Virus record (IMG/VR): IMGVR_UViG_3300046660_000488
Location: 408,640 to 472,639 of that record
Reading direction: 5' to 3' (one strand)
Length of the DNA: 64,000 nucleotides
DNA from: a virus
The notes under the pieces: generated by a model
The model's database searches: none
The model's input: the letters and a program-made list of their open reading frames with translations, nothing else
What the model was told of the DNA's origin: nothing
In this document: one piece after another, positions 1-64,000 of the stretch
Layout of the letters: every line of letters starts with the position of its first letter
Numbering within the stretch: position 1 is the stretch's first letter
Position numbers and translations under genes: made by a program

Positions 1-306
1 TTCCTTCAGGAAGTCGCGATCTCCAACGCCGTAGTTGCGGTAATTCAGGTCGGTGGATTTGACCGTGTGCCCATGCGCTTCCAGCACCCGGCTGATGGCG
101 CCGTCACCGCATGCCGGTTCCCAGATCGAGCCCGTGAAGGTCTCGTGGGCCAGCAAGGCTTCCGTCGCCTCCGGCGGCGTGGGGTAGAAATCGTCATCCG
201 GTCGGCCAGCAGACGTCCCAACTAGACTTTGCGCGCGCTTGAGCTTGGCGTCGATGGTTTGGGTAATGAAATGGTCGTAGGCTTCGGGAGGGAGTTCGTC
301 ATTCAT
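1..306 (-). CDS. SAM-dependent (adenine-N6-like) DNA methyltransferase, N-terminal part; the gene runs off the window edge
   Basis: The minus-strand translation starts at ATG 306..304 and reads MNDELPPEAYDHFITQTIDAKLKRAQ...DDDFYPTPPEATEALL...EPACGDGAIS. The DFYPTPP motif and the ExxCGxG SAM-binding motif I are typical of amino-MTases. The ORF was not in the track because it is truncated by the edge. Confidence 0.5.
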   Translation of the reverse strand, partial: MNDELPPEAYDHFITQTIDAKLKRAQSLVGTSAGRPDDDFYPTPPEATEALLAHETFTGSIWEPACGDGAISRVLEAHGHTVKSTDLNYRNYGVGDRDFLKE

Positions 307-336
307 GATGACGGTATTTAGTGCCGACTTTATTCT

Positions 337-1857
337 TTACTTGCTGTCAATCATTTTCTCAAGCATCGCGCTGACGCGACCAAGAACGACCTTCTCCCAG
401 CTTTCACCGTCTTGCTGGTGGATGATGTGCATGGTCGGATACCACGGAGAATCGTCCCGATTATCGAGCCAGCGCCAGCAGCCGTCAAACCGCGACAGCA
501 TCCACACCGGCTTACCCAGCGCACCCGCGAGGTGAGCCCCGGCCGTGTCCACGGTGATCAGCAAGTCCAGCCCGGCGATCCATTTGGCGGCGTACAGGAA
601 GTCGCAGTCCGGCCCGGCCAGCACGTTCTGGAAATAGTGGTCTTGGTCGTCCGGGTCGTATTGCAGGTTGACGAAGTCGATCTGGCGTTCGAGGCCGAGC
701 ATGAGGTTAAGCATCGTCCCTTTGGGGATCGAGCGTTTCTCGTCGATGGCCTGAAGCTCGGGGTTGCCCGGCCGCGCTTGCCCCGCCCAGATCAGCCCGA
801 CGCGCAGCTTGTGGCCGTCTCCATTCACCACGTCGGGAACGCTGAGGTACGGCGCCGGAGGTATGGACTTGAGGGTCGTGTTGAACAGGCGCGGCGCGCT
901 CAGCATCGGCAACTCGAAATCGTAGTCGCCGACCTCGTCGCGGCTGGTGACCACCGGCAGACCAAGGGTCTCGAACAAGGCCTTCAGCGTCCACGGCACG
1001 AGGATCGTCACCTTCCCGGCGTGCTCGGCCAGCAGCGGCGCGTAGCGAACAAACTGGATGCTGTCGCCGAAGCCTTGTTCGTGGCAGAACAGAACGTGCT
1101 TGTCCTTCGCGTCGGCGAGCGACGGCAGGAACGGCTTGACGAATTCCGTGCGGCTATTGGCCGACATCGCGCATTCCCAGCGGCGCTCGTAAAGCTCCCA
1201 GCCTTCCCCGAAATGGCCGAAGCGCAGGCGGTGGGTAGCCCGGTTGAAGTCAAGCTCGGGACTGTTGATCGGAAGCTTGGCCAGACTGTCGAACATCTGG
1301 AGCGCGGTTTTGTACTCGCCCCGGTCGGAGTGGGTCACGGCCCGGTTCAGATTGATCCGCACGAAGGCGTCGAGATTGCCTGAGCCCAAGACGGTCAGGG
1401 CATGCTCGTAGCCTTCCAGCGCCGCGTCCAGATAACCGAGCCGCCGCTGGGCGTTGGCATGGTGGAAAGCGTATTCCCAGTTTTCGGGCTCGCGGTTGGT
1501 GGCGACGTGGTAGTGCTCTTCGGCGCCGTGCAGGTGGCCGAGCGCCGAACGGACGTGGCCGATCATGAAATTGACCGCCGGATGGTCCGGGCATTCCTCG
1601 TCGGCCGCGTCGATCAGCGATTCCGCCAGTTTCAATTGGCCAGCGTCGAGCAGCGCCGACATGCTGTTGCAGAACCACGCTGGTGCGGGAGATACGGACA
1701 CGGCCGCCAGCAGCAGGGTGAAGGCCTCGTCATACCGCCCGAGCGCCACGAGGGACAGGCCGGTCACGTGCATGGTCTCGGCGGCAGACGCACCAGCCTG
1801 AAGCACGGCGTCGTGCCGACCGGCGAAATAGTCCTGCCAAACTGGATTGGTACTCAT
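337..1857 (-). CDS. TPR-repeat glycosyltransferase (GT9/GT41-like C-terminal domain)
   Basis: A 506-aa ORF. The N-terminal half has TPR-like helical repeats (GRYDEAF..., YLDAALEGYEHAL). The C-terminal half has the GFGDSIQFVRY and TVDTAGAHLAGALGKPVW motifs typical of TPR-fused glycosyltransferases. Confidence 0.6.
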   Translation of the reverse strand: MSTNPVWQDYFAGRHDAVLQAGASAAETMHVTGLSLVALGRYDEAFTLLLAAVSVSPAPAWFCNSMSALLDAGQLKLAESLIDAADEECPDHPAVNFMIGHVRSALGHLHGAEEHYHVATNREPENWEYAFHHANAQRRLGYLDAALEGYEHALTVLGSGNLDAFVRINLNRAVTHSDRGEYKTALQMFDSLAKLPINSPELDFNRATHRLRFGHFGEGWELYERRWECAMSANSRTEFVKPFLPSLADAKDKHVLFCHEQGFGDSIQFVRYAPLLAEHAGKVTILVPWTLKALFETLGLPVVTSRDEVGDYDFELPMLSAPRLFNTTLKSIPPAPYLSVPDVVNGDGHKLRVGLIWAGQARPGNPELQAIDEKRSIPKGTMLNLMLGLERQIDFVNLQYDPDDQDHYFQNVLAGPDCDFLYAAKWIAGLDLLITVDTAGAHLAGALGKPVWMLSRFDGCWRWLDNRDDSPWYPTMHIIHQQDGESWEKVVLGRVSAMLEKMIDSK

Positions 1858-1880
1858 CCGCGCATTTTAGCGCAGAGGGA

Positions 1881-1903
1881 GTCTGGTTTACCAGACCTTT
1901 TTG
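1881..1903 (+). terminator. Hairpin GTCTGG-TTTA-CCAGAC followed by CTTTTTG; it also carries a copy of the TGGTTTACCA palindrome
   Basis: A perfect 6-bp stem plus a T-run are visible in the sequence. The orientation is antisense to the flanking minus-strand genes. Confidence 0.35.
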
Positions 1904-2130
1904 TCCTTGACGCATTTCGGGCAGAATTGGCGGTCGTCGCGCTTGCTGATCTTCCAGCCGCGCGCTTGGACCTGCCCGACGCATTCGCGTTCGGTCTGTC
2001 CGGTGGCTTGCGCGAAACCGCCGCTGCGGTCGCCGGGGGTGATGGCCGAGCACACGAACAGGCTCTCGCCGCCGGATGACTCCGTGCTGTTGGTGCAGTA
2101 GACGTCGATGGAGTAGCAGCCGACCAGCAT
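1888..2130 (-). CDS. hypothetical small Cys-rich protein (C-terminal CPKC)
   Basis: An 80-aa ORF in the minus-strand early block. Its stop overlaps the start of the upstream gene. Confidence 0.35.
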   Translation of the reverse strand: MLVGCYSIDVYCTNSTESSGGESLFVCSAITPGDRSGGFAQATGQTERECVGQVQARGWKISKRDDRQFCPKCVKDKKVW

Positions 2131-2504
2131 TAGATCAAACGCTCCCCAACCAGCAGCAGGGCATCTTCCCGCGCTTCTTCGATCTCAGCGTCGGACCACG
2201 TGACCTTGCCGGTGATTTCGCAGTCGCCCACGCGCCAGATCACGCCGCAGACGCCCGAACCGGTGACGTACTGGGCTTCCTCGCGGGTGCACCACACCAG
2301 ACGTTTCTTGTCCGGGCCGTGGCGACCGTTGCCAGATTGCTCGTCTTCGAGCCAGATTTCGTAGGAGAAGCGCTCCAAGAACGGAGCGTCGGCGGCAGGC
2401 GCGACCAGATCGGGCAGGGCCTTCATCCAGCCGCTAACCCGGTACGTGCCCGACAGGCTTTCCGAGTTGGTGGAGCGGATGATGTCGCCTACGTCCGGGG
2501 CCAT
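2130..2504 (-). CDS. hypothetical protein
   Basis: A 124-aa ORF with AGGAGA immediately upstream of the ATG. It is preceded by conserved promoter-like element A. Confidence 0.45.
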   Translation of the reverse strand: MAPDVGDIIRSTNSESLSGTYRVSGWMKALPDLVAPAADAPFLERFSYEIWLEDEQSGNGRHGPDKKRLVWCTREEAQYVTGSGVCGVIWRVGDCEITGKVTWSDAEIEEAREDALLLVGERLI

Positions 2505-2529
2505 GTGGTCTCCTGTCGCCGTTGAGAAG

Positions 2530-2565
2530 TGCAGATTAGCACACTCTACTTTGATTGCAAGCGAA
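2530..2565 (-). promoter_or_regulatory. conserved about 32-bp promoter-like element, copy A (TTGCAA-N15/16-CTAATC on minus)
   Basis: The block cagaTTAgCACACTCTACTTtgaTTGCAAGC is shared almost exactly with copy B at 3100..3136. Both copies lie directly upstream of minus-strand gene starts. Confidence 0.4.
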
Positions 2566-2568
2566 TAC

Positions 2569-3030
2569 TTAGACCTGTTGCGGGATGATTGCCTTCATCA
2601 GCTTGGCTTCGAGCCACATCGGGTCGGAGGTGTTGACGCAGACATGCTGTTCCTTGCCTTCGATGACGACGACCGCGCGGAACAGCAGGGTATAGTTGAT
2701 CCGCATGCCGCTCATGCCCGAACCGCCGCCGACGTAGGCTTGGGTGTTCGACATGTTGTTGATGGAGACGTTGAACGTCGAGACGCCGGAGACTTGGACC
2801 TCGTAGGCCGTGTCGATAACGCGCATCATCTGGCGAATCTTCGCCTTGTTGTACTCCGGCAGTTGCTTGCCGTTCCAGCTATCCATGTAGCCGTCGCGCT
2901 TCAGTTTCTTCAGCGTCTTGCGCGTGTGGACCAGCGCGTCGCGCAGCAGGGTCTTGCGATAGTACTTGCCGTCAACCCCGGCCATGGCCATGTCTCGCGA
3001 GACCCGCGTTCCGATGGCGATCTTCGGCAT
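2569..3030 (-). CDS. hypothetical protein (start chosen at MPKIAIGT, downstream of element B)
   Basis: The track ORF is 2569..3147. The upstream part of it overlaps the promoter-like element, so the internal ATG at 3030 was preferred. Confidence 0.4.
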   Translation of the reverse strand: MPKIAIGTRVSRDMAMAGVDGKYYRKTLLRDALVHTRKTLKKLKRDGYMDSWNGKQLPEYNKAKIRQMMRVIDTAYEVQVSGVSTFNVSINNMSNTQAYVGGGSGMSGMRINYTLLFRAVVVIEGKEQHVCVNTSDPMWLEAKLMKAIIPQQV

Positions 3031-3099
3031 CGGGATTTCGTAGACGGGGCCGGTAGGACGATCAGGGTGGGTCAAGCGAGGTCTCCTGCGTTTCAACAA

Positions 3100-3136
3100 G
3101 CACAGACTATCACACTCTACTTGCTTTGCAAGCAGA
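3100..3136 (-). promoter_or_regulatory. conserved promoter-like element, copy B
   Basis: The block cagacTAtCACACTCTACTTgctTTGCAAGC matches copy A. Confidence 0.4.
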
Positions 3137-3162
3137 TTCTGAAGCACAGATGGAGAAAGTTG

Positions 3163-3483
3163 CTACTCGGCGGTGACCGCAGCCAAGGTTTCGGACAGGA
3201 CCGCCGCTTGGCGCTTGTTGTGGGTGAGCTTGGCGTGCTTGATCTCTTGGTTGCAGATCGTCAGCGAATGCTGGAGCTTGGCGACGGCGGCCTTGGCCTC
3301 AGCTTCGGTGAGGCCATCGAGCAGCAGCCAGTCGGCCTTGCGGGTCGCCGGAGCAGCGTCTTCGTGCTCGGGCTTGCTGATAAACGTCACCGACTTGTCG
3401 GTTTTCTTGACCAGAATGGCGGAGAAGGTGGGCTTGTCGAGGAAGTGGAGGTGTTGCAGGATCGCCCAGTTGCGTTCGGTCAT
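3163..3483 (-). CDS. hypothetical protein
   Basis: A 106-aa ORF with a GAGGAGA SD 6 nt upstream and a consensus sigma70 promoter further upstream. Confidence 0.55.
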   Translation of the reverse strand: MTERNWAILQHLHFLDKPTFSAILVKKTDKSVTFISKPEHEDAAPATRKADWLLLDGLTEAEAKAAVAKLQHSLTICNQEIKHAKLTHNKRQAAVLSETLAAVTAE

Positions 3484-3515
3484 GATGATCTCCTCAACTT
3501 CATTTCGAGAAAGGC

Positions 3516-3543
3516 ATCATAGCACAGTTAGTATAGGTGTCAA
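3516..3543 (-). promoter_or_regulatory. sigma70-type promoter (TTGACA-N16-TATGAT)
   Basis: On the minus strand: TTGACA (3543..3538), a 16-nt spacer, then TATGAT (3521..3516). A GC/T-rich upstream tract is present. The hexamers are consensus-quality. Confidence 0.55.
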
Positions 3544-3574
3544 GCAAAAGCCCCCGGAATTGCTTCCGAGGGCT
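3544..3574 (-). terminator. rho-independent terminator after the 3600..4679 gene
   Basis: On the minus strand: AGCCCTCGGAAGCAATTCCGGGGGCT followed by TTTTGCTT. Confidence 0.5.
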
Positions 3575-3599
3575 CCACTTACTCGATACTGTGTTACGC

Positions 3600-4679
3600 T
3601 TAGGCGTAGGTGATGACCACGTTGGCCGTACCGACCGTCGCCGCGCCGGTGACGTAGATCGCGATGTCCGTTTCAGCACCCGTGGGGAACTGGTAGATCG
3701 GAGTCGTGACATACGAACCAGCGCCTTGCAGGTCGTTTTGGTCCGCGCCCATCAGGCGGGCGTTGTCGCCAGCGTCACCGACGCTGATGGCGATGTCGCC
3801 GTCGAAATCGGCCGTGACTTCAACCGAAACCTCAACCACGCGAGCGCCGTTGCCGACCTTGCCCAGAGAGATCGTGCCGGTCGAAGCAGCGGTGATGGCC
3901 ACCTTGGTCGTCAGGTTGTCGGAACGAGCCGAATCCTGAGTGGCGACCAGACGCCAAGCCGTGCCGTCGTACAGGTAGTCAGCGTATTCGCCAGCCGCAG
4001 CGTCGGTCGGGATGCCGCTCGCGTCGATGACGTGAACGAAATCGCCAGCACCCGGCGTGAGGCTATCGCGAGCCGCGATATCGGCGACGACCGAAGACTT
4101 GGTCGCCGAAGCACCCTTGGCGCCGATGTACTTGTAGACTTCGATGTAGACGCCGTTCGAGGCGACGGAGAACGTGCCCGTACCGATGGTCGCAGCCTTA
4201 CCGCTCGGGATCGTGCCCGTGAAGTTCAGAACGCCAGAGATATAGTCGTAGACGTACTCTTCGCCAGTCGTGTCGGGGAAGATACGAGCAGCGTTGCCGC
4301 TGTTCGGGTCGCCCAGATAGACCTTGACGAGATAGCCGGAACCGAACGTCGTCGGAACGAAGTCGATCAGGCGCGAGCCCGTGTCGTTGTAGGTCGCCGT
4401 GGCCAGCCACGTCTGGTTGGACGGGGCGGTCGGGTCCATCGTCATACGGATGCGCGAGGCGCCCGTGTACAGTTGGATCGTGGCCGTGGTCGAAACAGGC
4501 GGCAGGGTAGGGATCGCAGTCGAATCCGATTGTGCCCAGATGTTCGCCGAATAGACCGGCGTGGGCGAAGCAATCGTTTCGTTCGAACCAGCCTTGTTAG
4601 CGGCCGATGCTGTCTTCGAAGTACCGAAGATTACCTTCTTCCAAAGGAAGTCAAGCTTTTCGCTGTCAGAAATTGCCAT
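3600..4679 (-). CDS. virion structural protein, probably associated with the tail fibre
   Basis: A 359-aa ORF, rich in Thr/Ser/Gly/Ala. It sits immediately downstream of the tail-fibre gene in the same operon. Confidence 0.5.
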   Translation of the reverse strand: MAISDSEKLDFLWKKVIFGTSKTASAANKAGSNETIASPTPVYSANIWAQSDSTAIPTLPPVSTTATIQLYTGASRIRMTMDPTAPSNQTWLATATYNDTGSRLIDFVPTTFGSGYLVKVYLGDPNSGNAARIFPDTTGEEYVYDYISGVLNFTGTIPSGKAATIGTGTFSVASNGVYIEVYKYIGAKGASATKSSVVADIAARDSLTPGAGDFVHVIDASGIPTDAAAGEYADYLYDGTAWRLVATQDSARSDNLTTKVAITAASTGTISLGKVGNGARVVEVSVEVTADFDGDIAISVGDAGDNARLMGADQNDLQGAGSYVTTPIYQFPTGAETDIAIYVTGAATVGTANVVITYA

Positions 4680-4694
4680 GATGCTTATCCTTCC

Positions 4695-6509
4695 TTAGTT
4701 GCTGAAGCTGAGTGCGGTGATGGCTTGGCCAGCGTTCAGGCGGAAGCGCACGAGGATTTCATTCCCCGTTGCCGACGTCGAAGAAGCCGTACCGAAGGTC
4801 ATTTGGAACGAGCCAGTGGCGCCGCTCATGACCGTACCCGACGCACAGCCAGCGACGGTGTCGCCAGCTTCACCGGGGATACCGGCGCCGTCATAGGGTG
4901 CGAAACCGTTCCACCAAACGCCGCCCAGCGAGTTCGGCTGAGCCGTCGAAACGCCCGGAAGAGCGATCCAGCAGCCAGCGTACGTGCCGGTGACGTTGAT
5001 CTTGAACTGCGAGAGAGCCGTACGGGCGAACGAGAACGTCACGTACTGGACTGCATCGCGGCCCGAGAGGTTCGGACCAACCGGCAGATAACCGGTCGAG
5101 TAGTTGGTTTGGTCAGCCTTCAGGATACCGCCGACGACAGCCGCTTCGTGAGCAGCCAGCGCAGCCGTAGCGTCCCAAGCGACAGTCGAGGCGTTCGGGG
5201 TGTTGCCCGTGCCCTTGCTGACGCGGATGGCGTTGTTCGCGTTCGGCGAAGAGCCCAGACCCGAGACCGGGATGGACAGTTCGTCAACCTTCGAAGCAGC
5301 CGCGACGCCGCGCTTGACCAGAACGATGTTGCTGGTCAGGTTCGTTGCCGTGCTGGAGCCGTTGACGTTTTTGGCGACGGCCGTGAGAGCGCCCATGCCA
5401 TGCGTCGCGCCGTCCACGTTGATCGTCACCGGCGTGATGGCCGTGGCGGTCGTGGTGTTGGCGGCGAACGGGGTCGAGAGACCCATGTTCGTGTAGGTGA
5501 AGGTCTGCGACGAGATCACCGAGTTGGCGCCCGAGACGACGACCGGGTCAGAACCACCGTAGTAGGTTTGGCCCGACAGGTTCGACATCGACAGACCAAC
5601 AGTCAGCGTGCCCGACGTGTTGTAGTGCGGAACCGACGACGAGTAGGCGACCGTACCGGCACTGGCCTGAGCCAGCGACGTTGCGGTGATCGCCGGAACG
5701 GCCGTGACGTTGTCGCGAACGAGGAAGACATCCGAAGTCGTGCCCGAACCGGTGTGGTTCAGCTTGATCTTGTTGATGCCGGTGCTCGTGGCGCCGCCAG
5801 TGATCTGGATGTCAACCGACTTCCAGAAACCCGGCGTAGCGACCGGGAAGTCTTTCTGATCGGAAATGACCAGACCCGAGAACGTGCCAGCGTCGCCCGT
5901 ACCCGTGAGGGTCTTGGAGCCGACGACAGTGCCGTTCAGCAGGAATTGGACCGTGCCCGAATTGCCCGGACCCATGTCGTTGAAGACGTTCGAGTTGACG
6001 GCAGCGATAGTGCGGGTGACCGCGCTACCAGCCGACAGGCCCGAGCCACCGCCCGAAGCGTCAGCAGCACCGGTGGCGAGCAGCGGAGTGCTACCCGAGG
6101 TGTTGGCGACGGTCAGAGCGTTCGCGTTCGGGAACGACGGCGGCGATGCCGGGACCAGAAGGCCCAGAATTTCGTTCAGACGGTCAACTGCTTCCGAGAC
6201 CGGAGTCGCGTCAGACAGTGAGACGGCGCCCGGCGTCCACGAGCCATCGCCATTGACGGCGACGTTGCCCAGCGGGACGTGGAAACCGTCGTTAGCAGCA
6301 ACCGCGTTGGACACGAAGGTCGTAACTTGACCCAGTGTGACAACGTCGGTGTCGCTTACGGCGTTAGCAGCACGCATAACGGCCAGACCTGCGTCTGCCG
6401 CGTTGCGAACTTCGACAACACCACCGTTCACTTTGAGGCGAGGACCCGCCTTACCAAACTGAACGTTGGTGCCTACGCCTGTAAGCCCAAAGTTTTTAAT
6501 TTCAGCCAT
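4695..6509 (-). CDS. tail fibre protein
   Basis: A 604-aa ORF. Its N-terminus MAEIKNFGLTGVGTNVQFGKAGPRLKVN matches the widespread phage tail-fibre N-terminal motif. The rest is a long G/S/T/A-rich shaft. A CTAAATAC late box (minus) lies at 6536..6544. Confidence 0.65.
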   Translation of the reverse strand: MAEIKNFGLTGVGTNVQFGKAGPRLKVNGGVVEVRNAADAGLAVMRAANAVSDTDVVTLGQVTTFVSNAVAANDGFHVPLGNVAVNGDGSWTPGAVSLSDATPVSEAVDRLNEILGLLVPASPPSFPNANALTVANTSGSTPLLATGAADASGGGSGLSAGSAVTRTIAAVNSNVFNDMGPGNSGTVQFLLNGTVVGSKTLTGTGDAGTFSGLVISDQKDFPVATPGFWKSVDIQITGGATSTGINKIKLNHTGSGTTSDVFLVRDNVTAVPAITATSLAQASAGTVAYSSSVPHYNTSGTLTVGLSMSNLSGQTYYGGSDPVVVSGANSVISSQTFTYTNMGLSTPFAANTTTATAITPVTINVDGATHGMGALTAVAKNVNGSSTATNLTSNIVLVKRGVAAASKVDELSIPVSGLGSSPNANNAIRVSKGTGNTPNASTVAWDATAALAAHEAAVVGGILKADQTNYSTGYLPVGPNLSGRDAVQYVTFSFARTALSQFKINVTGTYAGCWIALPGVSTAQPNSLGGVWWNGFAPYDGAGIPGEAGDTVAGCASGTVMSGATGSFQMTFGTASSTSATGNEILVRFRLNAGQAITALSFSN

Positions 6510-6535
6510 TGCAATCTCCCAAGAAAATGCCTCGG

Positions 6536-6544
6536 GTATTTAGG
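6536..6544 (-). promoter_or_regulatory. late-promoter-like box CCTAAATAC
   Basis: The box lies about 28 nt upstream of the tail-fibre ATG. A GGGAGA SD sits between them. Confidence 0.45.
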
Positions 6545-6624
6545 CAGTGGCCAGCTATGTTCTCGTATAGCTTAAATGTTTTTGAAGTTAAACCTGACGT
6601 TATTACTTCGTCGGGTGGCCGACG

Positions 6625-6941
6625 CTATTCCAGATACTTTTCGATAATCTCGGAATACTTGCCATCGAGCTTCATGCAGAACACCAACCAGCCTTTGTTC
6701 CAGACTGGACGTGGGTTTTCGGAGATCGTTTCGACGATCTTGGGGAAGTCCTGAAGGATGAACAGGACATCGTCGGCCATGGCGATAGCCGAGTTGACAA
6801 TGTGGTTGGTGTCGATCTGCGCGTCGAAGATGTTCGGGATTTGCCCGACCCAGACCGCCCGCGCCACAGGCGACATGCTGACGATCTCAGCGCGCATTTC
6901 TGCACGCTGAGCAGTCGTCAAATGACCGATCCGGTTCATGC
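6625..6941 (-). CDS. hypothetical protein
   Basis: The start was chosen at MNRIGHLT. This ATG overlaps the stop of the upstream gene in an ATGA arrangement. Confidence 0.4.
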
Positions 6942-7742
6942 CTTCGGCTTGGCTCTCGACTTGCGGGGCTTGCGCGGCGCCTTGCCCTGCTCTTCGATCT
7001 GGGCCTTCACGGCTTCCATCGCCGCGCAGGCGGCTTCCCATTGGCCGCTTTCGATCAGACGGCGCTTGGCGTTGGCTGCGGCCTGTTCCATCGTGATCGT
7101 CGGCTTGCCGTCTTCGACCGCTTTCTTGGCGGCGGCGTGCTTGTAGTCGAGGGCTTCGTTGGTCAGGCGGTGCAGACGTTCAGTCGCCTTCGCGTCCAGC
7201 ATCACTTCGTCCCAGTGGCCGTACTTGGAGTGGCGGCCCATGATATAGCCGAGACCCAGACCCAGACGCTTCCAGAAGCCGGTGGCCAGATTGCTCAGGT
7301 AGGGCTTCAGGTAGAAATCGCCATCGACTGGGTCGAGCACGAATTTGAACACGTGGTCATCGCTGTGACATTCGCACTCGAAGTATTCGGTCTTGGTGTC
7401 CTCGTCGTCGAACGCCTCGTGGTCCTTGTCGCAGTGGGCAAGGCCAGTGTTGGGATCGGCCAAGGCGTCAGAGGTGTCGTGCGTCTCCAAAGCCTTGTGG
7501 ATGGCGATGGTGGCGTCGATGATCGAGGTCTGAAACTCGGGGGTGAGTTCGGTGTAGGCCTTGTCGCGGATTTGTCCGGCGAGGACTTCCAGCGGAATGG
7601 CGGCTTCGACGAGCGCCCGGCGGCCGGAGCGGACTTCAGCGACCAAGAGAAGCATCAGTTGGGTCATGCCCGTCTCGTCCGGCTCTGACAGCTTGTCGCG
7701 GCAGATGCGGTCGAGGTCGTCCAGAAGTTTTTGCGTGAACAT
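6936..7742 (-). CDS. hypothetical protein
   Basis: A 268-aa ORF with the start chosen at MFTQKLLDD. Another in-frame ATG lies at 7787. Confidence 0.4.
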   Translation of the reverse strand: MFTQKLLDDLDRICRDKLSEPDETGMTQLMLLLVAEVRSGRRALVEAAIPLEVLAGQIRDKAYTELTPEFQTSIIDATIAIHKALETHDTSDALADPNTGLAHCDKDHEAFDDEDTKTEYFECECHSDDHVFKFVLDPVDGDFYLKPYLSNLATGFWKRLGLGLGYIMGRHSKYGHWDEVMLDAKATERLHRLTNEALDYKHAAAKKAVEDGKPTITMEQAAANAKRRLIESGQWEAACAAMEAVKAQIEEQGKAPRKPRKSRAKPKA

Positions 7743-7828
7743 GAAATGTCCTAAAAAATGAAGGGGGAGCTTTCTGTTGACAGGCAAGCCCCGAAGGACC
7801 GGCTCCCTAACCCCGGAACCATCACCGC

Positions 7829-8026
7829 TTACGCGGCGACAGCGTAGTCCATGGCAACGTTGTCGTTGGCATTTACAATTGTGAACTGATCGTCGGCCGT
7901 GTCTTGCCGGATATCTCGCAAACCCTTTACCGCCGCGAATCGATGCTGGTCACCCCCACTTAGAAACCCATCGCGGACGATGGGCTTGTATGGTGGAGGT
8001 GCGGGGAATCGCACCCCGGTCTTCAT
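7829..8026 (-). CDS. hypothetical small protein
   Basis: A 65-aa ORF. It is preceded on the minus strand by a CTTAAATAC box and a TGGTAAACCA palindrome. Confidence 0.3.
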   Translation of the reverse strand: MKTGVRFPAPPPYKPIVRDGFLSGGDQHRFAAVKGLRDIRQDTADDQFTIVNANDNVAMDYAVAA

Positions 8027-8091
8027 CGGCTTATTACAGTCTGGTCATCAATATCGTCTGTATTTAAGCATGGTTTACCAAATGGCACAAG

Positions 8092-8556
8092 CTAAATCGA
8101 ATTCTCGTCCATTTTGGTGATCCGCTTGGCGGCCAAGGACTTTTTGCGTTCCTTTTCCGACTGGTGCGCGCGGTACACAATGCACGGACCCATCCAGCCA
8201 TATGGCCCCACGAACAGTGCGGTGATCAGCCACCAGTCTTGGTTTTTAACGAACCACGGGATGTGGTGCGTGACCGTCAGCATGCCCAGCGTACCGAAGA
8301 ACACGAGCAGCAGAAAAGTCGGGCCGAACGTGATGATCTCAGACCTGATCCACCGGCGCCGAGCATCTTGTTCGTCCGGGGTCACCAGCAGACCAAGCTC
8401 GTCTTCCAGCATGGCCTGTCGTTCGGCCATCGCGCAGACCTTCTTGAACCAGTGGCGGTCGTTGATGCCAATGGGGCACGGTCCGGTCTCCGGCGTCCAC
8501 GAGACGAAATCGGCGACGATCTTCTGAGCCCGGTCGGCCACCACGGGTTTCATCGG
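8092..8556 (-). CDS. membrane protein with two predicted TM helices
   Basis: The start at MKPVVADRAQ has its ATG overlapping the serS stop (ATGA). Hydrophobic stretches are IITFGPTFLLLVFFGTLGML and WWLITALFVGPYGWMGPCIVY. Confidence 0.45.
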   Translation of the reverse strand, partial: PMKPVVADRAQKIVADFVSWTPETGPCPIGINDRHWFKKVCAMAERQAMLEDELGLLVTPDEQDARRRWIRSEIITFGPTFLLLVFFGTLGMLTVTHHIPWFVKNQDWWLITALFVGPYGWMGPCIVYRAHQSEKERKKSLAAKRITKMDENSI

Positions 8557-9827
8557 ATGACTTCCAACCCGTTCATGTAGGGTTGCAGGACGCGGGGCAC
8601 GCGGATCGAGCCATCCTCGTTCTGGTAATTCTCCATGACGGCGACCAGCGTGCGGCCGACCGCCAACCCCGAACCGTTGAAGGTCCGCAGGTAACGGTTC
8701 TTGCCACCGTCGCTGGGCTTGTAGCGGGCGTTCATCCGCCGGGATTGGAATTGCCCGAAGTCCGACACGCTCGAAATTTCGCGGTAGGTCTCTTGGCTCG
8801 GAATCCAAACCTCGATGTCGATGGTCTTGGCGGCCGAGAAGCCGGTGTCGCCGCCGCACAGCAGTACCGTGCGGAACGAAAGCTCCAGAGCGCCCAAGAT
8901 GCCTTGGGCGTTGATCAGGATGAAGTTGTGCTCGTTCGCCGTTGCGCTGTCAGTTATCGAGACCAACTCGACCTTGTAGAATTGGTGCTGGCGAATCAGG
9001 CCGCGCGTGTCACGTCCGGCCGAACCCGCCTCGGCGCGGAAGCATGGCGTCAGAGCCACGTAGCGCAGGGGAAGCTGATCCTCGGGGATGATCTTGTCGC
9101 GGACAAGGTTGGTGATCGAAACCTCGGCGGTCGGGATCAGCCAGTGATCCGACTCCGGAATGTGGAACAGGTCGTCCTTGAATTTTGGAAGCTGGCCGGT
9201 CCCGATCAGAGCGTTGGCGTGGACCATCAGCGGAGGATTGACCTCCATGAAGCCGTTCATGGCGTGGCGGTCGAGCATGAATTGGCCAAGCGCCCGTTCG
9301 AGACGCGCCAGCGGACCCTTGGTCACGCAGAACCGGGCGCCGCTCATTTCAGCCGCCGCCTCGAAATCCATCATGCCGAGATTTTCACCCAGCGTGACGT
9401 GGTCCTTGGGTGTGAACGAGAAATTCGGGCGAAGTAATGGGAAGTCAGAGATCACCTTGTTGTGGCTCTCGTCCACGCCGATGGGCACACCAACGTCCAG
9501 CATGTTCGGGATACGCAGCAAGGTTTCTTGAACTTGCTCGTGCAGCTTGCGCTCGTTGGCCGTGGAATCCGAGAGGAAGCCCTTCAGCGCGGTCATCGAC
9601 TCAATCGCCCGCTGGCGCTCGATGCCTTGAAGCGTTGGGATGCGGGCAGATTCCTCGTTGCGCTGCTGAAGCAGGCTTTCGGAATTTTGAATGGCCTTGC
9701 GGTGCTGCTGGTCCAGATCGACCAGCGTGTTGATCAGTACCGAAGCTTCGGCGTGGGTCATCCCCTTCCGGCCAAGCTCGCTGATGACAGCATGCGGGTT
9801 GTCGCGGACGAATTTCAGATCAAGCAT
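8550..9827 (-). CDS. serS: seryl-tRNA synthetase
   Basis: A 425-aa ORF. It has an N-terminal coiled-coil arm and class-II aaRS core motifs (FRAEAGSAGRDTRGLIRQHQF, GSGLAVGRTLVAVMEN). The overall collinearity with SerRS is clear. Confidence 0.85.
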   Translation of the reverse strand: MLDLKFVRDNPHAVISELGRKGMTHAEASVLINTLVDLDQQHRKAIQNSESLLQQRNEESARIPTLQGIERQRAIESMTALKGFLSDSTANERKLHEQVQETLLRIPNMLDVGVPIGVDESHNKVISDFPLLRPNFSFTPKDHVTLGENLGMMDFEAAAEMSGARFCVTKGPLARLERALGQFMLDRHAMNGFMEVNPPLMVHANALIGTGQLPKFKDDLFHIPESDHWLIPTAEVSITNLVRDKIIPEDQLPLRYVALTPCFRAEAGSAGRDTRGLIRQHQFYKVELVSITDSATANEHNFILINAQGILGALELSFRTVLLCGGDTGFSAAKTIDIEVWIPSQETYREISSVSDFGQFQSRRMNARYKPSDGGKNRYLRTFNGSGLAVGRTLVAVMENYQNEDGSIRVPRVLQPYMNGLEVIR

Positions 9828-9830
9828 ATG

Positions 9831-9882
9831 GCCGGGCCTTTTTACGAGGCCCGACCATAGGGATGTGACTAATTTTCGTCAA
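9831..9882 (-). promoter_or_regulatory. serS leader: sigma70-like promoter (TTGACG-N16-TATGGT) plus a 9-bp stem hairpin abutting the start codon
   Basis: On the minus strand: TTGACG (9882..9877) and TATGGT (9860..9855). Next comes GGTCGGGCC-TCGTAAAAA-GGCCCGGCC directly before the ATG. No free SD is visible. Confidence 0.35.
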
Positions 9883-9892
9883 CCAGAATTGC

Positions 9893-10000
9893 TGGACATT
9901 TGCCGGACATCGCCGGACATGGATCAGCTAGTTAAGTCATTGATTTTTATGAGGGTGGCTCTGGCATCCGAACATTTGCTGGACATTTGCTGGACATCAA
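9893..10000. repeat. two clusters of short direct repeats TTGCYGGACAT (5-6 copies)
   Basis: Cluster one reads gctggacatttgccggacatcgccggacat. Cluster two reads tttgctggacatttgctggacat. The two are separated by an AT-rich stretch. Confidence 0.45.
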
Positions 10001-10209
10001 CCCAGCAAGTGCTCGATGACGCTACCAAAGACCCCGGAGTCGGGATCAGAATTATGTGGTGGATGCGCGTTTCTCGCCTTGACCTCTTCCACTTCATCTG
10101 GAGAGACAAGGACCATCCGGCCGGGGTATTTGAGCCACGTGTGGCCGTCAGCAACCCATAGGGTCTCAGAAACCCAAACCATGCCGTCTTCGTCGGGTTC
10201 CATCATTTC
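9997..10209 (-). CDS. hypothetical small acidic protein
   Basis: The sequence is MEPDEDGMVWVSETLWVADGHTWLKY... Its start overlaps the stop of the 10203..11156 gene. Confidence 0.35.
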   Translation of the reverse strand, partial: EMMEPDEDGMVWVSETLWVADGHTWLKYPGRMVLVSPDEVEEVKARNAHPPHNSDPDSGVFGSVIEHLLG

Positions 10210-11156
10210 AGGCCGACCAGCCAAGCGGCATCGTGCGAAATCCGGGTGTCGAAGATCGAGAATTCCGTGATGGTCTTGGGGACCTCGAAGCCGATGCCAC
10301 GCAGTTGGGTCGCGATGTTCTCACAGCTTCCCTTGAACCTTTCGTACGTGCCGTCGTATTTCCGGTAGGTGACCATCATGACGTAGGTGTCGTCGCTGAT
10401 TTTCTTGAAGGCATTCCGTGAGACGTGGGCGTCGAGATCGTAGGCGGCGGCGCGAAGGCCTTCGATCCGGTCGTCGCTGACCACCACGTTGAAGTGGGCC
10501 TCAAAATAGCACGCCGGGGGCATCGCCTGACGACTGTGGCTATTGGACGGAGCCGCCGGATGCCACGGAACAGTCTCGATTTTCTGGCGGGCCACGTTAT
10601 AGCCGCGTTCGACCAGATCATCCTTGATCCGGCTCACTTCAAGGAACGCCGAGCGGTTGTCGCCCATGTGGACCGACGAGGTCTGGGCGTCGAGCATAAC
10701 GGTCTCGCCATGTTGGTTGTGCAGGTCGATCAGCAGCGGCTTGACGCCGATCTCCGCGCAGTCGGCCTTGTACTGCTCGATGTTCAGGCCACCCTCGCCC
10801 GGCGAGACGGTGACGTGGATTTCGTAGGGGAGCGGGTAGGTGACGTCGCGCTCGCGGGTCTGAAGTTCGTCCCAGTACTGGGCCTTCTTCATCATCATCG
10901 ACCCGATGTCGTCGTGGCTGTAGCCCAACTGGTAGGCGACACTCAGCGCGCAGAGGATGACGTCGGCCGTCTCTTCAAGGATGCGCTCGGAGGTGACGAA
11001 CCGGTGGGTCGTGGTCGGCACGTTGTCGAAGGGCAGGACGGCCTTGGCCAGTTCGCCGACTTCTTCAGCCGTCTTCAGGGCCTTTTCGGTCAGGGTCTTC
11101 TTATCCTTGGCGGACAGCGCGGCGATATAGTCGAAAATCTCGGGTTTCATGACCAC
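10203..11156 (-). CDS. MazG-like nucleotide pyrophosphohydrolase domain protein with an unknown C-terminal domain
   Basis: The N-terminus EEVGELAKAVL...ILEETADVILCALSVAYQLG resembles the all-alpha MazG/NTP-PPase fold. Confidence 0.45.
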   Translation of the reverse strand: MVMKPEIFDYIAALSAKDKKTLTEKALKTAEEVGELAKAVLPFDNVPTTTHRFVTSERILEETADVILCALSVAYQLGYSHDDIGSMMMKKAQYWDELQTRERDVTYPLPYEIHVTVSPGEGGLNIEQYKADCAEIGVKPLLIDLHNQHGETVMLDAQTSSVHMGDNRSAFLEVSRIKDDLVERGYNVARQKIETVPWHPAAPSNSHSRQAMPPACYFEAHFNVVVSDDRIEGLRAAAYDLDAHVSRNAFKKISDDTYVMMVTYRKYDGTYERFKGSCENIATQLRGIGFEVPKTITEFSIFDTRISHDAAWLVGLK

Positions 11157-11428
11157 CTCAATTTGAAAAGTGTGAATTTACTCAAATCGTCTGAACTGAA
11201 TTCAATAGTTGTGTCTTGCATCATGCGAAACTGGTCTGTGTACGTATAGTACACTGCATGATACTTGAAGTTGTTCTCTTCGGACCATTCTTTGAATTCT
11301 TCGGTGAGTTCAAGCTTGACGCCGAGTTCTGTCGTAATGGACAGGCCATTGGCGCGATGAACCGGAGCGGCAACCAGCGTCGCTACGTCCGGGCCAACTT
11401 TCATCCTGAATTTTCCGCGAACGCTCAT
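11147..11428 (-). CDS. hypothetical protein
   Basis: A 93-aa ORF. A TTGGTTTACCAA palindrome lies 16-27 nt upstream. Confidence 0.4.
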   Translation of the reverse strand: MSVRGKFRMKVGPDVATLVAAPVHRANGLSITTELGVKLELTEEFKEWSEENNFKYHAVYYTYTDQFRMMQDTTIEFSSDDLSKFTLFKLRWS

Positions 11429-11482
11429 CGGCCGGGTCCTATTTGGTTTACCAACCTACCCCGACCGGAAATTAGCGCGCAA

Positions 11483-12193
11483 TTAACTTGACTGCGGACC
11501 GGTTGGGTCTGCGTTGGTGTAATCGCTGAACTGGGTCGGATCGTCGGAGACGGGTTGGTCCTCGTCGCTGATGAACAGCCAGCCAAAATCCTCGCCCTGC
11601 GACGCTTGGTAGTCGTCCACGGCATTGGCCACCGCACCATTGGCCACCGCGTCGAGCACGATCAGCGAGATCGGGTCGTAGAGCATGGCTTGCAGGCTGG
11701 TCGCTTCGCTCAGGGTCGCCGACACATTCAAGGCGTTGGCAAAGCTGACGCGCTCCGTGGTCATCAGGTCTTCGACATCGTCGGCCAGCGCCAGCAGGGC
11801 ATTGGCGGTCGAGGGAAGACCATCGGCCGCGACCTGCACGTTGGCGATGATCGCGTTGGCTTCGCCGAGCAGAGAGCCGAAGAAATCGCCCAACGCATTG
11901 GCCGAGTCGTGGACGTTCAATTCGCCGTTGGCCATCAGCACGCCGGTGTAGGCGCCGTAGATGTCCATGTTGGCCGACAGGTTGGTCAACTGGGTGCTGA
12001 GGTGCGAGGACAGTTCGTAGAAGGCGCCGCCGGGCACGGTGGTCTCGGCCACATTGTTGGCGGTCGCGCCGGTCAGGGTTCCGAGCTTGCTGACGATGGT
12101 GCTGACGGCCGTGTTAGCCCGGTCCGGCAGGCTGTTGTCCAGCGCGGTTCCGTTCATCAGGGCGATGTAGAAAGCCTTCTGCGTCTCATCCAT
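11483..12193 (-). CDS. hypothetical protein, possibly a virion or baseplate component
   Basis: A 236-aa ORF, Ala/Asn/Leu-rich and acidic at the C-terminus. Confidence 0.4.
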   Translation of the reverse strand: MDETQKAFYIALMNGTALDNSLPDRANTAVSTIVSKLGTLTGATANNVAETTVPGGAFYELSSHLSTQLTNLSANMDIYGAYTGVLMANGELNVHDSANALGDFFGSLLGEANAIIANVQVAADGLPSTANALLALADDVEDLMTTERVSFANALNVSATLSEATSLQAMLYDPISLIVLDAVANGAVANAVDDYQASQGEDFGWLFISDEDQPVSDDPTQFSDYTNADPTGPQSS

Positions 12194-12195
12194 GG

Positions 12196-13008
12196 TCAGC
12201 GCATCTTCTTCAGGCCGGAGACATAGTTGCCGTTGGTCACGGCGGTGAGGACTTGCTTGCGGTTACCGGTGCGGTTGAAGCTACCGTGCAGCCACGGGCG
12301 GTTGCCCAAGTACTCAAGGATGAATTGATCGTAGCAGACGTTGTCCTTGATCCATTTCGCACGGACCCAGTACTCATCGTCGCTGATGTTCAGGAACTGC
12401 ACGTCGGCGGCCATGCCGCGCTCATGCTGGCTCTTCGACGAACCGGCCCGGAAGCCAGACGTGATGATCATGTTCCGGCGGCCGTATCGGGCGGCCAGAG
12501 GTTCGAGGTAATTCGTGCACATCCCTTTGAGGTTGCACACGATCTGAGCCACGGTCAGGCCATGCTGGGCGACGACGCCTTGACGGCTGATGGCCGTGCC
12601 GACCGTCACGTCTGACAGCTTGAAATTCGGGGATAGCTGCAAGCTGTATGGGACCGTGCCGCGAATGTTCGCGCAGTCGGCTGGTAGCGGACCCGTGTTG
12701 TTCGTCACGAGGTCGTCGGTGGCCAGCGGCGATCCGGCCGATCCCGTCAGCGAGTTCGAGCGGGCGCGCTCCATCGCGGTGGGCGAACGGCCATAGACCG
12801 GGGGATAGACGGCCAGCCCGTCATCCGACTCGGGATCATCATCCTCGGAGCCGAGATCACGTTCGTCATAGATGACGACCTGACCGTTGATCGAATAGCT
12901 GATCGAAGGCGATCCCGTCGCCGGGTCGGTGAACATGCTGCTCGCGCCGGTGACGATCTTGTCGCCCTTCGCGGTCAGACTTCCAACTCTGGCAACGGGA
13001 AAAGCCAT
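12196..13008 (-). CDS. PAAR-like spike-tip domain fused to a peptidase M15 (LAS-family D-Ala-D-Ala / L-Ala-D-Glu peptidase) domain
   Basis: The N-terminus MAFPVARVGSLTAKGDKIVTGASSMFTDPATG...INGQVV has a PAAR-like AARVGD/ING pattern. The C-terminus ITSGFRAGSSKSQHERGMAADVQF matches the M15 SxHxxGxAxD zinc motif. Confidence 0.55.
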   Translation of the reverse strand: MAFPVARVGSLTAKGDKIVTGASSMFTDPATGSPSISYSINGQVVIYDERDLGSEDDDPESDDGLAVYPPVYGRSPTAMERARSNSLTGSAGSPLATDDLVTNNTGPLPADCANIRGTVPYSLQLSPNFKLSDVTVGTAISRQGVVAQHGLTVAQIVCNLKGMCTNYLEPLAARYGRRNMIITSGFRAGSSKSQHERGMAADVQFLNISDDEYWVRAKWIKDNVCYDQFILEYLGNRPWLHGSFNRTGNRKQVLTAVTNGNYVSGLKKMR

Positions 13009-13009
13009 T

Positions 13010-13342
13010 TTAGACGATCAGGCCCGACTTGGGCGGCGTCACGATGGACGACGTCGCTTGGATGTAGGCGTCCTTGATGTCCTGACGCGGCGCGGCCGGG
13101 GCCACGAGCACGTTGGCCTTGTAGAACACGGCCTTGTCGTTGTTGGCGACCGTGGTCATGAACGGGCCAAAGCCCAGCGACGGCTGTCCAGTTTCCGGGT
13201 GAGCTTGCAGACCGCAAAGCACCGGCTTGCCGATGACGAGTTGAGTGTCGGTATCCGAAATCAGTTTTCCGACGATTTCCTCGCCTGTGCTGATGCGGAA
13301 GCAAACAACGTCGCCCTCGCCAGCTTTCTTCTCGATGATCAT
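13010..13342 (-). CDS. hypothetical protein
   Basis: A 110-aa ORF and the first gene downstream of the sigma70-like promoter at 13364..13391. Confidence 0.45.
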   Translation of the reverse strand: MIIEKKAGEGDVVCFRISTGEEIVGKLISDTDTQLVIGKPVLCGLQAHPETGQPSLGFGPFMTTVANNDKAVFYKANVLVAPAAPRQDIKDAYIQATSSIVTPPKSGLIV

Positions 13343-13363
13343 GAGGGGAATTCTCCAAAATAT

Positions 13364-13391
13364 ACGCCATCATAGCACTCGGCGACGGCGT
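13364..13391 (-). promoter_or_regulatory. sigma70-type promoter (TTGAGA-N16-TATGAT)
   Basis: On the minus strand: TTGAGA (13391..13386) and TATGAT (13369..13364). A GGAGA SD lies 9 nt before the ATG at 13342. Confidence 0.45.
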
Positions 13392-13537
13392 TCTCAATTT
13401 CCACATTTCGTAAAGTCTATTTATTTCGGCCGTGGAGCAAGTATCCGGCCGCTATGGGGTAAATACACAACTTAAGCCTTGCCACGCTATCCTTCTGATA
13501 ACGCCTATGTTTACGGGAGGAGATAGACGGCCTCGCG

Positions 13538-13545
13538 CTAAATAC
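13538..13545 (+). promoter_or_regulatory. late-promoter-like box CTAAATAC upstream of the tail sheath gene
   Basis: The box lies about 32 nt upstream of ATG 13577. A GGAGG SD sits between them. Confidence 0.45.
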
Positions 13546-13576
13546 TCAAAAGACGTTTTCTCGGAGGTCTTACTTA

Positions 13577-16513
13577 ATGGCTACTCTCGTTTCGCCGGGC
13601 GTCGATGTTCAAATCATCGACGAATCCTTCTACAGCAGCGCTGGTCCCGGTACGGTCCCGCTGATCATCATCGCGACTGCTGCAAACAAGACTGCGGCTT
13701 CGGGCGGTACGGCTCCGTACACGATCCCGTCGATGGCAGGCTCGCTCTATCTGGCCACTTCGCAGCGCGAACTGGTTCAAAACTACGGCGTCCCGACTTT
13801 CCAGACCGTGCAAGGCACGCCTGTTCAAGGTTCGGAACTCAACGAATACGGCTTGGATGCTGCGTACAAGTTCCTCGGCATCAGCAACCGCGCTTATGTG
13901 CTGCGCGCTGACATCGACCTTGCTGCTCTGCAACCGTCCACGACGGCGCCGGTCGGCAACCCTCTGCCGGGCACTTACTGGTTCGACCTGAGCGAGACTT
14001 CGTTCGGTGTGTTCCAGTCGTCGGGCAACGCCAATCCGGGTCTGGCTTGGTCCACCCAACCTGTCCTGATCGCTGCTGAAGGCAACGTTGTCCCCGATGG
14101 CGACACCGATGTCCCGAACCCGGCGTTCGGCAACGACGGCGACTTCGCCGTGGTCGTCACCATGTCGGACAACCTGATCTACGAAAAGATCGACGGTGCT
14201 TGGTATCAAACCGGTTCCGACGAGTGGGCCGCTAAGCGCCCGACGACGATCACCGGCCGCACGACGCCGAACAACATCATGACGACGGACACCATCGTCA
14301 TCACGAGCGACGGCCAGCAATACACGGTCGCCTTCGACACGACCCTCGACCTCGGCGGCAATGCCGTCGTCGGCACGGGCGCGCTGGACGAAGTCGTCGC
14401 CAACATCAACGCCGCCGCTATCCCGAACGTCGTCGCGACCAACACGAACGACGCTCTGGTCATCAAGGACACGACCGGCGCCGACATCACCATCGGCAAC
14501 GGCGCTGGCACTCCGCTGACCACGCTGGGCATCGTTCCGAACCTGTACCGTGGCGTGAAGGTCTACTTCACCAACAACGCCCAGTACCCGGCTAACTCGG
14601 CGACGGGTTCGGTCTGGATCAAGGGTTCGATCCCGAACAAGGGCGCTCTGTGGAAGATTAAGCTGTGGAGCAACACCGGTGGCTGGACCACGGTTGCTGC
14701 ACCGTTCTACGCCTTCAACTCGTCCCTGAACGACGGCGTCGCCTCGAAGGACCAAGCCGCCACGGCCGCCTTCGGCACTCCGCTGATCGGCACGGTCTAT
14801 GTTGGCTTCGACGCCGACACCGGCGTGCAGCAACTGCGTCGCTGGAGCGGCCTGCGCTGGGAAAACCTGAGCTACGAAGCTGGTACGGTTCCGCCGACCA
14901 CCGCTCCGGCCTCGGGCACGTACTGGTACAACGCTGATTTCCGCGCCGACATCATGTACGGCGACGGCACGCAGTGGGTTGGCTACAAGCGCAAGTACAC
15001 CGAAACGGACCCGGAAGGCGTTCTGTTCGCGGGCACGGCGCCGCTGTATCAGTCGGACGGCACTGAACTGGTCGATAACGACCTGTGGGTCGATACGAGC
15101 GACCTCGAAAACTATCCGATGCTGTATCGCTATGACGCGACCGCAGTCCGTTGGAACCTGATCGACAAGACCGACCAGACGACGCCGTTCGGTATCGCCT
15201 TCGCCGACGCTCGTCAGAACTCGGGAACCAATTACACCGGCAACCCGAACCCCGGCACGTACGCCTACAACTCGGAAGAAGCCGCCGACATGCTGGCGTC
15301 CAATTTCGTCGATCCTGACGCTCCGGATGCCCGCACGTATCCGGACGGCATCCTGATGTTCAACACCCGCTACGCGACGTACAACGTCAAGGAATGGATG
15401 CCGAACTACTTCAAGCGTGGTGGTTTCGACGAGAACACCGACTACACGATCACCGACTACCACAACAGCGGTAGCGCTGGCCTGTTCCCGGCTCTGGCTT
15501 CGGCTGGCCGTTGGGTCACGGCTTCGGGCAACAAGGCTGACGGCACGCCGTACATGGGCCGCAAGGCTCAGCGTCTGATGATCGTTCGCGCCATGGCCGA
15601 AATGATCGCTCAGAACGAAGATATCCGTTCGGAATTGGTCTACTTCAACCTCATCGCGGCTCCGGGTTATCCGGAACTGATGGATGAAATGGTCGCGCTG
15701 AACACCGACCAGAAGGAAGTGGCGTTCGTCGTTGGCGACACCCCGATCCGTCTGGCTCCGGGTGGCACGACTGTCTCGGCTTGGGCTGGCAACACGAAGA
15801 ACGCACCGTCCACGGGCGAAGACGGTCTGACCGTCGCCAACCCGTACGTCGGCGTCTACTACCCGTGGGGTCTGGGAACCGACCTGAGCGGCAACGAAGT
15901 GATGATCCCGCCGTCCACGATGGCGCTGAACACCATCGCGTACAACGACCAAGTTGCATACCAGTGGTATGCTCCGGCTGGTTACCGTCGCGGTCTGGTC
16001 ACGAATGCTTCGTCGGTGGGTTACCTCACCAGCGAAGGCGAATTCAAGCCGGTCATCCTCAACCAAGGACAGCGCGACGTCCTGTACAGCAACAAGATCA
16101 ACCCGATTGCCTACATTCCGGGTCGTGGTCTGGTTGTTTACGGTCAGAAGACGCTGCACAGCACGACTACCGCGCTGGACCGCATCAACGTTGCCCGTCT
16201 GTCGAACTACCTCAAGTACAACCTCGACAACATCGTCAAGCCGTTCCTCTTCGAACAGAACGACGAACAGACCCGCTCTTCCGCACAGGCGACTGTCGAG
16301 AGCTTCCTGAACGGTCTGGTCGGTCTGCGCGCACTGGAAGACTACGTGGTTCTCTGCGACGAATCGAACAACACGCCGACTCGCCGCGACCGCAATGAAC
16401 TCTGGATCGACATCGCTATCAAGCCGCTGAAGGCCGTCGAGTTCATCTACATCCCCGTGCGAATTGTAAATTCGTCGGCGGACCTCACCGACGTTTCGAC
16501 GACTTTCGTCTAA
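13577..16513 (+). CDS. tail sheath protein (gp18-like)
   Basis: A 978-aa ORF. The N-terminus MATLVSPGVDVQIIDES matches the conserved sheath start (T4 gp18 MTLLSPGIELKE). A strong terminator follows the gene. Confidence 0.75.
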   Translation: MATLVSPGVDVQIIDESFYSSAGPGTVPLIIIATAANKTAASGGTAPYTIPSMAGSLYLATSQRELVQNYGVPTFQTVQGTPVQGSELNEYGLDAAYKFLGISNRAYVLRADIDLAALQPSTTAPVGNPLPGTYWFDLSETSFGVFQSSGNANPGLAWSTQPVLIAAEGNVVPDGDTDVPNPAFGNDGDFAVVVTMSDNLIYEKIDGAWYQTGSDEWAAKRPTTITGRTTPNNIMTTDTIVITSDGQQYTVAFDTTLDLGGNAVVGTGALDEVVANINAAAIPNVVATNTNDALVIKDTTGADITIGNGAGTPLTTLGIVPNLYRGVKVYFTNNAQYPANSATGSVWIKGSIPNKGALWKIKLWSNTGGWTTVAAPFYAFNSSLNDGVASKDQAATAAFGTPLIGTVYVGFDADTGVQQLRRWSGLRWENLSYEAGTVPPTTAPASGTYWYNADFRADIMYGDGTQWVGYKRKYTETDPEGVLFAGTAPLYQSDGTELVDNDLWVDTSDLENYPMLYRYDATAVRWNLIDKTDQTTPFGIAFADARQNSGTNYTGNPNPGTYAYNSEEAADMLASNFVDPDAPDARTYPDGILMFNTRYATYNVKEWMPNYFKRGGFDENTDYTITDYHNSGSAGLFPALASAGRWVTASGNKADGTPYMGRKAQRLMIVRAMAEMIAQNEDIRSELVYFNLIAAPGYPELMDEMVALNTDQKEVAFVVGDTPIRLAPGGTTVSAWAGNTKNAPSTGEDGLTVANPYVGVYYPWGLGTDLSGNEVMIPPSTMALNTIAYNDQVAYQWYAPAGYRRGLVTNASSVGYLTSEGEFKPVILNQGQRDVLYSNKINPIAYIPGRGLVVYGQKTLHSTTTALDRINVARLSNYLKYNLDNIVKPFLFEQNDEQTRSSAQATVESFLNGLVGLRALEDYVVLCDESNNTPTRRDRNELWIDIAIKPLKAVEFIYIPVRIVNSSADLTDVSTTFV

Positions 16514-16544
16514 GCTTCGGCTCCTTAGTACCTCCGAGAAGGAA

Positions 16545-16577
16545 GGGCGGCTCCACATTGGGGCCGCCCTTTTTCTT
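16545..16577 (+). terminator. rho-independent terminator (probably bidirectional)
   Basis: GGGCGGC-tccacattggg-GCCGCCC followed by TTTTTCTTT. It lies between convergent genes. Confidence 0.55.
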
Positions 16578-16993
16578 TAGCGCCGCTCAAGAAGGTGGCG
16601 GTGAACTGCGATCACCCGGCGGGAGACCATCACCAAGGCTTCAGCCTCGGGGTCTTCTTCATCGGCGAAGTCGTCGAGGAACGCCAACAGGTTGGAGTCA
16701 GCCGTTGCCGCCACGATGTCCAGAGCGACATCCGGGCCGATCTTGAACCGGTAATCCTGAAGAATCTGGATGACGATGGGAAGAAAGGCGCCCGCCTCTT
16801 CGGCCAGATCACGCGCGAATACCAACCCGAAATAGTTGGTGAAGAACGACTTGCTGTCGTCGGGGATTTCCGTGAGCAGGTCAACAAGCACTTCGGCGCG
16901 ACGTTTGGCCTCTTCAGAGTCCATGATCTCCGTGATTTTGCGGTTTTGCTCGATGATTTCTTCGATACGAGAAGACTTGTTGTCGTCAGTCAT
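16577..16993 (-). CDS. hypothetical acidic protein
   Basis: The start was chosen at MTDDNKSSRIEEIIEQ. A GGAG SD lies 10 nt upstream. This ORF was preferred over the plus-strand ORF 16595..16999. Confidence 0.45.
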   Translation of the reverse strand: MTDDNKSSRIEEIIEQNRKITEIMDSEEAKRRAEVLVDLLTEIPDDSKSFFTNYFGLVFARDLAEEAGAFLPIVIQILQDYRFKIGPDVALDIVAATADSNLLAFLDDFADEEDPEAEALVMVSRRVIAVHRHLLERR

Positions 16994-17033
16994 GGGTAAA
17001 TGTCTCCAGTAAACACTGACTATAACTCGCCTC

Positions 17034-17042
17034 CATAAATAC
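17034..17042 (+). promoter_or_regulatory. late-promoter-like box CATAAATAC upstream of the tail tube gene
   Basis: The box lies about 50 nt upstream of GTG 17093. Confidence 0.4.
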
Positions 17043-17092
17043 AAGCAAGAAACGAAGCGCATCCAGCGCCAGTATTTTTCGAGGTATACTAC

Positions 17093-17680
17093 GTGAGCAC
17101 ACTACAAAATATGGGTGTTCCGCTTGGCGGTGGCACTGGTCGTGGCGGTCTTCTGATGCCGAAGACCCGTCAGAAGTTCCGCGTGCGGGTCACCAATTTC
17201 GGTCCGGTCAACGGTGGTCTTGAACTGACGCAGCAAGTCGTCAGCGTCGGTCGCCCGTCCGTCTCGATGTCCGGCCAAGCCGTCCACTCGTACAACTCTA
17301 TCGGCTACTACGCCGGTAAGGCCGAGTGGTCCACGCTTGATCTGACGGTTCGCGACGACATCACCAACGCGGTCTCCAAGCTGGTGGGTCACCAGCTTCA
17401 GAAGCAAATGAACTTCTATCAGCAGACTTCTGCTGAAGCAGGTTCCAACTACAAATTCCAGATGTTCCTTGAAACGCTGGATGGCGGCAACGACACCGTC
17501 ACCGAGCAGTGGATCATCGAAGGCTGCTTCCTCGAATCGATCAACTACGGCGACTTCGCCTACGATTCGTCGGACGCCCTGACGATCCAGATGACGGTTC
17601 GCTACGACAACGCCACGCAGCAGGGTGGCCTGATGCCGGTCAACCCGCAACTCGGCGTTGGCAAGATGGTTGGTTCCTAA
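17093..17680 (+). CDS. tail tube protein (gp19-like)
   Basis: A 195-aa ORF with a GTG start and GAGG SD. Its size, position after the sheath, and C-terminal pattern WIIEGCFLESINYGDFAYDSSDALTIQMTVRYDNA are tube-like. Confidence 0.6.
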   Translation: MSTLQNMGVPLGGGTGRGGLLMPKTRQKFRVRVTNFGPVNGGLELTQQVVSVGRPSVSMSGQAVHSYNSIGYYAGKAEWSTLDLTVRDDITNAVSKLVGHQLQKQMNFYQQTSAEAGSNYKFQMFLETLDGGNDTVTEQWIIEGCFLESINYGDFAYDSSDALTIQMTVRYDNATQQGGLMPVNPQLGVGKMVGS

Positions 17681-17694
17681 GACAGTAGGACGCA

Positions 17695-19095
17695 ATGCCC
17701 GACTTCATTAAGAGTCCTCGGCAGGCGACAACGGTTTTTGGCCTTGATGGTCAGTCCGTCCCGCGCAAGAAGAGCTTGTTCTATGTCCGCTTTCGGCGGG
17801 CAGACAACGCTCAAGCGGGACGGGCTGGCTGGCAAGACAATCTGGGTTTCATGGCGAAGTCGGTTGACCGACCTTCTGTCCAGCCCCAGATTGAAGAGCT
17901 TAACCAGTACGGCAAGAAGCGCCAAGTCACCACCGGAATCAAGAATCAACCCGCGCGGATCGTGTTGTATGACACGGCCGATAGCATGGCTATGCGTATG
18001 TGGGTGGAGTACAGCCGCTGGTACTTCGGCGAATACCGCCAAGACTCAGATGCGATGTGGGACTACGATGTCACCACAGAAGAAATGTATGGCATGGATG
18101 AGGGTTTCGGCTTCACGCTGCGGAACTCGTCGTCGGATGCTATCGACCTCAACTCGCAATTCTTCTTCGACGCACTTGAGGTCTATCAAGTCTGGGGTGG
18201 ATATTTCACCCAGTTTGACCTGATCAATCCCAAGATCAGCGCGTTCGACCCCGACGAACTTGACTATTCGGTCACCGAGCCATCCACGATCAGCGTCACG
18301 CTGAACTATGAGGCGATGATCCACCAGAACGGCGCCGCGCCGCAGCCGATCTCGTCTGATCCTCTTGTCGCATCGGTGTTCGGCGGTCTGTTCAACGGCA
18401 ACACGTTCGATCCCGAGGGCGCTGCGTCCTCGAAGCCGCGACACGGCTACAATTTCACCGACAAGGATGTGGCCCCCGCGCCGCTGTCCTTCCGGAACAA
18501 GACGCTCGGCCAGATCGTGGACAGCGCTCTGCACACCGCGACCGGGTCGCAAGGCGTTGGCTCGCTGGGCATCTTCGGCAATTTCAACTTCGGCGCGGCC
18601 ACCGGCGTCAACACCGGCAGTCTGGCGGGCGACATTTCGTACCTCGCCACCGGAAACCCGGCGCTGGCATCGGTGCTGAACCAGACGGTCGGCCAAGCCG
18701 CGACGTCTGCCTCTTCGCGCATCCTGTCCACGGGGTCGTCGAACGTCGTCTCCGGCTATTCGTCCAGCAAGGTCGATACGGCCAAGAGCGCCCTGCTCGG
18801 CGCGGCGACGAACGTGTCCAACAAGTACGCCAATCAGTACGTCAACAACAACCTGTTGGGCGGCGTAGTCGCCGCTGGCGTCATTGAAGGCACACCCGCC
18901 ACGGATCAGGTCTCGAAGACTTCGTCCGGCCTGTCCCTGAAGAGCATGGCTCTGGCGGTCATCAACTCCAATCGCGCTCCGGTAAGCCAGATCGGCTTCA
19001 ACCAAGTGACCCAGCTTACCCCCGTCGTTGCTGACAGCAACCCGGCCGGGTTCCTTCCCGCAGGTGTTCCGGACGTGAATTTTGACGAGGATTAG
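17695..19095 (+). CDS. tail tube-related / virion structural protein
   Basis: A 466-aa ORF directly after the tube gene. The N-terminal region looks like a tube-fold and the C-terminus is a G/S/A-rich extension. Confidence 0.45.
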   Translation: MPDFIKSPRQATTVFGLDGQSVPRKKSLFYVRFRRADNAQAGRAGWQDNLGFMAKSVDRPSVQPQIEELNQYGKKRQVTTGIKNQPARIVLYDTADSMAMRMWVEYSRWYFGEYRQDSDAMWDYDVTTEEMYGMDEGFGFTLRNSSSDAIDLNSQFFFDALEVYQVWGGYFTQFDLINPKISAFDPDELDYSVTEPSTISVTLNYEAMIHQNGAAPQPISSDPLVASVFGGLFNGNTFDPEGAASSKPRHGYNFTDKDVAPAPLSFRNKTLGQIVDSALHTATGSQGVGSLGIFGNFNFGAATGVNTGSLAGDISYLATGNPALASVLNQTVGQAATSASSRILSTGSSNVVSGYSSSKVDTAKSALLGAATNVSNKYANQYVNNNLLGGVVAAGVIEGTPATDQVSKTSSGLSLKSMALAVINSNRAPVSQIGFNQVTQLTPVVADSNPAGFLPAGVPDVNFDED

Positions 19096-19097
19096 TA

Positions 19098-19634
19098 GTG
19101 GCCAAAAAGCCAACTATCACGACCGGTGGTGATTTCGAAGTAAAAGTGCAGGCCCACGCCAACAAGAAGAAAACGGCGAACGGCGTCTTCACTCCCAAGA
19201 ACCCCGACAAGTATCACGGCAAGCATCCGATCTCCTACCGTTCCTCATGGGAATTGCGGGTGATGATGAAGCTGGACGACCACCCGTACTATCTGGCGTG
19301 GAGTTCGGAGTCGGTGAACGTCACCTATTACCACCCCTATTACCGCAAGTGGAAGACGTATCTCCCTGATTTCTTGGTCAAATACATGGACCGGAACGGC
19401 AAGCACCACATCGAAATGATCGAGGTCAAGCCGGTCAAGGAAAGCCCGCTCCACGACAGCAAGAAATTGCCGAACGGTAAATACCAGAAACTACGTCTGA
19501 ACGAACAGACCAAAGCAATCCGCAACGTCAATGCTGCGAAGTGGCAAGCCGCCAAAGCATTCTGCGATGCCAAGGGCTGGAAGTTCGTCGTCTGGACGGA
19601 AGAAGAAATCTTTCAATGGGATGGTAGGAAATGA
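19098..19634 (+). CDS. PD-(D/E)xK nuclease-like protein
   Basis: LPDFLV...KHHIEMIEVKP gives a PD ... E-V-K arrangement. The GC content is lower than that of the neighbouring genes. Confidence 0.4.
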   Translation: MAKKPTITTGGDFEVKVQAHANKKKTANGVFTPKNPDKYHGKHPISYRSSWELRVMMKLDDHPYYLAWSSESVNVTYYHPYYRKWKTYLPDFLVKYMDRNGKHHIEMIEVKPVKESPLHDSKKLPNGKYQKLRLNEQTKAIRNVNAAKWQAAKAFCDAKGWKFVVWTEEEIFQWDGRK

Positions 19635-20233
19635 CCCGAGGAATGGAAATCATGCACAACCTTCCGAGCATGGAAGAGTTGATGGACATGGACAAGAAGG
19701 GCAAGGCCGTCGAGGTCATGCCTGAAGTCGAGATCGACGACGAAGATGGTGGGGACTTTGAACCCAACTATGGCGACCTGTCGAATCTCCCGGCGAGCAC
19801 CAGCCGGAGCGAATTGGTCATGAGCGGTATGCCGCTTCAGGATCACGACGACTCGATGGACACCATCCACGACGAGACCCTGAAGCACGCCCAAGACCTC
19901 ATGGACTATGGCTACAGCGCCGAACCGCGCTCGCAGGCCACGCTCTTCGAGAAGGCGAACATGCTCTACAAGACGGCTCTGGACGCCAAGGCCACGAAGA
20001 TCGACGCACACCTCAAAATCCGCAAGCTGATGCTGGATCAGAAGAAACTCGAACTCGAAGAGAAAAAGCTGAACCATGAAATGGGCAACAAGACTGCCGA
20101 CATGGAAGCAGAGGCCACGGTGATTTTCGACCGCAACGACATGGTCCGCAAGCTCCGCGAGGACGCCAAGCGCGAACGTCTGGAAGCGGGCGTTCCGGAA
20201 TGGACTCCGGAACCCGACGACGGTTCTGACTAA
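19631..20233 (+). CDS. acidic coiled-coil protein (scaffold/core-like)
   Basis: A 200-aa ORF, very acidic. Heptad-like stretches include KIDAHLKIRKLMLDQKKLELEEKKL. Confidence 0.4.
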   Translation: MTRGMEIMHNLPSMEELMDMDKKGKAVEVMPEVEIDDEDGGDFEPNYGDLSNLPASTSRSELVMSGMPLQDHDDSMDTIHDETLKHAQDLMDYGYSAEPRSQATLFEKANMLYKTALDAKATKIDAHLKIRKLMLDQKKLELEEKKLNHEMGNKTADMEAEATVIFDRNDMVRKLREDAKRERLEAGVPEWTPEPDDGSD

Positions 20234-20272
20234 GCATAAATAGCTGGAACGCCGTTTTCGGGGATTTTACCT

Positions 20273-21052
20273 ATGAACTTCAAGCAATACGTTGACGAAG
20301 CCACGAGCTTCTACAACTACCGTATCAAGACGATCTGCATTCTCGACGACAACGCCATGGACTGGCTTGAGCGCGTCGTGCTGAAGTATGACCCGGTGGA
20401 CATCAGCAAGCCGCGCAAGCTGATGCTGCAAAAGGCTCCGCTCGATTTCACCAACGTGCCGGTCGGCTCGGAAGTGTGGATGGTCGATATTCAGACCGCC
20501 TTGCCGGTCTCGTCCTACGTCCTCCAGAAGGAACTGCAACTGGCTCTGGGCCTGCCGGAAACGCACGTCGTCGTGCGCGGCGCCAACGATCCGGTCGAGA
20601 TCGAGAACGAGCGCAAGAACGCTGAAGACGAGATCGACAAGGAAGCCGCCGCCAAGGGCATGACCCGTGACGCTCTGCTGAACGATCCAGACTACACCGA
20701 AGCCGATCACGACACCCCGGAACTGTACGGCGACGATTACAACGGCCGCCTGCTCGGCTATCTCCGCACGGTCCAGAAGGAACGTGAAGGCGACCAGAAG
20801 ATCGACGCCCCGAACGCCAAGTTTGGCTGGCTGAACATGCCCAAGCCGGACGTCGCCGACGACAATGGCGCCTACAACTCCGACATCGCCGGTGCACCGA
20901 CCATCGGCCAGCCGGGCGATGGCCAAGACCTGCCGACCGCGCCGCAGGGCAACCTGTCGGGCCACAAGCGCACCTATCGTCGCCTGTACGGCAAGGACGG
21001 TGCTCGCTCGACGATCTCGCGCGACATGGACACGACGAAAGACCCCAAGTAA
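20273..21052 (+). CDS. hypothetical virion protein
   Basis: A 259-aa ORF. A CATAAATAG box lies about 25 nt upstream. Confidence 0.45.
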   Translation: MNFKQYVDEATSFYNYRIKTICILDDNAMDWLERVVLKYDPVDISKPRKLMLQKAPLDFTNVPVGSEVWMVDIQTALPVSSYVLQKELQLALGLPETHVVVRGANDPVEIENERKNAEDEIDKEAAAKGMTRDALLNDPDYTEADHDTPELYGDDYNGRLLGYLRTVQKEREGDQKIDAPNAKFGWLNMPKPDVADDNGAYNSDIAGAPTIGQPGDGQDLPTAPQGNLSGHKRTYRRLYGKDGARSTISRDMDTTKDPK

Positions 21053-21748
21053 ATGGCGAACGTCTACGAATTCTTCGGTGGTCCGGGCAACCTGAGCAGC
21101 AGTGATCGTGATCGGTTGCTGGCGATGTTCCACGACGCCGGTATCGACGAAGACGAAATTCGTCGTGGCATCGAATTGGATCGCTCCGGATACTGGGAGA
21201 TCGCAGAAGAATTTGGTGGCATCAGCGTCAACGATGCCCGCAACATGGTCCACGAGTTGATCCACAGCCTCCGCAACGACATTGAGGAAAGCTACAACTC
21301 GATGGTCAACGAGGACGACAACGACCGCTACGGCTATGAGAGCGACACGCTGGGCAATGTCACCGTCCGCGACGCTGAAAGCGGCCGTAGCCGCTTCCTG
21401 AAGGGCTCCATTGCGTCCAAGCTGAAGGCTATGCTTGCAGCCCATCCGTCCGGCGAGCAAAACATCATCGCCCAGTTCATGGGTGAAGCACTCGAAGAGA
21501 GCCTGTTCTTCGAGGAAGACGACGACGATTACGCCGGTGAAGTCAACTCGACGCGCGGTACTTACAACTTTCCGTGGACAATTGCCGGAAAACATGGTAC
21601 GGCCACTGCTGATTACAGCGGTCGCGGTGACCCCGATGCAATGACTATCGTTTCCGTCCGAGACGCAAGCGGTAAGGAATTCGACGCGGAAGCCCGTGTT
21701 CTCGCTGAACTGAAGAAGCAGGCTATCGCCTTTATTGGGAACGCATGA
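21053..21748 (+). CDS. hypothetical protein
   Basis: A 231-aa acidic ORF. Confidence 0.45.
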   Translation: MANVYEFFGGPGNLSSSDRDRLLAMFHDAGIDEDEIRRGIELDRSGYWEIAEEFGGISVNDARNMVHELIHSLRNDIEESYNSMVNEDDNDRYGYESDTLGNVTVRDAESGRSRFLKGSIASKLKAMLAAHPSGEQNIIAQFMGEALEESLFFEEDDDDYAGEVNSTRGTYNFPWTIAGKHGTATADYSGRGDPDAMTIVSVRDASGKEFDAEARVLAELKKQAIAFIGNA

Positions 21749-22290
21749 TGGACATGAGAGACCTGTTCGAATCGTCTATCGACGATGAAGAAGACGACGG
21801 CGCGTATCACGACAACGAATCGGATCACGCTGACGCGCTTCAACGGACCGGTTTCTGGGGTTCCGCCGGTGCGGGCCTTGTCTTCTTGTCACGTCGAACC
21901 GGTCGCCTCCTGCTGGCCCACCGTTCGTCTGAAGTCGAGCAGCCCCACACGTGGGGAAACTGGGGCGGCGCTGTAGATCGCTCCGAAATGAAGAACCCGG
22001 CCGCCGCCGCCATGCGCGAGGCCCGTGAGGAAACCGGATATTCCGGAACCATCGACATCGTCCCGGCTTTCCGGTTCCAGTCGGGAAGCTTCCAGTATTT
22101 CAACTTCATCGGCGTCGTCGATAACGAATTCGCGCCGCATCGGAATTGGGAAACCCAAGGCTTTGAATGGTGCGAGTGGGGCCACTGGCCGTCACCGCTG
22201 CATTTCGGCCTCCAAGCCCTGTTCAACGACCCCGCCTCGGCGCGCACGATCAAGACCCTGATCAGCGATTTCCGGTCGCGCCCAGCTTAA
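21745..22290 (+). CDS. NUDIX hydrolase
   Basis: The Nudix box GNWGGAVDRSEMKNPAAAAMREAREETGY is present. The N-terminus MMDMRDLFESS resembles the shared N-terminal peptide of the effector island. Confidence 0.7.
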   Translation: MMDMRDLFESSIDDEEDDGAYHDNESDHADALQRTGFWGSAGAGLVFLSRRTGRLLLAHRSSEVEQPHTWGNWGGAVDRSEMKNPAAAAMREAREETGYSGTIDIVPAFRFQSGSFQYFNFIGVVDNEFAPHRNWETQGFEWCEWGHWPSPLHFGLQALFNDPASARTIKTLISDFRSRPA

Positions 22291-22357
22291 CCACATTTTT
22301 GGTTTGCCAGTTCAAAACTGGCTGGCTATGATCCGCCCACTCGTTTGAGGTGCGTGC

Positions 22358-22645
22358 GTGAACCGTCAAGCTAAATCCGACCAAGCCCTGTCGTTCCAAT
22401 GTCCGACATGCCAAGCGGAACCCGGCCACAAATGCCGGGATTGGCGAGGAAATTTCGTGCTTGCACACCGCCGCCGGGTGACCTTGGCGGCCGGTCAGCA
22501 GGCTTGGGACAGGCGCCCCGATCTCGACAATTACGAAGGGGCAATCGACGACTTGATTGCCAAGCTTCAAGACGTTAAAGCCGCAGGCTTCAGTCACGTG
22601 TTCATGGACAGTGGCGTAGCTCCGATTTACGCGAGGGTGCGATGA
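22358..22645 (+). CDS. small Zn-ribbon protein
   Basis: CPTCQA...HKC. Confidence 0.4.
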   Translation: MNRQAKSDQALSFQCPTCQAEPGHKCRDWRGNFVLAHRRRVTLAAGQQAWDRRPDLDNYEGAIDDLIAKLQDVKAAGFSHVFMDSGVAPIYARVR

Positions 22646-23019
22646 GCCGACACATGATCATCACCGGCAAAGACGGTGATGTGGAATTCGTCTGGGACAA
22701 AGACCAAGACGACGCCGTCCGCGCCATGATCGAGAAGAAGCTGTCGGAGGGCGTGCGGTTCATGATCCGCAAGCCGATCCTCGGCTCGGCTCTCAAGCGG
22801 ACGAAGGAGATCAAGAAGGTCTCCCAACTCAAGGGCCGCAACGTGATCGCCAAGACGATCAACGATCAAGACATTCGCGACCTGTTCACCAGCGGCAAGG
22901 TTGAAATGGCCCGCGCCGACGACAAGTGGTACGCCAAAGAGACGCCGGTCGTCTCGACCAGCGCCGACGAGATCATGAACAGCCAATCGGTCGGCCTCGC
23001 GCCCATGCGCGGGGGTTGA
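22642..23019 (+). CDS. hypothetical protein
   Basis: A 125-aa basic ORF. Confidence 0.45.
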   Translation: MSRHMIITGKDGDVEFVWDKDQDDAVRAMIEKKLSEGVRFMIRKPILGSALKRTKEIKKVSQLKGRNVIAKTINDQDIRDLFTSGKVEMARADDKWYAKETPVVSTSADEIMNSQSVGLAPMRGG

Positions 23020-23022
23020 TGC

Positions 23023-24219
23023 TTGGTCGCGCACGAGAATAGCTGGTTTCTCGACTGCTCCCTGATCCTCGGGGACATCGGCCCCGACACCTACTACTAT
23101 TACCAGAACGTCGATCCATACACGGATGACGTGATCGGCAACTATCGCAGCCCGCCGGGCATGGTGTTCGACACCCACGGCGATAGCCTGTCGTATCAGG
23201 CGCTCATGATGGAAGCCCGGTTCACCGAGTGGCGCGCGGCCTTCCCCAAGGCCGCGTTGGGTGTCTCCGTGTCCAGTGTCGAGACCTTCGGCCATGTCCT
23301 ACAAAATCACGTCAGTGAATTGGCGATTGGCGCCGTGAACCACGGCCACCGGCGCGTCACAGCGGAGGTGCGAGAGGCCAAGCACTTCAACCAGACCACG
23401 AAGGTCATGCGGCGGGCGATGAACAGGATCGCGGCCGACCTTCAGGGCCTCGACCGTGACACCTTGCTTCGCATCGACGCCGAGCACACGGCCTACCTGC
23501 AATCGCGCCTGTACGAGCGCCCGCAGGACGTCGAGGGCATCCCGTTTTATCAGCGAGACCTGCGGCCGATCAAGAACGCCAAGGCCTTCATTCGCCGCGA
23601 GCAGAAGCATGCGCGCAGCATCATGAAGCGCAGCATGAAATTCCTCAGCGCCCTGATCGGCGACGACGCCACGCGGATGTTCGTGAGCGGCGACCGAATC
23701 AGGATTGAGGGCCAGCATTGCGTCTACGAAATCCATCGCACCGGCCGCATGGCCTATGAGCACGGCGGCTCCGGCCTGAAGGTGTTCACCAAGGACGAAG
23801 ACATCCACCTGTGCGACATCTGCATCTACACGCCGAACGTCCCGATCTTCGATCACGTCGCTGGGATCGTCATGCACATCAAGGCTGGTGAGGAAGACAA
23901 GATTCTGGAGATCGGCAACCCCTATAATCTCAGCGAGGCCGCCAAGCAGCAGGAATGGCTCGTTCCCTACCTGCCCAAGCCTCGTGTGCCTCAGCCGCCG
24001 GTGGAACAGCCGGACCGGGATTTCATGGGCATCCGCGCGGTCCCGTACTTTGGGGACCTGCCGCAGGTCTATCGCGGCGCTGACCGCGAGCAACGTCTGA
24101 GAACCATGCGGCATCTGATCGGCCGCCACCTATATGACGACCTTGGCCTTGAGCGCTTCGCGCTGGCCGGTCGTGTTGTGAAAGAACAAAGGGCGTTGGA
24201 ACGTGTACGAGTGGCTTGA
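23023..24219 (+). CDS. hypothetical protein (TTG start in the track; the true start is uncertain)
   Basis: A 398-aa ORF. Confidence 0.4.
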   Translation: MVAHENSWFLDCSLILGDIGPDTYYYYQNVDPYTDDVIGNYRSPPGMVFDTHGDSLSYQALMMEARFTEWRAAFPKAALGVSVSSVETFGHVLQNHVSELAIGAVNHGHRRVTAEVREAKHFNQTTKVMRRAMNRIAADLQGLDRDTLLRIDAEHTAYLQSRLYERPQDVEGIPFYQRDLRPIKNAKAFIRREQKHARSIMKRSMKFLSALIGDDATRMFVSGDRIRIEGQHCVYEIHRTGRMAYEHGGSGLKVFTKDEDIHLCDICIYTPNVPIFDHVAGIVMHIKAGEEDKILEIGNPYNLSEAAKQQEWLVPYLPKPRVPQPPVEQPDRDFMGIRAVPYFGDLPQVYRGADREQRLRTMRHLIGRHLYDDLGLERFALAGRVVKEQRALERVRVA

Positions 24220-24424
24220 TCCGGTCGCCGCCATCGACGATGTTCGAGGTCTTCGCGCCGAGCTTGCATCGGTCAAAGCCCAATTGAGGGAAGCGACCTA
24301 CGAGCCTCGGCGTCAGAAAATCGAAAGCGCCCGTGCCCTCCGGTTCCTTCGGGACGTCAAGGGTCACAAGTTGTCGCCTAGACAAGAAGAGATCATTGCT
24401 ATGTGGGCAGACGGTGAGCCCTAA
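24203..24424 (+). CDS. hypothetical small protein
   Basis: A 73-aa ORF. Confidence 0.3.
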   Translation: MYEWLDPVAAIDDVRGLRAELASVKAQLREATYEPRRQKIESARALRFLRDVKGHKLSPRQEEIIAMWADGEP

Positions 24425-24434
24425 ATAAGGGATC

Positions 24435-25514
24435 ATGATCCCGACGAACCCTGCATATCTGACAAGCAAGGAATACTTGCAGGCGACCAACCAGAGCCGC
24501 AAATGGCACGAAGGCCATGCGTACAATTGGTCGCTTGATCAGATCAACAACGGGTACGGCTCGTCCAACAAAAACACCTTCCCCAAGTTGCTTGGTCGCA
24601 AGATCATCAAGGGCCTGACTTTCGAGTTCCGTCAGAAGGACGAGAGCGAGGGTCCGATGATCGGCGTCTGGAACGAAGAGGGCCAGAAGGTCGGCGGCAC
24701 GCAGGACGAATGGGGCGCCATGCTCGTCTACGTCGCCAAGGAATACCGTGGCTTCGGCCTCGGCCCCATGCTCATCAAGATCGCACGCACGCTTGAGCCG
24801 ATGAAGGACTCAGGTGGATTCACCGACGCGGGCCGCAACAACCTCGTCAAGGCACACCGCGAGTTCGTCCGCGACGCTCTGAAGAACGGGACTTACACCA
24901 AGCTGGTCCGCTCGGGTCAGATGTCCATCGAGCGCGTCAAGGAGATCGTGGACAGCGCGCACCTGTCCATGCGTCCCAAGGCCGACACGGAAGACCTCAG
25001 CAGCAAGCCGCAGGACTGGCTGCTCTACGTCGGCGGCTACGGCGACTTCATCCTCTACGACAAGAAACTGAAGAACCTGATCGGCCGCGATGACCGCGAG
25101 CATTTCCACGACCAGATGATCAAGGGCTACGTGCTGGTCCGCGAGCCGCGCGACGGCAAGGCGATCATCGTCCGCTTCGGTGGACAGAACGACAAGTTCA
25201 AGACCTTCATGATGACCTGCGCGATCTGGTGGGCGAACAAGGAAGGCGCGACCTTCGACGTGGACCCGGAAGACGTCAAGTACGTGGACAAGCGCTTCGC
25301 CAAGGTCTCACCCAAGCACAACATGCAGGTCGGCCACACGCGTTATCGCGTCACCGTGACCGGCGAAATCCCCAATTTCAACGACTTCGCAATGGTCGAG
25401 AAGCACTGGCGTAAGCAGAACGACCAGTACGACGAGTTCAAGAATTACATGATGGACTTGGCCAACAGCATCTACCAGCCTCAGCCGGTAGTAAAGGATC
25501 GTTGGGCGGCTTAA
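24435..25514 (+). CDS. GNAT-like acetyltransferase domain protein
   Basis: AMLVYVAKEYRGFGLGPMLIKIA matches the acetyl-CoA-binding R/Q-x-x-G-x-G/A motif. A CTAAATAA box ends 7 nt before the ATG. Confidence 0.45.
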   Translation: MIPTNPAYLTSKEYLQATNQSRKWHEGHAYNWSLDQINNGYGSSNKNTFPKLLGRKIIKGLTFEFRQKDESEGPMIGVWNEEGQKVGGTQDEWGAMLVYVAKEYRGFGLGPMLIKIARTLEPMKDSGGFTDAGRNNLVKAHREFVRDALKNGTYTKLVRSGQMSIERVKEIVDSAHLSMRPKADTEDLSSKPQDWLLYVGGYGDFILYDKKLKNLIGRDDREHFHDQMIKGYVLVREPRDGKAIIVRFGGQNDKFKTFMMTCAIWWANKEGATFDVDPEDVKYVDKRFAKVSPKHNMQVGHTRYRVTVTGEIPNFNDFAMVEKHWRKQNDQYDEFKNYMMDLANSIYQPQPVVKDRWAA

Positions 25515-25551
25515 AATCGCAGTAAATTATGTTGTGTGCTAAGTTAATAGT

Positions 25552-26031
25552 ATGCACACAATTCTTGAAAACATTGAAGTCGATTACGAGAAAAATCGCA
25601 CGGATCGCATTTCCGGCGCTTCTGCTGGGTACGCGACTATCAAACGCATCACTCAGCCGTTCGCAGAGCGGTATGCTTTGAAGATTTGGCCGGACGAAAG
25701 CCTTCATGTCAATTCCAGATTTGAAGACATCCGTGGCCAGTCGGTGAAAGACCTGATCACGACCAAGCTGAAAGCTCGCTGGACGTTCGAAGCTGCACAG
25801 GGAGCCGCGAGCACGACCGGACTTTCCGCAGCCGACATCGAAGAAGAGATCACCGCATTGCTCTACGAATTTCTGGCCAATGAGATCATCGTGATCCGTG
25901 ATCAATTGCTTTCGGAAGGAAAGATCATGTGCCCATACCTTCCGATTTCGTCGTCGTCAGTCATCATCGACCCCGAGACATTCGAGCCTGTTGTGGCATT
26001 CACAACCAAATACGCGGTGATCAACGCATGA
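25552..26031 (+). CDS. hypothetical protein, tandem paralog 1
   Basis: The C-terminus GKIMCPYLPISSSSVIIDPETFEPVVAFTTKYAVINA is shared with paralog 2. The GC content is lower than the surroundings. Confidence 0.45.
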   Translation: MHTILENIEVDYEKNRTDRISGASAGYATIKRITQPFAERYALKIWPDESLHVNSRFEDIRGQSVKDLITTKLKARWTFEAAQGAASTTGLSAADIEEEITALLYEFLANEIIVIRDQLLSEGKIMCPYLPISSSSVIIDPETFEPVVAFTTKYAVINA

Positions 26032-26516
26032 ACATGCCCTCATCTTTCGCAACGATCCAAGTGCTCGTGGACAACTTGATGCACTACATCAAGTTCATCG
26101 CCGAAAACGGCGTCCGGACTGAACCCAACAACGCCGCCGCAGCCAACAAGCTGTCGCTGGCCTATGCCGCGCGCCATGCGGAATCGCTGTTCCCTGATCC
26201 ACGTCTCTACGTGAAGGACAAGCAGGTTCAGGGCAAGGACGTCGAAATCCTCACCCACCGTTTCTCCACCATCATGGAGTTCGAGGCGTTTCAGGATGAC
26301 GTCACCCGGCGCGGGGAAGCCGCAGAGACAGAATTCCTGCATCAGCTATACGACGGCCTCGTCGTCGAGACTAAGGAACTGATCGCGCGCCATGCGGCTG
26401 AAGGCAAGATCGTCTGCCCGTACATCGTCGCCGGTTCGGCTGGTCCGGTGATCAGCCCAGAGACCTTCGAACCGTACATGCCGTTCTTCATCAAGTACGC
26501 TCTGATCGACGCCTAA
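26028..26516 (+). CDS. hypothetical protein, tandem paralog 2
   Basis: The C-terminus is GKIVCPYIVAGSAGPVISPETFEPYMPFFIKYALIDA. Confidence 0.45.
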   Translation: MNMPSSFATIQVLVDNLMHYIKFIAENGVRTEPNNAAAANKLSLAYAARHAESLFPDPRLYVKDKQVQGKDVEILTHRFSTIMEFEAFQDDVTRRGEAAETEFLHQLYDGLVVETKELIARHAAEGKIVCPYIVAGSAGPVISPETFEPYMPFFIKYALIDA

Positions 26517-26572
26517 GCAGCGATAAAGCCTGATCTAATACGACTCCTCCGCGAATAAATTGGCTTCGCCAC

Positions 26573-26580
26573 CTAAATAC
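26573..26580 (+). promoter_or_regulatory. late-promoter-like box CTAAATAC upstream of the terminase gene
   Basis: The box lies about 55 nt upstream of ATG 26636. A 12-bp inverted repeat flanks it (GGCTTCGCCACC ... GGTGGCGGAGCC). Confidence 0.4.
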
Positions 26581-26587
26581 TTTGTAG

Positions 26588-28231
<1,644 letters not shown>

Positions 28232-28235
28232 AGAA

Positions 28236-28266
28236 ATGGGGTGTGGAAACGCACCCCATTTTTCTT
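28236..28266 (+). terminator. rho-independent terminator after the terminase gene
   Basis: GGGGTGT-ggaaac-GCACCCC followed by ATTTTTCTT. Confidence 0.5.
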
Positions 28267-28353
28267 GGGTTGCTACCACAATTTGGTTGACCGAAACGCA
28301 AATTGCCCGTATGAGTCCGGCATTGGATCAACGATCTCGGAGACCCGTCCGCC

Positions 28354-29091
28354 ATGTTCGACAAGCATCCCACCAAAGCACCGGCCGCCCCCAAGGAAGC
28401 CGTGGTTGAAGTCGGTATCGCTGGCATGCGCGACGTCGCGGTGATCGCTAAGGCGCTCGAAGCGCTGAAGACCGAATACGACACCCGTCTGGGCGGCATC
28501 AAGGACGGCCCGGTTCTGGATTACTTCGTCAACACCGGCGCCAAGACCAAGTCCCGCCCCGACAACTTCCGCGCCGTCGAGGAAGACGGTCAAGCCAGCG
28601 TCGTGCTGCGCGACCGCACCACCGGCCTGAAGGAAAGCGAGATCGCCCTGTGCAAGGCGAACCGCATCAAGACCCGCAAGGTCGTCACCGTGCCGGGGAC
28701 CTACCTCTTCAACCCGGAACACAACACGGCCGAAATGCGCGCGTTGATCACCAGCCTTCTGCAAGGCAAGGAAGGCATCCCGGCCGACCTGTTCATGTGG
28801 CAGGACGAGCAGAGCGCCACCATGCCGGAAGAGGGCGCGATGGAAGCGCTGTTCAAGACCGGCAAGGCTGACCGCATCCGCACGATGATCCCGGTCCTCG
28901 GCCAGATCGCCGTCACGCCGACCTTGAAGGAAAACGAGCTTGAAAAGCATCTGGATCGCGTCAAGACGCTGATCACGGACGCCGCCGTCGCCCTGACCAA
29001 GGCCGTCGCCGCCGCTATCCAAGCCAAGGCCGACAAGGCTGCGGCCAAGGCGGCTGGCAAGGGCAAGAAGGGCGTTCCCGTTGCCGGTTGA
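28354..29091 (+). CDS. hypothetical protein with a Lys/Ala-rich C-terminal tail
   Basis: A 245-aa ORF. The C-terminus is KADKAAAKAAGKGKKGVP. Confidence 0.45.
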   Translation: MFDKHPTKAPAAPKEAVVEVGIAGMRDVAVIAKALEALKTEYDTRLGGIKDGPVLDYFVNTGAKTKSRPDNFRAVEEDGQASVVLRDRTTGLKESEIALCKANRIKTRKVVTVPGTYLFNPEHNTAEMRALITSLLQGKEGIPADLFMWQDEQSATMPEEGAMEALFKTGKADRIRTMIPVLGQIAVTPTLKENELEKHLDRVKTLITDAAVALTKAVAAAIQAKADKAAAKAAGKGKKGVPVAG

Positions 29092-29398
29092 TAGCAGCGG
29101 CGGGTTCGCCAGTCCTCCCCGTGGCCCTATGGTCATTGGGACTGACACACCCCGCATCAAACCCCAAGACGGAGACCTGCGTCCTCTGCCTGACGGCACG
29201 ACGCAGATTTTCCGCAACGGCAAGTGGCGACAGATCGAATTCAACATGGCCGTCGAGCGAAAGAAAGCCTACGCCCGTCATCAGCGGCAGGTCCACTGGA
29301 TGCAGAACGGCATGTGGTATTGCTTCGGCATCGCCACGGCGTGTTTCATCGCGTGGCTCTTCCAATTCATCTTGGGTCAGCATGCCCCATTTAACTGA
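29081..29398 (+). CDS. small membrane protein
   Basis: A C-terminal TM segment MWYCFGIATACFIAWLFQFIL is present. Confidence 0.35.
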   Translation: MPVDSSGGFASPPRGPMVIGTDTPRIKPQDGDLRPLPDGTTQIFRNGKWRQIEFNMAVERKKAYARHQRQVHWMQNGMWYCFGIATACFIAWLFQFILGQHAPFN

Positions 29399-29624
29399 CC
29401 TGACCGACCGCGAATGGATTCGCACGCTGGTCGCGCACGACATGCGCGCCTACGCTCTGGCTGATGCGCTGGCTGACGGTCCCAAGGTCCGCGCCGACAT
29501 CGCCCAAGGTACGTCCAGCGTCATGAACGACATGATCCGCGCCGAGTACGTCACCGAGCAAGACGGTCTCTTCGATCTGACGGAAGACGGCCGCACGTTT
29601 TTCAAGCCCAAGGGTACAGCATGA
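29382..29624 (+). CDS. hypothetical small protein
   Basis: An 80-aa ORF. An internal ATG of the longer track ORF was chosen to avoid overlap with the upstream gene. Confidence 0.35.
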   Translation: MPHLTDLTDREWIRTLVAHDMRAYALADALADGPKVRADIAQGTSSVMNDMIRAEYVTEQDGLFDLTEDGRTFFKPKGTA

Positions 29625-30115
29625 AGCTGGCAATCATCATTCCGTCGCGGTTCATGGACCAGACCTTCGACAGCGTGGCGGCCGTCCGCTCGCTGATCGA
29701 ACGCTTCGGGCGCCCGGTGAAGGACACCGACGAATTCGAGGGTGAATTCTCGTGGTCTTACGAAGACACCATGGCGGACAACGATTTCACCCGTCGCGCC
29801 GTCTACATCTACCTGACCGACAACGCGGAATTCGAAACCGCGCTGGTGGAAATGGTATCGGACCATGAACACGTCCGCATCGAATTCACCGATCTGGGCA
29901 ACCCCAACCCGGCGTTCTTGGTCGTCGGCGGCCTGCTGGACAAGGTGCAAGCCGGACCTCCGGTCTTCAAGGCCACGCCCACGGTTGTCGGCCTCTATCC
30001 GACGCGCACCAAGGCGCGAGAAGCGTGGAAGGCCGCCTCGTGGTCGAACGTGGACAACGCCCACGCTCGCTACCTGATCATCCCGCTCAACGGCTTCGAT
30101 TTTCTGAGGGACTGA
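29621..30115 (+). CDS. hypothetical protein
   Basis: A 164-aa ORF. Confidence 0.45.
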   Translation: MKLAIIIPSRFMDQTFDSVAAVRSLIERFGRPVKDTDEFEGEFSWSYEDTMADNDFTRRAVYIYLTDNAEFETALVEMVSDHEHVRIEFTDLGNPNPAFLVVGGLLDKVQAGPPVFKATPTVVGLYPTRTKAREAWKAASWSNVDNAHARYLIIPLNGFDFLRD

Positions 30116-30118
30116 CCC

Positions 30119-30916
30119 ATGACGGTTCAGATCATCCGCGACCTGTTCGACAAGGGCGACATCGCCCCCGATCACGCCATCAAGCAACTTGACGACTACG
30201 TCAAGGACATCCAGTCCTTGGGCCGTACTTTCGATGAGGGTGACATCGAAGACCGCCGGGACGCGGTCAAGGCCGCTCGCGCCCTGCAATATCTGATCCG
30301 GCGCCGCACGGCCGCCGAAGCGCAGATGTCCGAACCCTTCGACCCCGATTTCGAATCGTTCGCGCAGCAGGAATGGGTCAAGTACAGCTTCGAGCAATGG
30401 CATGTCGAGCGCAACGGCGAGCAAGTCCGTCCGCGCGCCGAGTTGGCCACGATGCTCGGCACGGAAGACCCGTTCATGTGGTGTCCGACCATCGACCCCA
30501 GCCTGAAGATGAAGGGCGATCCCGACTATGTGCCGATCTATTACTACGGGGACGTCGCCGCCCTGTGGGAATGTTTCTCGGCCGGGTTCCTGACGGCGAC
30601 CAAGCGGTCGGGCAATGGCAAGGAAGTCCACGCCATGCCCGAGTACCGGTTCTTCTGCTTCCTCCACCGCTCCAGCCACGCGGCGCTGATGCGTCAGGGC
30701 TTCAAGCTGACCGACGTTGGCGACTGGGCCGTCTACGGCGAGAGCGAGGACAACAGCCCGTCTTCCAAGACCCGTGGGCCACTGCTGGGCGTCGTTAGCG
30801 GCAAGCTCCGCAACGCCATCGGCTGGGCGGTCACGCAGGACAAATGGATGGTGTGGGGCGGCGGTGGTGAGATCGAGGCGTTCGTCACCAAGCCGCCCAA
30901 GATCGTGAAGGTCTGA
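30119..30916 (+). CDS. hypothetical protein
   Basis: A 265-aa ORF. Confidence 0.45.
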   Translation: MTVQIIRDLFDKGDIAPDHAIKQLDDYVKDIQSLGRTFDEGDIEDRRDAVKAARALQYLIRRRTAAEAQMSEPFDPDFESFAQQEWVKYSFEQWHVERNGEQVRPRAELATMLGTEDPFMWCPTIDPSLKMKGDPDYVPIYYYGDVAALWECFSAGFLTATKRSGNGKEVHAMPEYRFFCFLHRSSHAALMRQGFKLTDVGDWAVYGESEDNSPSSKTRGPLLGVVSGKLRNAIGWAVTQDKWMVWGGGGEIEAFVTKPPKIVKV

Positions 30917-30917
30917 C

Positions 30918-31142
30918 GTGGACGTCGAGACCCAGTATCCGGACCACTGCCGCCGCACCCGCCTTGCGCTGGAGCGGCGGTATGGCAAGGTGTCGAAGCC
31001 CAAGTTCAACCGGTTCGACTACATGACCGGTTCGATCACCGTGCGCTGTCAGAACACCGAGACCGGCGCCTACATCGTCATGCGCTATGGGCACGACGGC
31101 CGGGCGAAGGGAACGCTCGTGGACGAATTTCCGGGCGCCTAA
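30918..31142 (+). CDS. hypothetical small protein (GTG start)
   Basis: A 74-aa ORF. Confidence 0.35.
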   Translation: MDVETQYPDHCRRTRLALERRYGKVSKPKFNRFDYMTGSITVRCQNTETGAYIVMRYGHDGRAKGTLVDEFPGA

Positions 31143-31159
31143 TTTTCGTTTACCAGATT

Positions 31160-33088
31160 TTGGTTTACCACAATGGTATGGCCATGGTACTCGATGGAGA
31201 GTTATTAACCATCGAGGCTTCTATGCCGCATTTCCTTCAAACCATTCTCGGTTTCTGGTGGGTTCTGCCCATCCTGCTGGCCATCATTTTCTGGCCGATC
31301 ACATTCCGCCTGTTCGGGGTCATCCTCGTTCCGCAGGACAAGATCGGCATCGTCACCAAGAAATTCCGTCTGATCGGTGAAGACATCCGCCTGCCGGACG
31401 GCGCCCTCGTGGCTCTGAAGGGTGAAGCTGGCATTCAGGCCGACTGTCTCGCACCCGGCCTGCACCTCTGGTATTGGCCGTGGCAGTACGACATCAACCT
31501 GTCGCCCTTCACGACGATCAAGGAAGGCCATGTCGGCATCGTCGAGGCCAATGACGGTCTGCCCATCCAAGTCGGCCGGGTTCTGGCCCGCACGGTCAAG
31601 GAAGCCGACTCGTTCCAAGACGCGCGCGCCTTCCTGACCAACGGCGGCCAGCGCGGTCCTCAGATCGACGCCATCCGCCCCGGCACGTACCGGATCAACA
31701 CGGCGCTGTTCTCCATCCGCGTCGTCCCGGCCACGCAGATTCCGGAAAACAAGGTCGGCCTCGTCACCACCTACGACGGCACGTCTCTGCCGACCGGCGA
31801 CATCGCGGGTCCGGAAGTCACGGGCCACCACAGCTTCCAAGACGGCCAAGCCTTCATCGGCGCGGGCGGCTACAAGGGTCGCCAAGAGCAGGTCATTCTG
31901 GCCGGTACGTACTACCACAATCCGAACTTCGTTTCGGTTGAGTTGGTCGATCTGGTGAGCGTGCCCATCGGTTACGTCGGCGTCGTCAACGCCTTCGTCG
32001 GCAAGATTCCGCTCGACAAGGAAGTCAGCGATATCCACGCCAACATCGTGCAGCGCGGCTTCAAGGGCGTGTGGGACAAGGCGCTCGATCCGGGCAAGTA
32101 CCCGATGAACACCTACACCCATAAGGTGGAAATGGTCCCGACCACGAACATCGTGCTCAACTGGGCGGGCGCCAAGACCGAGAGCCACGCTCTCGACCGC
32201 AACCTCTCGACCATCACGGTGCGTTCGGCGGATGGTTTCTCGTTCAACCTCGACGTCTCGCAGATCATCCACATCGCTCCGGATGACGCTTCGAAGGTCA
32301 TCGCCCGCTTCGGCTCGATGCAAAACCTCGTCACGCAGGTTCTGGAACCGCTGATCGGCAACTACTTCCGCAACTCGGCTCAGGCCTCCGACATCATCCA
32401 ATTCCTGTCGGGCCGCGCTGAAGAGCAGAAGAAGGCCAAGGAGTGCATCGACGCGGCGATCACCGCCTACGCCGTGCAGTCCGTGGACACCCTGATCGGC
32501 GACATCGTGCCACCGGAGGAACTGATGAAGACCCTGACCGACCGGAAGGTCGCTCAGCAACGCATCGAAACCTTCAAGCAGCAGGAAGCCTCGGAAGTGG
32601 CCCGCCAGTCGCTGGAAGAGTCCAAGTCGAAGGCTGACACCCAAGGTCGCGTCGTTGACGCCCAGCGGGCCGTGGAAGTGGCCGAACTGGACGCCAAGGC
32701 GAAGGTCAAGAAGGCCAGCGGTGACGCTGAGTCCAAGACCATCAACGCCAAGGCTGACGCCGAGGTTCTGACCATGGTCGGTGAAGCGACGGCGGCCCAG
32801 AAACTGGCGGTCGGTAACGCCGAAGCCACGGTTCTGCAAGCCAAGGTCGAAGCGGTCGGCAAGGAAGCCTACGCCCAGATGCAAATCTTCGGCGATCTGG
32901 CGGTCAACAAGACCCAACTGGTTCCTCTCGTCCAAGCCGGTGGCAATGGCGAGGGCGGTGGCTCTCTGATCGACGCCATGTTGGGCGCCCTGCTGGCCAA
33001 GGAAGTTGGCGGTGACACGACCAAGCAGGAGATCGCGCGTCTCCAGCGCCTGTCGGGCATCACGCCTCCGGGCGGCAAGTCCGAGTAA
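31160..33088 (+). CDS. flotillin-like SPFH/band-7 membrane protein (the start may be at 31205)
   Basis: There is an N-terminal TM segment (ILGFWWVLPILLAIIFWPITF) and a long SPFH-like core. The C-terminus is a coiled-coil with flotillin-type Ala/Glu/Lys repeats (AEVAELDAKAKVKKASGDAESKTINAKADAEV...). Confidence 0.65.
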   Translation: MVYHNGMAMVLDGELLTIEASMPHFLQTILGFWWVLPILLAIIFWPITFRLFGVILVPQDKIGIVTKKFRLIGEDIRLPDGALVALKGEAGIQADCLAPGLHLWYWPWQYDINLSPFTTIKEGHVGIVEANDGLPIQVGRVLARTVKEADSFQDARAFLTNGGQRGPQIDAIRPGTYRINTALFSIRVVPATQIPENKVGLVTTYDGTSLPTGDIAGPEVTGHHSFQDGQAFIGAGGYKGRQEQVILAGTYYHNPNFVSVELVDLVSVPIGYVGVVNAFVGKIPLDKEVSDIHANIVQRGFKGVWDKALDPGKYPMNTYTHKVEMVPTTNIVLNWAGAKTESHALDRNLSTITVRSADGFSFNLDVSQIIHIAPDDASKVIARFGSMQNLVTQVLEPLIGNYFRNSAQASDIIQFLSGRAEEQKKAKECIDAAITAYAVQSVDTLIGDIVPPEELMKTLTDRKVAQQRIETFKQQEASEVARQSLEESKSKADTQGRVVDAQRAVEVAELDAKAKVKKASGDAESKTINAKADAEVLTMVGEATAAQKLAVGNAEATVLQAKVEAVGKEAYAQMQIFGDLAVNKTQLVPLVQAGGNGEGGGSLIDAMLGALLAKEVGGDTTKQEIARLQRLSGITPPGGKSE

Positions 33089-33108
33089 TCGGGCCTGACT
33101 GAACGCGA

Positions 33109-33139
33109 AAGGCCCCGGAGAAATCCGGGGCCTTTTTCT
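33109..33139 (+). terminator. rho-independent terminator between convergent genes
   Basis: A perfect 8-bp stem GGCCCCGG-agaaat-CCGGGGCC followed by TTTTTCTT. Confidence 0.55.
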
Positions 33140-33636
33140 TAGCTGAACCGCAGTTTGAAATAGGTCTGGTCAGTCTCATTCTCCAAGATGGTCACGAACC
33201 GGTTCTTGCTCGCGTCGGCCACGAAAAATCGCCAGTCGCCCTTGGTGAATTCGTTGCACCACATGATGATCTCGTCGTCACCACCCTCCACAACGACCCT
33301 GTAGGCCCGTGGACCGGCCTGTTCGCACATGTAGACCAGCATGTCCCGTTGGTCTCTCACGACGTCCACGGCCTCTATGAGGGCGTTGAACGAGTTGAAG
33401 CCTTTGCGGACGATGCCGTTGTAGTGTTTTTCGAGATCGTTCCAGTCATCGACTGAAATGTGGGTCGAGTTCAAACGCCCCATGATCTCGTAGAATTTCT
33501 CCTGATATTTCTTGGTGTGATAGGCTGGCGAGCCTTGCAGGTCACTCAGGGACGACGGGTGAGCGAACCATTGCTCCCACGGAACGTCGTAAACGATCAC
33601 GCTGCTCTCCGAACGAAAATCAAGGGATAAATACAT
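33139..33636 (-). CDS. hypothetical protein
   Basis: The start was chosen at MYLSLDFRSE. A GGAG SD is adjacent. Confidence 0.4.
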   Translation of the reverse strand: MYLSLDFRSESSVIVYDVPWEQWFAHPSSLSDLQGSPAYHTKKYQEKFYEIMGRLNSTHISVDDWNDLEKHYNGIVRKGFNSFNALIEAVDVVRDQRDMLVYMCEQAGPRAYRVVVEGGDDEIIMWCNEFTKGDWRFFVADASKNRFVTILENETDQTYFKLRFS

Positions 33637-33661
33637 ACTCCATGCCACTTGGAGAACCAAA

Positions 33662-35332
33662 TTGATTTCGTTCAGCACCGTCGCCGCAGAGGTTTTCCAA
33701 ATCCTCCGGGCGTTCAATTACACGGTCAAAATGTACGGGGATGAAGGCAACCGGGTTTACGAACCCGAGGATGCTCGACGCCTGTTCGCCGAGACCACCA
33801 AAGACGACGCTGACACTCCAACGAACGGCAACCTTTTTGTGTCGTTGGTCGAGTCCGGCGAGAACAGCAGCATCCGCCTTTTCATCAGCAAGTCCGTGGA
33901 TTTGGCCGACGTCGTCGGTCTTATGGACTCGCTGCGTTCGTGCGCGAACAAGTTCAGCATGCTGTTCAACGCTCGTGAAACCGGCCGCGAAATTGAACCC
34001 ACGGACTTTGCCAGCAGTGCATCCGTTACAGAAGACGAGGACAACTATACTATGGGAACGGATATCATTCTGGAAGGCATGTACGGCACGACGAAGTCGT
34101 CCTACCTGAAGCTGGAGAACGCTCGCATGATCGTTCGCCACACCAAGCCGGTCAAGGAAGACGTCGTTGGCGGCCGTAGCCGCAACATCAAGGGCATCTT
34201 CGTCGAAGACGCTCAGGGCCAGCGTTTCCTGTTCCCGACCCGCCAACTGGCTCCGGCGCGCGCGATGACGCAGCACGTCAACCAAGGCGGCAATTTCTAC
34301 GACCAAGTCGGCGCCCAGATCACCCGCATGGCTCAGGACTATTCCAGCCTCGCGCAGGCTTCGAACTACATCGGCGGCGAGGCCATGGCGCTCGGCGAGT
34401 CGGCCCAGCCGATCCGCGAGAACTGCCGTCGTCAGATGAAGGAAATGCGGAAGTGCTTCGAGCGCCTGTCGCGCGAGAGCGGCTACCTCAATGAGAGCCA
34501 GCGCATCGCTGAACTGCCGCAGGGAACCCTGAACGAGGCTGACGAGGCCCTGTCGGACGAAATCCGCGAGACGATGTACGTGGAAGGTCGCGAGATCGAC
34601 GAGACGATCATCGTGGCGGTCACCGAAGCGGTCAAGAAGTGCCGCTGCGAAGACGAGGCCATGGCTGAGGATGTCGAGCCCGCTGTCGATGACGACGGTC
34701 TGGAAGAGAACGCCGACGAAGACATCGTGGACGAAGAAGCTGAAATGGAAGGCTGGATCAAGTCCGAAGCCGTCCAAGAGTTCAGCGAATGGCTGGACCA
34801 ATTCTCGCCGGAAGCCGTTCTGGCCGAGCGTGACGAAGAAGAAGAGGACGATGAGGCAGAAGTGATCGAAGAGCGTGGAAGCATGGACGATTACCCGGCC
34901 CACGACGACGGCAACGACGCCCGCGCCACCACCGCCGATCTGGAGGACGCGGTCAATACGTTCGACGTCGAGAAGTTCCTTGCTTCGGAAGGCGAAGAGT
35001 TTGGCTGGGGCGAGCATGAGGACGACAAGAAGTACAGCCGCAAGTTCATCCGTCGCCTCGTGGCCTATTACCTGCAAAGCATCGTCGAGTACAACACCGG
35101 CGCCAAGACAGAAATCTCCGACGAATGGGTTGACGCAGTCTGGCCGGACGTTGAGCAAGTTCTGAACAACGGTGGATACGAGCTTAGCGAAGGAAAACTG
35201 ACGCGATCCAACGTTCTGATCCCGACCGATCAGGGCGAAGACTTCAAGCGCGAAGTCGAGGACCCCACGGCAGACGCTGGAAGCATCGACCGTCTTCGTG
35301 CTCTGGCTGGTTTGCAGGGCCGCTTCCAATAA
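33662..35332 (+). CDS. large acidic protein (candidate prohead scaffold/core protein)
   Basis: A 556-aa ORF with an extremely acidic C-terminal half carrying many (L/I)xE sites. A GATAAATAC box lies 30 nt upstream. The start codon is TTG, preceded by a GGAGAA SD. Confidence 0.45.
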   Translation: MISFSTVAAEVFQILRAFNYTVKMYGDEGNRVYEPEDARRLFAETTKDDADTPTNGNLFVSLVESGENSSIRLFISKSVDLADVVGLMDSLRSCANKFSMLFNARETGREIEPTDFASSASVTEDEDNYTMGTDIILEGMYGTTKSSYLKLENARMIVRHTKPVKEDVVGGRSRNIKGIFVEDAQGQRFLFPTRQLAPARAMTQHVNQGGNFYDQVGAQITRMAQDYSSLAQASNYIGGEAMALGESAQPIRENCRRQMKEMRKCFERLSRESGYLNESQRIAELPQGTLNEADEALSDEIRETMYVEGREIDETIIVAVTEAVKKCRCEDEAMAEDVEPAVDDDGLEENADEDIVDEEAEMEGWIKSEAVQEFSEWLDQFSPEAVLAERDEEEEDDEAEVIEERGSMDDYPAHDDGNDARATTADLEDAVNTFDVEKFLASEGEEFGWGEHEDDKKYSRKFIRRLVAYYLQSIVEYNTGAKTEISDEWVDAVWPDVEQVLNNGGYELSEGKLTRSNVLIPTDQGEDFKREVEDPTADAGSIDRLRALAGLQGRFQ

Positions 35333-35389
35333 AATCGCCCTGAATTTCCCACTGTGGTACAACTGAACAGTGGGATCGCCTCTTGAATA

Positions 35390-35424
35390 GGGGAGAGACC
35401 GACAACTTGGTCTCTCCCCTTTTT
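35390..35424 (+). terminator. rho-independent terminator
   Basis: An 11-bp stem GGGGAGAGACC-gacaactt-GGTCTCTCCCC followed by TTTTTCG. It is preceded by a second hairpin at 35348..35374. Confidence 0.55.
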
Positions 35425-35591
35425 CGTGGATTGACGGGAATATTGCCCGGAATTTTCGACTATGAGATCATGAATAATCAGCGGTGTTAATTTCCAATAC
35501 CGAGGATAAATACAAAGCCGGAAGCACTGAGTGGCCCCGGTTATTGGCAAAGAACTACTAATACTTTAGGCAAATTAAGAGGCAAAACATT

Positions 35592-36617
35592 ATGACTACG
35601 AACGCAAAAGCAGCACTCGTTGCGGCCCTGAAGGCCGCCAAGGAAAAGAGCAGCGGCCAAGGCCAACGCACCACCACGAGCACTGGCGACAACGCTTCCT
35701 ATCCCTTCTGGAAGATGAATGTCGATGAGGACGCCCTGCTGCGCTTCCTCCCCGATGGCGACGAAGCCAACCCCTTCTTCTGGACCAACCTCGAACGCAT
35801 CAAGCTGCCCTTCGCCGGTCAGGAAGGCGGCGACTATCCGACCTCCAAGCAGGTCGAAGTCACCATCCCCTGCGTCGAAATGTGGGGCGAGAAGTGCCCG
35901 GTCATCGAAGCCATCCGCCCTTGGTGGAAGGACGAGGCCCGCAAGCCGACTGCACGCATCTACTACAAGAAGGTCAGCTACATCTTCCAAGGCTTCGTGA
36001 AAGCGTCGCCGTTCGCGGAAGAGAACGCTCCGGAAAACCCGATCCGTCGTTTCATCATCAACAAGTCGATCTTCAAGAAGATCGAGGACAGCCTGATGGA
36101 CCCGGACATCGAGAACATGCCGACTGACTACCTGTCGGGTCTGGATTTCCGGATCAAGAAGGAACAGCGCGGCGAATACGCCAACTACGACAACTCGAAG
36201 TTCATCGTCACCAAGCCCCGCTCGCTCGACGAGCAGGAACTGCTGGCCATCGACCAGTACAAGCTGTTCGACCTGAAGCAATTCAAGGGCGAAAAGCCGG
36301 ACGCTGATCGCATCGCCGCCATCAAGGCGATGTTCGAGGACTCGCTGGCTGGTCGTCCGTTCGACTTCGCGTCCTACGGCCACTACTACCGCGCCTACGG
36401 CGGCGGCAACGGTGGCGGCGGCAACGACGACAACGCCACGGCGTCGGCTCCGGCCTACGTCCCGGCTGCTGTCGCTGCTGCTCCGGCGCCGGTGGTTCAA
36501 GCTGCGGCTCCCGTCGCCGCTGCTGCTCCGGTCACGGAAGCTGCTGCTGCTCCGGCTGGCGCCTCGCCGCAAGACCTGCTGGCGATGATCCGCAACCGCA
36601 CGCAAGCCAACAGCTAA
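35592..36617 (+). CDS. single-stranded DNA-binding protein (T4 gp32-like)
   Basis: NASYPFWKMNVDEDALLRFLPDGDEANPFF resembles the gp32 FLP region. An acidic Ala/Pro-rich C-terminal tail is present. A GATAAATAC box lies about 85 nt upstream. Confidence 0.65.
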   Translation: MTTNAKAALVAALKAAKEKSSGQGQRTTTSTGDNASYPFWKMNVDEDALLRFLPDGDEANPFFWTNLERIKLPFAGQEGGDYPTSKQVEVTIPCVEMWGEKCPVIEAIRPWWKDEARKPTARIYYKKVSYIFQGFVKASPFAEENAPENPIRRFIINKSIFKKIEDSLMDPDIENMPTDYLSGLDFRIKKEQRGEYANYDNSKFIVTKPRSLDEQELLAIDQYKLFDLKQFKGEKPDADRIAAIKAMFEDSLAGRPFDFASYGHYYRAYGGGNGGGGNDDNATASAPAYVPAAVAAAPAPVVQAAAPVAAAAPVTEAAAAPAGASPQDLLAMIRNRTQANS

Positions 36618-36708
36618 GCGTCAACCTACGTCCCGAGGGGTCAAACCCTCGGGACACCTTCCTCCCACAATTGAAAGCTCGTCACGTGGCATGACCGCGC
36701 GATGAGTC

Positions 36709-37827
36709 ATGAAAGCAAACATGGTTCTACCTTTTGACATTTCAAAGCTGCGGAAGGGGATCGATAAGTCGATCCAAGGTCTGTCCCATGGCTTCAACGA
36801 TCCCAAGACGTGGCTGAACACGGGCTGCTACGCCCTGAACTATCTGATCTCTGACGATTTCTTCGGCGGAATTCCGCTGGAAGGCAAGTTCACGATGTTT
36901 GCTGGGGACTCCGGTTCCGGCAAGTCCTACATCGCGTCGGCCAACCTGATGAAGGACGCTCAGGCGAAGGGTGTGTTCCCGATCCTCGTGGACACCGAAA
37001 ACGCTCTGGACGAGTCGTGGCTGAAGGCTCTGGGCGTCGATACCGCTCCGGACAAGATGCTGAAGATCAGCGGCGCCACCATCGACGACGTGTCGCAGAT
37101 GATCGGCATGGCCATCGACAACTACAAGGCCGAGAACGACAGCAAGCCGTATGCGGAGCGTCCCAAGATGCTCTTCATCATCGACTCGCTGGGGATGCTG
37201 ATCACGCCCAACCAAGAAAAGCAATTCATGGAAGGCGATCAGCGAGGCGACATGGGTCTGAAGGCCAAACAGATCACGACAATGCTTCGTGTGACGATGG
37301 CCAAGATCGCGTCGCAGCCCATCGGCCTGCTGGCCACAAACCACGTGTACGACTCGCAAGACCAGTACAAGCCCGACACGATCCCCGGCGGCAAGATGCT
37401 GGAGTTCGCTTCGTCGGTCATCATCCAGATGAACAAGTACCTTCTGAAAGAAGACGAAGAAGGCAACAAGCTCACTGGAGGTGAAGTGGCAGGCATCCGC
37501 TCGACGGCCGTGGTTCGCAAGAGCCGCTACGCCAAGCCGTTCGAGAAGCTGTATATCAACATCCCCTACGACAAGGGCATGGACCCCTACTCGGGTCTGT
37601 TCGACCTCTTCGAAAAGAAGGGTCTCGTTGTCCGCGAGGGCATGCGGTACGTCTATACTTCGCCGGTCACCGGTGAAGTCTTCAAGGACTTCCGCAAGCG
37701 CTACAAGGCCAACGGCTGGCTCGACATCATCATGGGCGAGAAAGAAGGCTGGGACGTCGAGGAAGCACCCGCAGGTGGTTTCGACCACACGGACTCCGCA
37801 GATTACGATCCGGTTTCGGACAAGTAA
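36709..37827 (+). CDS. RecA-family recombinase (UvsX-like)
   Basis: Walker A FAGDSGSGKS is present and the RecA-like core is collinear. Confidence 0.8.
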   Translation: MKANMVLPFDISKLRKGIDKSIQGLSHGFNDPKTWLNTGCYALNYLISDDFFGGIPLEGKFTMFAGDSGSGKSYIASANLMKDAQAKGVFPILVDTENALDESWLKALGVDTAPDKMLKISGATIDDVSQMIGMAIDNYKAENDSKPYAERPKMLFIIDSLGMLITPNQEKQFMEGDQRGDMGLKAKQITTMLRVTMAKIASQPIGLLATNHVYDSQDQYKPDTIPGGKMLEFASSVIIQMNKYLLKEDEEGNKLTGGEVAGIRSTAVVRKSRYAKPFEKLYINIPYDKGMDPYSGLFDLFEKKGLVVREGMRYVYTSPVTGEVFKDFRKRYKANGWLDIIMGEKEGWDVEEAPAGGFDHTDSADYDPVSDK

Positions 37828-37906
37828 AATCTGAAGTTGGATAAGTAGGTTTCTAACCTTGGGGGTGGCGGCAATCACCCCCATTTAGAGACAGTGGAGT
37901 ATCTAC

Positions 37907-38146
37907 ATGAAAAGTGAGAGCAAGGTGATTGCCGAACTGTGGGATTTGGTTCGGGATCACATTCCTGTCGCTCGACGACTGGAAACCGCAATCTCGTTTC
38001 TTCGCATTTTTGAAGAATACGGGTTTGAAGACAAGGACATGCAGGACATCGTAGACGAGGACAAAGTTTTGGCCCGCGCTTACGACGATCTGTATGGCAA
38101 TGACGAGCCGGAAGACGATTCCAGCTACGACGAATACGAGGACTGA
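37907..38146 (+). CDS. hypothetical small acidic protein
   Basis: A 79-aa ORF. Confidence 0.35.
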   Translation: MKSESKVIAELWDLVRDHIPVARRLETAISFLRIFEEYGFEDKDMQDIVDEDKVLARAYDDLYGNDEPEDDSSYDEYED

Positions 38147-38148
38147 GT

Positions 38149-38622
38149 ATGGCGCGCTGGTTTCACAAAGTTACGGCGGACCCCGCTGTCTACCCGACCC
38201 TAGCGCAAGCACTGCTGTACTTCTTCAACGAGTACGACAAGTCGGGCGAGGATATCCGTCCGCCTCGTGGTACGAAGCTCTGGGACGTGTCGGTCAAGTT
38301 GCCGGGCGTCATGGAGTATCGGTTCGGGCAACTCCAAGAGATTGAAGCATTGCTGAAGCTCTTGGAGATTCGCTACGACAAACTCTACACCGAGAAGAAG
38401 CGTCACTTCCTCGAAAACTACAATCGAAACGTCAGCGACCGGCAGGCCAGTGAAATGGCCAACGTCGAGCAAGACGTCATCGAAGTGCGCGAGTTCATCC
38501 AGCAGACAGCACTTATTCGGAACCTCTATTTGGGTCTGATTAAGGGTTTGGAAACGCTGCACTATCAGATGGGACACCTCGTCAATCTGAGACGTGCACA
38601 AATCGAAGACGCGACCTTCTGA
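38149..38622 (+). CDS. hypothetical protein
   Basis: A 157-aa ORF. Confidence 0.45.
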   Translation: MARWFHKVTADPAVYPTLAQALLYFFNEYDKSGEDIRPPRGTKLWDVSVKLPGVMEYRFGQLQEIEALLKLLEIRYDKLYTEKKRHFLENYNRNVSDRQASEMANVEQDVIEVREFIQQTALIRNLYLGLIKGLETLHYQMGHLVNLRRAQIEDATF

Positions 38623-38638
38623 TGCTGTTCGTGGGAAA

Positions 38639-38646
38639 CTAAATAC
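38639..38646 (+). promoter_or_regulatory. late-promoter-like box CTAAATAC
   Basis: The box lies 24 nt upstream of ATG 38670. Confidence 0.4.
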
Positions 38647-38669
38647 CACAACTATTCGAAAGGCCGTCC

Positions 38670-39101
38670 ATGTCTTCAGCAGCAGTTTACTCGAACCACG
38701 CCGGTACGATGTCGGAATCGTTTGTCATTGGCAAACGAGGCGTCAAGCTGCTGCAAGGTGTTGGCGATCCTACCGGCATTTCCGCGCCGGTTGGATCGCT
38801 CTACCTCCGCCGGGACGGCGCCCGCTGCGTCTATCAAAAGAACGCCGACAACTGGGTTGCGCTGCTGTACGCAGAAGCGGTCACCAAGTTCGCCACCTTC
38901 ACCAATTCCGATCTCGTGTCAGGCGTCCTGACCATCGTCCACACGCTGGGCGTCGAGTTCCCCATCGTCCAAGTGTGGAACGACTCTCGTGAATTGGTCT
39001 TCCCCGACAAGATCACATGTGTCGATGACAGCACAGTTACGATTGACCTGAATTCGTCTGGTGCAATTTCAAGTACTTGGCGCGTCAGAGTTAGCCTATA
39101 A
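38670..39101 (+). CDS. tail fibre-related protein (shares its C-terminal domain with the 39152 gene)
   Basis: The C-terminus TIVHTLGVEFPIVQVWNDSRELVFPDKITCVDDSTVTIDLNSSGAISSTWRVRVSL is paralogous to the C-terminus of the next gene. Confidence 0.5.
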   Translation: MSSAAVYSNHAGTMSESFVIGKRGVKLLQGVGDPTGISAPVGSLYLRRDGARCVYQKNADNWVALLYAEAVTKFATFTNSDLVSGVLTIVHTLGVEFPIVQVWNDSRELVFPDKITCVDDSTVTIDLNSSGAISSTWRVRVSL

Positions 39102-39151
39102 TCAAACCGCCGTTCTTCTAAATAGGGACTCCATATAGGGGAGTCTATACT

Positions 39152-40327
39152 ATGGAATACGGCAATATTCTTGCTCACGGTTTCTTCAAGCAGACCGCGA
39201 CGTCTTACCTTCAAGTCGCGGCAGGCACAACCGCGCAGCGTCCGGTGGCAAATGCCGCCGCAATGATCCGTTTCAACACGGACAACACCCGCCTTGAACT
39301 TCATAACGGCACGAACTGGGCCAATGTCGGCTCGGGCGACGGCACGGTCACGTCTGTCGGCCTGACCTCGAACACCGGCGGCATCACGGTCACCGGCGGC
39401 ACGATCACCACAAACGGTTCTTTCGTCCTCAATCTGGGTGGCGAACTGGCTGGACTTAACGCTCTGGCCGCCACGGGCATCGTTTCGCGCACCGGCGCGG
39501 CAACCTATACCCCGCGTCAAATCACCGCATCTTCGGCCGCAGGCGCTCAAGGGATCACGCTGACCAACGGCGACGGTGTCTCGGGCAACCCGACTGTCGG
39601 CATGTCGATCAACGCTCTGGCGAATGCCGCCAGCGTTCTGGGCACGCACACCACGGCGGTCTTCGACGGCACGAACAACGTGAAGGCCACCTTCGCGCAG
39701 ATCGCCACGTTCATCGACAGCCAGTTCGTCAGCCAAGCTGGCGACACGATGACCGGCCTGCTGGTCCTGTCGGCCGACCCGGTTGCCCCGCTCGGCGCCT
39801 CGACCAAGTCCTACGTGGACAACGCCGTCGTCTATACGGCTGGCAACGGTATCGCGATCTCGGCTAAGGCCGTCAGCGTCAAGACCACCGGCGTCACCAC
39901 CGGCATCGTCTCCAGCAACGTCGCGGTCATGTCGTCGGCTATCGCTGGCCAAGTCCTGCGTTCGACGGGTTCGGCTGCTGCTGAAGCTGCGTACGGCGCG
40001 GTTGACCTGACCAATGCCAACGCCGTCACCGGCGCTCTGGGCATCGCCAACGGAGGTACGGGCGCCACCACGGCCGCTGCTGCTCGCACGGCTCTGGGCA
40101 TTCCGGGCATCTACCGCACGGCGTTCACGAACGCCACGCTGACGGCCGGTGTCCTGACCGTGACCCACAGCCTTGGCAACAAATTCGTGCAAGTACAGGT
40201 CACTGACAACACGGACAAGGTTATCCAGCCGGACGACATCACCATGACGAGCACGACGGTGACGACCATCGACCTCACGTCGTACGGCACGCTTACTGGC
40301 ACTTGGAATGTCTGCGTCGTTGGATAA
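39152..40327 (+). CDS. tail fibre protein with a Phage_fiber_2-type repeat
   Basis: SYLQVAAGTTAQRPVANAAAMIRFNTDNTRLELHNGTNW carries the GTTAQRP...R(F/Y)N motif. The shaft is G/T/A-rich. A CTAAATAG box lies upstream. Confidence 0.65.
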   Translation: MEYGNILAHGFFKQTATSYLQVAAGTTAQRPVANAAAMIRFNTDNTRLELHNGTNWANVGSGDGTVTSVGLTSNTGGITVTGGTITTNGSFVLNLGGELAGLNALAATGIVSRTGAATYTPRQITASSAAGAQGITLTNGDGVSGNPTVGMSINALANAASVLGTHTTAVFDGTNNVKATFAQIATFIDSQFVSQAGDTMTGLLVLSADPVAPLGASTKSYVDNAVVYTAGNGIAISAKAVSVKTTGVTTGIVSSNVAVMSSAIAGQVLRSTGSAAAEAAYGAVDLTNANAVTGALGIANGGTGATTAAAARTALGIPGIYRTAFTNATLTAGVLTVTHSLGNKFVQVQVTDNTDKVIQPDDITMTSTTVTTIDLTSYGTLTGTWNVCVVG

Positions 40328-40335
40328 CTAATAGC

Positions 40336-41136
40336 ATGAGAGAAGGTGCAGCAACTACCGGGAACATTACCCAAGTATCGTCTGGCTTCTTCAAACTGGC
40401 AAGCGGAACGACGGCCCAACGGCCGTCGTCTCCGTCTGCCGGGATGATGCGCTACAATTCCGATCTTGGTTATGTCGAAATCTATCAGTTGGGCTCGTGG
40501 CAAGCACAGATCGATGCTACCCTGAGCAATGCGGCAATTCAGCTTCCGGCTGGTACGACAGCACAACGCCCCAGTCCGGCGACATCTGGGATGGTGCGCT
40601 ACAACTCGAACAACGCTCTGATCGAAACCTACGCCAACGGCACGTGGAACAACATGCCGCAACTGGGTAGCACGGTTTTGTCCGCGCAGAACCTGACGTT
40701 GCTTGACGGCAATCCGACCGGTTACATGGCCTATTGGAAGGACCCACTGACCTACAACAAGACGTTGTCGGTCATGATGCTGGCCTACCATTTCTCCGTT
40801 GCTACAGCATACAATTTGACTTGGCTTCAGATCGATCCTTCAATTACTGGCTCTACGGTCGGGTATATTGCCCCGACGAACATTACGCTGACGTTCATGA
40901 CTGCGTTCACGGACAAGGCATCCGCGAAGACGATTTCTCTGTACATCGAGGACGTCGAATACACGAACCGCGTCATCTTCACGGGTAGCGGCGACATCAC
41001 TGACGAAGCTCACTCGGCTCCGCTGAACATCGACGTTTCCGCCGGGCAGAAGATTCGTCTGCGTTGCCGGGCGTTGAACAGTTCGGACCAAGGCTCCCTC
41101 GTCTGTGCAGTCTACTTCATGACTAGAAAGGTGTAA
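40336..41136 (+). CDS. tail fibre protein with two Phage_fiber_2 repeats
   Basis: The motifs are ASGTTAQRPSSPSAGMMRYNSDLGYVEIYQLGSW and PAGTTAQRPSPATSGMVRYNSNNALIETYANGTW. The C-terminus is ...FMTRKV. Confidence 0.6.
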   Translation: MREGAATTGNITQVSSGFFKLASGTTAQRPSSPSAGMMRYNSDLGYVEIYQLGSWQAQIDATLSNAAIQLPAGTTAQRPSPATSGMVRYNSNNALIETYANGTWNNMPQLGSTVLSAQNLTLLDGNPTGYMAYWKDPLTYNKTLSVMMLAYHFSVATAYNLTWLQIDPSITGSTVGYIAPTNITLTFMTAFTDKASAKTISLYIEDVEYTNRVIFTGSGDITDEAHSAPLNIDVSAGQKIRLRCRALNSSDQGSLVCAVYFMTRKV

Positions 41137-41137
41137 T

Positions 41138-41917
41138 ATGGGTGTTATCTACAACCCTTCAACGACTGATGACGTTGAAATCGAAGACCTCGGCATCACT
41201 ATTGTGGCCGAACAGGTGTTCGATATCACTTACATCCGCCGACTGACGGTAAAGACTTCACCGGGGCTGTACAACGCGATTTCGAATGGTGTTCTGTACT
41301 ACGTTAGAGACGTCACGAATGGCGTCGTCACTACCATGTCGATCAGCGACGGTCTCGAAATGATCGAGAACGGCGTCACCGGCGCCCAAGTCGGCGTCAA
41401 CAAGCCGACTCGTCCGGGCATCATCGTCGGGAACTTTTACGGCGTCTCCACGGACGAGCCGTTGATCGACGACGACACCCCGGCCGATCACCTCAACGCA
41501 ATCGCGGTGAACTATCTCGACGAGCATTTCAACCGGATCGGCGTCTGCGTCACGACGGCGGTGGCCAATGCGGTCATCCGCCTTGGCGTCTACGAGAACG
41601 TCAACGGGTTTCCGGGCAAGCTTCTCCTCGATGCTGGCGCGGTCCCGTGCGACACGGCAGGCAACAAGGAAATCGTCATTGATTTCCACACGCCGAATGA
41701 CTGGTGCTTCCTAAGCACCCACACCAGCCATGACGTTGAAATGAAGTCGGTGACGTCTCAGAACAGTGTATTCGGCAATTCGGGTACTGATCTGACGAGC
41801 GTTGTCCGACACATCCACACCGATCTCACCTATTCAGGCGCGTTGCCGGATGTATTCCCGGCCAACGCTGTAACCTCCAGTTCGTATCCGCCGTTCGTGT
41901 GGTTCAGAAAGGTATAA
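41138..41917 (+). CDS. tail fibre tip / receptor-binding paralog
   Basis: The C-terminal region LGVYENVNGFPGKLLLDAGAV...PPFVWFRKV is paralogous to the C-terminus of the 42491 gene. Confidence 0.5.
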   Translation: MGVIYNPSTTDDVEIEDLGITIVAEQVFDITYIRRLTVKTSPGLYNAISNGVLYYVRDVTNGVVTTMSISDGLEMIENGVTGAQVGVNKPTRPGIIVGNFYGVSTDEPLIDDDTPADHLNAIAVNYLDEHFNRIGVCVTTAVANAVIRLGVYENVNGFPGKLLLDAGAVPCDTAGNKEIVIDFHTPNDWCFLSTHTSHDVEMKSVTSQNSVFGNSGTDLTSVVRHIHTDLTYSGALPDVFPANAVTSSSYPPFVWFRKV

Positions 41918-42379
41918 ATGGCAACCAGAAACGAAACATACGACGGTTCGGGCAATCTAATTTCCCTCGTGGACGACCGCGACATCAATGATGTCAAAGT
42001 TAACAAGTGGAATCAGATCAACGTCTTCCGCGAAGTCGTCCTCAATCGTGGCCTGTGGTATCTCGGATACCTCTGGAACACCGATGAGCGCAGCCGTCAA
42101 AACATCACCGGTGTCACCGCAGGCATCGCGGCGGGCATCGGCCTCCCGCCGGGCTTCACGTGGCGCGACATGAACAACAACAACGTTCCGTTCACAACGA
42201 CGAACACCGTCACCCTCGCCGGGTTGACGATGGCCTACGTGAACATGGTCTACAACGCTTCGTGGGAAATGAAGAACGAAGTAGATGCGTTGACCACTGT
42301 AGAAGAGATCGACGCCTATTCCATTCCCGACAATGCGAATTGGCCGAACGGTGATATGGACGGCTCCAGACCTGCGTAA
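41918..42379 (+). CDS. hypothetical protein, probably fibre-associated
   Basis: A 153-aa ORF. A hairpin terminator lies at 42378..42403. Confidence 0.4.
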   Translation: MATRNETYDGSGNLISLVDDRDINDVKVNKWNQINVFREVVLNRGLWYLGYLWNTDERSRQNITGVTAGIAAGIGLPPGFTWRDMNNNNVPFTTTNTVTLAGLTMAYVNMVYNASWEMKNEVDALTTVEEIDAYSIPDNANWPNGDMDGSRPA

Positions 42380-42418
42380 AACCCTTGTAACTACGGGTTT
42401 TCTTGCCGTAAAAGTTAA

Positions 42419-42426
42419 CTAAATAC
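42419..42426 (+). promoter_or_regulatory. late-promoter-like box CTAAATAC
   Basis: The box lies 65 nt upstream of ATG 42491. Confidence 0.4.
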
Positions 42427-42490
42427 CCCCTAACAATTCACTGGGGGCAATTGCCCGAACGTTCAGCGTTCGGGCAATCTTTATGAGCGC

Positions 42491-43351
42491 ATGAGAGTCG
42501 GAACAAGATCAGTCGCAGACATGTGGCAAACGTCTACTGGATATTTCCAAGTGGCCGCAGGGACAACTGCCCAGCGCCCGACGTCACCACGAAGCGGCAT
42601 GATGCGGTTCAACACCACGTTCCAGAACTATGAATACTACGCCAATGGCGCGTGGTTCCAGAGCCCCAACAACAAATACGACGGCGTCCGAGCGCCCACC
42701 GAGCAAGATTCGTCCGGCTTCGCAATCGGGAGCACATGGTTTTGGGGTGATCGTGTTTTCGTCTGCGTTGACGCGACCTCGGGCTCGGCTGACTGGATGG
42801 AAATTGCAACCGAAATGGACGTTCAGGCGGATCATCCGGGTGTCGCGATTGGTCGGTATTACGGGACTGCAACGGACGGCATGATGTCCACGTACACATT
42901 TTCGGACAGCGTTCTCTATGCGATTCCGTGTCAATTCCCGGCCGGTTACACGTTCAACCGGATCGGTGTTGAAACGATCTCTCGCCATACCGGATACAAC
43001 GTCCGCTTGGGAATCTACAGCAACGTGGACGGGTCGCCAAGTTCCCTGCTGCTCGACGCCGGTATCGTTTCGGCTTCGACGGTCGGTCTCAAGGAAATCG
43101 TCACCAATTTCACGACCGATGGCGACTGGTTCTGGCTGGTGTGCAATTTGCAGACCGACATGATCCTTCGGTCGATGAAATGCCCAAGCTGGGTCGCCGG
43201 TGGGGCGGTCCTCGGGCGGATGGTCAGCGGTGGTGATCCAGTCGTCCGGGTGTCGGCGACGCAAGCCTACGGCCCGCTCCCGTCCACGTTCCCGGCTTCG
43301 AAGACCGCTTCGGCCGACGACGCTCCCCAGCTTTGGCTTCGAAAGGTCTAA
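42491..43351 (+). CDS. tail fibre protein paralog (Phage_fiber_2 repeat plus a shared tip domain)
   Basis: The motif GYFQVAAGTTAQRPTSPRSGMMRFNTTFQNYEYYANGAW is present. The C-terminus LGIYSNVDGSPSSLLLDAGIV...PQLWLRKV is shared with the 41138 gene. Confidence 0.6.
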   Translation: MRVGTRSVADMWQTSTGYFQVAAGTTAQRPTSPRSGMMRFNTTFQNYEYYANGAWFQSPNNKYDGVRAPTEQDSSGFAIGSTWFWGDRVFVCVDATSGSADWMEIATEMDVQADHPGVAIGRYYGTATDGMMSTYTFSDSVLYAIPCQFPAGYTFNRIGVETISRHTGYNVRLGIYSNVDGSPSSLLLDAGIVSASTVGLKEIVTNFTTDGDWFWLVCNLQTDMILRSMKCPSWVAGGAVLGRMVSGGDPVVRVSATQAYGPLPSTFPASKTASADDAPQLWLRKV

Positions 43352-43791
43352 ACGCAGCGCGCGGTCGAGCGCAGCATCCAACGGTGTTTCTGGTGGGTCT
43401 CGATGCGCTCACCAAGGAAATTGGCCAGACCCTGTTGGTTCTCGTCGGTGGCCATCTGGAGCGCGACGGTCATCAGGTCGATCAACGTCTCGTGGGCTTC
43501 CATGAGGGCCAGCAGCACGCCTTGCAGGATGAACGGCTGCGGGTCGATCTCACCGACCATGCTCAGGGCGCTATAGGCCGACAGGGACGCAGGTGCCTTG
43601 GCGTCGAGCGCACGAAGCTGCTCGGCGTGGCGATCAAGTGCTTCCCACTGATCATCGTATTGATCCTTGAACATGCTGTGCAGGCCATAGAAATTCGGCC
43701 CCTCGACATTCCAGTGTGCACCATGGGTGGACAGGTAGACTGAGAAAGCGGTCGCGAGGACTTGCTGCATGATGGCGGTCAATTCTTCCAT
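43348..43791 (-). CDS. Dps-like ferritin / DNA-binding protein from starved cells
   Basis: The start was chosen at MEELTAIMQQ. LATAFSVYLSTHGAHWNVEGPNFYGLHSMFKDQYDDQWEALDRHAEQLRALDA matches the Dps ferroxidase-site pattern. A CACTAAATAC box lies immediately upstream on the minus strand. Confidence 0.6.
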   Translation of the reverse strand: MEELTAIMQQVLATAFSVYLSTHGAHWNVEGPNFYGLHSMFKDQYDDQWEALDRHAEQLRALDAKAPASLSAYSALSMVGEIDPQPFILQGVLLALMEAHETLIDLMTVALQMATDENQQGLANFLGERIETHQKHRWMLRSTARCV

Positions 43792-43881
43792 GGCCGTATT
43801 TAGTGCAGATCGTCCTTGCATTTTTCGGTCAATGTGGTATCCCAGATTGAAATTGCAGCGCTAACCAGCAGGGGTATTTCG

Positions 43882-44610
43882 ATGGCCGGGAAGATGGACG
43901 TCAAGCAATCCGACATCGACGCCTTGATGGACATGTTCGGTCCGGAAGACCTGCATCCCGATCTGGTCCATCGCATCGAAGAGCGCGGGAACGGCCACAA
44001 GGTCTTGCACCATCCGCTGATCATCGAGCCGATGTACATGCCGCAACTGCACAAGCGCATCAACCTGATGTACGCGCAGAAGACTGCCGCGCTCGAAGAG
44101 GCAATCGCGGCGCGCAACTGGCCCAGCTACGTCTACCTCCACGAGCGCCCGTACCGCTTCGACGCCCTGACCACGGTGATCTACACCTACCTCGACGGCG
44201 AGATCGACGCCAAAGGCTGGGACCTGATCGGCGGCGTCTGGGTGGACAGCGAGAACATCTATCAGAACCTCGAAGACTGGGAATGCCTGTGGGACGGGAC
44301 CGACCTCGGCGACCGCAAGGCCAGCATGAGCAAGGATGAGCAGAAAGCGTTCAAGGCCCTGCCGCCGGTGATCGACGTGTGGCGCGGATTTGCCCATGAC
44401 GAAGCCATGCTCGGGATGTCGTGGACAACCGATAAAGAACGTGCGATTTGGTTTGCGAAACGATTTGCCGCCGACTCCACTCGCAAGCCGATGCTGGCGT
44501 CTGGGCGGGTCAAGAAGAAGCACGTGTTCGCCCACTTCCTCGGCCGCAACGAGTCCGAGATCGTGACGCTGGGCGAGTACGTCGATGGCGTGACGATGGA
44601 GAAGCTGTGA
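43882..44610 (+). CDS. hypothetical protein (start uncertain)
   Basis: The ORF runs 43816..44610. The start at MAGKMDVKQ is the one past the convergent Dps gene. Confidence 0.4.
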   Translation: MAGKMDVKQSDIDALMDMFGPEDLHPDLVHRIEERGNGHKVLHHPLIIEPMYMPQLHKRINLMYAQKTAALEEAIAARNWPSYVYLHERPYRFDALTTVIYTYLDGEIDAKGWDLIGGVWVDSENIYQNLEDWECLWDGTDLGDRKASMSKDEQKAFKALPPVIDVWRGFAHDEAMLGMSWTTDKERAIWFAKRFAADSTRKPMLASGRVKKKHVFAHFLGRNESEIVTLGEYVDGVTMEKL

Positions 44611-44960
44611 GCGACCGTGACCTGAAGGCGTGGATCATCCTCCGCAAAGACTTGCCCGTCATCAACACCGAACCGACCGCCTTCAGCGTCGCCGTCGCCG
44701 TGGACATGATCCACATCGACAAGAAGGGCACGTACGGCGAATGGCTTGACGCCACCAAGGGCAACCGGAAGAAAACGATCATGAAGGTCGCCGACCTGCC
44801 CACGTTGGAGCAGATCGCCAAGGCGCTGGTCAACGCCAACGTCGAGCACGCCATGATCCACGAGAAGGGTGACGCGGTCGCAACGCCGACCACCACCGGC
44901 CTCCTGATCTACCCGACCTTCGAGTGGCGCCTGCCCTCGTTCTTGAGGAAGCCAGCATGA
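44607..44960 (+). CDS. hypothetical protein (GTG start)
   Basis: The second half of track ORF 44448..44960. Confidence 0.35.
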   Translation: MSDRDLKAWIILRKDLPVINTEPTAFSVAVAVDMIHIDKKGTYGEWLDATKGNRKKTIMKVADLPTLEQIAKALVNANVEHAMIHEKGDAVATPTTTGLLIYPTFEWRLPSFLRKPA

Positions 44961-45157
44961 GCATCGACACCGATCTCGCCGACGAACTGTCGGACGTCGT
45001 CCTTCACGTCCAGAACCGGCTGAAGGGCAACTTCGGCGGCCAAGACAACACGGTCGAAGTCGTCACCGGCGTCGTGCAGGCCTATGCCATCGTCAAGGCC
45101 TCTTATGTCGCCAAGGGCTGGGTCAAGCAACCACAGGCGCGGAGCGCGTGGGACTGA
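44957..45157 (+). CDS. hypothetical small protein
   Basis: A 66-aa ORF. Confidence 0.3.
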   Translation: MSIDTDLADELSDVVLHVQNRLKGNFGGQDNTVEVVTGVVQAYAIVKASYVAKGWVKQPQARSAWD

Positions 45158-45381
45158 TGCGGGGCCGCAAGCTCCAGACCGGCCGCTACGAGACGCGAGA
45201 AGAGCTTGAGGCCGCGATCCGCGAGGATTACCACGGCACGTCCTTCACCGTGAAACAGGTCGCCTTGCTGAACCGCTGCTCGATCCCGACCGTGCACGCG
45301 GTGCTGAACGGCAAGACCGCGATCCAGAAGGAACGGCTGGCCAAGCTGCTGGAGGCTCGTGATGCCTTGCCCAGTCTGTAG
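45148..45381 (+). CDS. small HTH DNA-binding regulator
   Basis: A 77-aa ORF. FTVKQVALLNRCSIPTVHAVLNG looks like a helix-turn-helix. Confidence 0.4.
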   Translation: MGLMRGRKLQTGRYETREELEAAIREDYHGTSFTVKQVALLNRCSIPTVHAVLNGKTAIQKERLAKLLEARDALPSL

Positions 45382-45580
45382 GTCCAACAACCTCTGGGAC
45401 GACAATCTCGCGTGGGGCTGCGACGACTGCGATTTCTTCACGACCGGTGGGATCAGCAACCGCATCAGCCCGGCTGACAAGTTCAACCAGCCTCGCGCGC
45501 CAAAGCCGATCAAGCGGGTGTGCGACTGCCGCGAGCATGGGCATCACTGCACATGCCACGTACCGGAAGTCCCCTTTTGA
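45359..45580 (+). CDS. small Cys-rich Zn-finger protein
   Basis: CPVC...CDDC...CDCREHGHHCTC. Confidence 0.35.
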   Translation: MMPCPVCRSNNLWDDNLAWGCDDCDFFTTGGISNRISPADKFNQPRAPKPIKRVCDCREHGHHCTCHVPEVPF

Positions 45581-45837
45581 AGACTCGCGTCGTCAACCTT
45601 CGGAAGTCCCGATACGACGTCTACATCGGCCGGGGGTCGATCTGGGGCAACCCGTTCGTCATCGGCAAGGACGGCGACCGCGCCACGGTGATCGCCAAAT
45701 ACTGCGACTACCTGATGCACCGACCAGACCTTCTCGCCCGGCTGGGTGAACTGAAGGGCAAGGTGCTCGGATGCTTCTGCCATCCTCTCCAATGCCATGG
45801 CCACGTGCTGGCCGAACTCGCGGATGCTTACGGATGA
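45520..45837 (+). CDS. DUF4326-like protein (start uncertain)
   Basis: YDVYIGRGSIWGNPF...GCFCHPLQCHGHVLAEL. Confidence 0.4.
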   Translation: MRLPRAWASLHMPRTGSPLLKTRVVNLRKSRYDVYIGRGSIWGNPFVIGKDGDRATVIAKYCDYLMHRPDLLARLGELKGKVLGCFCHPLQCHGHVLAELADAYG

Positions 45838-46046
45838 AAACCCACATGCAACTGGCCGACGCCATGGTCGAAGTCATGCGAGCGCGCGAAGCGCTGGACA
45901 AGGCGCGCGCCGACGAGAAATACTGGGAAGGTGGCTTCAATCACAAATGGAACGAAGCCATCGCCAAGCGCACCAGAGCAGAGGCCCGGTACGAGGCCGC
46001 CGCCAAGGCCTACGAGAACGCCGTGAGCATCTGTGTCGATGCCTGA
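45834..46046 (+). CDS. hypothetical small protein
   Basis: A 70-aa ORF. Confidence 0.3.
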   Translation: MKTHMQLADAMVEVMRAREALDKARADEKYWEGGFNHKWNEAIAKRTRAEARYEAAAKAYENAVSICVDA

Positions 46047-46374
46047 GCTACGTCCGCGCCTAAACCTCGTCTCTGAGGCTCCTGACGGCTCTGGGGCGGG
46101 CCTTGGTGGCTATCTCTGGGTGGTGCTGTCCAGACATTCCGATCCGGTGGGGAAATTCCCGATCATGGCAGGCGCCATGGAGGAATCCTTCGCGAGCGAG
46201 GCGCGGGCGATCTTCGGCGCGCGCTATCGCCTGTACTGCGGCTGGCCGCACGTGGACGTGTACAAGACCGTAGCCCTGTCGATGGCCGATACACGCAAGC
46301 CGGAGGACATCCCGGCCGACGAGGACGCCGACCTGATCGCGGCCATCGAGCGCTACAACAACTCGGAAAGCTGA
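46033..46374 (+). CDS. hypothetical protein
   Basis: A 113-aa ORF followed by a terminator. Confidence 0.4.
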   Translation: MSMPELRPRLNLVSEAPDGSGAGLGGYLWVVLSRHSDPVGKFPIMAGAMEESFASEARAIFGARYRLYCGWPHVDVYKTVALSMADTRKPEDIPADEDADLIAAIERYNNSES

Positions 46375-46389
46375 ACTAAAAAGGCCGAG

Positions 46390-46417
46390 CGCGAAGCCCG
46401 GCCTTTTCGTTGTGGAC
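46390..46417 (+). terminator. rho-independent terminator at the end of the plus-strand small-gene block
   Basis: GGCCG-agcgcgaagcc-CGGCC followed by TTTTCGTT. Confidence 0.45.
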
Positions 46418-46500
46418 GTGGTGATGGTGTTCTCCATGGCAGGTCGGCAGATCGCAAGCGATCCCCGTACGCGGAAGCCGTAGCCACCAACGCATTCCCC

Positions 46501-46737
46501 TCACGGGGCGTCTGGTCCCGCAGCCGTAGCTACGCCGTTTTCCTCGCCCGACAGCGAGTCCACGGATGGAGGAACGAAAATTTCAGGAATGTACGGACAG
46601 TAGATGCGGTTGGCTTCGCCATCCGGGCTCACGGAGTACCAAGGCCTGCGGTGGTCGATCTCGGCAATCGTCACCTCTTCGCCGTCTTGGAAGTAACGCT
46701 TGACGGTCGTCTCGCTGGCCGGAAACTTAGAAACCAC
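46501..46737 (-). CDS. hypothetical small protein
   Basis: A 78-aa ORF. Confidence 0.3.
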   Translation of the reverse strand: MVSKFPASETTVKRYFQDGEEVTIAEIDHRRPWYSVSPDGEANRIYCPYIPEIFVPPSVDSLSGEENGVATAAGPDAP

Positions 46738-46921
46738 TGGTTGCCCTATAGTCTGTGTACAGCGACTTCAGATCGCTGTCGGTGAGGCCGTACTGATACT
46801 TCGCCCATTCCGCCGATGCGGTATAGTCGCGGAAGCCTTTGACGGCGACGCCATCGACGATGATGTTGACGCTCCCCAGCACTTCACGAAGCTGGATCGT
46901 CTTGCCGTTCTTCTCGACCAT
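46727..46921 (-). CDS. hypothetical small protein
   Basis: A 64-aa ORF. Confidence 0.3.
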   Translation of the reverse strand: MVEKNGKTIQLREVLGSVNIIVDGVAVKGFRDYTASAEWAKYQYGLTDSDLKSLYTDYRATSGF

Positions 46922-46941
46922 GGGTCACTCTCGCTGTTGGA

Positions 46942-47078
46942 TGGTTTCGGGGGCGGGCTTCGAACCCGCGACCTCCCGCGCGGAACATGTCTGGCCAGAC
47001 CATGTCCCATGTTGCACGAGCGCTCTTCTCCGCCTCAGCGCCTTAACAAGGCGCCTCTGGTCCTCTGAGCTATCCCCT
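46942..47078 (-). tRNA. tRNA-like element with a GTT (Asn-type) anticodon arm, a T-arm and an encoded CCA; 137 nt long, so non-canonical
   Basis: On the minus strand: GGGGATAGCTCAGAGG... GCGCC-TTGTTAA-GGCGC (a 5-bp stem and 7-nt loop with U33). After a roughly 60-nt insert carrying a 12-bp hairpin comes GCGGG-TTCGAAG-CCCGC-CCCCGAA-A-CCA. The acceptor strands do not pair as written. Confidence 0.3.
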
Positions 47079-48392
47079 AGACGTGGGTGTGCACATATTA
47101 GGTGGCACGGGCCGGACTCGAACCAGCCTCTAGGTGACAGGCATTGTGCACATGCAAGCCACCCCAAACGGCAACCATCTGACCGCTAATCAATGGGCGT
47201 GTATACCACCCACCTTCCGCAGTCCCGCTGACGCGCCAAAGAGGTGATGCAGGATCGAAGTGGCTTCTCCCCGGCATCGAGCGTCCCGCCATCGTCCATG
47301 TCTCTCGCGCGGGTAACATGGAAAACTTTGGCCTGTGCAATTCCCGCAGCAACACCCCACTATGCTTAGGACACGCCGAAGCGCACCCACCACCGTGCTG
47401 CAACGTTTTCGCAAACGCTATGCCCGATGCCTTGCGGCAGAGCGGGAACCTGTGTTGCCCGATACGGGCGAATTTTGTCGAGGTGAAGCCTTTAGGTCAG
47501 CCTTCACGTGTGCTGTCCACGAGTGCGGCCTACCCCTAAACGGTGGCGGCTCCGTCTCGCGTACGTCTTCACCTCGAATCCGCCCTAGTCCATGCGCTCA
47601 GAGGCCTCATCGGCATGGAGGGAGGCGAATATGGTAGAGAACGGTCGGAAGTCTCTCCGACATGCTCCGGTGACCGGAGTGCTTTAGCCGTAACCGCCCT
47701 AGCCTCGTTGTATACCCAGCGCGACGAGGTCCGGACCTCATTGTCACGCCTTCGTCTGGCAACCTTCAGGTGGAGTGCGCTTATTAAGCTACGTCCTCGT
47801 CTCTTGTGCTCATACGAGCAAAACTCTGGCGGCACGATTGGAACCGGAAATCGAACCTTCACCGGCGATCTTGCGACCGCCTTCCAGTGCCCTCACGAAC
47901 ACTGCCAACTCGTTTCACTGTCAAGTCACTGGGCAATTACTCCAGATCGTCTGTTGCGAGTGCGAGGACCCTACCTCGTAGTGCCGCCGTCGTCGGGGGT
48001 TTCGTCCCAAAGCGAGTCTGGGGATCGAACCTGCCGATTGGTGTGCCTGTTCAGGCAAATTGTGGGGAAGGCATGGACAAGCCATGCTCTGATCCTCGTG
48101 GACCATTCCAATCCCCGGTCTACCCCATCTTCATGGCCAGAAGAATGGCCTGTGGCAGACTTTTCGTGTTGCCCATTGCGGGCGAAAGGTGACGGACTAT
48201 GGACTTTTACCCCGGCTTTTTCGTACAGGTGGTTCCGCAACGCCCGTACACCGCATTCTCATGCGTCAGCTTCACGCACGATTTTCTCAACGAGAGGATC
48301 AGCGACTGTTCTTTCGCAAGTCTGGCAGTTTCACCGCCTAACTGATCTTCTCGAATTATCGCATGGCGCGCGGGAACCACGTTCGTCCCATA

Positions 48393-48459
48393 CATTCGTT
48401 CGAGGGTTCGAACCCCGGACCTCCGCTTCCGCGACGCTCTCCCACTGAGCTAAACGACC
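48393..48459 (-). tRNA. tRNA-like element (D-arm and T-arm canonical; anticodon region too short)
   Basis: On the minus strand: GGTCGTT-TA-GCTC-AGTGGGA-GAGC ... CGGGG-TTCGAAC-CCTCG-AACGAAT. Six of seven acceptor pairs form. Only 18 nt lie between the D-stem and T-stem, where about 22 are expected. Confidence 0.3.
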
Positions 48460-49357
48460 AACTCGCCATGCTATCCCCGGTTTGGTGGCCACCTCACCGA
48501 GGAATTCCTGTGGCCGTTCATCACGGCCGAATGTTCCGGCTACTGGGGGCTCTTTTTCACGAGTGGTCTAATCTCGCTACTAGACAGCCCTTTCCACCGT
48601 GGACGTTAGACCGAATGGGGACCAACCCATCCTTTTTCACGCCCGTCTTGCTTGCGGGTGGGACGCGACCCCCACTGTCTGCATTGCCAACCGGATGAAC
48701 CGGGCTCTCCGCAAATTCTGTTGCCGTTTCCGGCGAATGGCTGACACGGGCAATCCTACTTCCCACCGTCGCGGGTGTCGGATGCTCCTATGAAACCATG
48801 TCGGCCTCGAACCGATCCTCCCCCGATCAGGGGGCACACTACCCGTTGTGCTACAGCTTCCGTGTCCAAAGGGAGTCTATAGCCTCCCAGAGGTTGTTGC
48901 TCATGCGAGCGAATTTTGACCAGCGATTGACATCAGCAGCGCTACTTCAATCACGAACGAGGTGGGGGCGCCAGTCCCCACTTTCCCCAGTGTTTGCTGG
49001 GGTCTTATAAGCTGATAGATCACTCGTTCTACGCTTGGTCGTTCAGCAGTCGGCGCCGCTCAAGAGACAGCACCGTCGCCTACACTTGGATGCCCATGCG
49101 GGCAAATGGTTATGCGCGGGCGGATTTATACCACCGGCCTCCCCGTTGGAAACGGGCTCTCTCGCCCTCCGACCGTTTACTGACAGGTGCGTTTGCAACC
49201 GCGCCCTGCGTTCAACGTATCGAAGCCCAACGACGTCATGGTCACATCCGACTAACGGCGGGTAGTTTACCCCATGCCAGTTCGTTGCCTGAGCTACGCG
49301 CAACTTTGATGCCCATGCGGGCAAATTGGTACGCAGATGGGGTTTCCCGAGGAAACT

Positions 49358-49424
49358 ATACCGGTTGGATTCGAACCAACGCGCACGAGCAATGCTCGCT
49401 GCTCTCCCGCTGAGCTACGGCCCT
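49358..49424 (-). tRNA. tRNA-like element (canonical 5' half and T-arm; acceptor 3' strand mismatched)
   Basis: On the minus strand: AGGGCCG-TA-GCTC-AGCGGGA-GAGC ... GTTGG-TTCGAAT-CCAAC. The middle is CGAGC-ATT-GCTCG, a 3-nt loop rather than an anticodon loop. Confidence 0.3.
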
Positions 49425-50477
49425 TCAATCATGTGGGGATTGTAACCCCTGCACCGCCGAACGGGCACGATCATCTACGATCTCGATTTCCATCCTGTTT
49501 CGTCAACCGGTCGTCCAGAACCGATGCTCGAAGCATCAGAGACCCATCACCACTGACCACCCGCATTGCGCGGGTGACGGGGATTGAACCCGCCGGTCTC
49601 ATTCTTTTCGATCCTTGTACTTCGGACCCATAAACGACCGATTGACGGAACAGGATAGAATGTCTTGAACTTTGCATGTAACCAAATCTCGACTATCGCC
49701 GCAGTGTTGCACACCGCGTGGGACTGTCTCCCACTGTTCTCCGTCCAAAAGCTGGCAATACGCCGCCCTCGCATCAAGCAGGGCGTGGGGCATTCTCCCA
49801 CTGCAAATCGGTTAGAACCTGCCCTATTCCGCTCCCGCTGTGCGGGAGGTGGTCATCACCACTGAATTGGTTACAAGCAAAATCCAAGTTGTTGTTGATG
49901 CGAGACCGCCGACCATCTGCACAAGCCCGAAGGCGGCATGATCGTTCGGCGGTCTCGCCTCACCACGTCTCACAATGTCAAAGAACCCTTCCGAGGAAGG
50001 TGTCAGTGGGTTGCCCCGCCAACGTTTGAACCGTATACTTGAGTGCCAAGTTGAAGTCAAGCACTCATTTCGAATTTCGTGAAGGTTTCTTTCCCACCTA
50101 CAAAGTCAGCCTTTCGGCAGTTGCTTCTAAACGCCCAGCCCCGCGCTTCTTAGGGTCGAAACCCTCCACGTCACCCGAAGGTGAAAGGCTTATCCAACTG
50201 GCAGATTCAAACCGTCCCAACCCGTGTCGGACCTTGCGGGCAATTATTGAGACGTACCGGGCCTGCTGATCCAAGTGGGAACACAGGAGGCATCCGCTTT
50301 ATCCCAGACCGGATTATTCTGGTCAACGAGAAAACGACGGCCCCGACGCGAATGCACGAGTGAGGGGTGTCGAACCCCCACAGACCGCTTTCGGTTCCCG
50401 TTCTGCCTGCTGGTCGGCCCGGCATAATAGGTACTACGATCACCCGTGCATTCACGACGAGGCCGTCGCTTCGAAGA

Positions 50478-50756
50478 TTAGGGGACGACGCCGTCCTTGT
50501 ACAGGTTGCGGTCCACACTGATGTAGATCGCTTCCCAGCCCGCGTCGCGCGCCAGCGTGACCATGGCGTTGAAGATGCCGTCGCTGACCGGGCCGCTGGC
50601 GCGATGCTCGACGAACTTCCGCCACGCCTTGGTCGCATCGGTCGAGACCGCCAGCGACGCCGCTTCGAGATCGACGCGCGGCTTGCCCATGGCCGGAACC
50701 GTCCGGCCAATGATGTAGGCCGACGTCCAGTCCGGCTTGGTGACCTCGTCGGTCAT
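50478..50756 (-). CDS. hypothetical protein
   Basis: A 92-aa ORF. Confidence 0.4.
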   Translation of the reverse strand: MTDEVTKPDWTSAYIIGRTVPAMGKPRVDLEAASLAVSTDATKAWRKFVEHRASGPVSDGIFNAMVTLARDAGWEAIYISVDRNLYKDGVVP

Positions 50757-50995
50757 GCGTCTTCCTTCTCGACCACCGCCATGGCGGCGGTCAGGGTTTC
50801 GACGCCGTCGATGAAGCAGGCTTCCTCGGCGTCCACGTCGGACGGATAGCTATCCCACTGGTAGCCCGGCACGCCCGGCTTGCGGTGGCTGTCCTTGATC
50901 CATCCGCCATGGGCCGGAGAATGCTCCCAGCCCAGCTTTTTGGCGGCGGCCGTCCACACCTTGTGTGCAGCGGCATGGTCGATGCCTTCGGTCAT
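50753..50995 (-). CDS. hypothetical protein
   Basis: An 80-aa ORF. Confidence 0.4.
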   Translation of the reverse strand: MTEGIDHAAAHKVWTAAAKKLGWEHSPAHGGWIKDSHRKPGVPGYQWDSYPSDVDAEEACFIDGVETLTAAMAVVEKEDA

Positions 50996-50997
50996 GG

Positions 50998-52284
50998 TCA
51001 GAATTCATCCTTCTCGCGGAAGTTGGTACGGAACCCGAAACGCTGCTCGAAGGCAACCTTCATCCAGTTTTCGGCGAACCAGACTTCGAAGCCGCCGAAG
51101 TAGCTGTCCTTGCGGGCATAGACCGTGGCGTTGACGCACTTGGCCCAGCGGCGGATTTCGGCGAGCTTGGCGTCGCACTCGTCGAACGTGGTGTAGTCGC
51201 GGTCCAGACGGGTGAACGGCAGGGGCGCGACCGAACCATCGGCGTTCAGCATCGGGACCGGCCGCTCGATCAGCCATTCGCCCGCGCCGAGATCGGCGCC
51301 GTGCATGGTGATGAATTGCTCCATGCCCTCGTTGGCCGCCTTCTTCCGCATCTTCTCGACGGCGTAGTGCGACCGGGCGCGAGCCTCGACCGGGTCCTCG
51401 TGGACCTGACCTTCGTAGGGCGACTCGTAGGTCTTGCCACGCCACAGTTCGCGGCCGGTCGCCCGGTCGATGTAGGCGAAATAGGTCTCGTAGGCGACGG
51501 GCTTGGGCTGCTGGTCGTCGGGCAGGGGGACTTCCTCCCAGACCAATTCGGTCCGGGGCTTGGGCGGATAGCCGTAGGCCGGATAGGCGTTCCCGTACTC
51601 GTCCATTTCGAAGACGTGGGGGTAGCCGTTCTTCTTCGCGGCCATGTAGTCGCGCGTGCTCATCGCGCCGCCCGGATGGCGGCCGTTGTCGCGATAGCGG
51701 TCATCGTCGTCGCGGACCGTGCGGCGAACCTGCACGCGCTCGGTCAGTTGCCTCGGCGAATTCAGTTCGTACCAATTGGCGGGCCTGATCTGCTCGACGA
51801 CGTAGCGAGGCCAGAACGACACCGTCGCCGACCGGTCGTAGAACGCGCCCTTGTAGAACATCGAGCCGCGCTTGCGGCCTTGCTCGTCGTACAGGGTGGA
51901 CCACATCGAATGGTCGTCGGCCCGCATTTCCCAGCCCGGTGGGAAGGTGACGTTGACGAACAGGTCGTCGATTTCCTTGCCGTAGGTGAAGCCGAACGAC
52001 TCGGCCGTGGCGCGGGTCTCGGCCTCGTCAGCCAGCGTGTTGGCCTTGGCGCGTTCGTCGTAGAACGCGGGATCGCGGTGATAGCGCGGCAGGCGATCTT
52101 GGCGACCGGTGGCGCGACGTTGCTCGCGCGCTTCCTGCGCTTCAATCCCACCCGGTGTGGCGGCGGCCAGCACGTTCTCGATTTCCTGCGCGCCACCACC
52201 GGCGGCGAGGGTCATCCCCAGCAGCATGTCCAATCCCGAACGCAAATCCAGCCTCCACAAATCGGTTGAAGAAGCCCTAGACAT
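50998..52284 (-). CDS. hypothetical protein
   Basis: A 428-aa ORF with the start chosen at MSRASSTDLW. It is Tyr/Trp/Arg-rich. Confidence 0.45.
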   Translation of the reverse strand: MSRASSTDLWRLDLRSGLDMLLGMTLAAGGGAQEIENVLAAATPGGIEAQEAREQRRATGRQDRLPRYHRDPAFYDERAKANTLADEAETRATAESFGFTYGKEIDDLFVNVTFPPGWEMRADDHSMWSTLYDEQGRKRGSMFYKGAFYDRSATVSFWPRYVVEQIRPANWYELNSPRQLTERVQVRRTVRDDDDRYRDNGRHPGGAMSTRDYMAAKKNGYPHVFEMDEYGNAYPAYGYPPKPRTELVWEEVPLPDDQQPKPVAYETYFAYIDRATGRELWRGKTYESPYEGQVHEDPVEARARSHYAVEKMRKKAANEGMEQFITMHGADLGAGEWLIERPVPMLNADGSVAPLPFTRLDRDYTTFDECDAKLAEIRRWAKCVNATVYARKDSYFGGFEVWFAENWMKVAFEQRFGFRTNFREKDEF

Positions 52285-52416
52285 GACAGGTTTTACGGTA
52301 AAGTCAAGCAACAATATCATCTATGCTTGTATTTTGCTGTCGAGAAAATAATCGAATTAAGTCTGCGAGACGAAATAGGGTCGGTGGTGTCTTGCCACGA
52401 CAAATTGGAGCAACAA

Positions 52417-52782
52417 ATGGAAATGACTGCGGTACGTTTCACCATGCGACGGATCGACTTCGCCCCCTTCCACGACTGGATGGACGAGCATTACCCCGGA
52501 TGGGCCTACCACGTTGACGTCGGGCCTCTCGACAAAAGCAAAGAGCGCAGCTACCGCGCCGTTCTGGTACAATGCGGTGTGATCGCCGCGCATCCTCGCT
52601 ACATCGACCGTGACCCGCCTCTGGGCGCGGGGATGTCGATCCTGATCCCCGCCGACATGCAGCCCAAGCCGATCACGGAACGATGGGCCTTGCCCGGCTA
52701 TGCGTACGCTTACAAGTGGATTCCGGACATGGGTTGGCGAACCGTGCCGGTGTCAATGCAACTGCCGCTGACCGATAGCTAA
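52417..52782 (+). CDS. hypothetical protein
   Basis: The start at MEMTAVRF has a GGAG SD 6 nt upstream. Confidence 0.4.
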   Translation: MEMTAVRFTMRRIDFAPFHDWMDEHYPGWAYHVDVGPLDKSKERSYRAVLVQCGVIAAHPRYIDRDPPLGAGMSILIPADMQPKPITERWALPGYAYAYKWIPDMGWRTVPVSMQLPLTDS

Positions 52783-53366
52783 GCCGCGATCATGTGCTTG
52801 ATGATCGAAGTGACCTGCATTTCGGTTTCTTCGAGCGTCCCGCCGGTGTCGATGATGAAGTCGGCCATCTTGCGCTTGTCCCGGTCGGGCATTTGCTTGG
52901 CCAAGATCGTCTCGAACACCGCTGCGGTCATGTTCGGTCGAGCAAGCACGCGAGCGCGCTGGACAGAAGCTGGCGCGCTCGCTACCACCACCTTCACGCC
53001 GTCGAGGAATTTCGGCTTGCTCTCGAAGTAGAGCGGGACGTCATAGACAATCATCGGGAAGTAGGTATGCTTGCGCGCGAAGGATTCGTAGCTTTCGGTG
53101 AGCAGCGGCCCGACGAATAGTTCAAGCGCCGTCATCTTCTCCTGATCGTCCAGAACGATGGCGCGCAATTTCTTGCGGTCCACGTGATCCCAGTCGTCCA
53201 GCACGTCGCCGAACATCGACTTGATCTCAAAGGCGTGTTCAGACGAGTAAATCTCGTGCACGGCCGCGTCCGAGCAATGGACGGGGATGCCGTACTGCCG
53301 GAACATTTCGGAGATCGTGGTCTTGCCCATGCCGATGGAACCGGTGAGGACGAGCTTGGTGGTCAT
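52779..53366 (-). CDS. coaE: dephospho-CoA kinase
   Basis: The start is MTTKLVLTGSIGMGKTT, a P-loop in the CoaE position. The 195-aa length and overall CoaE collinearity fit. Confidence 0.75.
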   Translation of the reverse strand: MTTKLVLTGSIGMGKTTISEMFRQYGIPVHCSDAAVHEIYSSEHAFEIKSMFGDVLDDWDHVDRKKLRAIVLDDQEKMTALELFVGPLLTESYESFARKHTYFPMIVYDVPLYFESKPKFLDGVKVVVASAPASVQRARVLARPNMTAAVFETILAKQMPDRDKRKMADFIIDTGGTLEETEMQVTSIIKHMIAA

Positions 53367-53427
53367 GGTGGGCCTCGTGATACACACCAGCCTACCTCCG
53401 CATTGGGAATTTCGTCAACCAGATTCG

Positions 53428-53435
53428 CTAAATAC
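53428..53435 (+). promoter_or_regulatory. late-promoter-like box CTAAATAC abutting the first effector-island operon
   Basis: The box ends 4 nt before ATG 53440. There is no SD, which implies a leaderless or near-leaderless transcript. Confidence 0.45.
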
Positions 53436-53439
53436 GCCC

Positions 53440-54081
53440 ATGCGTGATTTGATCAGCCTCATGGAAAACTACATCGCTGAATGGGGCGATGAAGACGAAG
53501 ATGATCTCGATGGCGAAGGCCATTGGGGAGACGACGATGAAGCGGAAGATGAGCACGATGATCCGACTGAATATCGGACCAACGGCTATGACTTCGGCCG
53601 TCTGGGAAATTTCTATCACCAAGTGGTGGCGGCGGCCGACAGCCAGATGGATTCCGGATCGGAGATCGAGTTTTCCGATGTCCAGAATTGGGTCGAACAT
53701 CACGCTGAACTCTTCCAGCAAGGTACGATCACCGTCTTCCGCACCATGCGGCTACAGCATGGCGTCGTCGAGGCGCTGAAGGCTGGCACGGAGCTTGGCT
53801 CGCACTGGACCTACGAATTTGACGAAAGCGCTCTCGATGCCTTCGACATCAATGGTCAGGACGGTGGAACACTCTACACCTTCGCCGCGACGATCCACAC
53901 CGGGCAGGTCGCCTTCCCGCTGACCGTCGCCTACAACTGCCTCTTCCCAGAAGAGAAAGAAATCTACCCGTTTGGCCATGCGTCGCTGACGCTCATCGGG
54001 ATTTACGAGACCGAAGACATGGAAAACCCGCAGCGGGTGAACCTGCGTCCCGATCTGGTCGGTAAGGAATTTCCAATCTGA
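53440..54081 (+). CDS. effector-island protein 1 (shared N-terminal peptide MRDLISLMEN; acidic linker; unknown domain)
   Basis: The N-terminus is MRDLISLMENY. An acidic stretch follows: DEDEDDLDGEGHWGDDDEAEDEHDD. Confidence 0.55.
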   Translation: MRDLISLMENYIAEWGDEDEDDLDGEGHWGDDDEAEDEHDDPTEYRTNGYDFGRLGNFYHQVVAAADSQMDSGSEIEFSDVQNWVEHHAELFQQGTITVFRTMRLQHGVVEALKAGTELGSHWTYEFDESALDAFDINGQDGGTLYTFAATIHTGQVAFPLTVAYNCLFPEEKEIYPFGHASLTLIGIYETEDMENPQRVNLRPDLVGKEFPI

Positions 54082-55292
54082 TGCGCGAGTTCATCCAAAT
54101 CCTTCGTGAATCCTACCTCACCGATCAGATCAAGCTGGACGACAAGCTTGTCGCCGCCGTCAAGGCGCGCTTGATGAAGGGATCGTTCTACGATTACGAC
54201 ATGCCCTCGGATGAAAGCGAGTTTTTCGACGACGTCGAGGCCGCTTATCACAAGGTGCTCTGGAACACGCTGTTCAAGGACAATGCGGTAACGATCTATC
54301 GCGCCGAGCTTCGGCCGCGCGGTCGCAACTTCGGGTCCGTTGGCATCTATTGGTCGTTCCGCCCGGAAGGGGCTCAGGCGATCTATGGGCACGACCATGG
54401 CCCGGAAATCCACGGCGGCGCGGCACTGCGCGAAATCGTGTTCATGGCGTCGGCGCCGATCACGTCGGTCGATTGGATCGCCACGTTCGCGGCCAACATC
54501 GCCATGCCGAAAGAGCTTGAAATCACGCTCAAGAACAACGCGCCGTTGACCTTGGAGCAAGCGGTCGTCGGCAACCGTAAGACCACGCTGAACATCAAGT
54601 CGTTCGCCAGCAACATCACGCAGTACGACATGATGGAGACGCCGGTCAACGAAGTCGAGATCGGTGGTGGCGTCGAAGTTTCGGACCTCGACGACGATCC
54701 GGGCCACGACTACACGAACAAGCAACGCGATCTCTTCCGCGACACCCCGGCCGGTGAGCCGGAGCTTCCGCAGGGCTACAAGCTGGTCAACCGCGTCGGT
54801 GATTTCTGGGTCGCGCAGTGCCTGAAGAACATGGACCAGCACAGTGTCATGTACGTGTTCATCAAGGATGGCGCGGAGAATGCGGCTGGCTACATCGCCG
54901 CCCATAAGTGGCACATCGACAAGCTGAACTATCGTCACGAAAACATCTACCAGCCCATGTTGGGTGGCAAGGGTCTTCGGGTCGGCGCGGTGTACGTGCG
55001 CGAGCAGTATCGTGGCTCTGACCTGTCCTTGGTGATGTACAAGTGGATGCTGGAGAACGTCTGCGATTACCTGATGGCCGACAGCTTGCAGACCATGGGC
55101 GGCGTCAAGATTTGGAAGAAACTCCAAAGCCGCAAGCCGTTCCACGTCGAGGTCTGGAATGGCAATCAGGACACGACCCGCAAGCACCGTCGCGGCAAAG
55201 ACTTCGACCGCGTCTACGACAACGGCTACATGATCCCTTGGGTCACCATCGACAGCAAGTTGGACATCGTCCACTCCGATCCGTACGAGTAA
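54081..55292 (+). CDS. effector-island protein 2 (N-terminus MREFIQILRE; C-terminal GNAT acetyltransferase)
   Basis: The C-terminus VGAVYVREQYRGSDLSLVMYKWMLENV is GNAT-like. The ATG overlaps the upstream stop (TGATG). Confidence 0.55.
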   Translation: MREFIQILRESYLTDQIKLDDKLVAAVKARLMKGSFYDYDMPSDESEFFDDVEAAYHKVLWNTLFKDNAVTIYRAELRPRGRNFGSVGIYWSFRPEGAQAIYGHDHGPEIHGGAALREIVFMASAPITSVDWIATFAANIAMPKELEITLKNNAPLTLEQAVVGNRKTTLNIKSFASNITQYDMMETPVNEVEIGGGVEVSDLDDDPGHDYTNKQRDLFRDTPAGEPELPQGYKLVNRVGDFWVAQCLKNMDQHSVMYVFIKDGAENAAGYIAAHKWHIDKLNYRHENIYQPMLGGKGLRVGAVYVREQYRGSDLSLVMYKWMLENVCDYLMADSLQTMGGVKIWKKLQSRKPFHVEVWNGNQDTTRKHRRGKDFDRVYDNGYMIPWVTIDSKLDIVHSDPYE

Positions 55293-55299
55293 TGCAACC

Positions 55300-55758
55300 A
55301 TGGACATCCGCACCGCCATCAACCTGTTTGAACACGCGCCACCGCCGCCAGTCCGCAAGCACCTGCTGGCGGCCATCGCCCATGCGGACATCTACGGTGA
55401 TGCGAAATGGAAGCTAAGCCAGTTCGATCTGAAATACGTCGGGTTCCTGTCGGTCGAAGAGATCGCTCATTATGACGACGTGCATGGATGGATGGACGTT
55501 CAACAACCAAGTGATTTGGCCAATTTCCGTGACGGCGATTTCTATTTCCCTCCGGGCGAGCGCATGCCGCCTGTCATCCTGATTACGGCACCGGATGGTG
55601 AGGCAGATAGTTCGTCGCGCTTGCACAACGGCAAGGTCGCAGGCGGCTGCATGACGCAGATTGGCGATGGTCGCGGACGCATCAACTACGCTAACGCGCA
55701 CAAAGAACGCCTTCACGTCTATCACATGATCTTCAAAGGCTGCGGAGAACAAGTTTAG
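55300..55758 (+). CDS. effector-island protein 3 (N-terminus MDIRTAINLFEH)
   Basis: A 152-aa ORF in the same operon. Confidence 0.45.
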   Translation: MDIRTAINLFEHAPPPPVRKHLLAAIAHADIYGDAKWKLSQFDLKYVGFLSVEEIAHYDDVHGWMDVQQPSDLANFRDGDFYFPPGERMPPVILITAPDGEADSSSRLHNGKVAGGCMTQIGDGRGRINYANAHKERLHVYHMIFKGCGEQV

Positions 55759-55775
55759 ATTCGAGCGCTGTAGTA

Positions 55776-55807
55776 CATTGACATGCAGACCGCAGTGTGT
55801 ATGCTCT
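55776..55807 (+). promoter_or_regulatory. sigma70-like promoter TTGACA-N16-TATGCT
   Basis: ttgacatgcagaccgcagtgtgtatgctc lies directly upstream of ATG 55813. Confidence 0.35.
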
Positions 55808-55812
55808 GCACC

Positions 55813-56742
55813 ATGGACACCAGCATCTTCACGTCGATCAACGCCTGTGAACGGATCGCCGCACGGACGATACGCAACCTTGCCATATCCAGAACCCATC
55901 CGAGCGTCAGCCTGCTCGACGTTCTGAAGCCATCGTTTCACCGCATCTACGCCGCTGGCAAGCTCACCCGCGATGAACTCGCGGCCGTGACGCGCAAGGT
56001 CCGCGACAAGCTCAATCAGAGCGAAGCGGTGGTCAAGAACACGCTGATCATCGGCAACAAGCTCAGCACCCGCGACATGAACGAGGGGCAGATCGTCTGC
56101 CTGCAAGGCGCGGGCGAACAGTGGCTGGAAATGTGGGGCGTCGGCGTGATGATGTCGCGCAAGCGCATCGTCGTGTTCTCGGCGCCAGCCGAATTCAAAG
56201 TGCACCGCCACGCGCTCACCCGCTACATGGGCGGCGAGCTTCAGTATCCCGAGCACCTTGCCGCGAAACTGCTGGACGCGGCTCAACTGTCGATCCCGAT
56301 CATGGCGGCCATCCTCGCCCACCGGACGGACGACAACCTCGCCATTCCGGTCGGCGACGGCATGCTGTTTGGCAAGATCAAGCTCTTCGACGGCTACGGC
56401 GAATTCATGACCGTCCGCACGGGCCAGAACGGCGTGGGCATGGTCCCGCGTCGGCGTTCGGGGATGCTGAAGGACAGTACGACCGAAGCCAACATGATGA
56501 CCTATGTGGACGCCGACCGGATGGTCGAGTCTCGCGTTGAACTGCATGGCCTGCTCAGCGAGTTTGCCGCCAAGCACCACCGCATCTGCGCGGCGATCTT
56601 CGAGGACTGTGTGTTCGAGACGAACCGCCCCTACCAGAAAGCCATCATCGACGAATTGCAGGAGGATGCCCGCAAGCTGGTGACCAGTCCGACGTGGTCA
56701 CAGTTCGCGGGCACGGCCAACCGGGTCACCACCAGCGCTTAG
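55813..56742 (+). CDS. hypothetical protein
   Basis: The start at MDTSIFTSIN lies within track ORF 55783..56742. Confidence 0.45.
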   Translation: MDTSIFTSINACERIAARTIRNLAISRTHPSVSLLDVLKPSFHRIYAAGKLTRDELAAVTRKVRDKLNQSEAVVKNTLIIGNKLSTRDMNEGQIVCLQGAGEQWLEMWGVGVMMSRKRIVVFSAPAEFKVHRHALTRYMGGELQYPEHLAAKLLDAAQLSIPIMAAILAHRTDDNLAIPVGDGMLFGKIKLFDGYGEFMTVRTGQNGVGMVPRRRSGMLKDSTTEANMMTYVDADRMVESRVELHGLLSEFAAKHHRICAAIFEDCVFETNRPYQKAIIDELQEDARKLVTSPTWSQFAGTANRVTTSA

Positions 56743-56911
56743 GCGCTGGCTTGACCCACGGCTTGTCGCTCTTCCACGTGTGCTTGTTCAGGGTGTCGTC
56801 TTCGGGACGCCGTCCACCGATGGCCTTGGCCAGTTTCTTGAGGTTGTCGCCTCGCGCTTCGGCGTAATAGGTGTGGGACTTGACCCACAGTTCGCAGTAG
56901 AAACCACGCAT
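56726..56911 (-). CDS. hypothetical small basic protein
   Basis: A 61-aa ORF. A CCTAAATAGAGCCATGCG box lies about 90 nt upstream on the minus strand. Confidence 0.35.
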   Translation of the reverse strand: MRGFYCELWVKSHTYYAEARGDNLKKLAKAIGGRRPEDDTLNKHTWKSDKPWVKPAPKRWW

Positions 56912-57040
56912 AGTCTTTCTCCATAGCTCCGCACCGCACTGATTTGCGGTTTCAACGGAGTCATAGGAGAGGGAGTTATGGTGCTTGACGCATGGCTCTA
57001 TTTAGGATGTGGGCGCCATTGCTGACGCCCACACGGCCCA

Positions 57041-57976
57041 TTATTTCAGAGGGTAGACGCGGACGTAGTCCACGGTCATGGCCGCCGGGTAGACGCCCTT
57101 GGCCGGGTCACCGGCCGTGATGTCGCTCACCGCGACGTTCATCAGCAGGTACATCGGCTTGTCGTAGGCGAACGGCGTGCGATAGACCTCGACGTTGTTG
57201 ATGTAGAACACCAGTTCAGTCGGGGTCCACAGGACGCCGTAGGTGTTGAAGTTGGTCGTCGCCGTGGGCACGGTCGGCTGAGGCTTGGGCGACAGGGCTG
57301 TCTCGTTGCCGGTGACGCCGACGTGCACGGTGATGTTGTCCACGTTGGTGCGGTTCAGCGGCACGCCCTTCATGACCTGAATGGTCTTGTGCGGCCCGGC
57401 ATAGTGTTCGAGCACATCGATCTCCGGCAGGCGCCCGCCATTGGTCGCGGTCTTCTCGACCGGGAGCAGCCAGAACGCCGCCCACGTGCCGTCAGCCTTC
57501 GGCATCACCGCGCGCCATTCCCAGTAGCCGTAGGTCTGGGTGAAGCTGCGCTGGGTGGTCAGCAGGCCGCTGATGAAGTTGCGCGAGCCTTGGCCGCACG
57601 TTTTCTTCACGTAATCGGTGGCGCGGATGACGTTGATGCTCAGGTTGCCGTTGCCCTGATAGAAGACGTTCTGCCCGCAGTACTCGGTGTCCACGTAGAC
57701 CTGTTGCTCGCCGGTCAGGGCGCGCGACGAGAACTGTTCGGTCATGGTCAGCGGGCGGCTGGCCTTCTCACGCTGGTTGCCGAAGTAATAGTCGGTCTTC
57801 CAGACGCCCTTCGGGTTCTTTGTGCTCAGCGTGTCCAGCGGCGTGCCGTTTGGGGCGTTGAACTCAGCAGCAAAGGTTGGGGTCGGATTGAGGATCGAGC
57901 GATCCAGTGTGGCAGACATGGCTGGCGTACAAAGCATCAGAGCAATGGCCGCCGAAATGGCTTTCAAAAATTTCAT
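57041..57976 (-). CDS. secreted glycoside hydrolase family 16 (beta-glucanase/laminarinase-like)
   Basis: The signal peptide is MKFLKAISAAIALMLCTPAMSA. The GH16 catalytic motif LPEIDVLEH (ExDxxE) is present. Confidence 0.7.
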   Translation of the reverse strand: MKFLKAISAAIALMLCTPAMSATLDRSILNPTPTFAAEFNAPNGTPLDTLSTKNPKGVWKTDYYFGNQREKASRPLTMTEQFSSRALTGEQQVYVDTEYCGQNVFYQGNGNLSINVIRATDYVKKTCGQGSRNFISGLLTTQRSFTQTYGYWEWRAVMPKADGTWAAFWLLPVEKTATNGGRLPEIDVLEHYAGPHKTIQVMKGVPLNRTNVDNITVHVGVTGNETALSPKPQPTVPTATTNFNTYGVLWTPTELVFYINNVEVYRTPFAYDKPMYLLMNVAVSDITAGDPAKGVYPAAMTVDYVRVYPLK

Positions 57977-57977
57977 G

Positions 57978-58062
57978 ATATATTGGCTCCAAAAATTCAA
58001 GCCAATAGTAGTACAGTATTTACTATACTGTCAACATGAACGTTTACAGTTGTCAACGGTCG
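57978..58062 (-). promoter_or_regulatory. AT-rich promoter region for the GH16 gene (TTGACA-N18-TACTAT plus an embedded GTAAATAC box)
   Basis: On the minus strand: TTGACAgtatagtaaatactgtacTACTAT...GGAGCCaatatatcATG. The composition is strongly AT-shifted compared with the genome. Confidence 0.4.
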
Positions 58063-58254
58063 CTATCCATTGATGACGCGGACGTACACGGCTCGAAGAC
58101 GTCCGCTGGAGGTCATCTTTACGCGGAAAGTCACCACCTGTCCTTCGGAGTAGCACTTGCCTTTGCCGATGAGAAAAATGGGTCCGCCACCATCGGACGG
58201 GGTGATCATCCCGAAACCGCGAGAGTCTTTGAACCACTTGATTTGCCCGAACAT
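58063..58254 (-). CDS. cold-shock protein (CspA family)
   Basis: MFGQIKWFKDSRGFGMITPSDGGGPIF carries the RNP1-like KGFGFI motif. Confidence 0.65.
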   Translation of the reverse strand: MFGQIKWFKDSRGFGMITPSDGGGPIFLIGKGKCYSEGQVVTFRVKMTSSGRLRAVYVRVING

Positions 58255-58316
58255 GCGCGGGCCGGGGAGCGTAGGGGTCATCCCATCAGCCTACCAAATC
58301 TGGTAAACGAAACCCA

Positions 58317-58324
58317 CTAAATAC
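58317..58324 (+). promoter_or_regulatory. late-promoter-like box CTAAATAC
   Basis: The box ends 4 nt before ATG 58329. Confidence 0.45.
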
Positions 58325-58328
58325 GGAC

Positions 58329-58694
58329 ATGCGTTGGAACGAGATCATCACCGAAAGTGAAGTGCCGTGGGTCGATAATGCGACCAACACGTTGAGCGTC
58401 GGATCGACGACGCTGGAATTTGACCTGTATCGCAACGACGTGCAGATCAAAGACCTCGACACGCCGGTCGCCGACCGTGGTCAGGGCCAAGCACGCAAGG
58501 CCATGCTGATGCTGGCCGCCAAAGCCGATCAGGTCGGTGCCAAGATTTCGCTGCTGTCCTACCCGCAGGATGAAGTCACAAAGCAGGGACAGTTGAACAA
58601 ATTCTATCGCTCGCTTGGCTATAAGGCCATCCGCAAGTACCCGGACGGCGACGTGCTGATGGTTCGTCAGCCGAAAACGCCAAAAGGCGCTTGA
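58329..58694 (+). CDS. effector-island protein 4 (N-terminus MRWNEIITES; small GNAT acetyltransferase)
   Basis: VADRGQGQARKAMLMLAAKADQVGAKISLL...KFYRSLGYK. Confidence 0.55.
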   Translation: MRWNEIITESEVPWVDNATNTLSVGSTTLEFDLYRNDVQIKDLDTPVADRGQGQARKAMLMLAAKADQVGAKISLLSYPQDEVTKQGQLNKFYRSLGYKAIRKYPDGDVLMVRQPKTPKGA

Positions 58695-59002
58695 CACTCA
58701 GGCCGCGTATGGTAGTGTGCGTTTCTCACTGAAGTAGGTGAGCGGACTGCTCCACCTCGGTGGAGAACATGCACCATTAACCGCCGCCTCGTCGCCGGAA
58801 GAATGATCGGTAGTTCCTTTGGGCTATGCCTCACGGCAACGATCTTTGGAAGGTTTGGACAAGACGAGGCTGTAGTGACGCTGCGAAAGCAGAGAGTAGC
58901 CGCACCAAACCCGGCTAGGCGGGACGTCATATCGTGACATCGGAAGGCTGTCTGATCCAGAGGTCAGACGGCGCGGTCCACAAGCTGAACACGACAGCAG
59001 GA

Positions 59003-59031
59003 AGGGCGGGGAGCAATCTCCGCCTTTTTTC
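59003..59031 (+). terminator. rho-independent terminator ending a roughly 330-nt non-coding stretch
   Basis: GGCGG-ggagcaatct-CCGCC followed by TTTTTTCTATTT. Confidence 0.45.
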
Positions 59032-59464
59032 TATTTGGCTGTCTTCTGTAGAGTGCGCGCATGAGCCAGACCGCCACACCTCCGTCTGAATACCTGCCCA
59101 GAACCGCCGTGGAAGCGCTCGTGCGCGCCAATGCGAATGGACACACGCCGGAGCGCGCTCAAGGCGCCGAGCACTGGCGGTGCAGCACCTGCGGCTATGT
59201 CGCCTCGCAAGTTCGCTGGTGGCCGATCACTTGCGAGGCCACGTCCACGTCCTCCGCGTGAAATAATGGAAGAACGGTCGGTCGAAGGCGATGTTCACCA
59301 AGCCTTTGCCCAGAATTTTCAACAGCAGCCACCGCGTGTCGAGTGACATGCGGCCGGTAAATGGTTTTCCGAAGGCGATGCAACGAACGCTGTGAAAGAT
59401 CACGCGCCATTCGTTCTTACTGATAGCTCTCATCAGCAACCTGTGCTGTATCAAGAGCAAACCG

Positions 59465-59746
59465 TCAAGAGTCGATAGCCCACCAAATCGCTTCGTCGGA
59501 CTCGCGATCCTCGACCGTGGGGTCATCGTGGAAGCCGATGATGTTCTTCTGCTTCATGCGCGTCGGGAAATAGACGCAGCCGCACGACGAGCAGATGTTC
59601 GCATCGGTGATCACCGGGATGATGTCGGGTGCGACTTCCGCAATTTCGGAAAGCTGAGAGTGGTGGATTTTGGCCTGACGGTTCAACGTCGGGCGCTCGC
59701 AGTTACGATTAGGGCAGGGCTTGTTCTGCTTCGAGCGGTGGGCCAT
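59465..59746 (-). CDS. hypothetical Cys-rich protein
   Basis: A 93-aa ORF with CPNRNCE...CSSCGC. Confidence 0.35.
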   Translation of the reverse strand: MAHRSKQNKPCPNRNCERPTLNRQAKIHHSQLSEIAEVAPDIIPVITDANICSSCGCVYFPTRMKQKNIIGFHDDPTVEDRESDEAIWWAIDS

Positions 59747-59761
59747 GATCGTATTTATGGA

Positions 59762-59769
59762 CTAAATAT
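59762..59769 (+). promoter_or_regulatory. late-promoter-like box CTAAATAT
   Basis: The box ends 4 nt before ATG 59774. Confidence 0.45.
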
Positions 59770-59773
59770 TGCC

Positions 59774-60640
59774 ATGCGCGAGTACATCAACATCGTAGAA
59801 TCCAACACCTATCCCATCAAGGGTGGAACGGTTCAGGTCGTGACCCGAGAACTGCGGGGCAATCGCTACAGCTTCACGGCCACGGTCGATGGACAGCGAG
59901 CCGCCATCGGTGAATTCCAAGCGCAAGACTCGATGAATGGCGACAAGGGATCGGTGGAAGAGATCACTGTCGCTGCGGCGTTCCGGCGCCGTGGGATCGC
60001 CTCGGCGATCTACAGCCATTTCGAGAAGATGGGCTTCACCGTTGTTCCATCCGATGATGTCCGGCCGGATGGCCAAGCGTTTTGGAAGAGCCGTCCGCTG
60101 ACGGAGTTGTCGCGGCCGGTCTTCATAGATGAAGTCGATCCGATCTTGAAGAAAGCCGGGTGGACCCGCGTCGGCTCTGGCTACTATGCCTCCGTCTACG
60201 CCAAGGAAGGCGTGAACTACGTCCTCAAGCTGTTCAGCAATCACGACAAAGGCTACATCGATTTCCTGAAGCTTGTTCAGCAGCATCCGAACAAGCACTT
60301 CCCCACGCTCCGTGGCCTGCCGCGTCGGATCACGTCGGGATACACGGCGGTCCGCATGGAGAAACTTCTGCCAGCCGGTTATGGTGACGACGTGCCAAGC
60401 CTTGGCGTCTACCTGCTCTGCCGCGACACCGGTCCCTATGCCAAGAACCAGTATCAGGTGAAGGCCTACGAGCACGTGGTGGAATATCTCCAGAGCCAGC
60501 CGGAACTGAAACGCGCCCTCGACTTGATCATCGACAATCTGCTTCCCAAATACAACGAAGACCTGCACAGTGAGAATTTCATGAAGCGCGCTGACGGAAC
60601 GCTGGTCATCATCGACCCGGTCGGTTTCGTTCGGAAATAG
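59774..60640 (+). CDS. effector-island protein 5 (N-terminus MREYINIVES; GNAT acetyltransferase fused to a protein-kinase-like/aminoglycoside-phosphotransferase-like domain)
   Basis: The GNAT part is EEITVAAAFRRRGIASAIYSHFEKMGF. The kinase-like part has a G-loop WTRVGSGYYASVYAKEG, a Lys in VLKLF, and a catalytic-loop-like LHSENFMKRADGTLVIIDPVGF. Confidence 0.55.
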   Translation: MREYINIVESNTYPIKGGTVQVVTRELRGNRYSFTATVDGQRAAIGEFQAQDSMNGDKGSVEEITVAAAFRRRGIASAIYSHFEKMGFTVVPSDDVRPDGQAFWKSRPLTELSRPVFIDEVDPILKKAGWTRVGSGYYASVYAKEGVNYVLKLFSNHDKGYIDFLKLVQQHPNKHFPTLRGLPRRITSGYTAVRMEKLLPAGYGDDVPSLGVYLLCRDTGPYAKNQYQVKAYEHVVEYLQSQPELKRALDLIIDNLLPKYNEDLHSENFMKRADGTLVIIDPVGFVRK

Positions 60641-60679
60641 GCAGGTTGACCGGTCGAGGCTATGTGGTAAACCAACGCC

Positions 60680-60940
60680 ATGCAGCTTTCGTTTGATGAA
60701 TGGTGCGGCTCTGTCCGCGACAGGTTCGAGAAGACGTTCGGGTACACCGCCCCGAGGTCGCCATCGCTTGTCGAACTGGACAGCCGGGTGCAGGAACGGA
60801 TCATGCGCTGTGGCGTCGAGGCCCATCGTTTCGGCCTTGAGCATTACGACGAAATGGCTGTGCTCGCGCACCACACGCTGATCCTCGAAGACGTCAAGGC
60901 CGGAATGTCGAACAGCCATATGCGGTACGTGGCGCCTTAG
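60680..60940 (+). CDS. hypothetical small protein
   Basis: An 86-aa ORF. Confidence 0.35.
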   Translation: MQLSFDEWCGSVRDRFEKTFGYTAPRSPSLVELDSRVQERIMRCGVEAHRFGLEHYDEMAVLAHHTLILEDVKAGMSNSHMRYVAP

Positions 60941-61422
60941 ATTGTCGCCGGGATATTTGTGGCGATGGTCTTGTCCGTCTCGATGTCATAGAACCGGGCG
61001 ATTACAACCCGTGAACCGGGGCGAAGCGTGATCTCTTGATCGCTATCCCACCATCCAATGGCGCGCGCCATCGTTTCCGGCCAGTTGATAGCCGCCTGCG
61101 GAACGGTAACTTGCATCACGTAGTCGCCGTAATGGACGTCGGCATTTGTCTCGGGTGCAATGGCCCAGTGGATGCCGAGTTTGTTGCGATTGACGCTCGT
61201 CGTCGGCAGTCGCCGATAGAGGGTGACGTTCCCTTCGGACCACGGTTTCAATGCGGCTGACAATTCTTGTGTCCGGCCGACCATCCACTCGTCGAAGTCG
61301 TCAAACGCAAGTTTGTAGTTGTGGTAGAGACCACGAAGATCACCGGGGCCATAGCGGAAAGCATTGAGCACGGTATCCGGCGTAACGTCGGCCAAACTCT
61401 CGTTGATCTCATTGTATCGCAT
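60937..61422 (-). CDS. effector-island protein 6 on the minus strand (N-terminus MRYNEINESL)
   Basis: The start at 61422 lies immediately after GCTAAATATGGG on the minus strand, which matches the same box arrangement. Confidence 0.5.
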   Translation of the reverse strand: MRYNEINESLADVTPDTVLNAFRYGPGDLRGLYHNYKLAFDDFDEWMVGRTQELSAALKPWSEGNVTLYRRLPTTSVNRNKLGIHWAIAPETNADVHYGDYVMQVTVPQAAINWPETMARAIGWWDSDQEITLRPGSRVVIARFYDIETDKTIATNIPATI

Positions 61423-61459
61423 CCCATATTTAGCTGTTTGAGCGTGATGTTCCTGAAGC

Positions 61460-61467
61460 CTAAATAC
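61460..61467 (+). promoter_or_regulatory. late-promoter-like box CTAAATAC
   Basis: The box ends 4 nt before ATG 61472. The divergent minus-strand box lies at 61426..61433. Confidence 0.45.
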
Positions 61468-61471
61468 TGCC

Positions 61472-61888
61472 ATGCGCGAATTCATCAATCTCCTAGTCGA
61501 AGCCCAAATGTACCTCGGTGACAAGGGTACGACTTACTGGAACCATGCTGGCAAGTACGAAGCCGAAATGGGCAAGCTTTGGAAGGAACTGGTTCCCGGT
61601 TCCGGCCCGGCCGAAACACTCGCTGGCGAAGTGCTGCGCTGTGTCTCCAAAATCTACTACCGCCATTTCAATGACGGCGATTCGTTCACCGTGGACAGCT
61701 TCGCGTTCCTGAAGAAGAACATCGGCCATTTCACGACGTACGACGAAATGGTTGACCGTGCGGTCGAATTCGCGATGGACCCTGAGCACCAAGCCATGGC
61801 CAACAACTTCGACAGCGTGCGCGAACTCAAAATCTACGAAGGTCCCGAGTCAGGTTACGACGACGACGAGGATGAAGACGAGTACTGA
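61472..61888 (+). CDS. effector-island protein 7 (N-terminus MREFINLLVE; acidic C-terminal tail)
   Basis: A 138-aa ORF with C-terminus DDDEDEDEY. Confidence 0.5.
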   Translation: MREFINLLVEAQMYLGDKGTTYWNHAGKYEAEMGKLWKELVPGSGPAETLAGEVLRCVSKIYYRHFNDGDSFTVDSFAFLKKNIGHFTTYDEMVDRAVEFAMDPEHQAMANNFDSVRELKIYEGPESGYDDDEDEDEY

Positions 61889-61891
61889 TCC

Positions 61892-62551
61892 GTGCGCGAA
61901 TTCATCACCCTCATCGAGAGCGGCACAGCCGCTGAAGCATTTGACGACTGGTTCGGCAACAGCCGTGTGGTTGATGGTGACGGTCGGCCGCTGATCGTCT
62001 TCCACGGCACGAACCAACCGTTCGAGCAGTTCTCCAAGGCGCGCGGCGGCATGGCCACTGGCCCGCAGGCTGGTGCCATCCACGGGTTCTTCTTCACGAG
62101 CACCGAAGCGGAAGCTTGGGATTATGCCAAGCACGCCGGGAGCAAGGTCGTATCCGGTATCGACCATTTCGAGCAGGAGACGGAACGTCTGCGTTTGGAG
62201 CAGGAACGTCTTGAAAAGCTTGCCCAGCGCACGAACAAGAAATCGGACTGGGATGCGTTCTATGCCGCCTACCAGAATTGGGAAGATTTCGAGATAAATG
62301 CCACGCGCGAGGAAGACGATGTCGGCAACCGCGTCGTCAAGGCCTACCTGTCGCTCCAGAACCCTCTGGAGGTCAATTTCAACGGCACGATGCAGTCTGA
62401 GGCTGGCGTCATCCAAGACGTGGTCGAGAAGGCCGTACGCGACGGCAATGACGGCGTGATCATGCGGAACATCTACGACGGCCCGTATGGCGGCCACACG
62501 AGCGACCACTTCGTCGCGTTCTCACCCGATCAGATTCATCAGGTTGGCTGA
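61892..62551 (+). CDS. effector-island protein 8 (N-terminus V/MREFITLIES; H-Y-E class ADP-ribosyltransferase-like)
   Basis: The GTG start overlaps the upstream stop. RPLIVFHGTNQPFEQFS...GFFFTSTEAEAW matches the [FY]HGT motif of diphtheria-toxin/PARP-like ARTs. Confidence 0.5.
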   Translation: MREFITLIESGTAAEAFDDWFGNSRVVDGDGRPLIVFHGTNQPFEQFSKARGGMATGPQAGAIHGFFFTSTEAEAWDYAKHAGSKVVSGIDHFEQETERLRLEQERLEKLAQRTNKKSDWDAFYAAYQNWEDFEINATREEDDVGNRVVKAYLSLQNPLEVNFNGTMQSEAGVIQDVVEKAVRDGNDGVIMRNIYDGPYGGHTSDHFVAFSPDQIHQVG

Positions 62552-63420
62552 TGCGCTATCGCGAACTCATCGAGGCGGCAAGCGACGAGCCACCGTTCAA
62601 GAAACCCAAGGGCGTTCGCACACCGGCCTTCACCAAGGACGGGCGCCGCATCATCCTGTCGAAAGGTTACATGAGCGTCGATGCCATGATCGACGGCAAG
62701 CCTGCCGGGAACATGCAGATCAGCAGCCCGAGCGACGGCGGACTAGGCTACAGCAATCGGTTCTACGTCAACCGGGTGTGGGTCGAGGAAGAATTCCGTG
62801 GACAAGGCGTGGCCACGGCCATGTACGATTTCGCCTTCCGAGCCGGTTTCAGGCCACTGGGAATGAGCCGCACGCTCACCGACCAAGGTAAGGCGTTCTG
62901 GGACGACCACGTTCGCAAGAAGGCGTCCAAAGGTCTCGGCCGCGACTATCACAGCGATTATCCGAACCGGTTCCACTGGCGACCGTTGCCGATGTCTGAA
63001 GACATCATCAGCGAAGGCAAGGTTCATCAACTGGATACGGGCTACGGTGGAAACGTGCGAATGACGCTCATCTACCAGAATCCGTCTCCCGTTCAAGCAC
63101 AGACAATGGCCAAGAACCAGATGGACCGGTACAACGGCCTTCTGTACCTTCGTGGGATCATGTCCAACGGATCGACGGTCTATGTCGCCGATGGCTGGGC
63201 CTGCACCCATGACGATCTGATGCAGAATTTCTTCCCCGGCAAGAGTGAGAGCGACGAGCGCTTCACGACGTTCGAGATCGCCAACTATGCGGGCGGCAGT
63301 TACGGCGCCGACAGGACCACGTTCCCAGCGAAGGTCGGCGTGGTCAAAGCGGGACATTTCGACGTCGAAACGAACCCGCAGATCGCGAAGATCATCGCCG
63401 GATGCCGGGCGGTCAACTAG
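62551..63420 (+). CDS. effector-island protein 9 (N-terminus MRYRELIEAA; N-terminal GNAT acetyltransferase)
   Basis: VWVEEEFRGQGVATAMYDFAFRAGFRPLG. Confidence 0.5.
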   Translation: MRYRELIEAASDEPPFKKPKGVRTPAFTKDGRRIILSKGYMSVDAMIDGKPAGNMQISSPSDGGLGYSNRFYVNRVWVEEEFRGQGVATAMYDFAFRAGFRPLGMSRTLTDQGKAFWDDHVRKKASKGLGRDYHSDYPNRFHWRPLPMSEDIISEGKVHQLDTGYGGNVRMTLIYQNPSPVQAQTMAKNQMDRYNGLLYLRGIMSNGSTVYVADGWACTHDDLMQNFFPGKSESDERFTTFEIANYAGGSYGADRTTFPAKVGVVKAGHFDVETNPQIAKIIAGCRAVN

Positions 63421-63866
63421 GTCCGGCCGATGGTCAGATGGAAGTGCCGCTTTTCGGGCGGAAGGCCGTAGCGCTCTCGCACGGCCGCAAGTTCGTCGGA
63501 CTCCACGTTAAGCCACCAATGCGCGCCATTCGTATAGATGTCGTGCGTGTACTTGATCGCAATTTCCTCGCCATCGTCCGCACCCCAGAGCGCCGGTGTT
63601 GAAAGCGTCTCGCCGCGAATGACCGACACGTGCGCGCCCCACTTCGAGCGGTGGTGCAGGCCGATCCCAAACCGCACGCGGATCATGTCGGCATAGTACC
63701 GGGCGATCTCGTCATCGACCTGAAGCAGCAACCAGTCGTCGGCGTAGCGCAGCGTTCCCACGACGTCATGTACATACGCGGCATTCTCCCGGTCACGGTA
63801 GGTCGTGATCAGTCGTCCGAATTTGCTCCCAAGGATATGGGTTCCGTGGATGGTGTTTACGAACAT
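63417..63866 (-). CDS. 2H phosphoesterase superfamily protein (LigT / cyclic phosphodiesterase-like)
   Basis: Two H-x-[ST]-x motifs are present: GAHVSVIRG and RHFHLTIGR. Confidence 0.55.
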   Translation of the reverse strand: MFVNTIHGTHILGSKFGRLITTYRDRENAAYVHDVVGTLRYADDWLLLQVDDEIARYYADMIRVRFGIGLHHRSKWGAHVSVIRGETLSTPALWGADDGEEIAIKYTHDIYTNGAHWWLNVESDELAAVRERYGLPPEKRHFHLTIGRT

Positions 63867-63886
63867 GGTACACCCTTAATACCATG

Positions 63887-63894
63887 CTAAATAT
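63887..63894 (+). promoter_or_regulatory. late-promoter-like box CTAAATAT
   Basis: The box ends 4 nt before ATG 63899. Confidence 0.45.
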
Positions 63895-63898
63895 TGCC

Positions 63899-64000
63899 AT
63901 GCGAGATTTGATCAACATCATGGAGGATGCTCAGCAAGAGCAGTTGACTCCGCCGCCCGTTCTCTACCACGGAACGACGCCCTACAACGCGGCTCTGATC
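63899..64000 (+). CDS. effector-island protein 10, partial (N-terminus MRDLINIMED; ART or Tpt1/KptA-like PPVLYHGT motif)
   Basis: MRDLINIMEDAQQEQLTPPPVLYHGTTPYNAALI. YHGT near the N-terminus resembles diphtheria toxin (SSYHGTKPGYVDSI). PP..LYHGT also resembles KptA. The gene is truncated by the window. Confidence 0.45.
   Translation, partial: MRDLINIMEDAQQEQLTPPPVLYHGTTPYNAALI

What the first reader, a model, noticed from the sequence alone, without database searches (positions are those of the whole stretch)
43348..43791. Phage-encoded Dps-like ferritin behind a late-type box
A Dps/ferritin-like four-helix-bundle signature (HWNVEGPNFYGLHSMFKDQYDDQWEALDRHAEQLR) occurs in a 147-aa ORF. CACTAAATAC sits immediately before its ATG. 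Dps in a phage is unusual. It may protect replicating DNA from oxidative damage or sequester iron. It may also be a virion DNA-associated protein.
Basis: partly seen in the sequence, partly recalled or inferred. Interest (0 to 1): 0.5.

Follow-up and report, generated by a model that had tools for sequence, protein, structure and literature searches.

The report
Late-expressed Dps mini-ferritin in jumbo phage
A giant T4-related phage carries a real, apparently catalytically intact Dps iron-detoxifying protein behind a T4-type late promoter box, but phage Dps genes are already documented, so this is a solid and fairly ordinary finding.

Summary
Window 43348-43791 (minus strand) encodes a 147-aa Dps-family mini-ferritin. 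It matches Pfam Ferritin at 4e-23 and the solved P. aeruginosa Dps at 1e-21. The AlphaFold model has pLDDT 95.6, and the top 50 structure matches are all Dps.

The window is a T4-superfamily jumbo phage. CTAAATA occurs 16 times against 0.86 expected and precedes the sheath, terminase and tail-fibre genes. It matches the late promoter described for Aeromonas phage Aeh1.

At the Dps gene the box lies 5 nt before the ATG, which predicts a leaderless late mRNA. This box-to-ATG arrangement and the gene's position recur in related phages sharing 52-65% identity.

The protein is acidic (pI 4.95) and has no basic tail. DNA condensation or a virion DNA-associated role is therefore unlikely. The best reading is late-phase Fe2+/H2O2 detoxification.

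Dps is rare in cultured phages but common in viral metagenome contigs (at least 592 in IMG/VR), and phage Dps has been reported before. I rate it a new member of a known kind, of modest interest.

The parts
43348..43791 (-). Dps-family mini-ferritin gene, 147 aa, ATG start at 43791, TAG stop at 43348-43350
   Evidence: The ORF is listed. It matches Pfam PF00210 at 4.3e-23, PHROG 3636 at 2e-28 and PDB 8ff9 P. aeruginosa Dps at 1.1e-21. The AF2 model has pLDDT 95.6 with helices 2-28, 34-61, 70-76, 89-116 and 120-146. The Foldseek top 50 are all Dps, with TM 0.86-0.93. Gene GC is 0.595 and GC3 0.764, like the rest of the window at 0.589.
43621..43716 (-). Segment encoding the ferroxidase-centre ligands: H26 (43714-43716), H38 (43678-43680), D53 (43633-43635), E57 (43621-43623). 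W27 is at 43711-43713.
   Evidence: The codons were read directly. The residues align with E. coli Dps H51/W52/H63/D78/E82 and are invariant in 23 sequences. H26, H38, D53 and E57 are also invariant in 120 sequences. They align with the iron ligands H37/H49/D64/E68 of P. aeruginosa Dps (alignment; ligands from PMC10002758).
43797..43803 (-). CTAAATA box, a T4-type late-promoter-like motif.
   Evidence: There are 16 copies in the window against 0.86 expected. Copies lie upstream of the tail sheath, TerL and tail-fibre-like genes. CTAAATA beginning at -12 is the late-promoter motif of T4-like phage Aeh1 (PMC1524935). The box is conserved before the orthologous Dps genes in L003/L008 (ATAAATA), L006 (CTAAATA), L009 and L010 (ATAAATA).
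43792..43796 (-). 5-nt spacer CGGCC between the box and the ATG, with no Shine-Dalgarno sequence. The predicted transcription start is at or next to the A of the ATG, giving a leaderless mRNA.
   Evidence: The sequence is. T4 late boxes occupy -13 to -6 (PMC1524935), so +1 falls 6 nt after the box; this step is inference. TAAATA-N5-ATG occurs 8 times against 0.03 expected.
43348..43351 (.). 4-nt tail-to-tail overlap (CTAA) of the Dps stop codon with the stop codon of the convergent tail-fibre-like gene 42491-43351 (+). There is no room for a terminator.
   Evidence: No terminator-like site was found in the junction. The gene calls show the same 4-nt overlap in L003 (3693-3696) and L006 (4777-4780).

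Best explanation
The gene encodes a genuine Dps (dodecameric mini-ferritin) that has long been resident in a clade of T4-superfamily jumbo phages.

It is most likely transcribed late, from a T4-type late promoter (CTAAATA) that abuts the start codon. The mRNA would then be leaderless or nearly so.

The protein most likely assembles into a 12-mer cage. Its inter-subunit di-iron ferroxidase centres (H26 and H38 from one subunit, D53 and E57 from the partner) would oxidise Fe2+ with H2O2 and store the Fe3+ inside. That would suppress Fenton chemistry in the infected cell while large amounts of phage DNA are being replicated and packaged.

It would protect DNA chemically rather than by coating it, because it is acidic and has no basic tail.

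Shown here: family membership, fold, conservation of the catalytic residues, over-representation and position of the box, and synteny. Inferred: late timing, leaderless transcript, dodecamer, H2O2-dependent ferroxidase activity, and benefit to the phage.
For: Family and fold:
- Pfam Ferritin 82 bits. The 58 PDB sequence hits are Dps-family proteins or constructs built on a Dps scaffold; the best is P. aeruginosa Dps at 1e-21.
- AF2 pLDDT 95.6 with four long helices plus a short BC helix. The Foldseek top 50 are all Dps, TM 0.86-0.93.

Catalytic residues:
- H26/W27/H38/D53/E57 are invariant and have the same 12/15/4 spacing as E. coli H51/H63/D78/E82.
- They align with the crystallographic iron ligands of Pa Dps, which uses H2O2 rather than O2.

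Long residence in the phage lineage:
- Gene GC and GC3 equal those of the phage.
- Orthologues at 49-65% identity occur in five related contexts (L003/L004/L008, L006/L007, L009, L010). In L003/L008 and L006 the gene sits next to the DUF4376/tail-fibre genes and UvsX/gp32, on the strand opposite its neighbours; L009 and L010 share the UvsX linkage.
- The best cellular relatives reach only 43%.
- An NJ tree places it in a 27-sequence clade with no sequence from a cellular genome. That clade lies inside a 120-sequence clade holding all 80 IMG/VR sequences.

Late control:
- CTAAATA occurs 16 times against 0.86 expected and precedes the sheath, TerL and tail-fibre genes. It equals the Aeh1 late motif.
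- The box-to-ATG spacing is conserved in orthologues.
- In another T4-like lineage, Dps sits between gp16 (TerS, PF11053) and gp17 (TerL) in 22 of 80 loci, again within a late module.

No DNA coating: pI 4.95, net charge -10, and no Lys/Arg-rich tail.
Against: - No expression, assembly or activity data exist for this or any phage Dps that I could find.
- No gp55-like late sigma factor was found among the roughly 40 window ORFs scanned. Most of the phage genome is outside the window: the identical protein is on record on a 578-kb contig.
- The transcription start is inferred from T4 and Aeh1 geometry, not mapped.
- Convergent overlap with the tail-fibre gene implies antisense transcription, which could limit expression.
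- NCBIfam Dps equivalog models score far below their cutoffs (40 against 114 bits). It is a divergent subfamily whose oxidant preference and iron capacity cannot be assumed.
- The closest solved relative, Pa Dps, also cleaves DNA in vitro, so ferroxidase need not be the only activity.
Confidence: 0.6

Rival explanations
1. Iron store or iron chaperone for the phage. The Dps cage would sequester host iron late in infection and supply it to iron-requiring phage proteins, for example His-coordinated iron in tail-fibre tips or di-iron enzymes. Oxidative protection would not be its main role.
For: - In this clade the gene lies directly beside a cluster of tail-fibre-like genes (40303-43351), and that adjacency is conserved.
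- The ferroxidase and storage machinery is intact.
- It shares late timing with virion proteins.
- From established knowledge, the T4 gp37 fibre tip binds iron through HxH motifs.
Against: - In the other T4-like lineage the gene sits between TerS and TerL, not by the fibre genes. Adjacency to fibres is therefore not general.
- By eye, the neighbouring fibre-like proteins show no run of HxH motifs.
- Dps cages release iron poorly compared with ferritins (established knowledge).
Confidence: 0.15
2. DNA-binding, DNA-condensing or virion-packaged protein. The Dps would coat or compact phage DNA, or be packaged in the capsid with the genome.
For: - PHROG 3636 is labelled 'DNA binding protein'.
- A late promoter is typical of virion components.
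- Dps is linked to the packaging genes TerS and TerL in 22 of 80 related viral loci.
Against: - The subunit is acidic (pI 4.95, net charge -10).
- Compared with E. coli Dps it lacks the 25-residue Lys-rich N-terminal tail, and it has no basic C-terminal tail.
- Several tail-less Dps proteins, such as that of A. tumefaciens, protect DNA without binding it (PDB 1o9r title; PMC10002758).
- There is no N-terminal extension that could act as a capsid-targeting peptide.
- A 9-nm cage could not pass through a tail channel (inference).
Confidence: 0.1
3. Nuclease-type activity. Like P. aeruginosa Dps, the 12-mer would cleave DNA in a divalent-cation-dependent way, and the phage would use this against host or competitor DNA.
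For: The closest solved relative (8ff9; 32% identity in the Foldseek alignment, E 1e-21) shows in vitro DNA cleavage that is independent of H2O2 and O2.
Against: - The residues responsible for cleavage in Pa Dps are not defined, so conservation cannot be checked.
- Pa Dps has positive surface patches, whereas the phage protein is strongly acidic.
- A late-expressed nuclease would endanger the phage's own DNA (inference).
Confidence: 0.05
4. A passenger gene with no role for the phage: a captured host gene that is merely tolerated.
For: It lies on the strand opposite its neighbours, like a moron insertion.
Against: - It is retained at the same place across phages whose GC content ranges from 36% to 59% and whose Dps proteins share 49-65% identity.
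- Its composition is fully ameliorated to that of the phage.
- Catalytic residues are invariant.
- It has its own conserved promoter box.
Confidence: 0.05

Closest known systems
Pseudomonas aeruginosa Dps (PA0962; PDB 8ff9)
   Same: It is the best solved match: phmmer E 1.1e-21, Foldseek TM 0.91, rmsd 1.4 A, 32% identity. It has the same four iron ligands (H37/H49/D64/E68 = H26/H38/D53/E57), a short non-basic N-terminus and no C-terminal tail.
   Different: It is cellular and stress-induced, not phage-borne. Only part of its Tyr radical-trap network is kept here: Y30 and Y84 correspond to Y19 and Y73, while Y27 is F16 (alignment). The phage protein is more acidic.
E. coli Dps (PDB 1dps/1f30)
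   Same: Same fold, and the ferroxidase residues have identical spacing.
   Different: Identity is only 21% (19% in the Foldseek alignment). The phage protein lacks the 25-residue Lys-rich N-terminal tail needed for DNA condensation. It scores 40 bits against the 114-bit cutoff of the E. coli-type equivalog model NF006975.
Previously reported phage DPS genes: Synechococcus phage S-SRM01, Lactobacillus plantarum myophages, gut 'Gratiaviridae', Clostridium tetani phages
   Same: All are phage-borne Dps-family genes interpreted as oxidative-stress or iron auxiliary genes (PMC8008677; PMC6669764). S-SRM01 is a T4-like myovirus whose annotated Dps is 33% identical.
   Different: They are only 22-33% identical to this protein. 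They come from different phage lineages and gene contexts. None is reported with a late box abutting the start codon.
Uncultured T4-like phages with the gene order gp15 - gp16(TerS) - Dps - gp17(TerL) - gp18 (e.g. IMG/VR locus L061)
   Same: They belong to the same viral Dps clade at 36-45% identity. The Dps again sits in a late morphogenesis module, and often has an ATAAATA box 4-7 nt before the ATG.
   Different: These are low-GC phages (33-46%). The Dps is co-oriented with TerL and abuts or overlaps it, rather than being a lone opposite-strand gene beside tail-fibre genes.
T4-family late promoters (T4 TATAAATA; Aeromonas phage Aeh1 CTAAATA)
   Same: The motif is identical to the Aeh1 variant (PMC1524935). 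It is over-represented and lies upstream of structural genes.
   Different: At Dps and about seven other ORFs the box lies only 4-5 nt from the ATG. That implies leaderless transcripts, which I did not find described for T4-like phages.

Membership tests
Dps (DNA-protection-during-starvation mini-ferritins; Dps branch of Pfam PF00210) | Significant sequence match to the ferritin-like domain and to characterised Dps proteins | tested here: met
   PF00210 scores 82.2 bits against a cutoff of 24.5. The 58 PDB sequences matched at E<=0.01 are Dps-family proteins or constructs built on a Dps scaffold. NCBIfam hits only Dps and DpsA models.
Dps (DNA-protection-during-starvation mini-ferritins; Dps branch of Pfam PF00210) | Subunit fold: four-helix bundle with a short helix in the long B-C loop | tested here: met
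   The AF2 model (pLDDT 95.6, pTM 0.91) has helices 2-28, 34-61, 70-76 (the BC helix), 89-116 and 120-146. The Foldseek top 50 are all Dps, TM 0.86-0.93.
Dps (DNA-protection-during-starvation mini-ferritins; Dps branch of Pfam PF00210) | Inter-subunit ferroxidase centre ligands (His, His, Asp, Glu) with canonical spacing, plus the adjacent Trp | tested here: met
   H26, W27, H38, D53 and E57 align with E. coli H51, W52, H63, D78 and E82 and are invariant. They match the Pa Dps ligands H37/H49/D64/E68.
Dps (DNA-protection-during-starvation mini-ferritins; Dps branch of Pfam PF00210) | Assembly into a hollow dodecamer with 23 symmetry | not testable with these tools
   Only monomer prediction is available. 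The ligands are split between two helices as expected for a dimer-interface site, but assembly itself was not modelled.
Dps (DNA-protection-during-starvation mini-ferritins; Dps branch of Pfam PF00210) | Fe2+ oxidation (preferentially by H2O2) and iron core formation | not testable with these tools
   This needs biochemistry.
E. coli-type DNA-condensing Dps (equivalog NF006975) | Basic Lys/Arg-rich N- or C-terminal tail that mediates DNA binding, and a score above the equivalog cutoff | tested here: not met
   There is no N-terminal extension; the first residues are MEELTAIMQQ. pI is 4.95 and net charge -10. NF006975 scores 40 bits against a cutoff of 114.
T4-family late promoter | Match to the (T/C)ATAAATA or CTAAATA -10-region box | tested here: met
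   CTAAATA lies at 43797-43803 on the minus strand. It is identical to the Aeh1 late motif.
T4-family late promoter | Genome-wide over-representation and placement upstream of late (virion) genes | tested here: met
   There are 16 copies against 0.86 expected. Copies lie upstream of the tail sheath (13538), TerL (26573), phrog_29287 (24421) and a tail-fibre-like gene (42419).
T4-family late promoter | The phage encodes a gp55-type late sigma factor with gp33 and gp45 co-factors | tested here: inconclusive
   None was found among about 40 window ORFs scanned with PHROGs. The window is 64 kb, while the identical Dps protein is on record on a 578-kb contig.
T4-family late promoter | Transcripts start about 6 nt downstream of the box, late in infection | not testable with these tools
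   This needs 5'-end mapping or time-resolved RNA-seq.
Leaderless mRNA | Transcription start at or within a few nt of the start codon, with no Shine-Dalgarno sequence | tested here: inconclusive
   The absence of a Shine-Dalgarno sequence and the 5-nt box-to-ATG spacing are seen directly and are conserved in orthologues. The start site itself is inferred.

The most novel reading that the evidence does not exclude
Phage Dps may be a dedicated component of the late, DNA-packaging phase in T4-superfamily phages, rather than a generic stress gene.

- It is recurrently wired into late modules: beside the tail-fibre genes here, and between the small and large terminase genes, abutting or overlapping TerL, in 22 of 80 related viral loci.
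- In this phage lineage it would be made from a leaderless mRNA whose start codon sits at the +1 of a T4-type late promoter.
- It might guard concatemeric DNA at the packaging motor, or be built into the capsid.
Probability: 0.15. Interest if true: 0.6.

Novelty: new member of a known kind. Interest (0 to 1): 0.33.

Why it matters
If active, this Dps would show that very large phages manage iron and peroxide chemistry in the infected cell during genome replication and packaging. That would add a virus-encoded layer to oxidative-stress control.

The comparative data point to a large, mostly viral Dps clade tied to late gene modules across T4-related phages. This makes the question 'what does a phage need a mini-ferritin for?' testable with one recombinant protein and one transcript-mapping experiment.

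The box-plus-5-nt-plus-ATG geometry is a simple, checkable prediction of leaderless late mRNAs in a T4-type transcription system.

None of this overturns current understanding, because phage Dps genes are already on record.

Tried and rejected
- Megablast of 38000-50000 against 50,697 phage records found nothing. The phage has no close cultured relative.
- The longer 157-aa ORF starting at 43821 was rejected, because all homologues start at the 43791 ATG and the promoter box lies between the two ATGs.
- A sigma-70 promoter and intrinsic terminator scan around the gene found no promoter and no relevant terminator.
- A PADLOC scan of Dps and both neighbours gave no defence-system match.
- The divergent neighbour 43882-44610 (phrog_4776) has no Pfam domain and is not consistently linked to Dps in relatives, so I did not treat it as a partner.
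- The search for gp55 (late sigma) among about 40 window ORFs found none.
- Literature searches found no paper on leaderless T4-type late transcripts, and the pelagimyophage genome survey I checked does not mention ferritin or a Dps gene.
- I considered whether Dps could replace the small terminase in the TerS-Dps-TerL loci. I rejected this because a bona fide gp16-family gene (PF11053) lies just upstream.
- I considered recent capture from the host. I rejected it on composition, synteny and the 43% ceiling of identity to cellular genomes.

Full report
**Observation**

The minus strand of the window carries an ORF at 43348-43791 (ATG, 147 aa). Its translation contains the quoted string at residues 26-60. 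On that strand the upstream sequence reads CA-CTAAATA-CGGCC-ATG.

A longer 157-aa reading from the ATG at 43821 is not supported. All 22 aligned homologues begin at the 43791 ATG, with M-E/D/N/K.

**What the window is**

The window is a T4-superfamily jumbo myophage. PHROG scans identify these genes:
- a 1003-aa tail sheath (13502-16513)
- two tail-tube genes (17039-17680, 17689-19095)
- the large terminase (26588-28231)
- a gp32-like SSB (35562-36617)
- UvsX (36706-37827) and a UvsY-like gene (38104-38622)
- an endolysin and a MazG-like gene

The terminase is 57% identical to Sinorhizobium jumbo phage Phosso, 56% to Agrobacterium phage Atu_ph07, and 49% to the Pseudomonas PA5oct group. No phage record matches at the nucleotide level. 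The identical Dps protein is on record on a 578-kb contig, and a 67-kb assembly of the same phage was retrieved (L001).

An alphaproteobacterial two-piece tmRNA at 7763-8099 points to an alphaproteobacterial host. So does the mostly alphaproteobacterial identity of the nearest cellular Dps genes.

**What the protein is**

It is a Dps by every test available:
- Pfam Ferritin: 82 bits against a cutoff of 24.5.
- PHROG 3636: 2e-28.
- 58 PDB sequence matches, all Dps-family proteins or constructs built on a Dps scaffold. The best is P. aeruginosa Dps 8ff9 at 1.1e-21.
- NCBIfam hits only Dps and DpsA models. All score below their equivalog cutoffs, so this is a divergent subfamily.
- An AlphaFold model built on 120 homologues has pLDDT 95.6. 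It shows four long helices plus the short BC helix typical of Dps.
- The 50 best Foldseek hits in the PDB are all Dps, with TM 0.86-0.93.

H26, W27, H38, D53 and E57 align with E. coli Dps H51, W52, H63, D78 and E82. My E. coli sequence was verified identical to 1f30. The 12/15/4 spacing is identical, and these residues are invariant in 23 sequences. H26, H38, D53 and E57 are also invariant in 120 sequences. In the alignment to 8ff9 they correspond to H37, H49, D64 and E68. Those are the crystallographic di-iron ligands of an enzyme that oxidises Fe2+ with H2O2 rather than O2.

**DNA binding**

The protein has no counterpart of the 25-residue Lys-rich N-terminal tail of E. coli Dps, and no basic C-terminal tail. 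Its pI is 4.95 and its net charge is -10 per subunit; its close relatives are similar.

Tail-less Dps proteins are known that protect DNA without binding it (1o9r title; discussion in PMC10002758). I therefore consider DNA condensation or a virion DNA-associated role unlikely.

**The box**

CTAAATA occurs 16 times in the window against 0.86 expected; 0 of 100 shuffles reach that count. Copies lie upstream of the tail sheath, TerL, a phrog_29287 gene and a tail-fibre-like gene.

The T4 late promoter TATAAATA spans -13 to -6, and Aeromonas phage Aeh1 uses CTAAATA beginning at -12 (PMC1524935). The 'late-type box' label is well founded on that basis. No gp55 homologue was found in the roughly 40 window ORFs I scanned, and no transcript data exist.

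With the box at -12 to -6, the 5-nt spacer CGGCC occupies -5 to -1 and the A of the ATG is +1. There is no Shine-Dalgarno sequence. The prediction is a leaderless late mRNA.

This geometry is not unique to Dps. TAAATA-N5-ATG occurs 8 times against 0.03 expected. Six of those eight ATGs, and a seventh 4 nt after a box, open ORFs with coding-like GC3 of 93-288 aa or running off the window end.

**Conservation in relatives**

Orthologues at 49-65% identity occur in five related contexts (L003/L004/L008, L006/L007, L009, L010). In L003/L008 and L006 the gene sits at the same place, next to the DUF4376/tail-fibre genes and UvsX/gp32 and on the strand opposite its neighbours; L009 and L010 share the UvsX linkage. 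Where gene calls are available, they show the same 4-nt convergent stop-codon overlap.

Each orthologue has (C/A)TAAATA 5-6 nt before the ATG. In L002 an in-frame upstream ATG lies 5 nt after GTAAATA.

These phages range from 36% to 59% GC. The window gene's GC (0.595) and GC3 (0.764) match the phage's own values. The gene is thus an old resident of the lineage, not a recent capture.

**Wider distribution**

In 22 of the best 80, the gene order is gp15 - gp16 (small terminase, PF11053) - Dps - gp17 (large terminase) - gp18. The Dps abuts or overlaps the terminase start.

The best cellular genomes reach only 43% identity. In an unbootstrapped NJ tree the window protein sits in a 27-member clade with no sequence from a cellular genome. 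That clade lies inside a 120-member clade holding all 80 IMG/VR sequences and only four MAG-derived ones.

Among 50,697 GenBank phage records, only 14 cover at least 80% of the protein at E<=1. They include S-SRM01, the Clostridium tetani phages, and Listeria and Enterococcus records.

Published work already notes DPS genes in Lactobacillus phages, in gut 'Gratiaviridae' and in 36 other gut phage genomes. It interprets them as oxidative-stress tolerance genes.

**Mechanism**

Best supported (confidence about 0.6): a late-expressed, tail-less Dps cage consumes Fe2+ and H2O2 and so limits Fenton damage while phage DNA is replicated and packaged.

Rivals:
- an iron store or chaperone for virion or enzyme metal sites (0.15)
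- a DNA-binding or packaged protein (0.1)
- a Pa-Dps-like nuclease activity (0.05)
- a functionless passenger gene (0.05)

**Verdict**

Phage Dps is not novel as a category, and the virion-DNA option is unlikely.

It is a new member of a known kind. The more interesting residue is the apparently conserved wiring of Dps into late modules, together with the predicted leaderless late transcripts.

Noticed in passing
window 7763-8099 (-): A phage-borne alphaproteobacterial two-piece (permuted) tmRNA: RF01849 at 114 bits and RF04321 at 121.7 bits, both well above gathering. It suggests an alphaproteobacterial host and phage interference with ribosome rescue.
   Followed up: no
window + strand ATGs at 53440, 58329, 59774, 61472, 63899; - strand ATG at 61422: These ORFs each start 4-5 nt after a CTAAATA box and share only their first codons, roughly nine (MR[D/E/W/Y]x[I/E][I/N/S]..; DNA about ATGCGnGAnnTnATCAAC). 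BLASTP finds no similarity beyond that. This could be a conserved promoter-plus-initiation cassette or an N-terminal signal. TAAATA-N5-ATG occurs 8 times against 0.03 expected. A further box-led ATG at 56993 (-) also begins MR but opens only a 5-codon ORF.
   Followed up: partly
window 40303-41136, 41138-41917, 42491-43351 (+): Three tail-fibre-like paralogues all end in (T/F/L)RKV. Two carry the N-terminal motif 'AGTTAQRP(S/T)SP..GMMR(Y/F)N', which is duplicated in 40303-41136. They match many PHROGs of unknown function. The DUF4376 gene 41918-42379 lies among them.
   Followed up: partly
window ~47200-50400: A stretch of about 3 kb has no ORF with coding-like GC3. It contains two tRNA matches just above the Rfam gathering score on the minus strand (48393-48459, 49361-49420) and an odd ARAGORN tRNA with a 2-nt anticodon (48791-48860). 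It may be a degenerate tRNA or ncRNA array.
   Followed up: partly
IMG/VR loci L012-L085 (e.g. L061 3980-8067): In 22 of 80 related viral contigs, Dps sits between the small terminase (gp16, PF11053) and the large terminase (gp17). It abuts or overlaps the TerL start codon, within the order gp15-gp16-Dps-gp17-gp18. I found no description of this arrangement in the papers searched.
   Followed up: partly
window 17039-17680 and 17689-19095 (+): Two adjacent tail-tube paralogues both hit phrog_4542. The second is 468 aa with a long C-terminal extension.
   Followed up: no
phage records H43-H67 (Escherichia phiEco32-like podophages, e.g. NC_070981.1 29645-29815): A short region matches only residues 4-60 of the Dps, that is helix A and most of helix B, at 37-39% identity. 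It is annotated 'DNA-binding protein' or 'integrase'. It could be a Dps-derived fragment or a chance match (E about 0.01).
   Followed up: no
L002 10001-11160 (638.5-kb ENA contig): A second very large phage-like contig has a Dps (48% identity) on the strand opposite its neighbours. A glutaredoxin gene lies one gene away, and DNA polymerase B and methyltransferase genes are nearby. This hints at a redox module.
   Followed up: no

What the first reader, a model, noticed from the sequence alone, without database searches (positions are those of the whole stretch)
46930..50400. A 3.5-kb ORF-free region packed with tRNA-like modules that do not form canonical cloverleafs
There is no ORF longer than about 100 codons in this region. 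On the minus strand there are at least five T-arm signatures. These are GCGGG-TTCGAAG-CCCGC with an encoded CCA (46942), GCTGG-TTCGAGT-CCGGC (47106-47130), a T-arm around 47836, CGGGG-TTCGAAC-CCTCG (48405), GTTGG-TTCGAAT-CCAAC (49363), and GCGGG-TTCAATC-CCCGT (about 49573). Perfect 5' halves (acceptor, TA, GCTC-D-loop-GAGC) lie at 47060-47078, 48437-48459 and 49396-49424. One clean Asn-type anticodon arm (GCGCC-TTGTTAA-GGCGC) lies at about 47027-47043. The spacing between modules is wrong, being 18-20 nt or about 80 nt instead of about 22. The acceptor strands pair poorly. GNRA-tetraloop and long hairpins are interspersed (GGCGGTC-GCAA-GATCGCC at about 47866). The region could hold real tRNAs with unusual geometry, tRNAs interrupted by insertions, decayed tRNA relics, or other structured RNAs.
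Basis: seen in the sequence. Interest (0 to 1): 0.7.

Follow-up and report, generated by a model that had tools for sequence, protein, structure and literature searches.

The report
Phage array of anticodon-less tRNA mimics
A 3.5-kb gene-free stretch of a huge bacteriophage genome probably encodes about a dozen folded RNAs built from tRNA parts but lacking a working anticodon, separated by a repeated small hairpin; it looks like a processed array of tRNA mimics of unknown purpose, not an ordinary tRNA cluster.

Summary
Window 46922-50477 has no coding signal. On the minus strand it carries six strict T-arm hairpins (0.04 expected by chance), four TAGCTCAG 5' halves and five helix-plus-encoded-CCA ends. 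It contains no canonical tRNA.

New findings:
- Eight copies of a hairpin motif (AUUY-GCNN-loop-NNGC-A) occur only here. They show compensatory stem changes and usually lie just after CCA-like ends, so they look like punctuation.
- There are 11 GNRA/UNCG tetraloop hairpins on the minus strand and none on the plus strand.
- Three cloverleaves have the anticodon arm shrunk to a mini-hairpin. This design recurs in many other phage tRNA arrays.
- One module is a circularly permuted cloverleaf on a long helix, resembling YrlA.
- Four long-helix domains are exceptionally stable (z -5 to -8).

Best reading: a polycistronic array of tRNA-derived structured RNAs, matured by the tRNA-processing machinery. 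Their downstream function is unknown.

Limits: the phage (a 578-kb metagenomic genome with tmRNA and SerRS) has no relatives in any searched collection. There is therefore no cross-genome covariation and no expression evidence. Partial decay of an old tRNA array cannot be excluded.

The parts
50330..50472 (-). M1. A roughly 30-bp imperfect helix starts just after the upstream stop codon. It carries a three-way head with a 9-bp acceptor-like stem, a 6-bp/4-nt D-like arm and the T-arm GGGGG-TTCGACA-CCCCT. It is followed by GUUUUCUCG, so it looks like an intrinsic terminator.
   Evidence: Weak tRNA-Sec model hit at 50354-50449 (24.6 bits, E 0.11). MFE -81 kcal/mol, z -7.2. Sequence.
50032..50060 (-). 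Candidate sigma-70-like promoter, TTGACT-17 nt-TATACG. Weak.
   Evidence: Read from the sequence. The consensus scanner did not report it because the -10 hexamer ends in G.
49889..49971 (-). Domain A. A long, nearly perfect hairpin with GCCGAACG on its 5' strand and a CUUCGG-type tip.
   Evidence: z -4.9. The GNCGAANG motif was located, but this motif is not enriched in the region.
49668..49884 (-). Domain B. A multi-branched domain of about 217 nt, closed by a helix of about 20 bp. It contains two paralogous hairpins (CAGTGGGAG-N-CCCACGC).
   Evidence: z -5.3. Repeat family D11.
49488..49660 (-). Domain C. A 29-bp outer helix, plus further pairing, has GGGUCCGAAG on its 5' strand. It bears a circularly permuted cloverleaf:
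- junction stem GAGACC/GGUCUC
- T-arm at 49577-49593
- closed 7-bp acceptor-like stem-loop at 49558-49576
- D-like hairpin GUCA-GUGG-UGAU at 49546-49557
   Evidence: strand folding gives -90.1 kcal/mol and z -7.86, with 0 of 200 shuffles as stable. The arm order T, closed acceptor stem, D matches the published YrlA description.
49327..49479 (-). Unit closed by an 8-bp stem (CGUAGAUG/CAUCUGCG) and ending in UACCA. It embeds tRNA-like #2 (49358-49424), which has perfect D and T arms, an anticodon arm reduced to a 5-6-bp hairpin with a 3-nt loop, and a poor acceptor.
   Evidence: Rfam tRNA 33.4 bits. Short-arm model R1 40 bits, E 4e-13. Fold.
49310..49326 (-). Punctuation hairpin 1, AUUUGCCC-GCAU-GGGCA, directly after ...UACCA.
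49107..49303 (-). Unit U1. Acceptor-like stem UGCGCG/CGCGCA, then UA-GCUCAGG, an insert of about 150 nt with four hairpins, the T-arm GGUGG-UAUAAAU-CCGCC (49119-49135), and a UAACCA end.
49091..49107 (-). Punctuation hairpin 2, AUUUGCCC-GCAU-GGGCA. Its first A completes the CCA of U1.
48915..49090 (-). Unit U2. A multi-hairpin domain closed by GACCA/UGGUC, with no T-loop.
   Evidence: z -2.5.
48898..48914 (-). Punctuation hairpin 3, AUUCGCUC-GCAU-GAGCA. The U-A pair is a compensatory change.
48739..48897 (-). Unit U3. It contains an 8/4-type tRNA-like cloverleaf (48790-48860) with a 5-6-nt 'anticodon' loop, then a 3' extension of about 50 nt ending in GCCA.
   Evidence: ARAGORN tRNA-???. R1 21.8 bits, E 1.5e-6.
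48722..48738 (-). Punctuation hairpin 4, AUUCGCCG-GAAA-CGGCA. The G-C pair is a compensatory change and the loop is a GNRA tetraloop.
48188..48721 (-). Unit U4 (534 nt). It includes tRNA-like #1 (48392-48459), which has canonical D and T arms, the variable loop AGGUC, and an anticodon arm replaced by the 4-bp stem UCGC/GCGG capped with a GGAA tetraloop. This cloverleaf is nested in an outer stem GCAUGGCG/CGCCAUGC. A degenerate punctuation remnant lies at about 48370-48395.
   Evidence: Rfam tRNA 37.4 bits. R1 72.7 bits, but this sequence was in the training set. Repeat D8..
48170..48187 (-). Punctuation hairpin 5, UUUCGCCC-GCAAU-GGGCA.
48061..48169 (-). Unit U5. Two hairpin domains; the second is closed by GGGGA/UCCCC and followed by ACA.
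48044..48060 (-). Punctuation hairpin 6, AUUUGCCU-GAAC-AGGCA. The U-A pair is a compensatory change.
47824..48043 (-). Unit U6. A small domain carrying GGCAGGUUCGAUCC, then a domain closed by GGCGGCAC/GUGCCGCC. It contains GCAA- and GUGA-capped hairpins and a T-loop-like GGUUCGAUUU. It ends in GCCAGAG.
47807..47823 (-). Punctuation hairpin 7, UUUUGCUC-GUAU-GAGCA.
47632..47798 (-). Unit U7a. A cloverleaf-like four-way junction closed by GAGGACG/CGUUCUC. It starts GAGGACG-UA-GCUUAAUAAGC and ends UACCA, followed by a degenerate punctuation (UAUUCGCC...).
   Evidence: fold, z -2.2..
47474..47631 (-). Unit U7b. A multi-hairpin domain closed by GAGGUGAAG/CUUCACCUC.
   Evidence: z -2.8.
47456..47473 (-). 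Punctuation hairpin 8, AUUCGCCC-GUAUC-GGGCA.
47097..47455 (-). Unit U8a. Several tetraloop hairpins (GCAA, GCGA, UUCG), then the T-arm GCUGG-UUCGAGU-CCGGC (47111-47127), followed by CCGUGCC-A-CC.
46942..47080 (-). Unit U8b, an expanded tRNA-like RNA. It has:
- stem GGGG/CCCC
- AUAGCUCAG
- a hairpin with a canonical Asn-type 7-nt loop (47038-47054)
- an extra arm of about 50 nt
- the variable-loop-like AGGUC
- the T-arm GCGGG-UUCGAAG-CCCGC (46953-46969)
- CCCCGAA-A-CCA

It ends 20 nt before the next ORF's ATG.
   Evidence: partial R1 hit 18.4 bits; the ARAGORN intron model, judged dubious.

Best explanation
The region is one minus-strand transcription unit, or a few. It encodes an array of at least twelve non-coding structured RNAs derived largely from tRNA genes.

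The modules keep the parts of tRNA that the maturation machinery recognises: the D/T-loop elbow, a helix stacked on a T-arm, and a 3' NCCA. The anticodon arm has been deleted to a mini-hairpin, replaced by long inserts, or, in one module, opened into a long helix while the acceptor stem is closed (a permuted cloverleaf).

Units are separated by a conserved single-stranded AUUY followed by a 4-5-bp hairpin that lies just downstream of the CCA-like ends.

The inferred mechanism is that the precursor is cut in the AU-rich spacer (RNase E-type) and at module 5' ends (RNase P). The 3' ends are then trimmed back to, or repaired to, CCA. This yields stable tRNA-shaped RNAs that cannot decode.

What the products do is not shown. 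The most likely roles are as mimics or decoys, or as scaffolds that engage tRNA-binding factors: host tRNA-targeting defence nucleases or transferases, Ro60-type RNPs, or the phage's own translation-related enzymes.

Shown: the non-coding status, the strand, the motifs, the repeat and its covariation, and the short-arm cloverleaves. Inferred: transcription, processing and function.
For: - There is no coding periodicity.
- All tRNA-type signals are on the minus strand and far above chance: six strict T-arms against 0.04 expected and four TAGCTCAG.
- Eight punctuation hairpins occur only in this region and in one orientation. All 32 core stem pairs are Watson-Crick. Two stem positions change on both sides (C-G to U-A or G-C) in four copies (read from the alignment).
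- CCA sits 0-3 nt upstream of four of the eight copies, and of one degenerate copy.
- GNRA/UNCG tetraloop hairpins number 11 on minus and 0 on plus, against about 1 per kb elsewhere and 2.7 in shuffles.
- All 16 delimited domains fold better as the minus strand. M1, A, B and C have z -4.9 to -7.9.
- The G over C excess of the minus strand (GC skew -0.10) is sustained across the region.
- Three cloverleaves with shortened anticodon arms are detected by Rfam and by a dedicated model.
- The same short-arm design recurs in other phage and bacterial tRNA arrays: 96% of cells are paired and all four mini-arm pairs covary. There are at least 89 distinct cases in IMG/VR, many inside tRNA arrays.
- The genome is a huge phage with its own tmRNA, SerRS and a PTH2-like gene.
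Against: - No homologous locus could be found, so there is no cross-species covariation for any unit and no expression data.
- Many units have unremarkable folding z-scores (-0.5 to -2.5). A sliding-window scan does not separate the region from coding flanks.
- Acceptor stems of the best cloverleaves are poor (2-4 mismatches). Two punctuation copies are degenerate. Both are what decay would produce.
- No convincing promoter was found.
- No RNA-processing or RNA-binding gene was identified next to the array.
- Mini-hairpin arms could arise from simple loop deletions that keep the old stem (caveat).
Confidence: 0.58

Rival explanations
1. The region is a graveyard: a former phage tRNA gene array whose members have lost function and are decaying by deletions and insertions. 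The conserved bits are only what has not yet eroded.
For: - No canonical tRNA remains.
- Acceptor stems are poor.
- Degenerate punctuation copies lie at about 48370-48395 and 47620-47632.
- Several units have near-random folding z-scores.
- Loop deletions alone would produce mini-hairpins (caveat).
Against: - tRNAs do not contain GNRA/UUCG tetraloops, yet 11 occur here on the sense strand and none on the antisense strand.
- The punctuation hairpin keeps perfect pairing through compensatory changes.
- D- and T-loop tertiary nucleotides are intact where anticodon loops are gone.
- Domains M1, A, B and C are new long helices with z down to -7.9 and are not tRNA remnants.
- 3.5 kb of junk is unusual in a phage genome that is otherwise densely coding.
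Confidence: 0.2
2. The array, or its 5' part, is a set of Y-RNA-like partners (YrlA/YrlB type) for a phage Ro60/Rsr (TROVE) protein encoded elsewhere in the 578-kb genome. They would form an RNA-surveillance or RNA-repair RNP.
For: - Domain C has the YrlA layout: a long terminal helix with a GGUCCGA-like 5' strand, then a T-arm, a closed 7-bp acceptor-like stem and a D-like arm (descriptions in PMC4201824, and bioRxiv 10.1101/312249).
- Domain A is a long hairpin with GCCGAACG on its 5' strand, resembling YrlB/Yrn2.
- Bacterial Y RNAs are made as polycistrons with tRNAs, carry T-arms, and one is cut by RNase P and receives CCA.
- Some jumbo phages encode TROVE proteins (PMC7824862).
Against: - No TROVE/Ro60 gene is among the roughly 45 larger or array-flanking window ORFs scanned.
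- The same-strand 440-aa upstream protein has no Pfam or PDB match, and its low-confidence model does not look like a HEAT-repeat ring.
- No Rfam family matches domain C even at E up to 10.
- The GNCGAAN0-1G and GGUCCGA motifs are not enriched.
- The D-like loop is only 4 nt, and the UA linker conserved in YrlA is absent.
Confidence: 0.1
3. The modules are functional but non-canonical decoding tRNAs (irregular 8/4 or allo-tRNA-like species, tRNAs with giant variable arms or unconventional introns). They would be charged for example by the phage SerRS, which ignores the anticodon.
For: - The phage encodes SerRS at 8550-9827.
- One module has an 8/4 acceptor/T geometry.
- M1 resembles tRNA-Sec.
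- 46942-47080 has a canonical Asn-type loop, a very long extra arm and an encoded ACCA.
- Irregular 8/4 tRNAs and polycistrons of irregular tRNAs are reported in alphaproteobacterial phages and soil bacteria (PMC5389517).
Against: - The three full cloverleaves have 3-6-nt loops in place of the 7-nt anticodon loop.
- ARAGORN at lowered thresholds gives only implausible intron models.
- By homology with module 48392-48459, the Asn-type hairpin may be an insertion in the D-loop rather than the anticodon arm.
- Acceptor stems are mismatched.
Confidence: 0.06
4. The region is a DNA-level element (replication origin, partition or packaging site). The eight inverted repeats would be protein-binding sites, and the RNA-like features would be incidental.
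For: An ORF-free region with eight copies of a 14-bp dyad, all in one orientation.
Against: - Both arms of the dyad change together so as to keep complementarity rather than sequence, which is the signature of a nucleic-acid hairpin.
- The flanks are asymmetric and co-oriented with the T-arms and CCA ends.
- Tetraloop and G-U strand asymmetry points to RNA.
- There is no cumulative-skew inflection inside the region.
Confidence: 0.03

Closest known systems
YrlA / bacterial Y RNAs (Ro60/Rsr partners; Chen et al. 2014 PMC4201824; Wang et al. 2018 bioRxiv 10.1101/312249)
   Same: These are tRNA-derived mimics without an anticodon loop. The cloverleaf is circularly permuted (T-arm, closed acceptor-like stem, D-arm) and sits on a long helix formed by the two ends, with a GGUCCGA-like 5' strand. 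They are encoded with tRNAs in polycistrons, and one member is cut by RNase P and gains CCA. Domain C (49488-49660) has this layout.
   Different: - No Ro60/TROVE gene is nearby.
- There is no covariance-model match.
- The D-loop is shorter and the conserved UA linker is missing.
- Only one of about a dozen modules has this topology. The others have open acceptor-like ends with encoded CCA.
Irregular tRNAs and polycistrons of irregular tRNA-like sequences (8/4, 9/3 'allo-tRNAs'; Mukai et al. 2017, PMC5389517)
   Same: Non-7/5 acceptor/T geometry (48790-48860 is 8/4; M1 has a 9-bp stem and a 6-bp D stem). They occur in tRNA clusters of alphaproteobacterial phages, and possible non-decoding regulatory roles have been proposed.
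   Different: Allo-tRNAs keep a 7-nt anticodon loop and a long variable arm, and they were shown to be charged and to decode. The modules here lack an anticodon loop.
Phage T4 RNAC/RNAD (species 1 and 2 stable RNAs encoded with the T4 tRNA cluster)
   Same: Small stable RNAs of unknown function, encoded in a phage tRNA region of a T4-like lineage. Their function is still unknown (PMC9697503). That they mature with the tRNAs is from my own knowledge.
   Different: T4 has two such RNAs among eight real tRNAs. Here there are at least twelve modules and no real tRNA. No sequence similarity was tested or expected.
GOLLD and ROOL large ornate RNAs of phages
   Same: Large, highly structured non-coding RNAs that sit beside tRNA genes in phage and prophage genomes (from my own knowledge).
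   Different: No Rfam hit to either family even at E up to 5. The region is modular and repeat-punctuated rather than one large conserved fold.
tmRNA tRNA-like domain and mascRNA-type or engineered tRNA scaffolds
   Same: An acceptor/T-arm minihelix and elbow are kept for recognition by RNase P, CCA-adding enzyme and others, while the anticodon arm is missing or replaced by other RNA. The same phage carries a permuted tmRNA.
   Different: No mRNA-like reading frame or pseudoknot ring was seen. ARAGORN tmRNA calls in the region appear only at lowered thresholds and are spurious. G3:U70 is absent from the window modules.

Membership tests
Canonical tRNA (Rfam RF00005 / ARAGORN) | Cloverleaf with a 7-bp acceptor, D-arm, T-arm and correct spacing, passing the model threshold | tested here: inconclusive
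   Two hits pass Rfam's gathering score (37.4 and 33.4 bits against 29) at 48393-48459 and 49361-49420. All other T-arms lack a scoring cloverleaf. ARAGORN reports only one aberrant gene.
Canonical tRNA (Rfam RF00005 / ARAGORN) | 5-bp anticodon stem with a 7-nt loop (U33, anticodon, purine 37) | tested here: not met
   Loops are GGAA (4 nt), AUU/CAUUG (3-5 nt) and UGAUC/CUGAUC (5-6 nt) in the three cloverleaves. The only canonical 7-nt loop (47038-47054) is not in a canonical cloverleaf.
Canonical tRNA (Rfam RF00005 / ARAGORN) | Fully paired acceptor stem followed by a discriminator base (with or without CCA) | tested here: not met
   There are 2-4 non-pairs in the acceptor stems of 48392-48459, 49358-49424 and 46942-47080. 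Encoded ACCA is present only in the last of these.
YrlA-type Y RNA | Permuted tRNA-like domain (T-arm, closed acceptor-like stem-loop, D-arm) on a helix formed by the 5' and 3' ends | tested here: met
   Domain C, 49488-49660: the minimum-free-energy and centroid folds agree, z -7.86. Sub-elements are listed. The layout was compared with the published descriptions.
YrlA-type Y RNA | GNCGAAN0-1G / GGUCCGA Ro60-binding motif on the 5' strand | tested here: inconclusive
   GGGUCCGAAG is present at 49620-49629, but the motif classes occur at background frequency in the window.
YrlA-type Y RNA | Encoded within about 4 kb of, and on the same strand as, a Ro60/Rsr (TROVE) gene | tested here: not met
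   No TROVE hit in the flanking proteins or in the larger window proteins. The 440-aa upstream protein has no Pfam or PDB match, and its low-confidence model does not look like a HEAT-repeat ring.
YrlA-type Y RNA | Match to a YrlA covariance model | tested here: inconclusive
   No Rfam family scores on 49470-49670 at E up to 10. I could not confirm that Rfam 15 holds a YrlA model, and the published model was not available.
GOLLD / ROOL / other curated large RNAs | Match to the Rfam covariance model | tested here: not met
   No such hit on 46500-50800 with permissive filters at E up to 5.
CRISPR array | Identical 24-48-nt repeats separated by spacers of 25-70 nt of uniform length | tested here: not met
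   The repeats are 17-18 nt and variable. Their spacing is 127-725 nt and irregular.
Short-anticodon-arm tRNA-like genes of phage tRNA arrays (an operational class defined here) | Intact acceptor, D and T arms with only 8-13 nt (a mini-hairpin) where the 17-nt anticodon arm should be | tested here: met
   Model R1, built from four external members plus 48392-48459, scores 49358-49424 at 40 bits and 48790-48860 at 21.8 bits. The window modules have weaker acceptors than most external members.

The most novel reading that the evidence does not exclude
Huge phages may carry dedicated 'tRNA-mimic cassettes'. These would be polycistronic arrays in which tRNA cores serve as self-processing scaffolds for a panel of different structured RNAs: anticodon-less cloverleaves, a permuted Y-RNA-like mimic and ornate long-helix domains. 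A phage-specific punctuation hairpin would release them. Their role would be to saturate or misdirect host factors that recognise tRNA shape, such as tRNA-targeting defence nucleases or nucleotidyltransferases, RNase P/E, or Ro60-type surveillance. Anticodon-less tRNA mimics would then be a widespread, so far undescribed class of phage non-coding RNA.
Probability: 0.25. Interest if true: 0.85.

Novelty: new variant of a known kind. Interest (0 to 1): 0.62.

Why it matters
Phage tRNA genes are currently explained by codon supplementation or by escape from tRNA-cleaving defences. Both explanations require a working anticodon. An array made only of tRNA-shaped RNAs that cannot decode, kept in a phage that also carries tmRNA and SerRS, points to a different use of the tRNA fold, such as mimicry, scaffolding or decoys.

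The side observation that short-anticodon-arm tRNA-like genes are common in phage tRNA arrays, and are missed by ARAGORN, suggests that standard annotation hides a whole class of such RNAs.

The locus also gives a compact, testable set of substrates for RNase P, RNase E and CCA-adding processing, plus a candidate phage Y-RNA-like module.

Tried and rejected
Searches for homologous loci all failed:
- blastn of the region against 50,697 phage records gave no match.
- The flanking 440-aa and 92-aa proteins have no syntenic relatives. Only the same phage turned up, as a JGI 578-kb contig and a Logan 67-kb contig, plus domain-level hits in Brevundimonas, Gordonia and Mycobacterium phages that have no RNA array beside them.
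- The JGI copy could not be fetched.
- The region downstream of terminase in Sinorhizobium phage Phosso is not syntenic.
- A conserved neighbour (phrog_4776) only led to mycobacteriophages.

Motif scans for the punctuation hairpin in IMG/VR and in metagenomes returned only single chance matches.

Sliding-window folding z-scores did not discriminate the region from its flanks (one search timed out).

The ARAGORN intron and low-threshold modes gave implausible models, including spurious tmRNAs.

The Ro60 lead found no support. There was no Pfam, PDB-sequence or fold match for the upstream 440-aa protein, and its AlphaFold model had a pLDDT of 57. No TROVE or RNA-repair enzyme was found among the roughly 45 window proteins scanned.

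Other negative results:
- No Rfam hit for domain C.
- The YrlA supplementary alignments are not held.
- Neighbours of short-arm tRNA-likes in other phages share no common gene.
- G3:U70 (alanine identity) is not enriched in that class.
- A prophage short-arm sequence was absent from E. coli genomes.
- Literature searches found no description of anticodon-less phage tRNA mimics.

Full report
CONTEXT

The window comes from a huge tailed phage.
- Its large terminase is 56-57% identical to those of Sinorhizobium phage Phosso and Agrobacterium phage Atu_ph07.
- A 978-aa tail sheath is present.
- An alphaproteobacterial-type permuted tmRNA lies at 7763-8099 on the minus strand. A seryl-tRNA synthetase lies beside it at 8550-9827 on the minus strand.
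- A protein 100% identical over 93% of the window's 440-aa ORF is recorded on a 578,292-bp JGI contig, and the exact protein is on a 67-kb Logan contig from SRR26076590.
- G+C is about 59%.

THE OBSERVATION

The upstream ORF stops at 50478 and the next ORF starts at 46921. Between them nothing has this genome's coding signature. Real genes have GC3 of 0.75-0.90. The one long ORF in the region (plus strand, 47543-48448) is flat at 0.58/0.58/0.56.

The tRNA-like signals are real, confined to the minus strand and far above chance:
- Six strict T-arm hairpins, against 0.04 in shuffles.
- Four TAGCTCAG 5' halves, none on the plus strand.

The tRNA finders confirm that these are not ordinary tRNAs:
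- ARAGORN reports one aberrant gene.
- Allowing introns or lowering thresholds yields only implausible models.
- Rfam's tRNA model passes threshold twice (48393-48459 and 49361-49420). Both alignments have a 3-5-nt loop where the 7-nt anticodon loop belongs.
- No other Rfam family matches, even at E up to 5.

NEW ANATOMY

1. Punctuation hairpin. A motif with consensus A-U-U-Y-G-C-N-N-(loop of 4-5 nt starting with G)-N-N-G-C-A-(A/C)-C-A occurs eight times. All copies are on the minus strand and all lie between 47456 and 49326.
   - All 32 core stem pairs are Watson-Crick.
   - Two stem positions change on both sides together (C-G to U-A twice at one position; C-G to G-C and to U-A at the other).
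   - Keeping complementarity rather than sequence is what a nucleic-acid hairpin does, not a protein-binding site.
   - Two further degenerate copies exist, after 48395 and after 47632.

2. CCA ends. The hairpins follow CCA-like ends. Units end ...UACCA (49327)...UAACCA (49107)...GCCA (48738)...GCCAGAG (47824) and ...UACCA (47632). The last unit ends CCCCGAA-A-CCA at 46942. In each case the CCA follows the 3' strand of a helix that closes the unit.

3. Tetraloops. Hairpins of at least 4 bp capped by GNRA or UNCG number 11 on the minus strand and 0 on the plus strand. The rest of the window has about 1 per kb on either strand, and shuffles of the region give 2.7. tRNAs have no such loops, so these features were acquired. 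They mark the minus strand as the folded RNA strand.
   - All 16 delimited domains fold better as the minus strand.
   - The minus strand has a sustained G excess.

4. Long-helix domains. The 5' third of the region holds four very stable domains:
   - M1 (50330-50472, z -7.2). A terminator-like helix with a tRNA-Sec-like head and a U-tract.
   - A (z -4.9).
   - B (z -5.3).
   - C (z -7.9, with 0 of 200 shuffles as stable).

5. Domain C. Its head is a circularly permuted cloverleaf. It consists of the junction stem GAGACC/GGUCUC, the T-arm GCGGG-UUCAAUC-CCCGU, a closed 7-bp stem-loop and a D-like hairpin containing GG. It sits on a long helix whose 5' strand contains GGGUCCGAAG.

6. Short-arm cloverleaves. 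Three full cloverleaves have shortened anticodon arms:
   - 48392-48459: 4 bp plus GGAA.
   - 49358-49424: 5-6 bp plus a triloop.
   - 48790-48860: 8/4 geometry with a 5-6-nt loop.
   - The first two keep every elbow nucleotide (U8, A14, G18G19, T54-A58) but have poor acceptors. Each is nested inside an outer closing stem.

7. Expanded tRNA cores. Units 49107-49303 and 46942-47080 are tRNA cores with inserts of 50-150 nt.

IS THE SHORT-ARM DESIGN A ONE-OFF?

No. A spacing-specific pattern that canonical tRNAs cannot match found tRNA-like genes with a 4-bp stem and a GNRA tetraloop in unrelated phage contigs (L187, L195) and in bacterial contigs (for example L207, inside an Arenimonas tRNA array).

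Five such sequences give a cloverleaf with 96% of cells paired. All four mini-arm pairs covary, and 0 of 500 shuffles reach the observed values. That shuffle control does not preserve relatedness, so it is not a probability; the control that slid the 3' partners gave 33-47% of cells paired.

- 89 distinct sequences were recovered, 60 of them with intact acceptor and T stems.
- 57% of the shortened arms form a hairpin of at least 3 bp, against 6% of shuffled arms.
- Many of these genes sit inside large arrays of normal-length tRNAs.
- ARAGORN misses them.

Caveat: a simple loop deletion keeps the old stem, so hairpin formation alone is not proof of selection. However, by eye, one family keeps its mini-arm (CACUACAAAAGUG) while its acceptor and T stems appear to covary between contigs. 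This was not formally tested.

I found no paper describing this class.

WHAT IT MOST LIKELY IS

The best reading is a polycistronic array of tRNA-derived structured RNAs. They are probably matured by the tRNA machinery: RNase E-type cleavage in the AUUY spacer beside the hairpin, RNase P at 5' ends, and exonucleolytic trimming or repair to CCA. The products would be stable tRNA-shaped RNAs that cannot decode.

Transcription, processing and function are all inferred. Only the sequence anatomy is shown. I put this reading at about 0.58.

Precedents:
- T4 RNAC and RNAD, still of unknown function (PMC9697503).
- Bacterial Y RNAs, which are tRNA mimics made in polycistrons with tRNAs. One is cut by RNase P and receives CCA (PMC4201824).
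- Irregular tRNA-like polycistrons, and 8/4 tRNAs in alphaproteobacterial phages (PMC5389517).

RIVALS

- Decaying tRNA array (0.20). This explains the bad acceptors and the degenerate repeats. It does not explain the tetraloops, the hairpin covariation, the intact elbows or the new long helices.
- Ro60/Y-RNA system (0.10). Domain C fits structurally, but there is no TROVE gene in the roughly 45 larger or array-flanking window ORFs I scanned, no model hit and no motif enrichment. The other 510 kb of the genome could not be examined.
- Unusual decoding tRNAs (0.06). The SerRS gene and the 8/4 geometry argue for this; the missing anticodon loops argue against.
- DNA-level element (0.03).

LIMITS

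No relative of this phage exists in any collection I could search. No unit has cross-genome covariation support and there are no expression data. My unit boundaries rest on minimum-free-energy folds and on the repeat. They should be treated as working hypotheses.

VERDICT

This is a real and unusual feature. I classify it as a new variant of known kinds (phage tRNA-region stable RNAs and tRNA mimics). It has a credible but unproven chance of representing an undescribed class of phage non-coding RNA.

Noticed in passing
window 7763-8099 (-) and 8550-9827 (-): A two-piece (circularly permuted) alphaproteobacterial-type tmRNA gene (Rfam 114-122 bits) lies right next to a phage-encoded seryl-tRNA synthetase (tRNA-synt_2b plus Seryl_tRNA_N). 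This is a translation-related gene pair in a huge phage.
   Followed up: partly
IMG/VR loci L186-L187, L195, L218-L337; genome contigs L207-L216: tRNA-like genes with intact acceptor, D and T arms but only 8-13 nt (usually a mini-hairpin) in place of the 17-nt anticodon arm are frequent in phage contigs, often inside large tRNA arrays. ARAGORN missed the two tested (L186, L187). One family (arm CACTACAAAAGTG) appears conserved across many gut-phage contigs. I found no published description.
   Followed up: partly
window 44607-44960 (+): A weak PTH2 (peptidyl-tRNA hydrolase) family hit lies about 2 kb from the array. Other neighbours are DUF4326, a ferritin-like protein, a CoaE-like dephospho-CoA kinase (52779-53387), a cold-shock protein and a GH16 glycosidase.
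   Followed up: no
window 47543-48448 (+): The Logan assembly's gene caller annotates a 277-aa protein here, antisense to the RNA array. Codon-position GC is flat and there is no family hit, so it is almost certainly a false gene call.
   Followed up: yes
window 50998-52320 (-): A 440-aa protein with a conserved beta-rich domain (about residues 100-175; invariant G110, D118, W130, H137, D145, R151) is shared with Brevundimonas jumbo phages, Gordonia phage VanLee and Mycobacterium prophages. It has no Pfam, PDB or fold match.
   Followed up: partly
L186 3367-4453: In a Dysgonomonas prophage contig, an anticodon-less tRNA-like gene with a G3:U70 acceptor lies 1.7 kb upstream of an RT-17 RNA (Rfam) and a reverse-transcriptase gene.
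   Followed up: no
window 61892-62551 (+) and 62551-63420 (+): An ART-PolyVal ADP-ribosyltransferase domain protein is followed by a GNAT acetyltransferase. These may be host-modifying or anti-defence genes.
   Followed up: no
window 49716-49736, 49783-49803, 48665-48685 (-): A second small repeated hairpin family (CAGUGGGAG-N3-5-CCCACGC) occurs three times inside the array, twice within domain B.
   Followed up: no

Follow-up and report, generated by a model that had tools for sequence, protein, structure and literature searches.

Packaged and injected effector proteins are known from phage T4, in which IPI, IPII, IPIII and the ADP-ribosyltransferase Alt pass from the prohead core through cleavage by the gp21 protease to ejection. 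The T4 capsid-targeting sequence is MKTYQEFIAE, in which residues 4 and 7 target the protein and residues 8 and 10 direct processing. Head-module proteins of T4 start with MEGLIE (gp67), MNEPQLLIE (gp21), MLKEQLIAE (gp22) and MAKINELLRES (gp24). Polyvalent proteins of phages and conjugative elements are likewise predicted to act as effectors that are injected along with the DNA (Iyer et al. 2017, PMC5512222). Moreover, phages are known to target host proteins with GNAT acetyltransferases, as exemplified by the Rac acetyltransferase of phiKMV (PMC7824862).

Here we analysed a window of viral DNA, the whole stretch being 64,000 nucleotides in length. Its genes include those for a tail sheath, a tail tube, TerL, gp32 and UvsX, and TerL shares 57% identity with that of Sinorhizobium phage Phosso and 56% with that of Atu_ph07. 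Judged from these genes, the source is a giant T4-related myovirus, and the host is probably an alphaproteobacterium. A 578-kb contig carries a dephospho-CoA kinase (CoaE) identical to that of the window. Neither head genes nor a protease gene were found within the 64-kb window, and an S77 prohead protease is presumed for this phage by analogy with its relatives. Our analysis suggests that a leader tag on at least 13 genes, not CoA, unites the region, and that the tagged genes encode a group of proteins that are injected along with the DNA.

Leader peptide and late-promoter boxes

Ten genes in the window and at least 13 on the contig begin with a leader of 8–11 residues, reading M-R-x-(F/Y)-I-x-(L/I)-x-E, M-R-Y-x-E-I-x-E or M-D-I-R-x-x-I-x-L-x-E (Table 1; genes are referred to by their coordinates). 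The leader is closed by [LIV]-x-E at residues 8–11 in 13 of 13 contig genes, and its codons vary synonymously. None of 61 other genes matched the pattern, in a test that is partly circular as the pattern was derived from the members themselves. The variant leader of gene 55300 recurs on a second gene of the contig (MDIRNSISLIES) and resembles that of the virion-proven Atu_ph07 gp205.

Each leader gene or short operon is preceded by a late-promoter box of the T4 type. The motif CTAAATA occurs 16 times in the window versus 0.86 expected, and it also precedes the sheath, TerL and other structural genes. The corresponding box is ATAAATA in the related phage CBB and TATAAATA at the -10 position in T4; in the window, G and C prevail in the 5 nt behind the box, whereas the sequence downstream of T4 late promoters is A+T-rich. 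At most leader genes the box lies 4–5 nt ahead of the ATG, and it abuts the ATG in 8 contig genes. Given this spacing, the late mRNAs would be leaderless. Genes 54081, 61892 and 62551 have no promoter of their own and still bear the leader. The box on the minus strand at 56999 is probably what is left of a former leader gene.

Table 1. Features of the window. The residue after each slash is the one that follows the leader.
Position	Strand	Feature	Context or evidence
21745..22290	+	NUDIX hydrolase in structural block, leader-like start MMDMRDLFE/S	
24421..25514 (including late-promoter box)	+	Probable GNAT (gene 24435), 359 aa, no leader, in tail/packaging block	Acetyltransf_7, phrog_29287, promoter context
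52779..53366	-	Dephospho-CoA kinase (CoaE), 195 aa, no leader, no late-promoter box	PF01121 and TIGR00152 matches
53428..53434	+	Late-promoter box CTAAATA	5 nt before ATG of 53440
53440..54081	+	Leader gene MRDLISLME/N, 213 aa; acidic linker, then uncharacterised 'RAELRP...W...ExE' domain	Family HMM 32.2 bits, E 7e-11
54081..55292	+	Leader gene MREFIQILRE/S, 403 aa; N-terminal half uncharacterised domain, C-terminal half divergent GNAT	Family HMM, homologs, AlphaFold model
55300..55758	+	Variant-leader gene MDIRTAINLFE/H, 152 aa, no cargo family assigned	
55783..56742	+	319-aa gene without leader, last in same plus-strand run	
56999..57005	-	CTAAATA, 5 nt, ATGCG, then 5 codons and stop	Promoter context
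58317..58323	+	Late-promoter box	5 nt before ATG of 58329
58329..58694	+	Leader gene MRWNEIITE/S, 121 aa, small probable GNAT	Acetyltransf_7, Lu11 gp210, HRDY3 GNAT
59762..59768	+	Late-promoter box	5 nt before ATG of 59774
59774..60640	+	Leader gene MREYINIVE/S, 288 aa, GNAT fused to T7 gp0.7-like protein kinase	Acetyltransf_1, phrog_15752
60937..61422	-	Leader gene MRYNEINE/S, 161 aa, paralog of uncharacterised domain	HMM 27.7 bits, E 2e-9
61427..61433	-	Late-promoter box	4 nt before ATG at 61422
61460..61466	+	Late-promoter box	5 nt before ATG of 61472
61472..61888	+	Leader gene MREFINLLVE/A, 138 aa; cargo conserved in many phages	Homologs in RP13, XG4
61892..62551	+	Leader gene MREFITLIE/S (GTG start), 219 aa, polyvalent-protein-type ADP-ribosyltransferase	PF18760
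62551..63420	+	Leader gene MRYRELIE/A, 289 aa, GNAT and C-terminal domain without assignment	Acetyltransf_1
63417..63866	-	2H phosphoesterase ('Swiss Army Knife' type), no leader	PF22547
63887..64000	+	Late-promoter box, then next leader gene MRDLINIME/D, cut by window end, 172 aa on contig	

Similar starts were found in relatives and in other contigs. In Atu_ph07, genes beside the portal and S77 protease genes begin with MKLTELFNPLTES (gp199), MDFRQIRALLEG (gp205) and MSIRKFLNIINES (gp206), and the published mass-spectrometry table of virion proteins lists all three products. In a Phosso-like contig, starts of this kind follow the portal gene (MRYNEFSKES) and the protease gene (MRAHELFES), and in another contig, L005, five genes combine [GT]ATAAATA, a 4–5-nt spacer and MR..I..E. 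Furthermore, scanning IMG/VR for the box followed by 4–5 nt and MRYxE(I/M) yielded 64 loci, many of them on contigs of 400–608 kb, and a control with a shifted box added just one locus. Glu at residue 8–9, which the search did not force, was present in 41 of 48 distinct proteins, and A or C precedes the box in 58 of the 66 matches.

Cargo proteins of the island

Behind the leaders lie GNATs, a GNAT–kinase fusion, an ADP-ribosyltransferase and one uncharacterised domain. Five GNAT genes had been named in the sequence-only reading, of which three proved solid and two probable. The solid assignments are 62551, which matches Acetyltransf_1 with 28.7 bits against a gathering score of 20.7; 59774, narrowly over that score with 21.8 bits; and 54081, assigned from homologs and modelling. 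A direct Pfam search gave no match for 54081; in the family defined by its C-terminal half, Acetyltransf_1 matches 18 of 24 members, and the AlphaFold model of this half (pLDDT 86.8) retrieved GNAT structures only among its top 50 PDB matches. The two probable domains have weak matches to Acetyltransf_7. Gene 58329 (E 0.11) has an RGQGQA motif, a tblastn match to an annotated GNAT of phage HRDY3 (E 1e-5) and 31% identity to Lu11 gp210 (E 5e-19), and gene 24435 (E 0.004) has a YRGFGLG motif and a match to phrog_29287 (E 2.5e-44). The latter gene does not belong to the region to which it had been assigned, as it lies 28 kb outside. The proposal that several acetyltransferases serve host takeover or anti-defence is plausible.

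Other enzymes accompany the GNATs. Residues 119–286 of the 59774 product match the protein kinase family phrog_15752 (E 6e-11), and the 61892 product matches ART-PolyVal with 66.2 bits against a cut-off of 31.2. The 63417 product matches PF22547 at E 1.6e-5, its 25.6 bits being slightly under the gathering score of 27. The sequence-only reading had overlooked these three non-GNAT enzymes, together with the shared leader and the promoter boxes. Family searches gave no match for the 55783 product, and the sole database relative of the 62551 product, P0001, begins with MRYREIISED. The uncharacterised domain of the island also occurs inside polyvalent proteins of 1.4–2.4 kaa that fuse ART-PolyVal, GNAT, kinase, 2H and NUDIX domains. 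The leader-set proteins have pI values of 4.1–9.1, most being acidic to neutral, and the cargo proteins are not homologous in sequence to the T4 IPs or to Alt.

Putative capsid delivery and the role of CoaE

We propose that the region is a hyperplastic island in a T4-related megaphage of roughly 0.58 Mb, and that it encodes an arsenal of capsid-packaged, protease-processed and injected effectors after the T4 IP/Alt principle; to this reading as a whole, drawn from sequence and analogy, we assign a probability of about 0.6. Late transcripts would start at or beside the start codon. The leader would dock each protein into the prohead scaffolding core, as in T4 IPI–III, Alt, gp67, gp21, gp22 and gp24, and an S77 (gp21-type) prohead protease would cleave behind the Glu of the leader, so that the mature enzyme stays in the head. 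The enzymes would then be ejected along with the DNA and, ahead of all phage gene expression, act on targets that may be host proteins, nucleic acids or nucleotide signals, through acetylation (GNATs), phosphorylation (the gp0.7-like kinase) and ADP-ribosylation (ART-PolyVal). For the GNATs, membership in such an island as one of several kinds of cargo is the better explanation. The promoter-plus-leader unit, about 45 bp, could be a portable cassette, in that any ORF downstream of it would gain both late expression and capsid delivery, and its copies provide microhomology for the shuffling of genes.

The leader might alternatively be no capsid signal, the proteins being late cytoplasmic enzymes and their common start a translation or stability element of leaderless mRNAs or an inherited N-terminal helix. 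Leaderless mRNAs may indeed constrain the first codons, and the box directly adjoins the ATG in the 8 contig genes and in the 5 of L005. However, it is the peptide that is conserved while codons change, and genes that have ordinary Shine-Dalgarno spacing or are translationally coupled bear the leader too, in this phage as well as in the head modules of relatives. The leader is joined to unrelated folds, being found on 34 of 66 small homologs of 54081 irrespective of the domain behind, and other phages exchange it: the Lu11 homolog of 58329 bears Lu11's own leader MKIQLAVA, common to at least 8 neighbouring genes, and the homolog of 61472 begins with MMILFDIIES in Pseudoalteromonas phage XG4 and has no leader in Ralstonia phage RP13. 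The protease motif, moreover, always stands at the end. This explanation is unlikely, although marginally the likeliest of the alternatives.

The leader could also direct prohead entry and cleavage of proteins that act in assembly or in the capsid, or that are degraded, rather than injected. Scaffold-core proteins of T4 bear the same kind of N-terminus, and in relatives the head module holds those leader-type genes whose products have the best support as virion proteins. Since some of these T4 proteins (gp67, gp68 and gp22) are degraded scaffold parts, the leader argues more for prohead entry and cleavage than for ejection. The cargo, however, consists of enzymes typical of host-directed effectors (ART-PolyVal, gp0.7-like kinase and GNATs) and of the polyvalent proteins predicted to be injected, and in T4 an ADP-ribosyltransferase that has a propeptide of this kind, Alt, does enter the cell by injection. 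We regard this alternative as quite unlikely.

As for CoaE, the sequence-only reading had placed a dephospho-CoA kinase at the island edge and had called a phage coaE unusual, and both points hold. The product matches PF01121 with 101.8 bits (E 5e-29) and, over its full length, the TIGR00152 equivalog model of bacterial CoaE with 104.1 bits against a cut-off of 65.55, and it retains both the P-loop and an Asp at the position of E. coli D33. A tblastn search found matches in only 10 of 50,697 phage records, none of them a related jumbo phage. Being encoded by a phage, which is very rare, sets this CoaE apart from the bacterial enzyme; kinase activity and any part in infection are putative. The most closely related sequences are ordinary cellular CoaE proteins from Hyphomicrobiales (46–51% identity), which fits a host-derived auxiliary gene.

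The further claim, that the phage thereby raises the CoA/acetyl-CoA supply for its many GNATs and that the region is a CoA-acetylation module, was not supported. GNATs use acetyl-CoA, the gene is genuine, and it lies less than 100 bp from the first island gene. However, it is a lone minus-strand gene flanked by plus-strand genes, without late-promoter box or leader, and is thus neither co-transcribed nor co-regulated with the GNATs. Nor was CoaE found elsewhere alongside leader-tagged GNAT or ART genes, namely in 4.4 kb of L005 and, in the phage database, in Lu11 and Atu_ph07. In addition, non-GNAT enzymes are as numerous in the island as GNATs, the flux into CoA is controlled by pantothenate kinase rather than CoaE, and GNATs injected with the DNA would act ahead of all phage gene expression. 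We thus find a CoA-supply role very unlikely; CoaE looks like a separate host-derived auxiliary metabolic gene, at the island edge by chance and outside the leader set. That CoaE instead lowers the dephospho-CoA pool, sparing A-of-AUG-initiated late mRNAs a dephospho-CoA 5' cap that would block leaderless translation, is far-fetched: such capping of A-initiated RNA is known, and circumstantial support comes from the abundance of predicted +1A leaderless late transcripts, the adjacency of the rare CoaE to predicted leaderless genes and the presence of NUDIX genes, but CoaE is not late-regulated, and relatives with the same promoter–ATG arrangement lack it.

Comparison with known systems

The polyvalent proteins (PMC5512222) have ART-PolyVal, GNAT, Kinase-PolyVal-like, 2H phosphoesterase and NUDIX domains in common with the island, in which, by contrast, the domains are unbundled into genes of one or two domains that each bear a leader of their own, and no MuF or portal fusion serves as a packaging handle. 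Many of the ejection and inner-body proteins of phiKZ, 201phi2-1 and SPN3US have propeptides that are cut off after Glu by a protease related to T4 gp21, much as proposed here; those proteins, however, belong to another phage lineage and to mostly non-enzymatic paralog families, and their propeptides are longer and multi-site, with another motif context. The T7 gp0.7 kinase is related to the kinase domain of the island, but gp0.7 and phiKMV Rac are early and unpackaged, whereas the island kinase is GNAT-fused, leader-bearing and predicted to be late. PeSL cassettes in hyperplastic regions of T4-type phages (PMC2839356) likewise place a short repeated regulatory sequence, a possible recombination substrate, at gene boundaries; PeSLs consist of early promoters and stem-loops, whereas the repeated unit here is a late promoter with leader codons. 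Shuffling of the island genes may have occurred, as suggested by the promoter remnant and the differing cargoes.

The closest parallel is with T4 IPI, IPII, IPIII and Alt. In T4 as in the island, an N-terminal leader some 10 residues long closes with [LI]-x-E, expression is late (by prediction in the island), the genes are variable non-core ones of hyperplastic regions, and an ADP-ribosyltransferase is among the cargo; the T4 route is also the one proposed for the island. The island differs in its leader consensus MR-x-F/Y-I-x-L-x-E, in its at least 13 clustered genes versus 4 in T4, in a promoter that directly abuts the ATG, and in a mostly acidic cargo made up largely of enzymes, GNATs and a kinase among them, whereas the T4 IPs are basic.

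Leader peptides and putative late-promoter boxes of the island

In the region from about 53.4 kb to the end of the window and beyond on its source contig, here termed the island, unrelated enzymes start with a similar N-terminal peptide of 8–11 residues. Reading of the predicted N-termini revealed this leader in nine complete genes of the window and in a tenth cut by the window end (MRDLISLME, MREFIQILRE, MRWNEIITE, MREYINIVE, MRYNEINE, MREFINLLVE, MREFITLIE, MRYRELIE, MRDLINIME, and the variant MDIRTAINLFE). Three further leaders along the source contig (MRAHEIFE, MDIRNSISLIE, and MRYSQIVNE) make 13 such genes within about 19 kb. Each of the 13 leaders closes with [LIV]-x-E, at residues 8–11, and the next residue is small or polar. 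No match to the pattern was seen in 61 other genes from the window and contig, a comparison that is partly circular, since the pattern was derived from the members. Synonymous codon variation in the leaders (CGT/CGC/CGA and GAA/GAG) indicates that the peptide is what is conserved.

The second shared element is the heptamer CTAAATA, with 16 occurrences in the window where 0.86 would be expected. Upstream of the genes for the sheath, the terminase, and other structural proteins, it leaves ordinary mRNA leaders of 24–65 nt; in the island, six transcription units of the window have it exactly 4–5 nt upstream of their ATG, and more such units follow past the window end. The late promoter of T4 has TATAAATA at the –10 position and represents a class with a –10-like box and no –35 element, and phage CBB, of the same Rak2-like group as Atu_ph07, has the late box ATAAATA. 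Judged by its sequence, the CTAAATA box matches the T4 late-promoter class. Given that a –10-like element sits roughly 6–7 nt upstream of the transcription start, a box 4–5 nt before the ATG would place the start of late transcripts at the A of this codon or beside it; the late mRNAs of the island are thus predicted to be leaderless. The operon-internal genes 54081, 61892, and 62551 (genes are named by their start in the window) carry the leader peptide without a box of their own, which argues that the peptide is no mere by-product of the promoter.

Other readings of the leader were set aside: an N-degron or Clp tag, because the constant [LIV]-x-E end fits a protease site better; a Sec/Tat signal, because there is no hydrophobic core; and a phage-nucleus import signal, because the phage is not phiKZ-like.

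Three further loci share parts of this arrangement. A NUDIX hydrolase gene in the tail/structural block (21745–22290(+)) has the leader-like start MMDMRDLFES, and its product may be a further packaged enzyme. In a Dps/ferritin-like gene (43348–43791(–); PF00210, 82 bits), the ATG follows CTAAATA by exactly 5 nt; this is apparently another leaderless late gene, though one with no leader peptide. At 56976–57005(–), CTAAATAgagccATGCGTCAAGCACCATAA joins a promoter box and the conserved ATGCG start to a stop after five codons; it is probably what remains of a deleted leader gene and hints at gene turnover in the island.

The phage and its enzymes

By gene content, the window belongs to a large T4-related myovirus. 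Its genes include those for a 978-aa tail sheath, a tail tube protein, the large terminase, a gp32-type ssDNA-binding protein, and the UvsX recombinase; head genes were not found within the 64 kb. The large terminase shares 57% identity with that of Sinorhizobium phage Phosso (469 kb), 56% with that of Agrobacterium phage Atu_ph07 (490 kb), and 49% with that of the PA5oct group. At the DNA level, the region had no match in the phage collection, protein searches with its genes found almost no relatives among isolates, and a related-locus search in IMG/VR with 54081 and 61892 returned nothing. The source contig that extends the window, assembled from run SRR26076590, is 67,411 nt long. A protein identical to the dephospho-CoA kinase (CoaE) of the window has been recorded on a JGI contig of 578,292 nt, which puts the probable genome size at about 0.58 Mb. 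The host is probably an alphaproteobacterium, and probably one of the Hyphomicrobiales, because the phage carries a two-piece alphaproteobacterial tmRNA gene and its CoaE has affinity to those of Methylobacterium, Microvirga, and Ancylobacter. The tmRNA gene is unusual phage cargo as well as a host clue. Nearby, a 425-aa protein (8550–9827(–)) matches phrog_16140 (E 8.5e-145) and, weakly, the histidyl-tRNA synthetase family. The stretch 47000–50400 is poor in ORFs and contains tRNA-like hits at 48393–48459(–) and 49361–49420(–), together with an odd ARAGORN call of undetermined anticodon at 48791–48860(–).

Enzyme, domain, and RNA features of the window
Feature	Position	Strand	Evidence
Two-piece (permuted) alphaproteobacterial tmRNA gene	7763–8099	–	RF01849, 114 bits; RF04321, 121.7 bits
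Probable GNAT	24435–25514		Weak profile match, E 0.004; motif YRGFGLG; 28 kb away, structural block
Dephospho-CoA kinase CoaE	52779–53366	–	PF01121, 101.8 bits; TIGR00152 equivalog, 104.1 bits (cut-off 65.55)
Uncharacterised domain, paralog 1	53440–54081
Uncharacterised domain, paralog 2 (N-terminal half of 54081)	54081–54635
GNAT, C-terminal half of 54081	54081–55292 (whole gene)	+	No direct Pfam match; deviating motif A, QYRGSD
Probable GNAT	58329–58694		Weak profile match, E 0.11; motif RGQGQA; tblastn match to annotated GNAT of phage HRDY3
GNAT + kinase	59774–60640		GNAT, 21.8 bits (gathering score 20.7); motif A RRRGIA
T7 gp0.7-like kinase, fused to GNAT in 59774			phrog_15752, E 6e-11
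Uncharacterised domain, paralog 3	60937–61422	–
ART-PolyVal ADP-ribosyltransferase	61892–62551		66.2 bits (gathering score 31.2)
GNAT	62551–63420		Acetyltransf_1, 28.7 bits (Pfam gathering score 20.7); motif A RGQGVA
2H phosphoesterase	63417–63866

The sequence-only reading had seen GNAT-like motifs in five genes, and a phage CoaE, here. Two of the five, 62551 and 59774, are supported by profile and 54081 by family and fold, while 58329 and 24435 are only probable; 54081, 58329, and 24435 gave no direct GNAT profile match above the gathering score. The acetyl-CoA-binding motif A, taken as Q/R-x-x-G-x-G/A, is canonical in 24435, 62551, 58329, and 59774. For 54081, an exhaustive search resolved two domains, and 18 of the 24 members of its C-terminal family match Acetyltransf_1. 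With the family alignment as input, the AlphaFold model of this half reached a pLDDT of 86.8 (single-sequence model of 54081: 34), and its top 50 Foldseek matches in the PDB are all GNATs, with probabilities up to 1.0 and modest TM-scores of 0.3–0.46. PDB sequence searches with 54081, 24435, and 58329 were uninformative. The observation of GNATs with CoaE was largely right and incomplete, as the region also encodes an ART-PolyVal, a gp0.7-like kinase, and a 2H phosphoesterase. A second, weak ART-PolyVal copy lies past the window end (contig position 71196–71777(–)). Mid-island on the opposite strand are a glycoside hydrolase family 16 gene (57041–58000(–)), with a signal-peptide-like N-terminus and a sigma-70-like promoter (TTGACA-18-TACTAT at 58034–58005), and an adjoining gene for a cold-shock-domain protein (58063–58281(–)).

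By sequence, CoaE itself is a bona fide dephospho-CoA kinase, as had been claimed: it scores above the TIGR00152 cut-off, and its alignment shows the P-loop (G9–K15) and the Asp equivalent to E. coli D33 to be invariant. It is also unusual for a phage, with tblastn matches in only 10 of 50,697 phage records, namely short Listeria-labelled fragments, two uncultured huge phages, and two faecal contigs; none of the 10 is a relative of this phage. The protein is 46–51% identical to ordinary cellular CoaE of Hyphomicrobiales. The further claim that it raises the CoA supply for the GNATs is unsupported, as only adjacency ties CoaE to them. CoaE is a single minus-strand gene between plus-strand genes, with neither late box nor leader. 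Furthermore, Lu11 and Atu_ph07, which both have leader-type genes, gave no CoaE match in the phage-database search, and none is present on a short metagenomic contig with such genes (L005, 4.4 kb). The most fitting description of CoaE is that of an auxiliary metabolic gene that is host-derived and rare. Speculatively, and with low probability, it may keep dephospho-CoA from capping A-initiated leaderless mRNAs. The rare phage coaE was well worth flagging; the appealing CoA-supply story is corrected here.

Leader peptides in other phages and metagenomes

Clusters at 50% identity supplied 66 small homologs of 54081, and by a strict pattern 34 of them carry the leader, which is found before either the N-terminal domain family or the GNAT family. 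The leader is a module and not part of a fold. The homolog of 58329 in Pseudomonas phage Lu11 (31% identity, E 5e-19) has a different leader, MKIQLAVA. At least eight consecutive Lu11 genes (153.4–165.8 kb) start with MKIQLAVA or MKIQLATA, including this homolog and a weak ART-PolyVal; the Lu11 island is analogous, its tag being different and without an L-x-E end. The 61472 homolog in Ralstonia phage RP13 has no leader, and that in Pseudoalteromonas phage XG4 has another I-I-E-ended leader, MMILFDIIES, common to the adjacent gene. In XG4 (vB_Psh_XG4) these two genes, at 2576–3654, both start MMILFDIIESSN. The only database relative of the 62551 GNAT, P0001, starts MRYREIISED and sits on L005, where five genes have [GT]ATAAATA, 4–5 nt, and then MR..I..E.

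We scanned IMG/VR for TAAATA followed, after 4–5 nt, by codons for M-R-Y-x-E-(I/M). This gave 64 loci, many on contigs of 400–608 kb and six on one contig of 516,805 nt. Among 48 distinct proteins, Glu is at residue 8 or 9 in 41 and I/L/V/F at residue 7 in 35, neither of which the pattern required; in 58 of 66 matches the box is preceded by A or C. Shifting the box by one base, as a control, added a single new locus; because the shifted box overlapped the true one, only that locus is informative. Elsewhere such genes are scattered at 1–3 per 10 kb, and the cluster in the window is unusually dense. A first promoter-plus-leader DNA pattern had given two matches in IMG/VR, both by chance. A similar pattern in JGI metagenomes gave 40 loci, of which only L015, L026, L034, and L039 looked relevant; most belonged to an unrelated marine gene family (MRDFIGLDYG...) or were short spurious ORFs. 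The genes at L015 (556–1104) and L034 (2135–2680) have their ATG 5 nt after a late-promoter box and encode the leaders MRELIEILKE and MRDLITLTE; visual inspection of their N-terminal regions suggests a resemblance to Fe/Mn superoxide dismutase. The arrangement of leader-tagged late genes appears to be widespread in megaphages.

Similar N-termini occur at head genes of the relatives. Atu_ph07 gp204 is an S77 (gp21-type) protease, with PF03420 in all 7,999 of its database relatives, and a PF03420 protease is also encoded on a Phosso-like contig. The Atu_ph07 genes directly after the portal and protease genes start MKLTELFNPLTES (gp199), MDFRQIRALLEG (gp205), and MSIRKFLNIINES (gp206), and the scaffold homolog starts METGFEKLLEG. 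The virion mass-spectrometry table of Atu_ph07 contains gp199, gp204, gp205 (10 peptides, 43.6% coverage), and gp206 (PMC6102473 supplement). On the Phosso-like contig, MRYNEFSKES follows the portal gene and MRAHELFES the protease gene; MRIKEIVES is also present, and the scaffold starts MNQGLKELLES. Island-type leaders at these genes thus tie similar N-termini to head assembly and, in one relative, experimentally to the virion.

The protease search listed no sequence from this phage; the candidate P0158 was rejected as belonging to an unrelated megaphage of 37% GC. On a 572-kb JGI contig of an unrelated megaphage (L010, GC 37%), the portal gene (4341–8105) is interrupted by an intein, and an IS605-type TnpA/TnpB pair (15064–16655) adjoins the major capsid gene.

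Comparison with T4 internal proteins and polyvalent proteins

The internal proteins (IPs) of T4 bear a 10-residue capsid-targeting sequence, MKTYQEFIAE (PMC8442874), in which residues 4 and 7 are needed for prohead-core targeting and residues 8 and 10 for cleavage by the gp21 protease (PMC9026906). A similar, short propeptide belongs to the ADP-ribosyltransferase Alt, which T4 injects, and core and vertex proteins of the T4 head module start alike (gp67 MEGLIE, gp21 MNEPQLLIE, gp22 MLKEQLIAE, gp24 MAKINELLRES). T4 gp24 and 54081 (MREFIQILRE/S) have LRE/S in common, the slash marking the predicted cleavage position. Like the propeptides of the IP/Alt class (about 7–11 residues, ending in [L/I]-x-E), the 13 island leaders are short and N-terminal and end in [LIV]-x-E, and a putative T4-type late-promoter box precedes six island transcription units. 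Unlike the T4 proteins, the island cargo is mostly acidic and not homologous: Pfam and PHROG scans found no Alt or IP families in it, and ART-PolyVal, GNAT, and kinase instead. Given this lack of IPI/IPII/IPIII/Alt homology in the mature parts, the island would work like the IP/Alt class without being a sequence member of it. Some T4 proteins with such N-termini are scaffold parts, which are degraded and not injected.

The cargo itself points to a second known system. Three island paralogs carry an uncharacterised domain with the consensus v-x-RAELRP ... G-x-x-WSW ... IDWP ... P-x-E-x-EIT, in which R, G, and W are invariant and ELRP, W, A-N, and E-x-E near-invariant. It matched nothing among Pfam and PDB sequences; its loose resemblance to R-S-E ADP-ribosyltransferases ([YW]R ... 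WS ... ExE) is only a guess. The domain also occurs inside proteins of 1.4–2.4 kaa with GNAT, ART-PolyVal, 2H phosphoesterase, and NUDIX domains. Such large proteins are polyvalent proteins, which combine 2–15 disparate effector domains per polypeptide (Iyer et al. 2017) and are predicted to be injected with the DNA (PMC5512222; PMC7824862). In the island, two domains are joined in 59774 (GNAT and kinase), 54081 (unknown and GNAT), and 62551 (GNAT and unknown), and the rest are single. As the domain repertoire is that of polyvalent proteins, the island looks like an unbundled polyvalent protein with a delivery tag on each piece.

We propose that the island is a dense array of late, probably leaderless genes, encoding enzymes with a T4-like capsid-targeting and protease leader that would be ejected with the DNA as effectors. 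The genes would be transcribed late from the box as leaderless mRNAs. Afterwards, the leader would direct each protein into the prohead and be trimmed by the S77 protease, and finally the mature enzyme would be delivered to the next host. We put the probability of this model at roughly 0.6, because its transcription starts, packaging, cleavage, and ejection are deduced, the cargo differs from that of T4 in homology and charge, some T4 precedents are degraded, and the S77 protease is known from relatives. Prohead entry and cleavage rate somewhat above the full model, and ejection below it. More tentatively, the box, 4–5 nt, and about 10 leader codons could serve the Atu_ph07/Rak2-like jumbo phages and megaphages as a general and portable "inject me" cassette, such that any ORF placed behind it would gain late leaderless expression, prohead loading, S77 trimming, and delivery.

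Phage proteins injected with the DNA act before any phage gene expression; they are prime candidates for anti-defence and host takeover and are hard to spot from sequence alone. A leader common to unrelated enzymes would be a simple computational handle for effectors in the largest known phages. If the cassette exists, hundreds of injected effectors, including the RAELRP...W...ExE domain family, could be read from metagenomes. As with the T4 capsid-targeting sequence, foreign proteins could also be loaded into these capsids by means of the leader, which would serve as a natural tag. We found no description of such a leader-tagged island in the searchable literature; its novelty would lie in combining the principle of T4 IP/Alt with the domain repertoire of polyvalent proteins. 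Should the cassette reading hold, polyvalent proteins and leader-tagged arrays of single-domain proteins would represent two solutions to one delivery problem.
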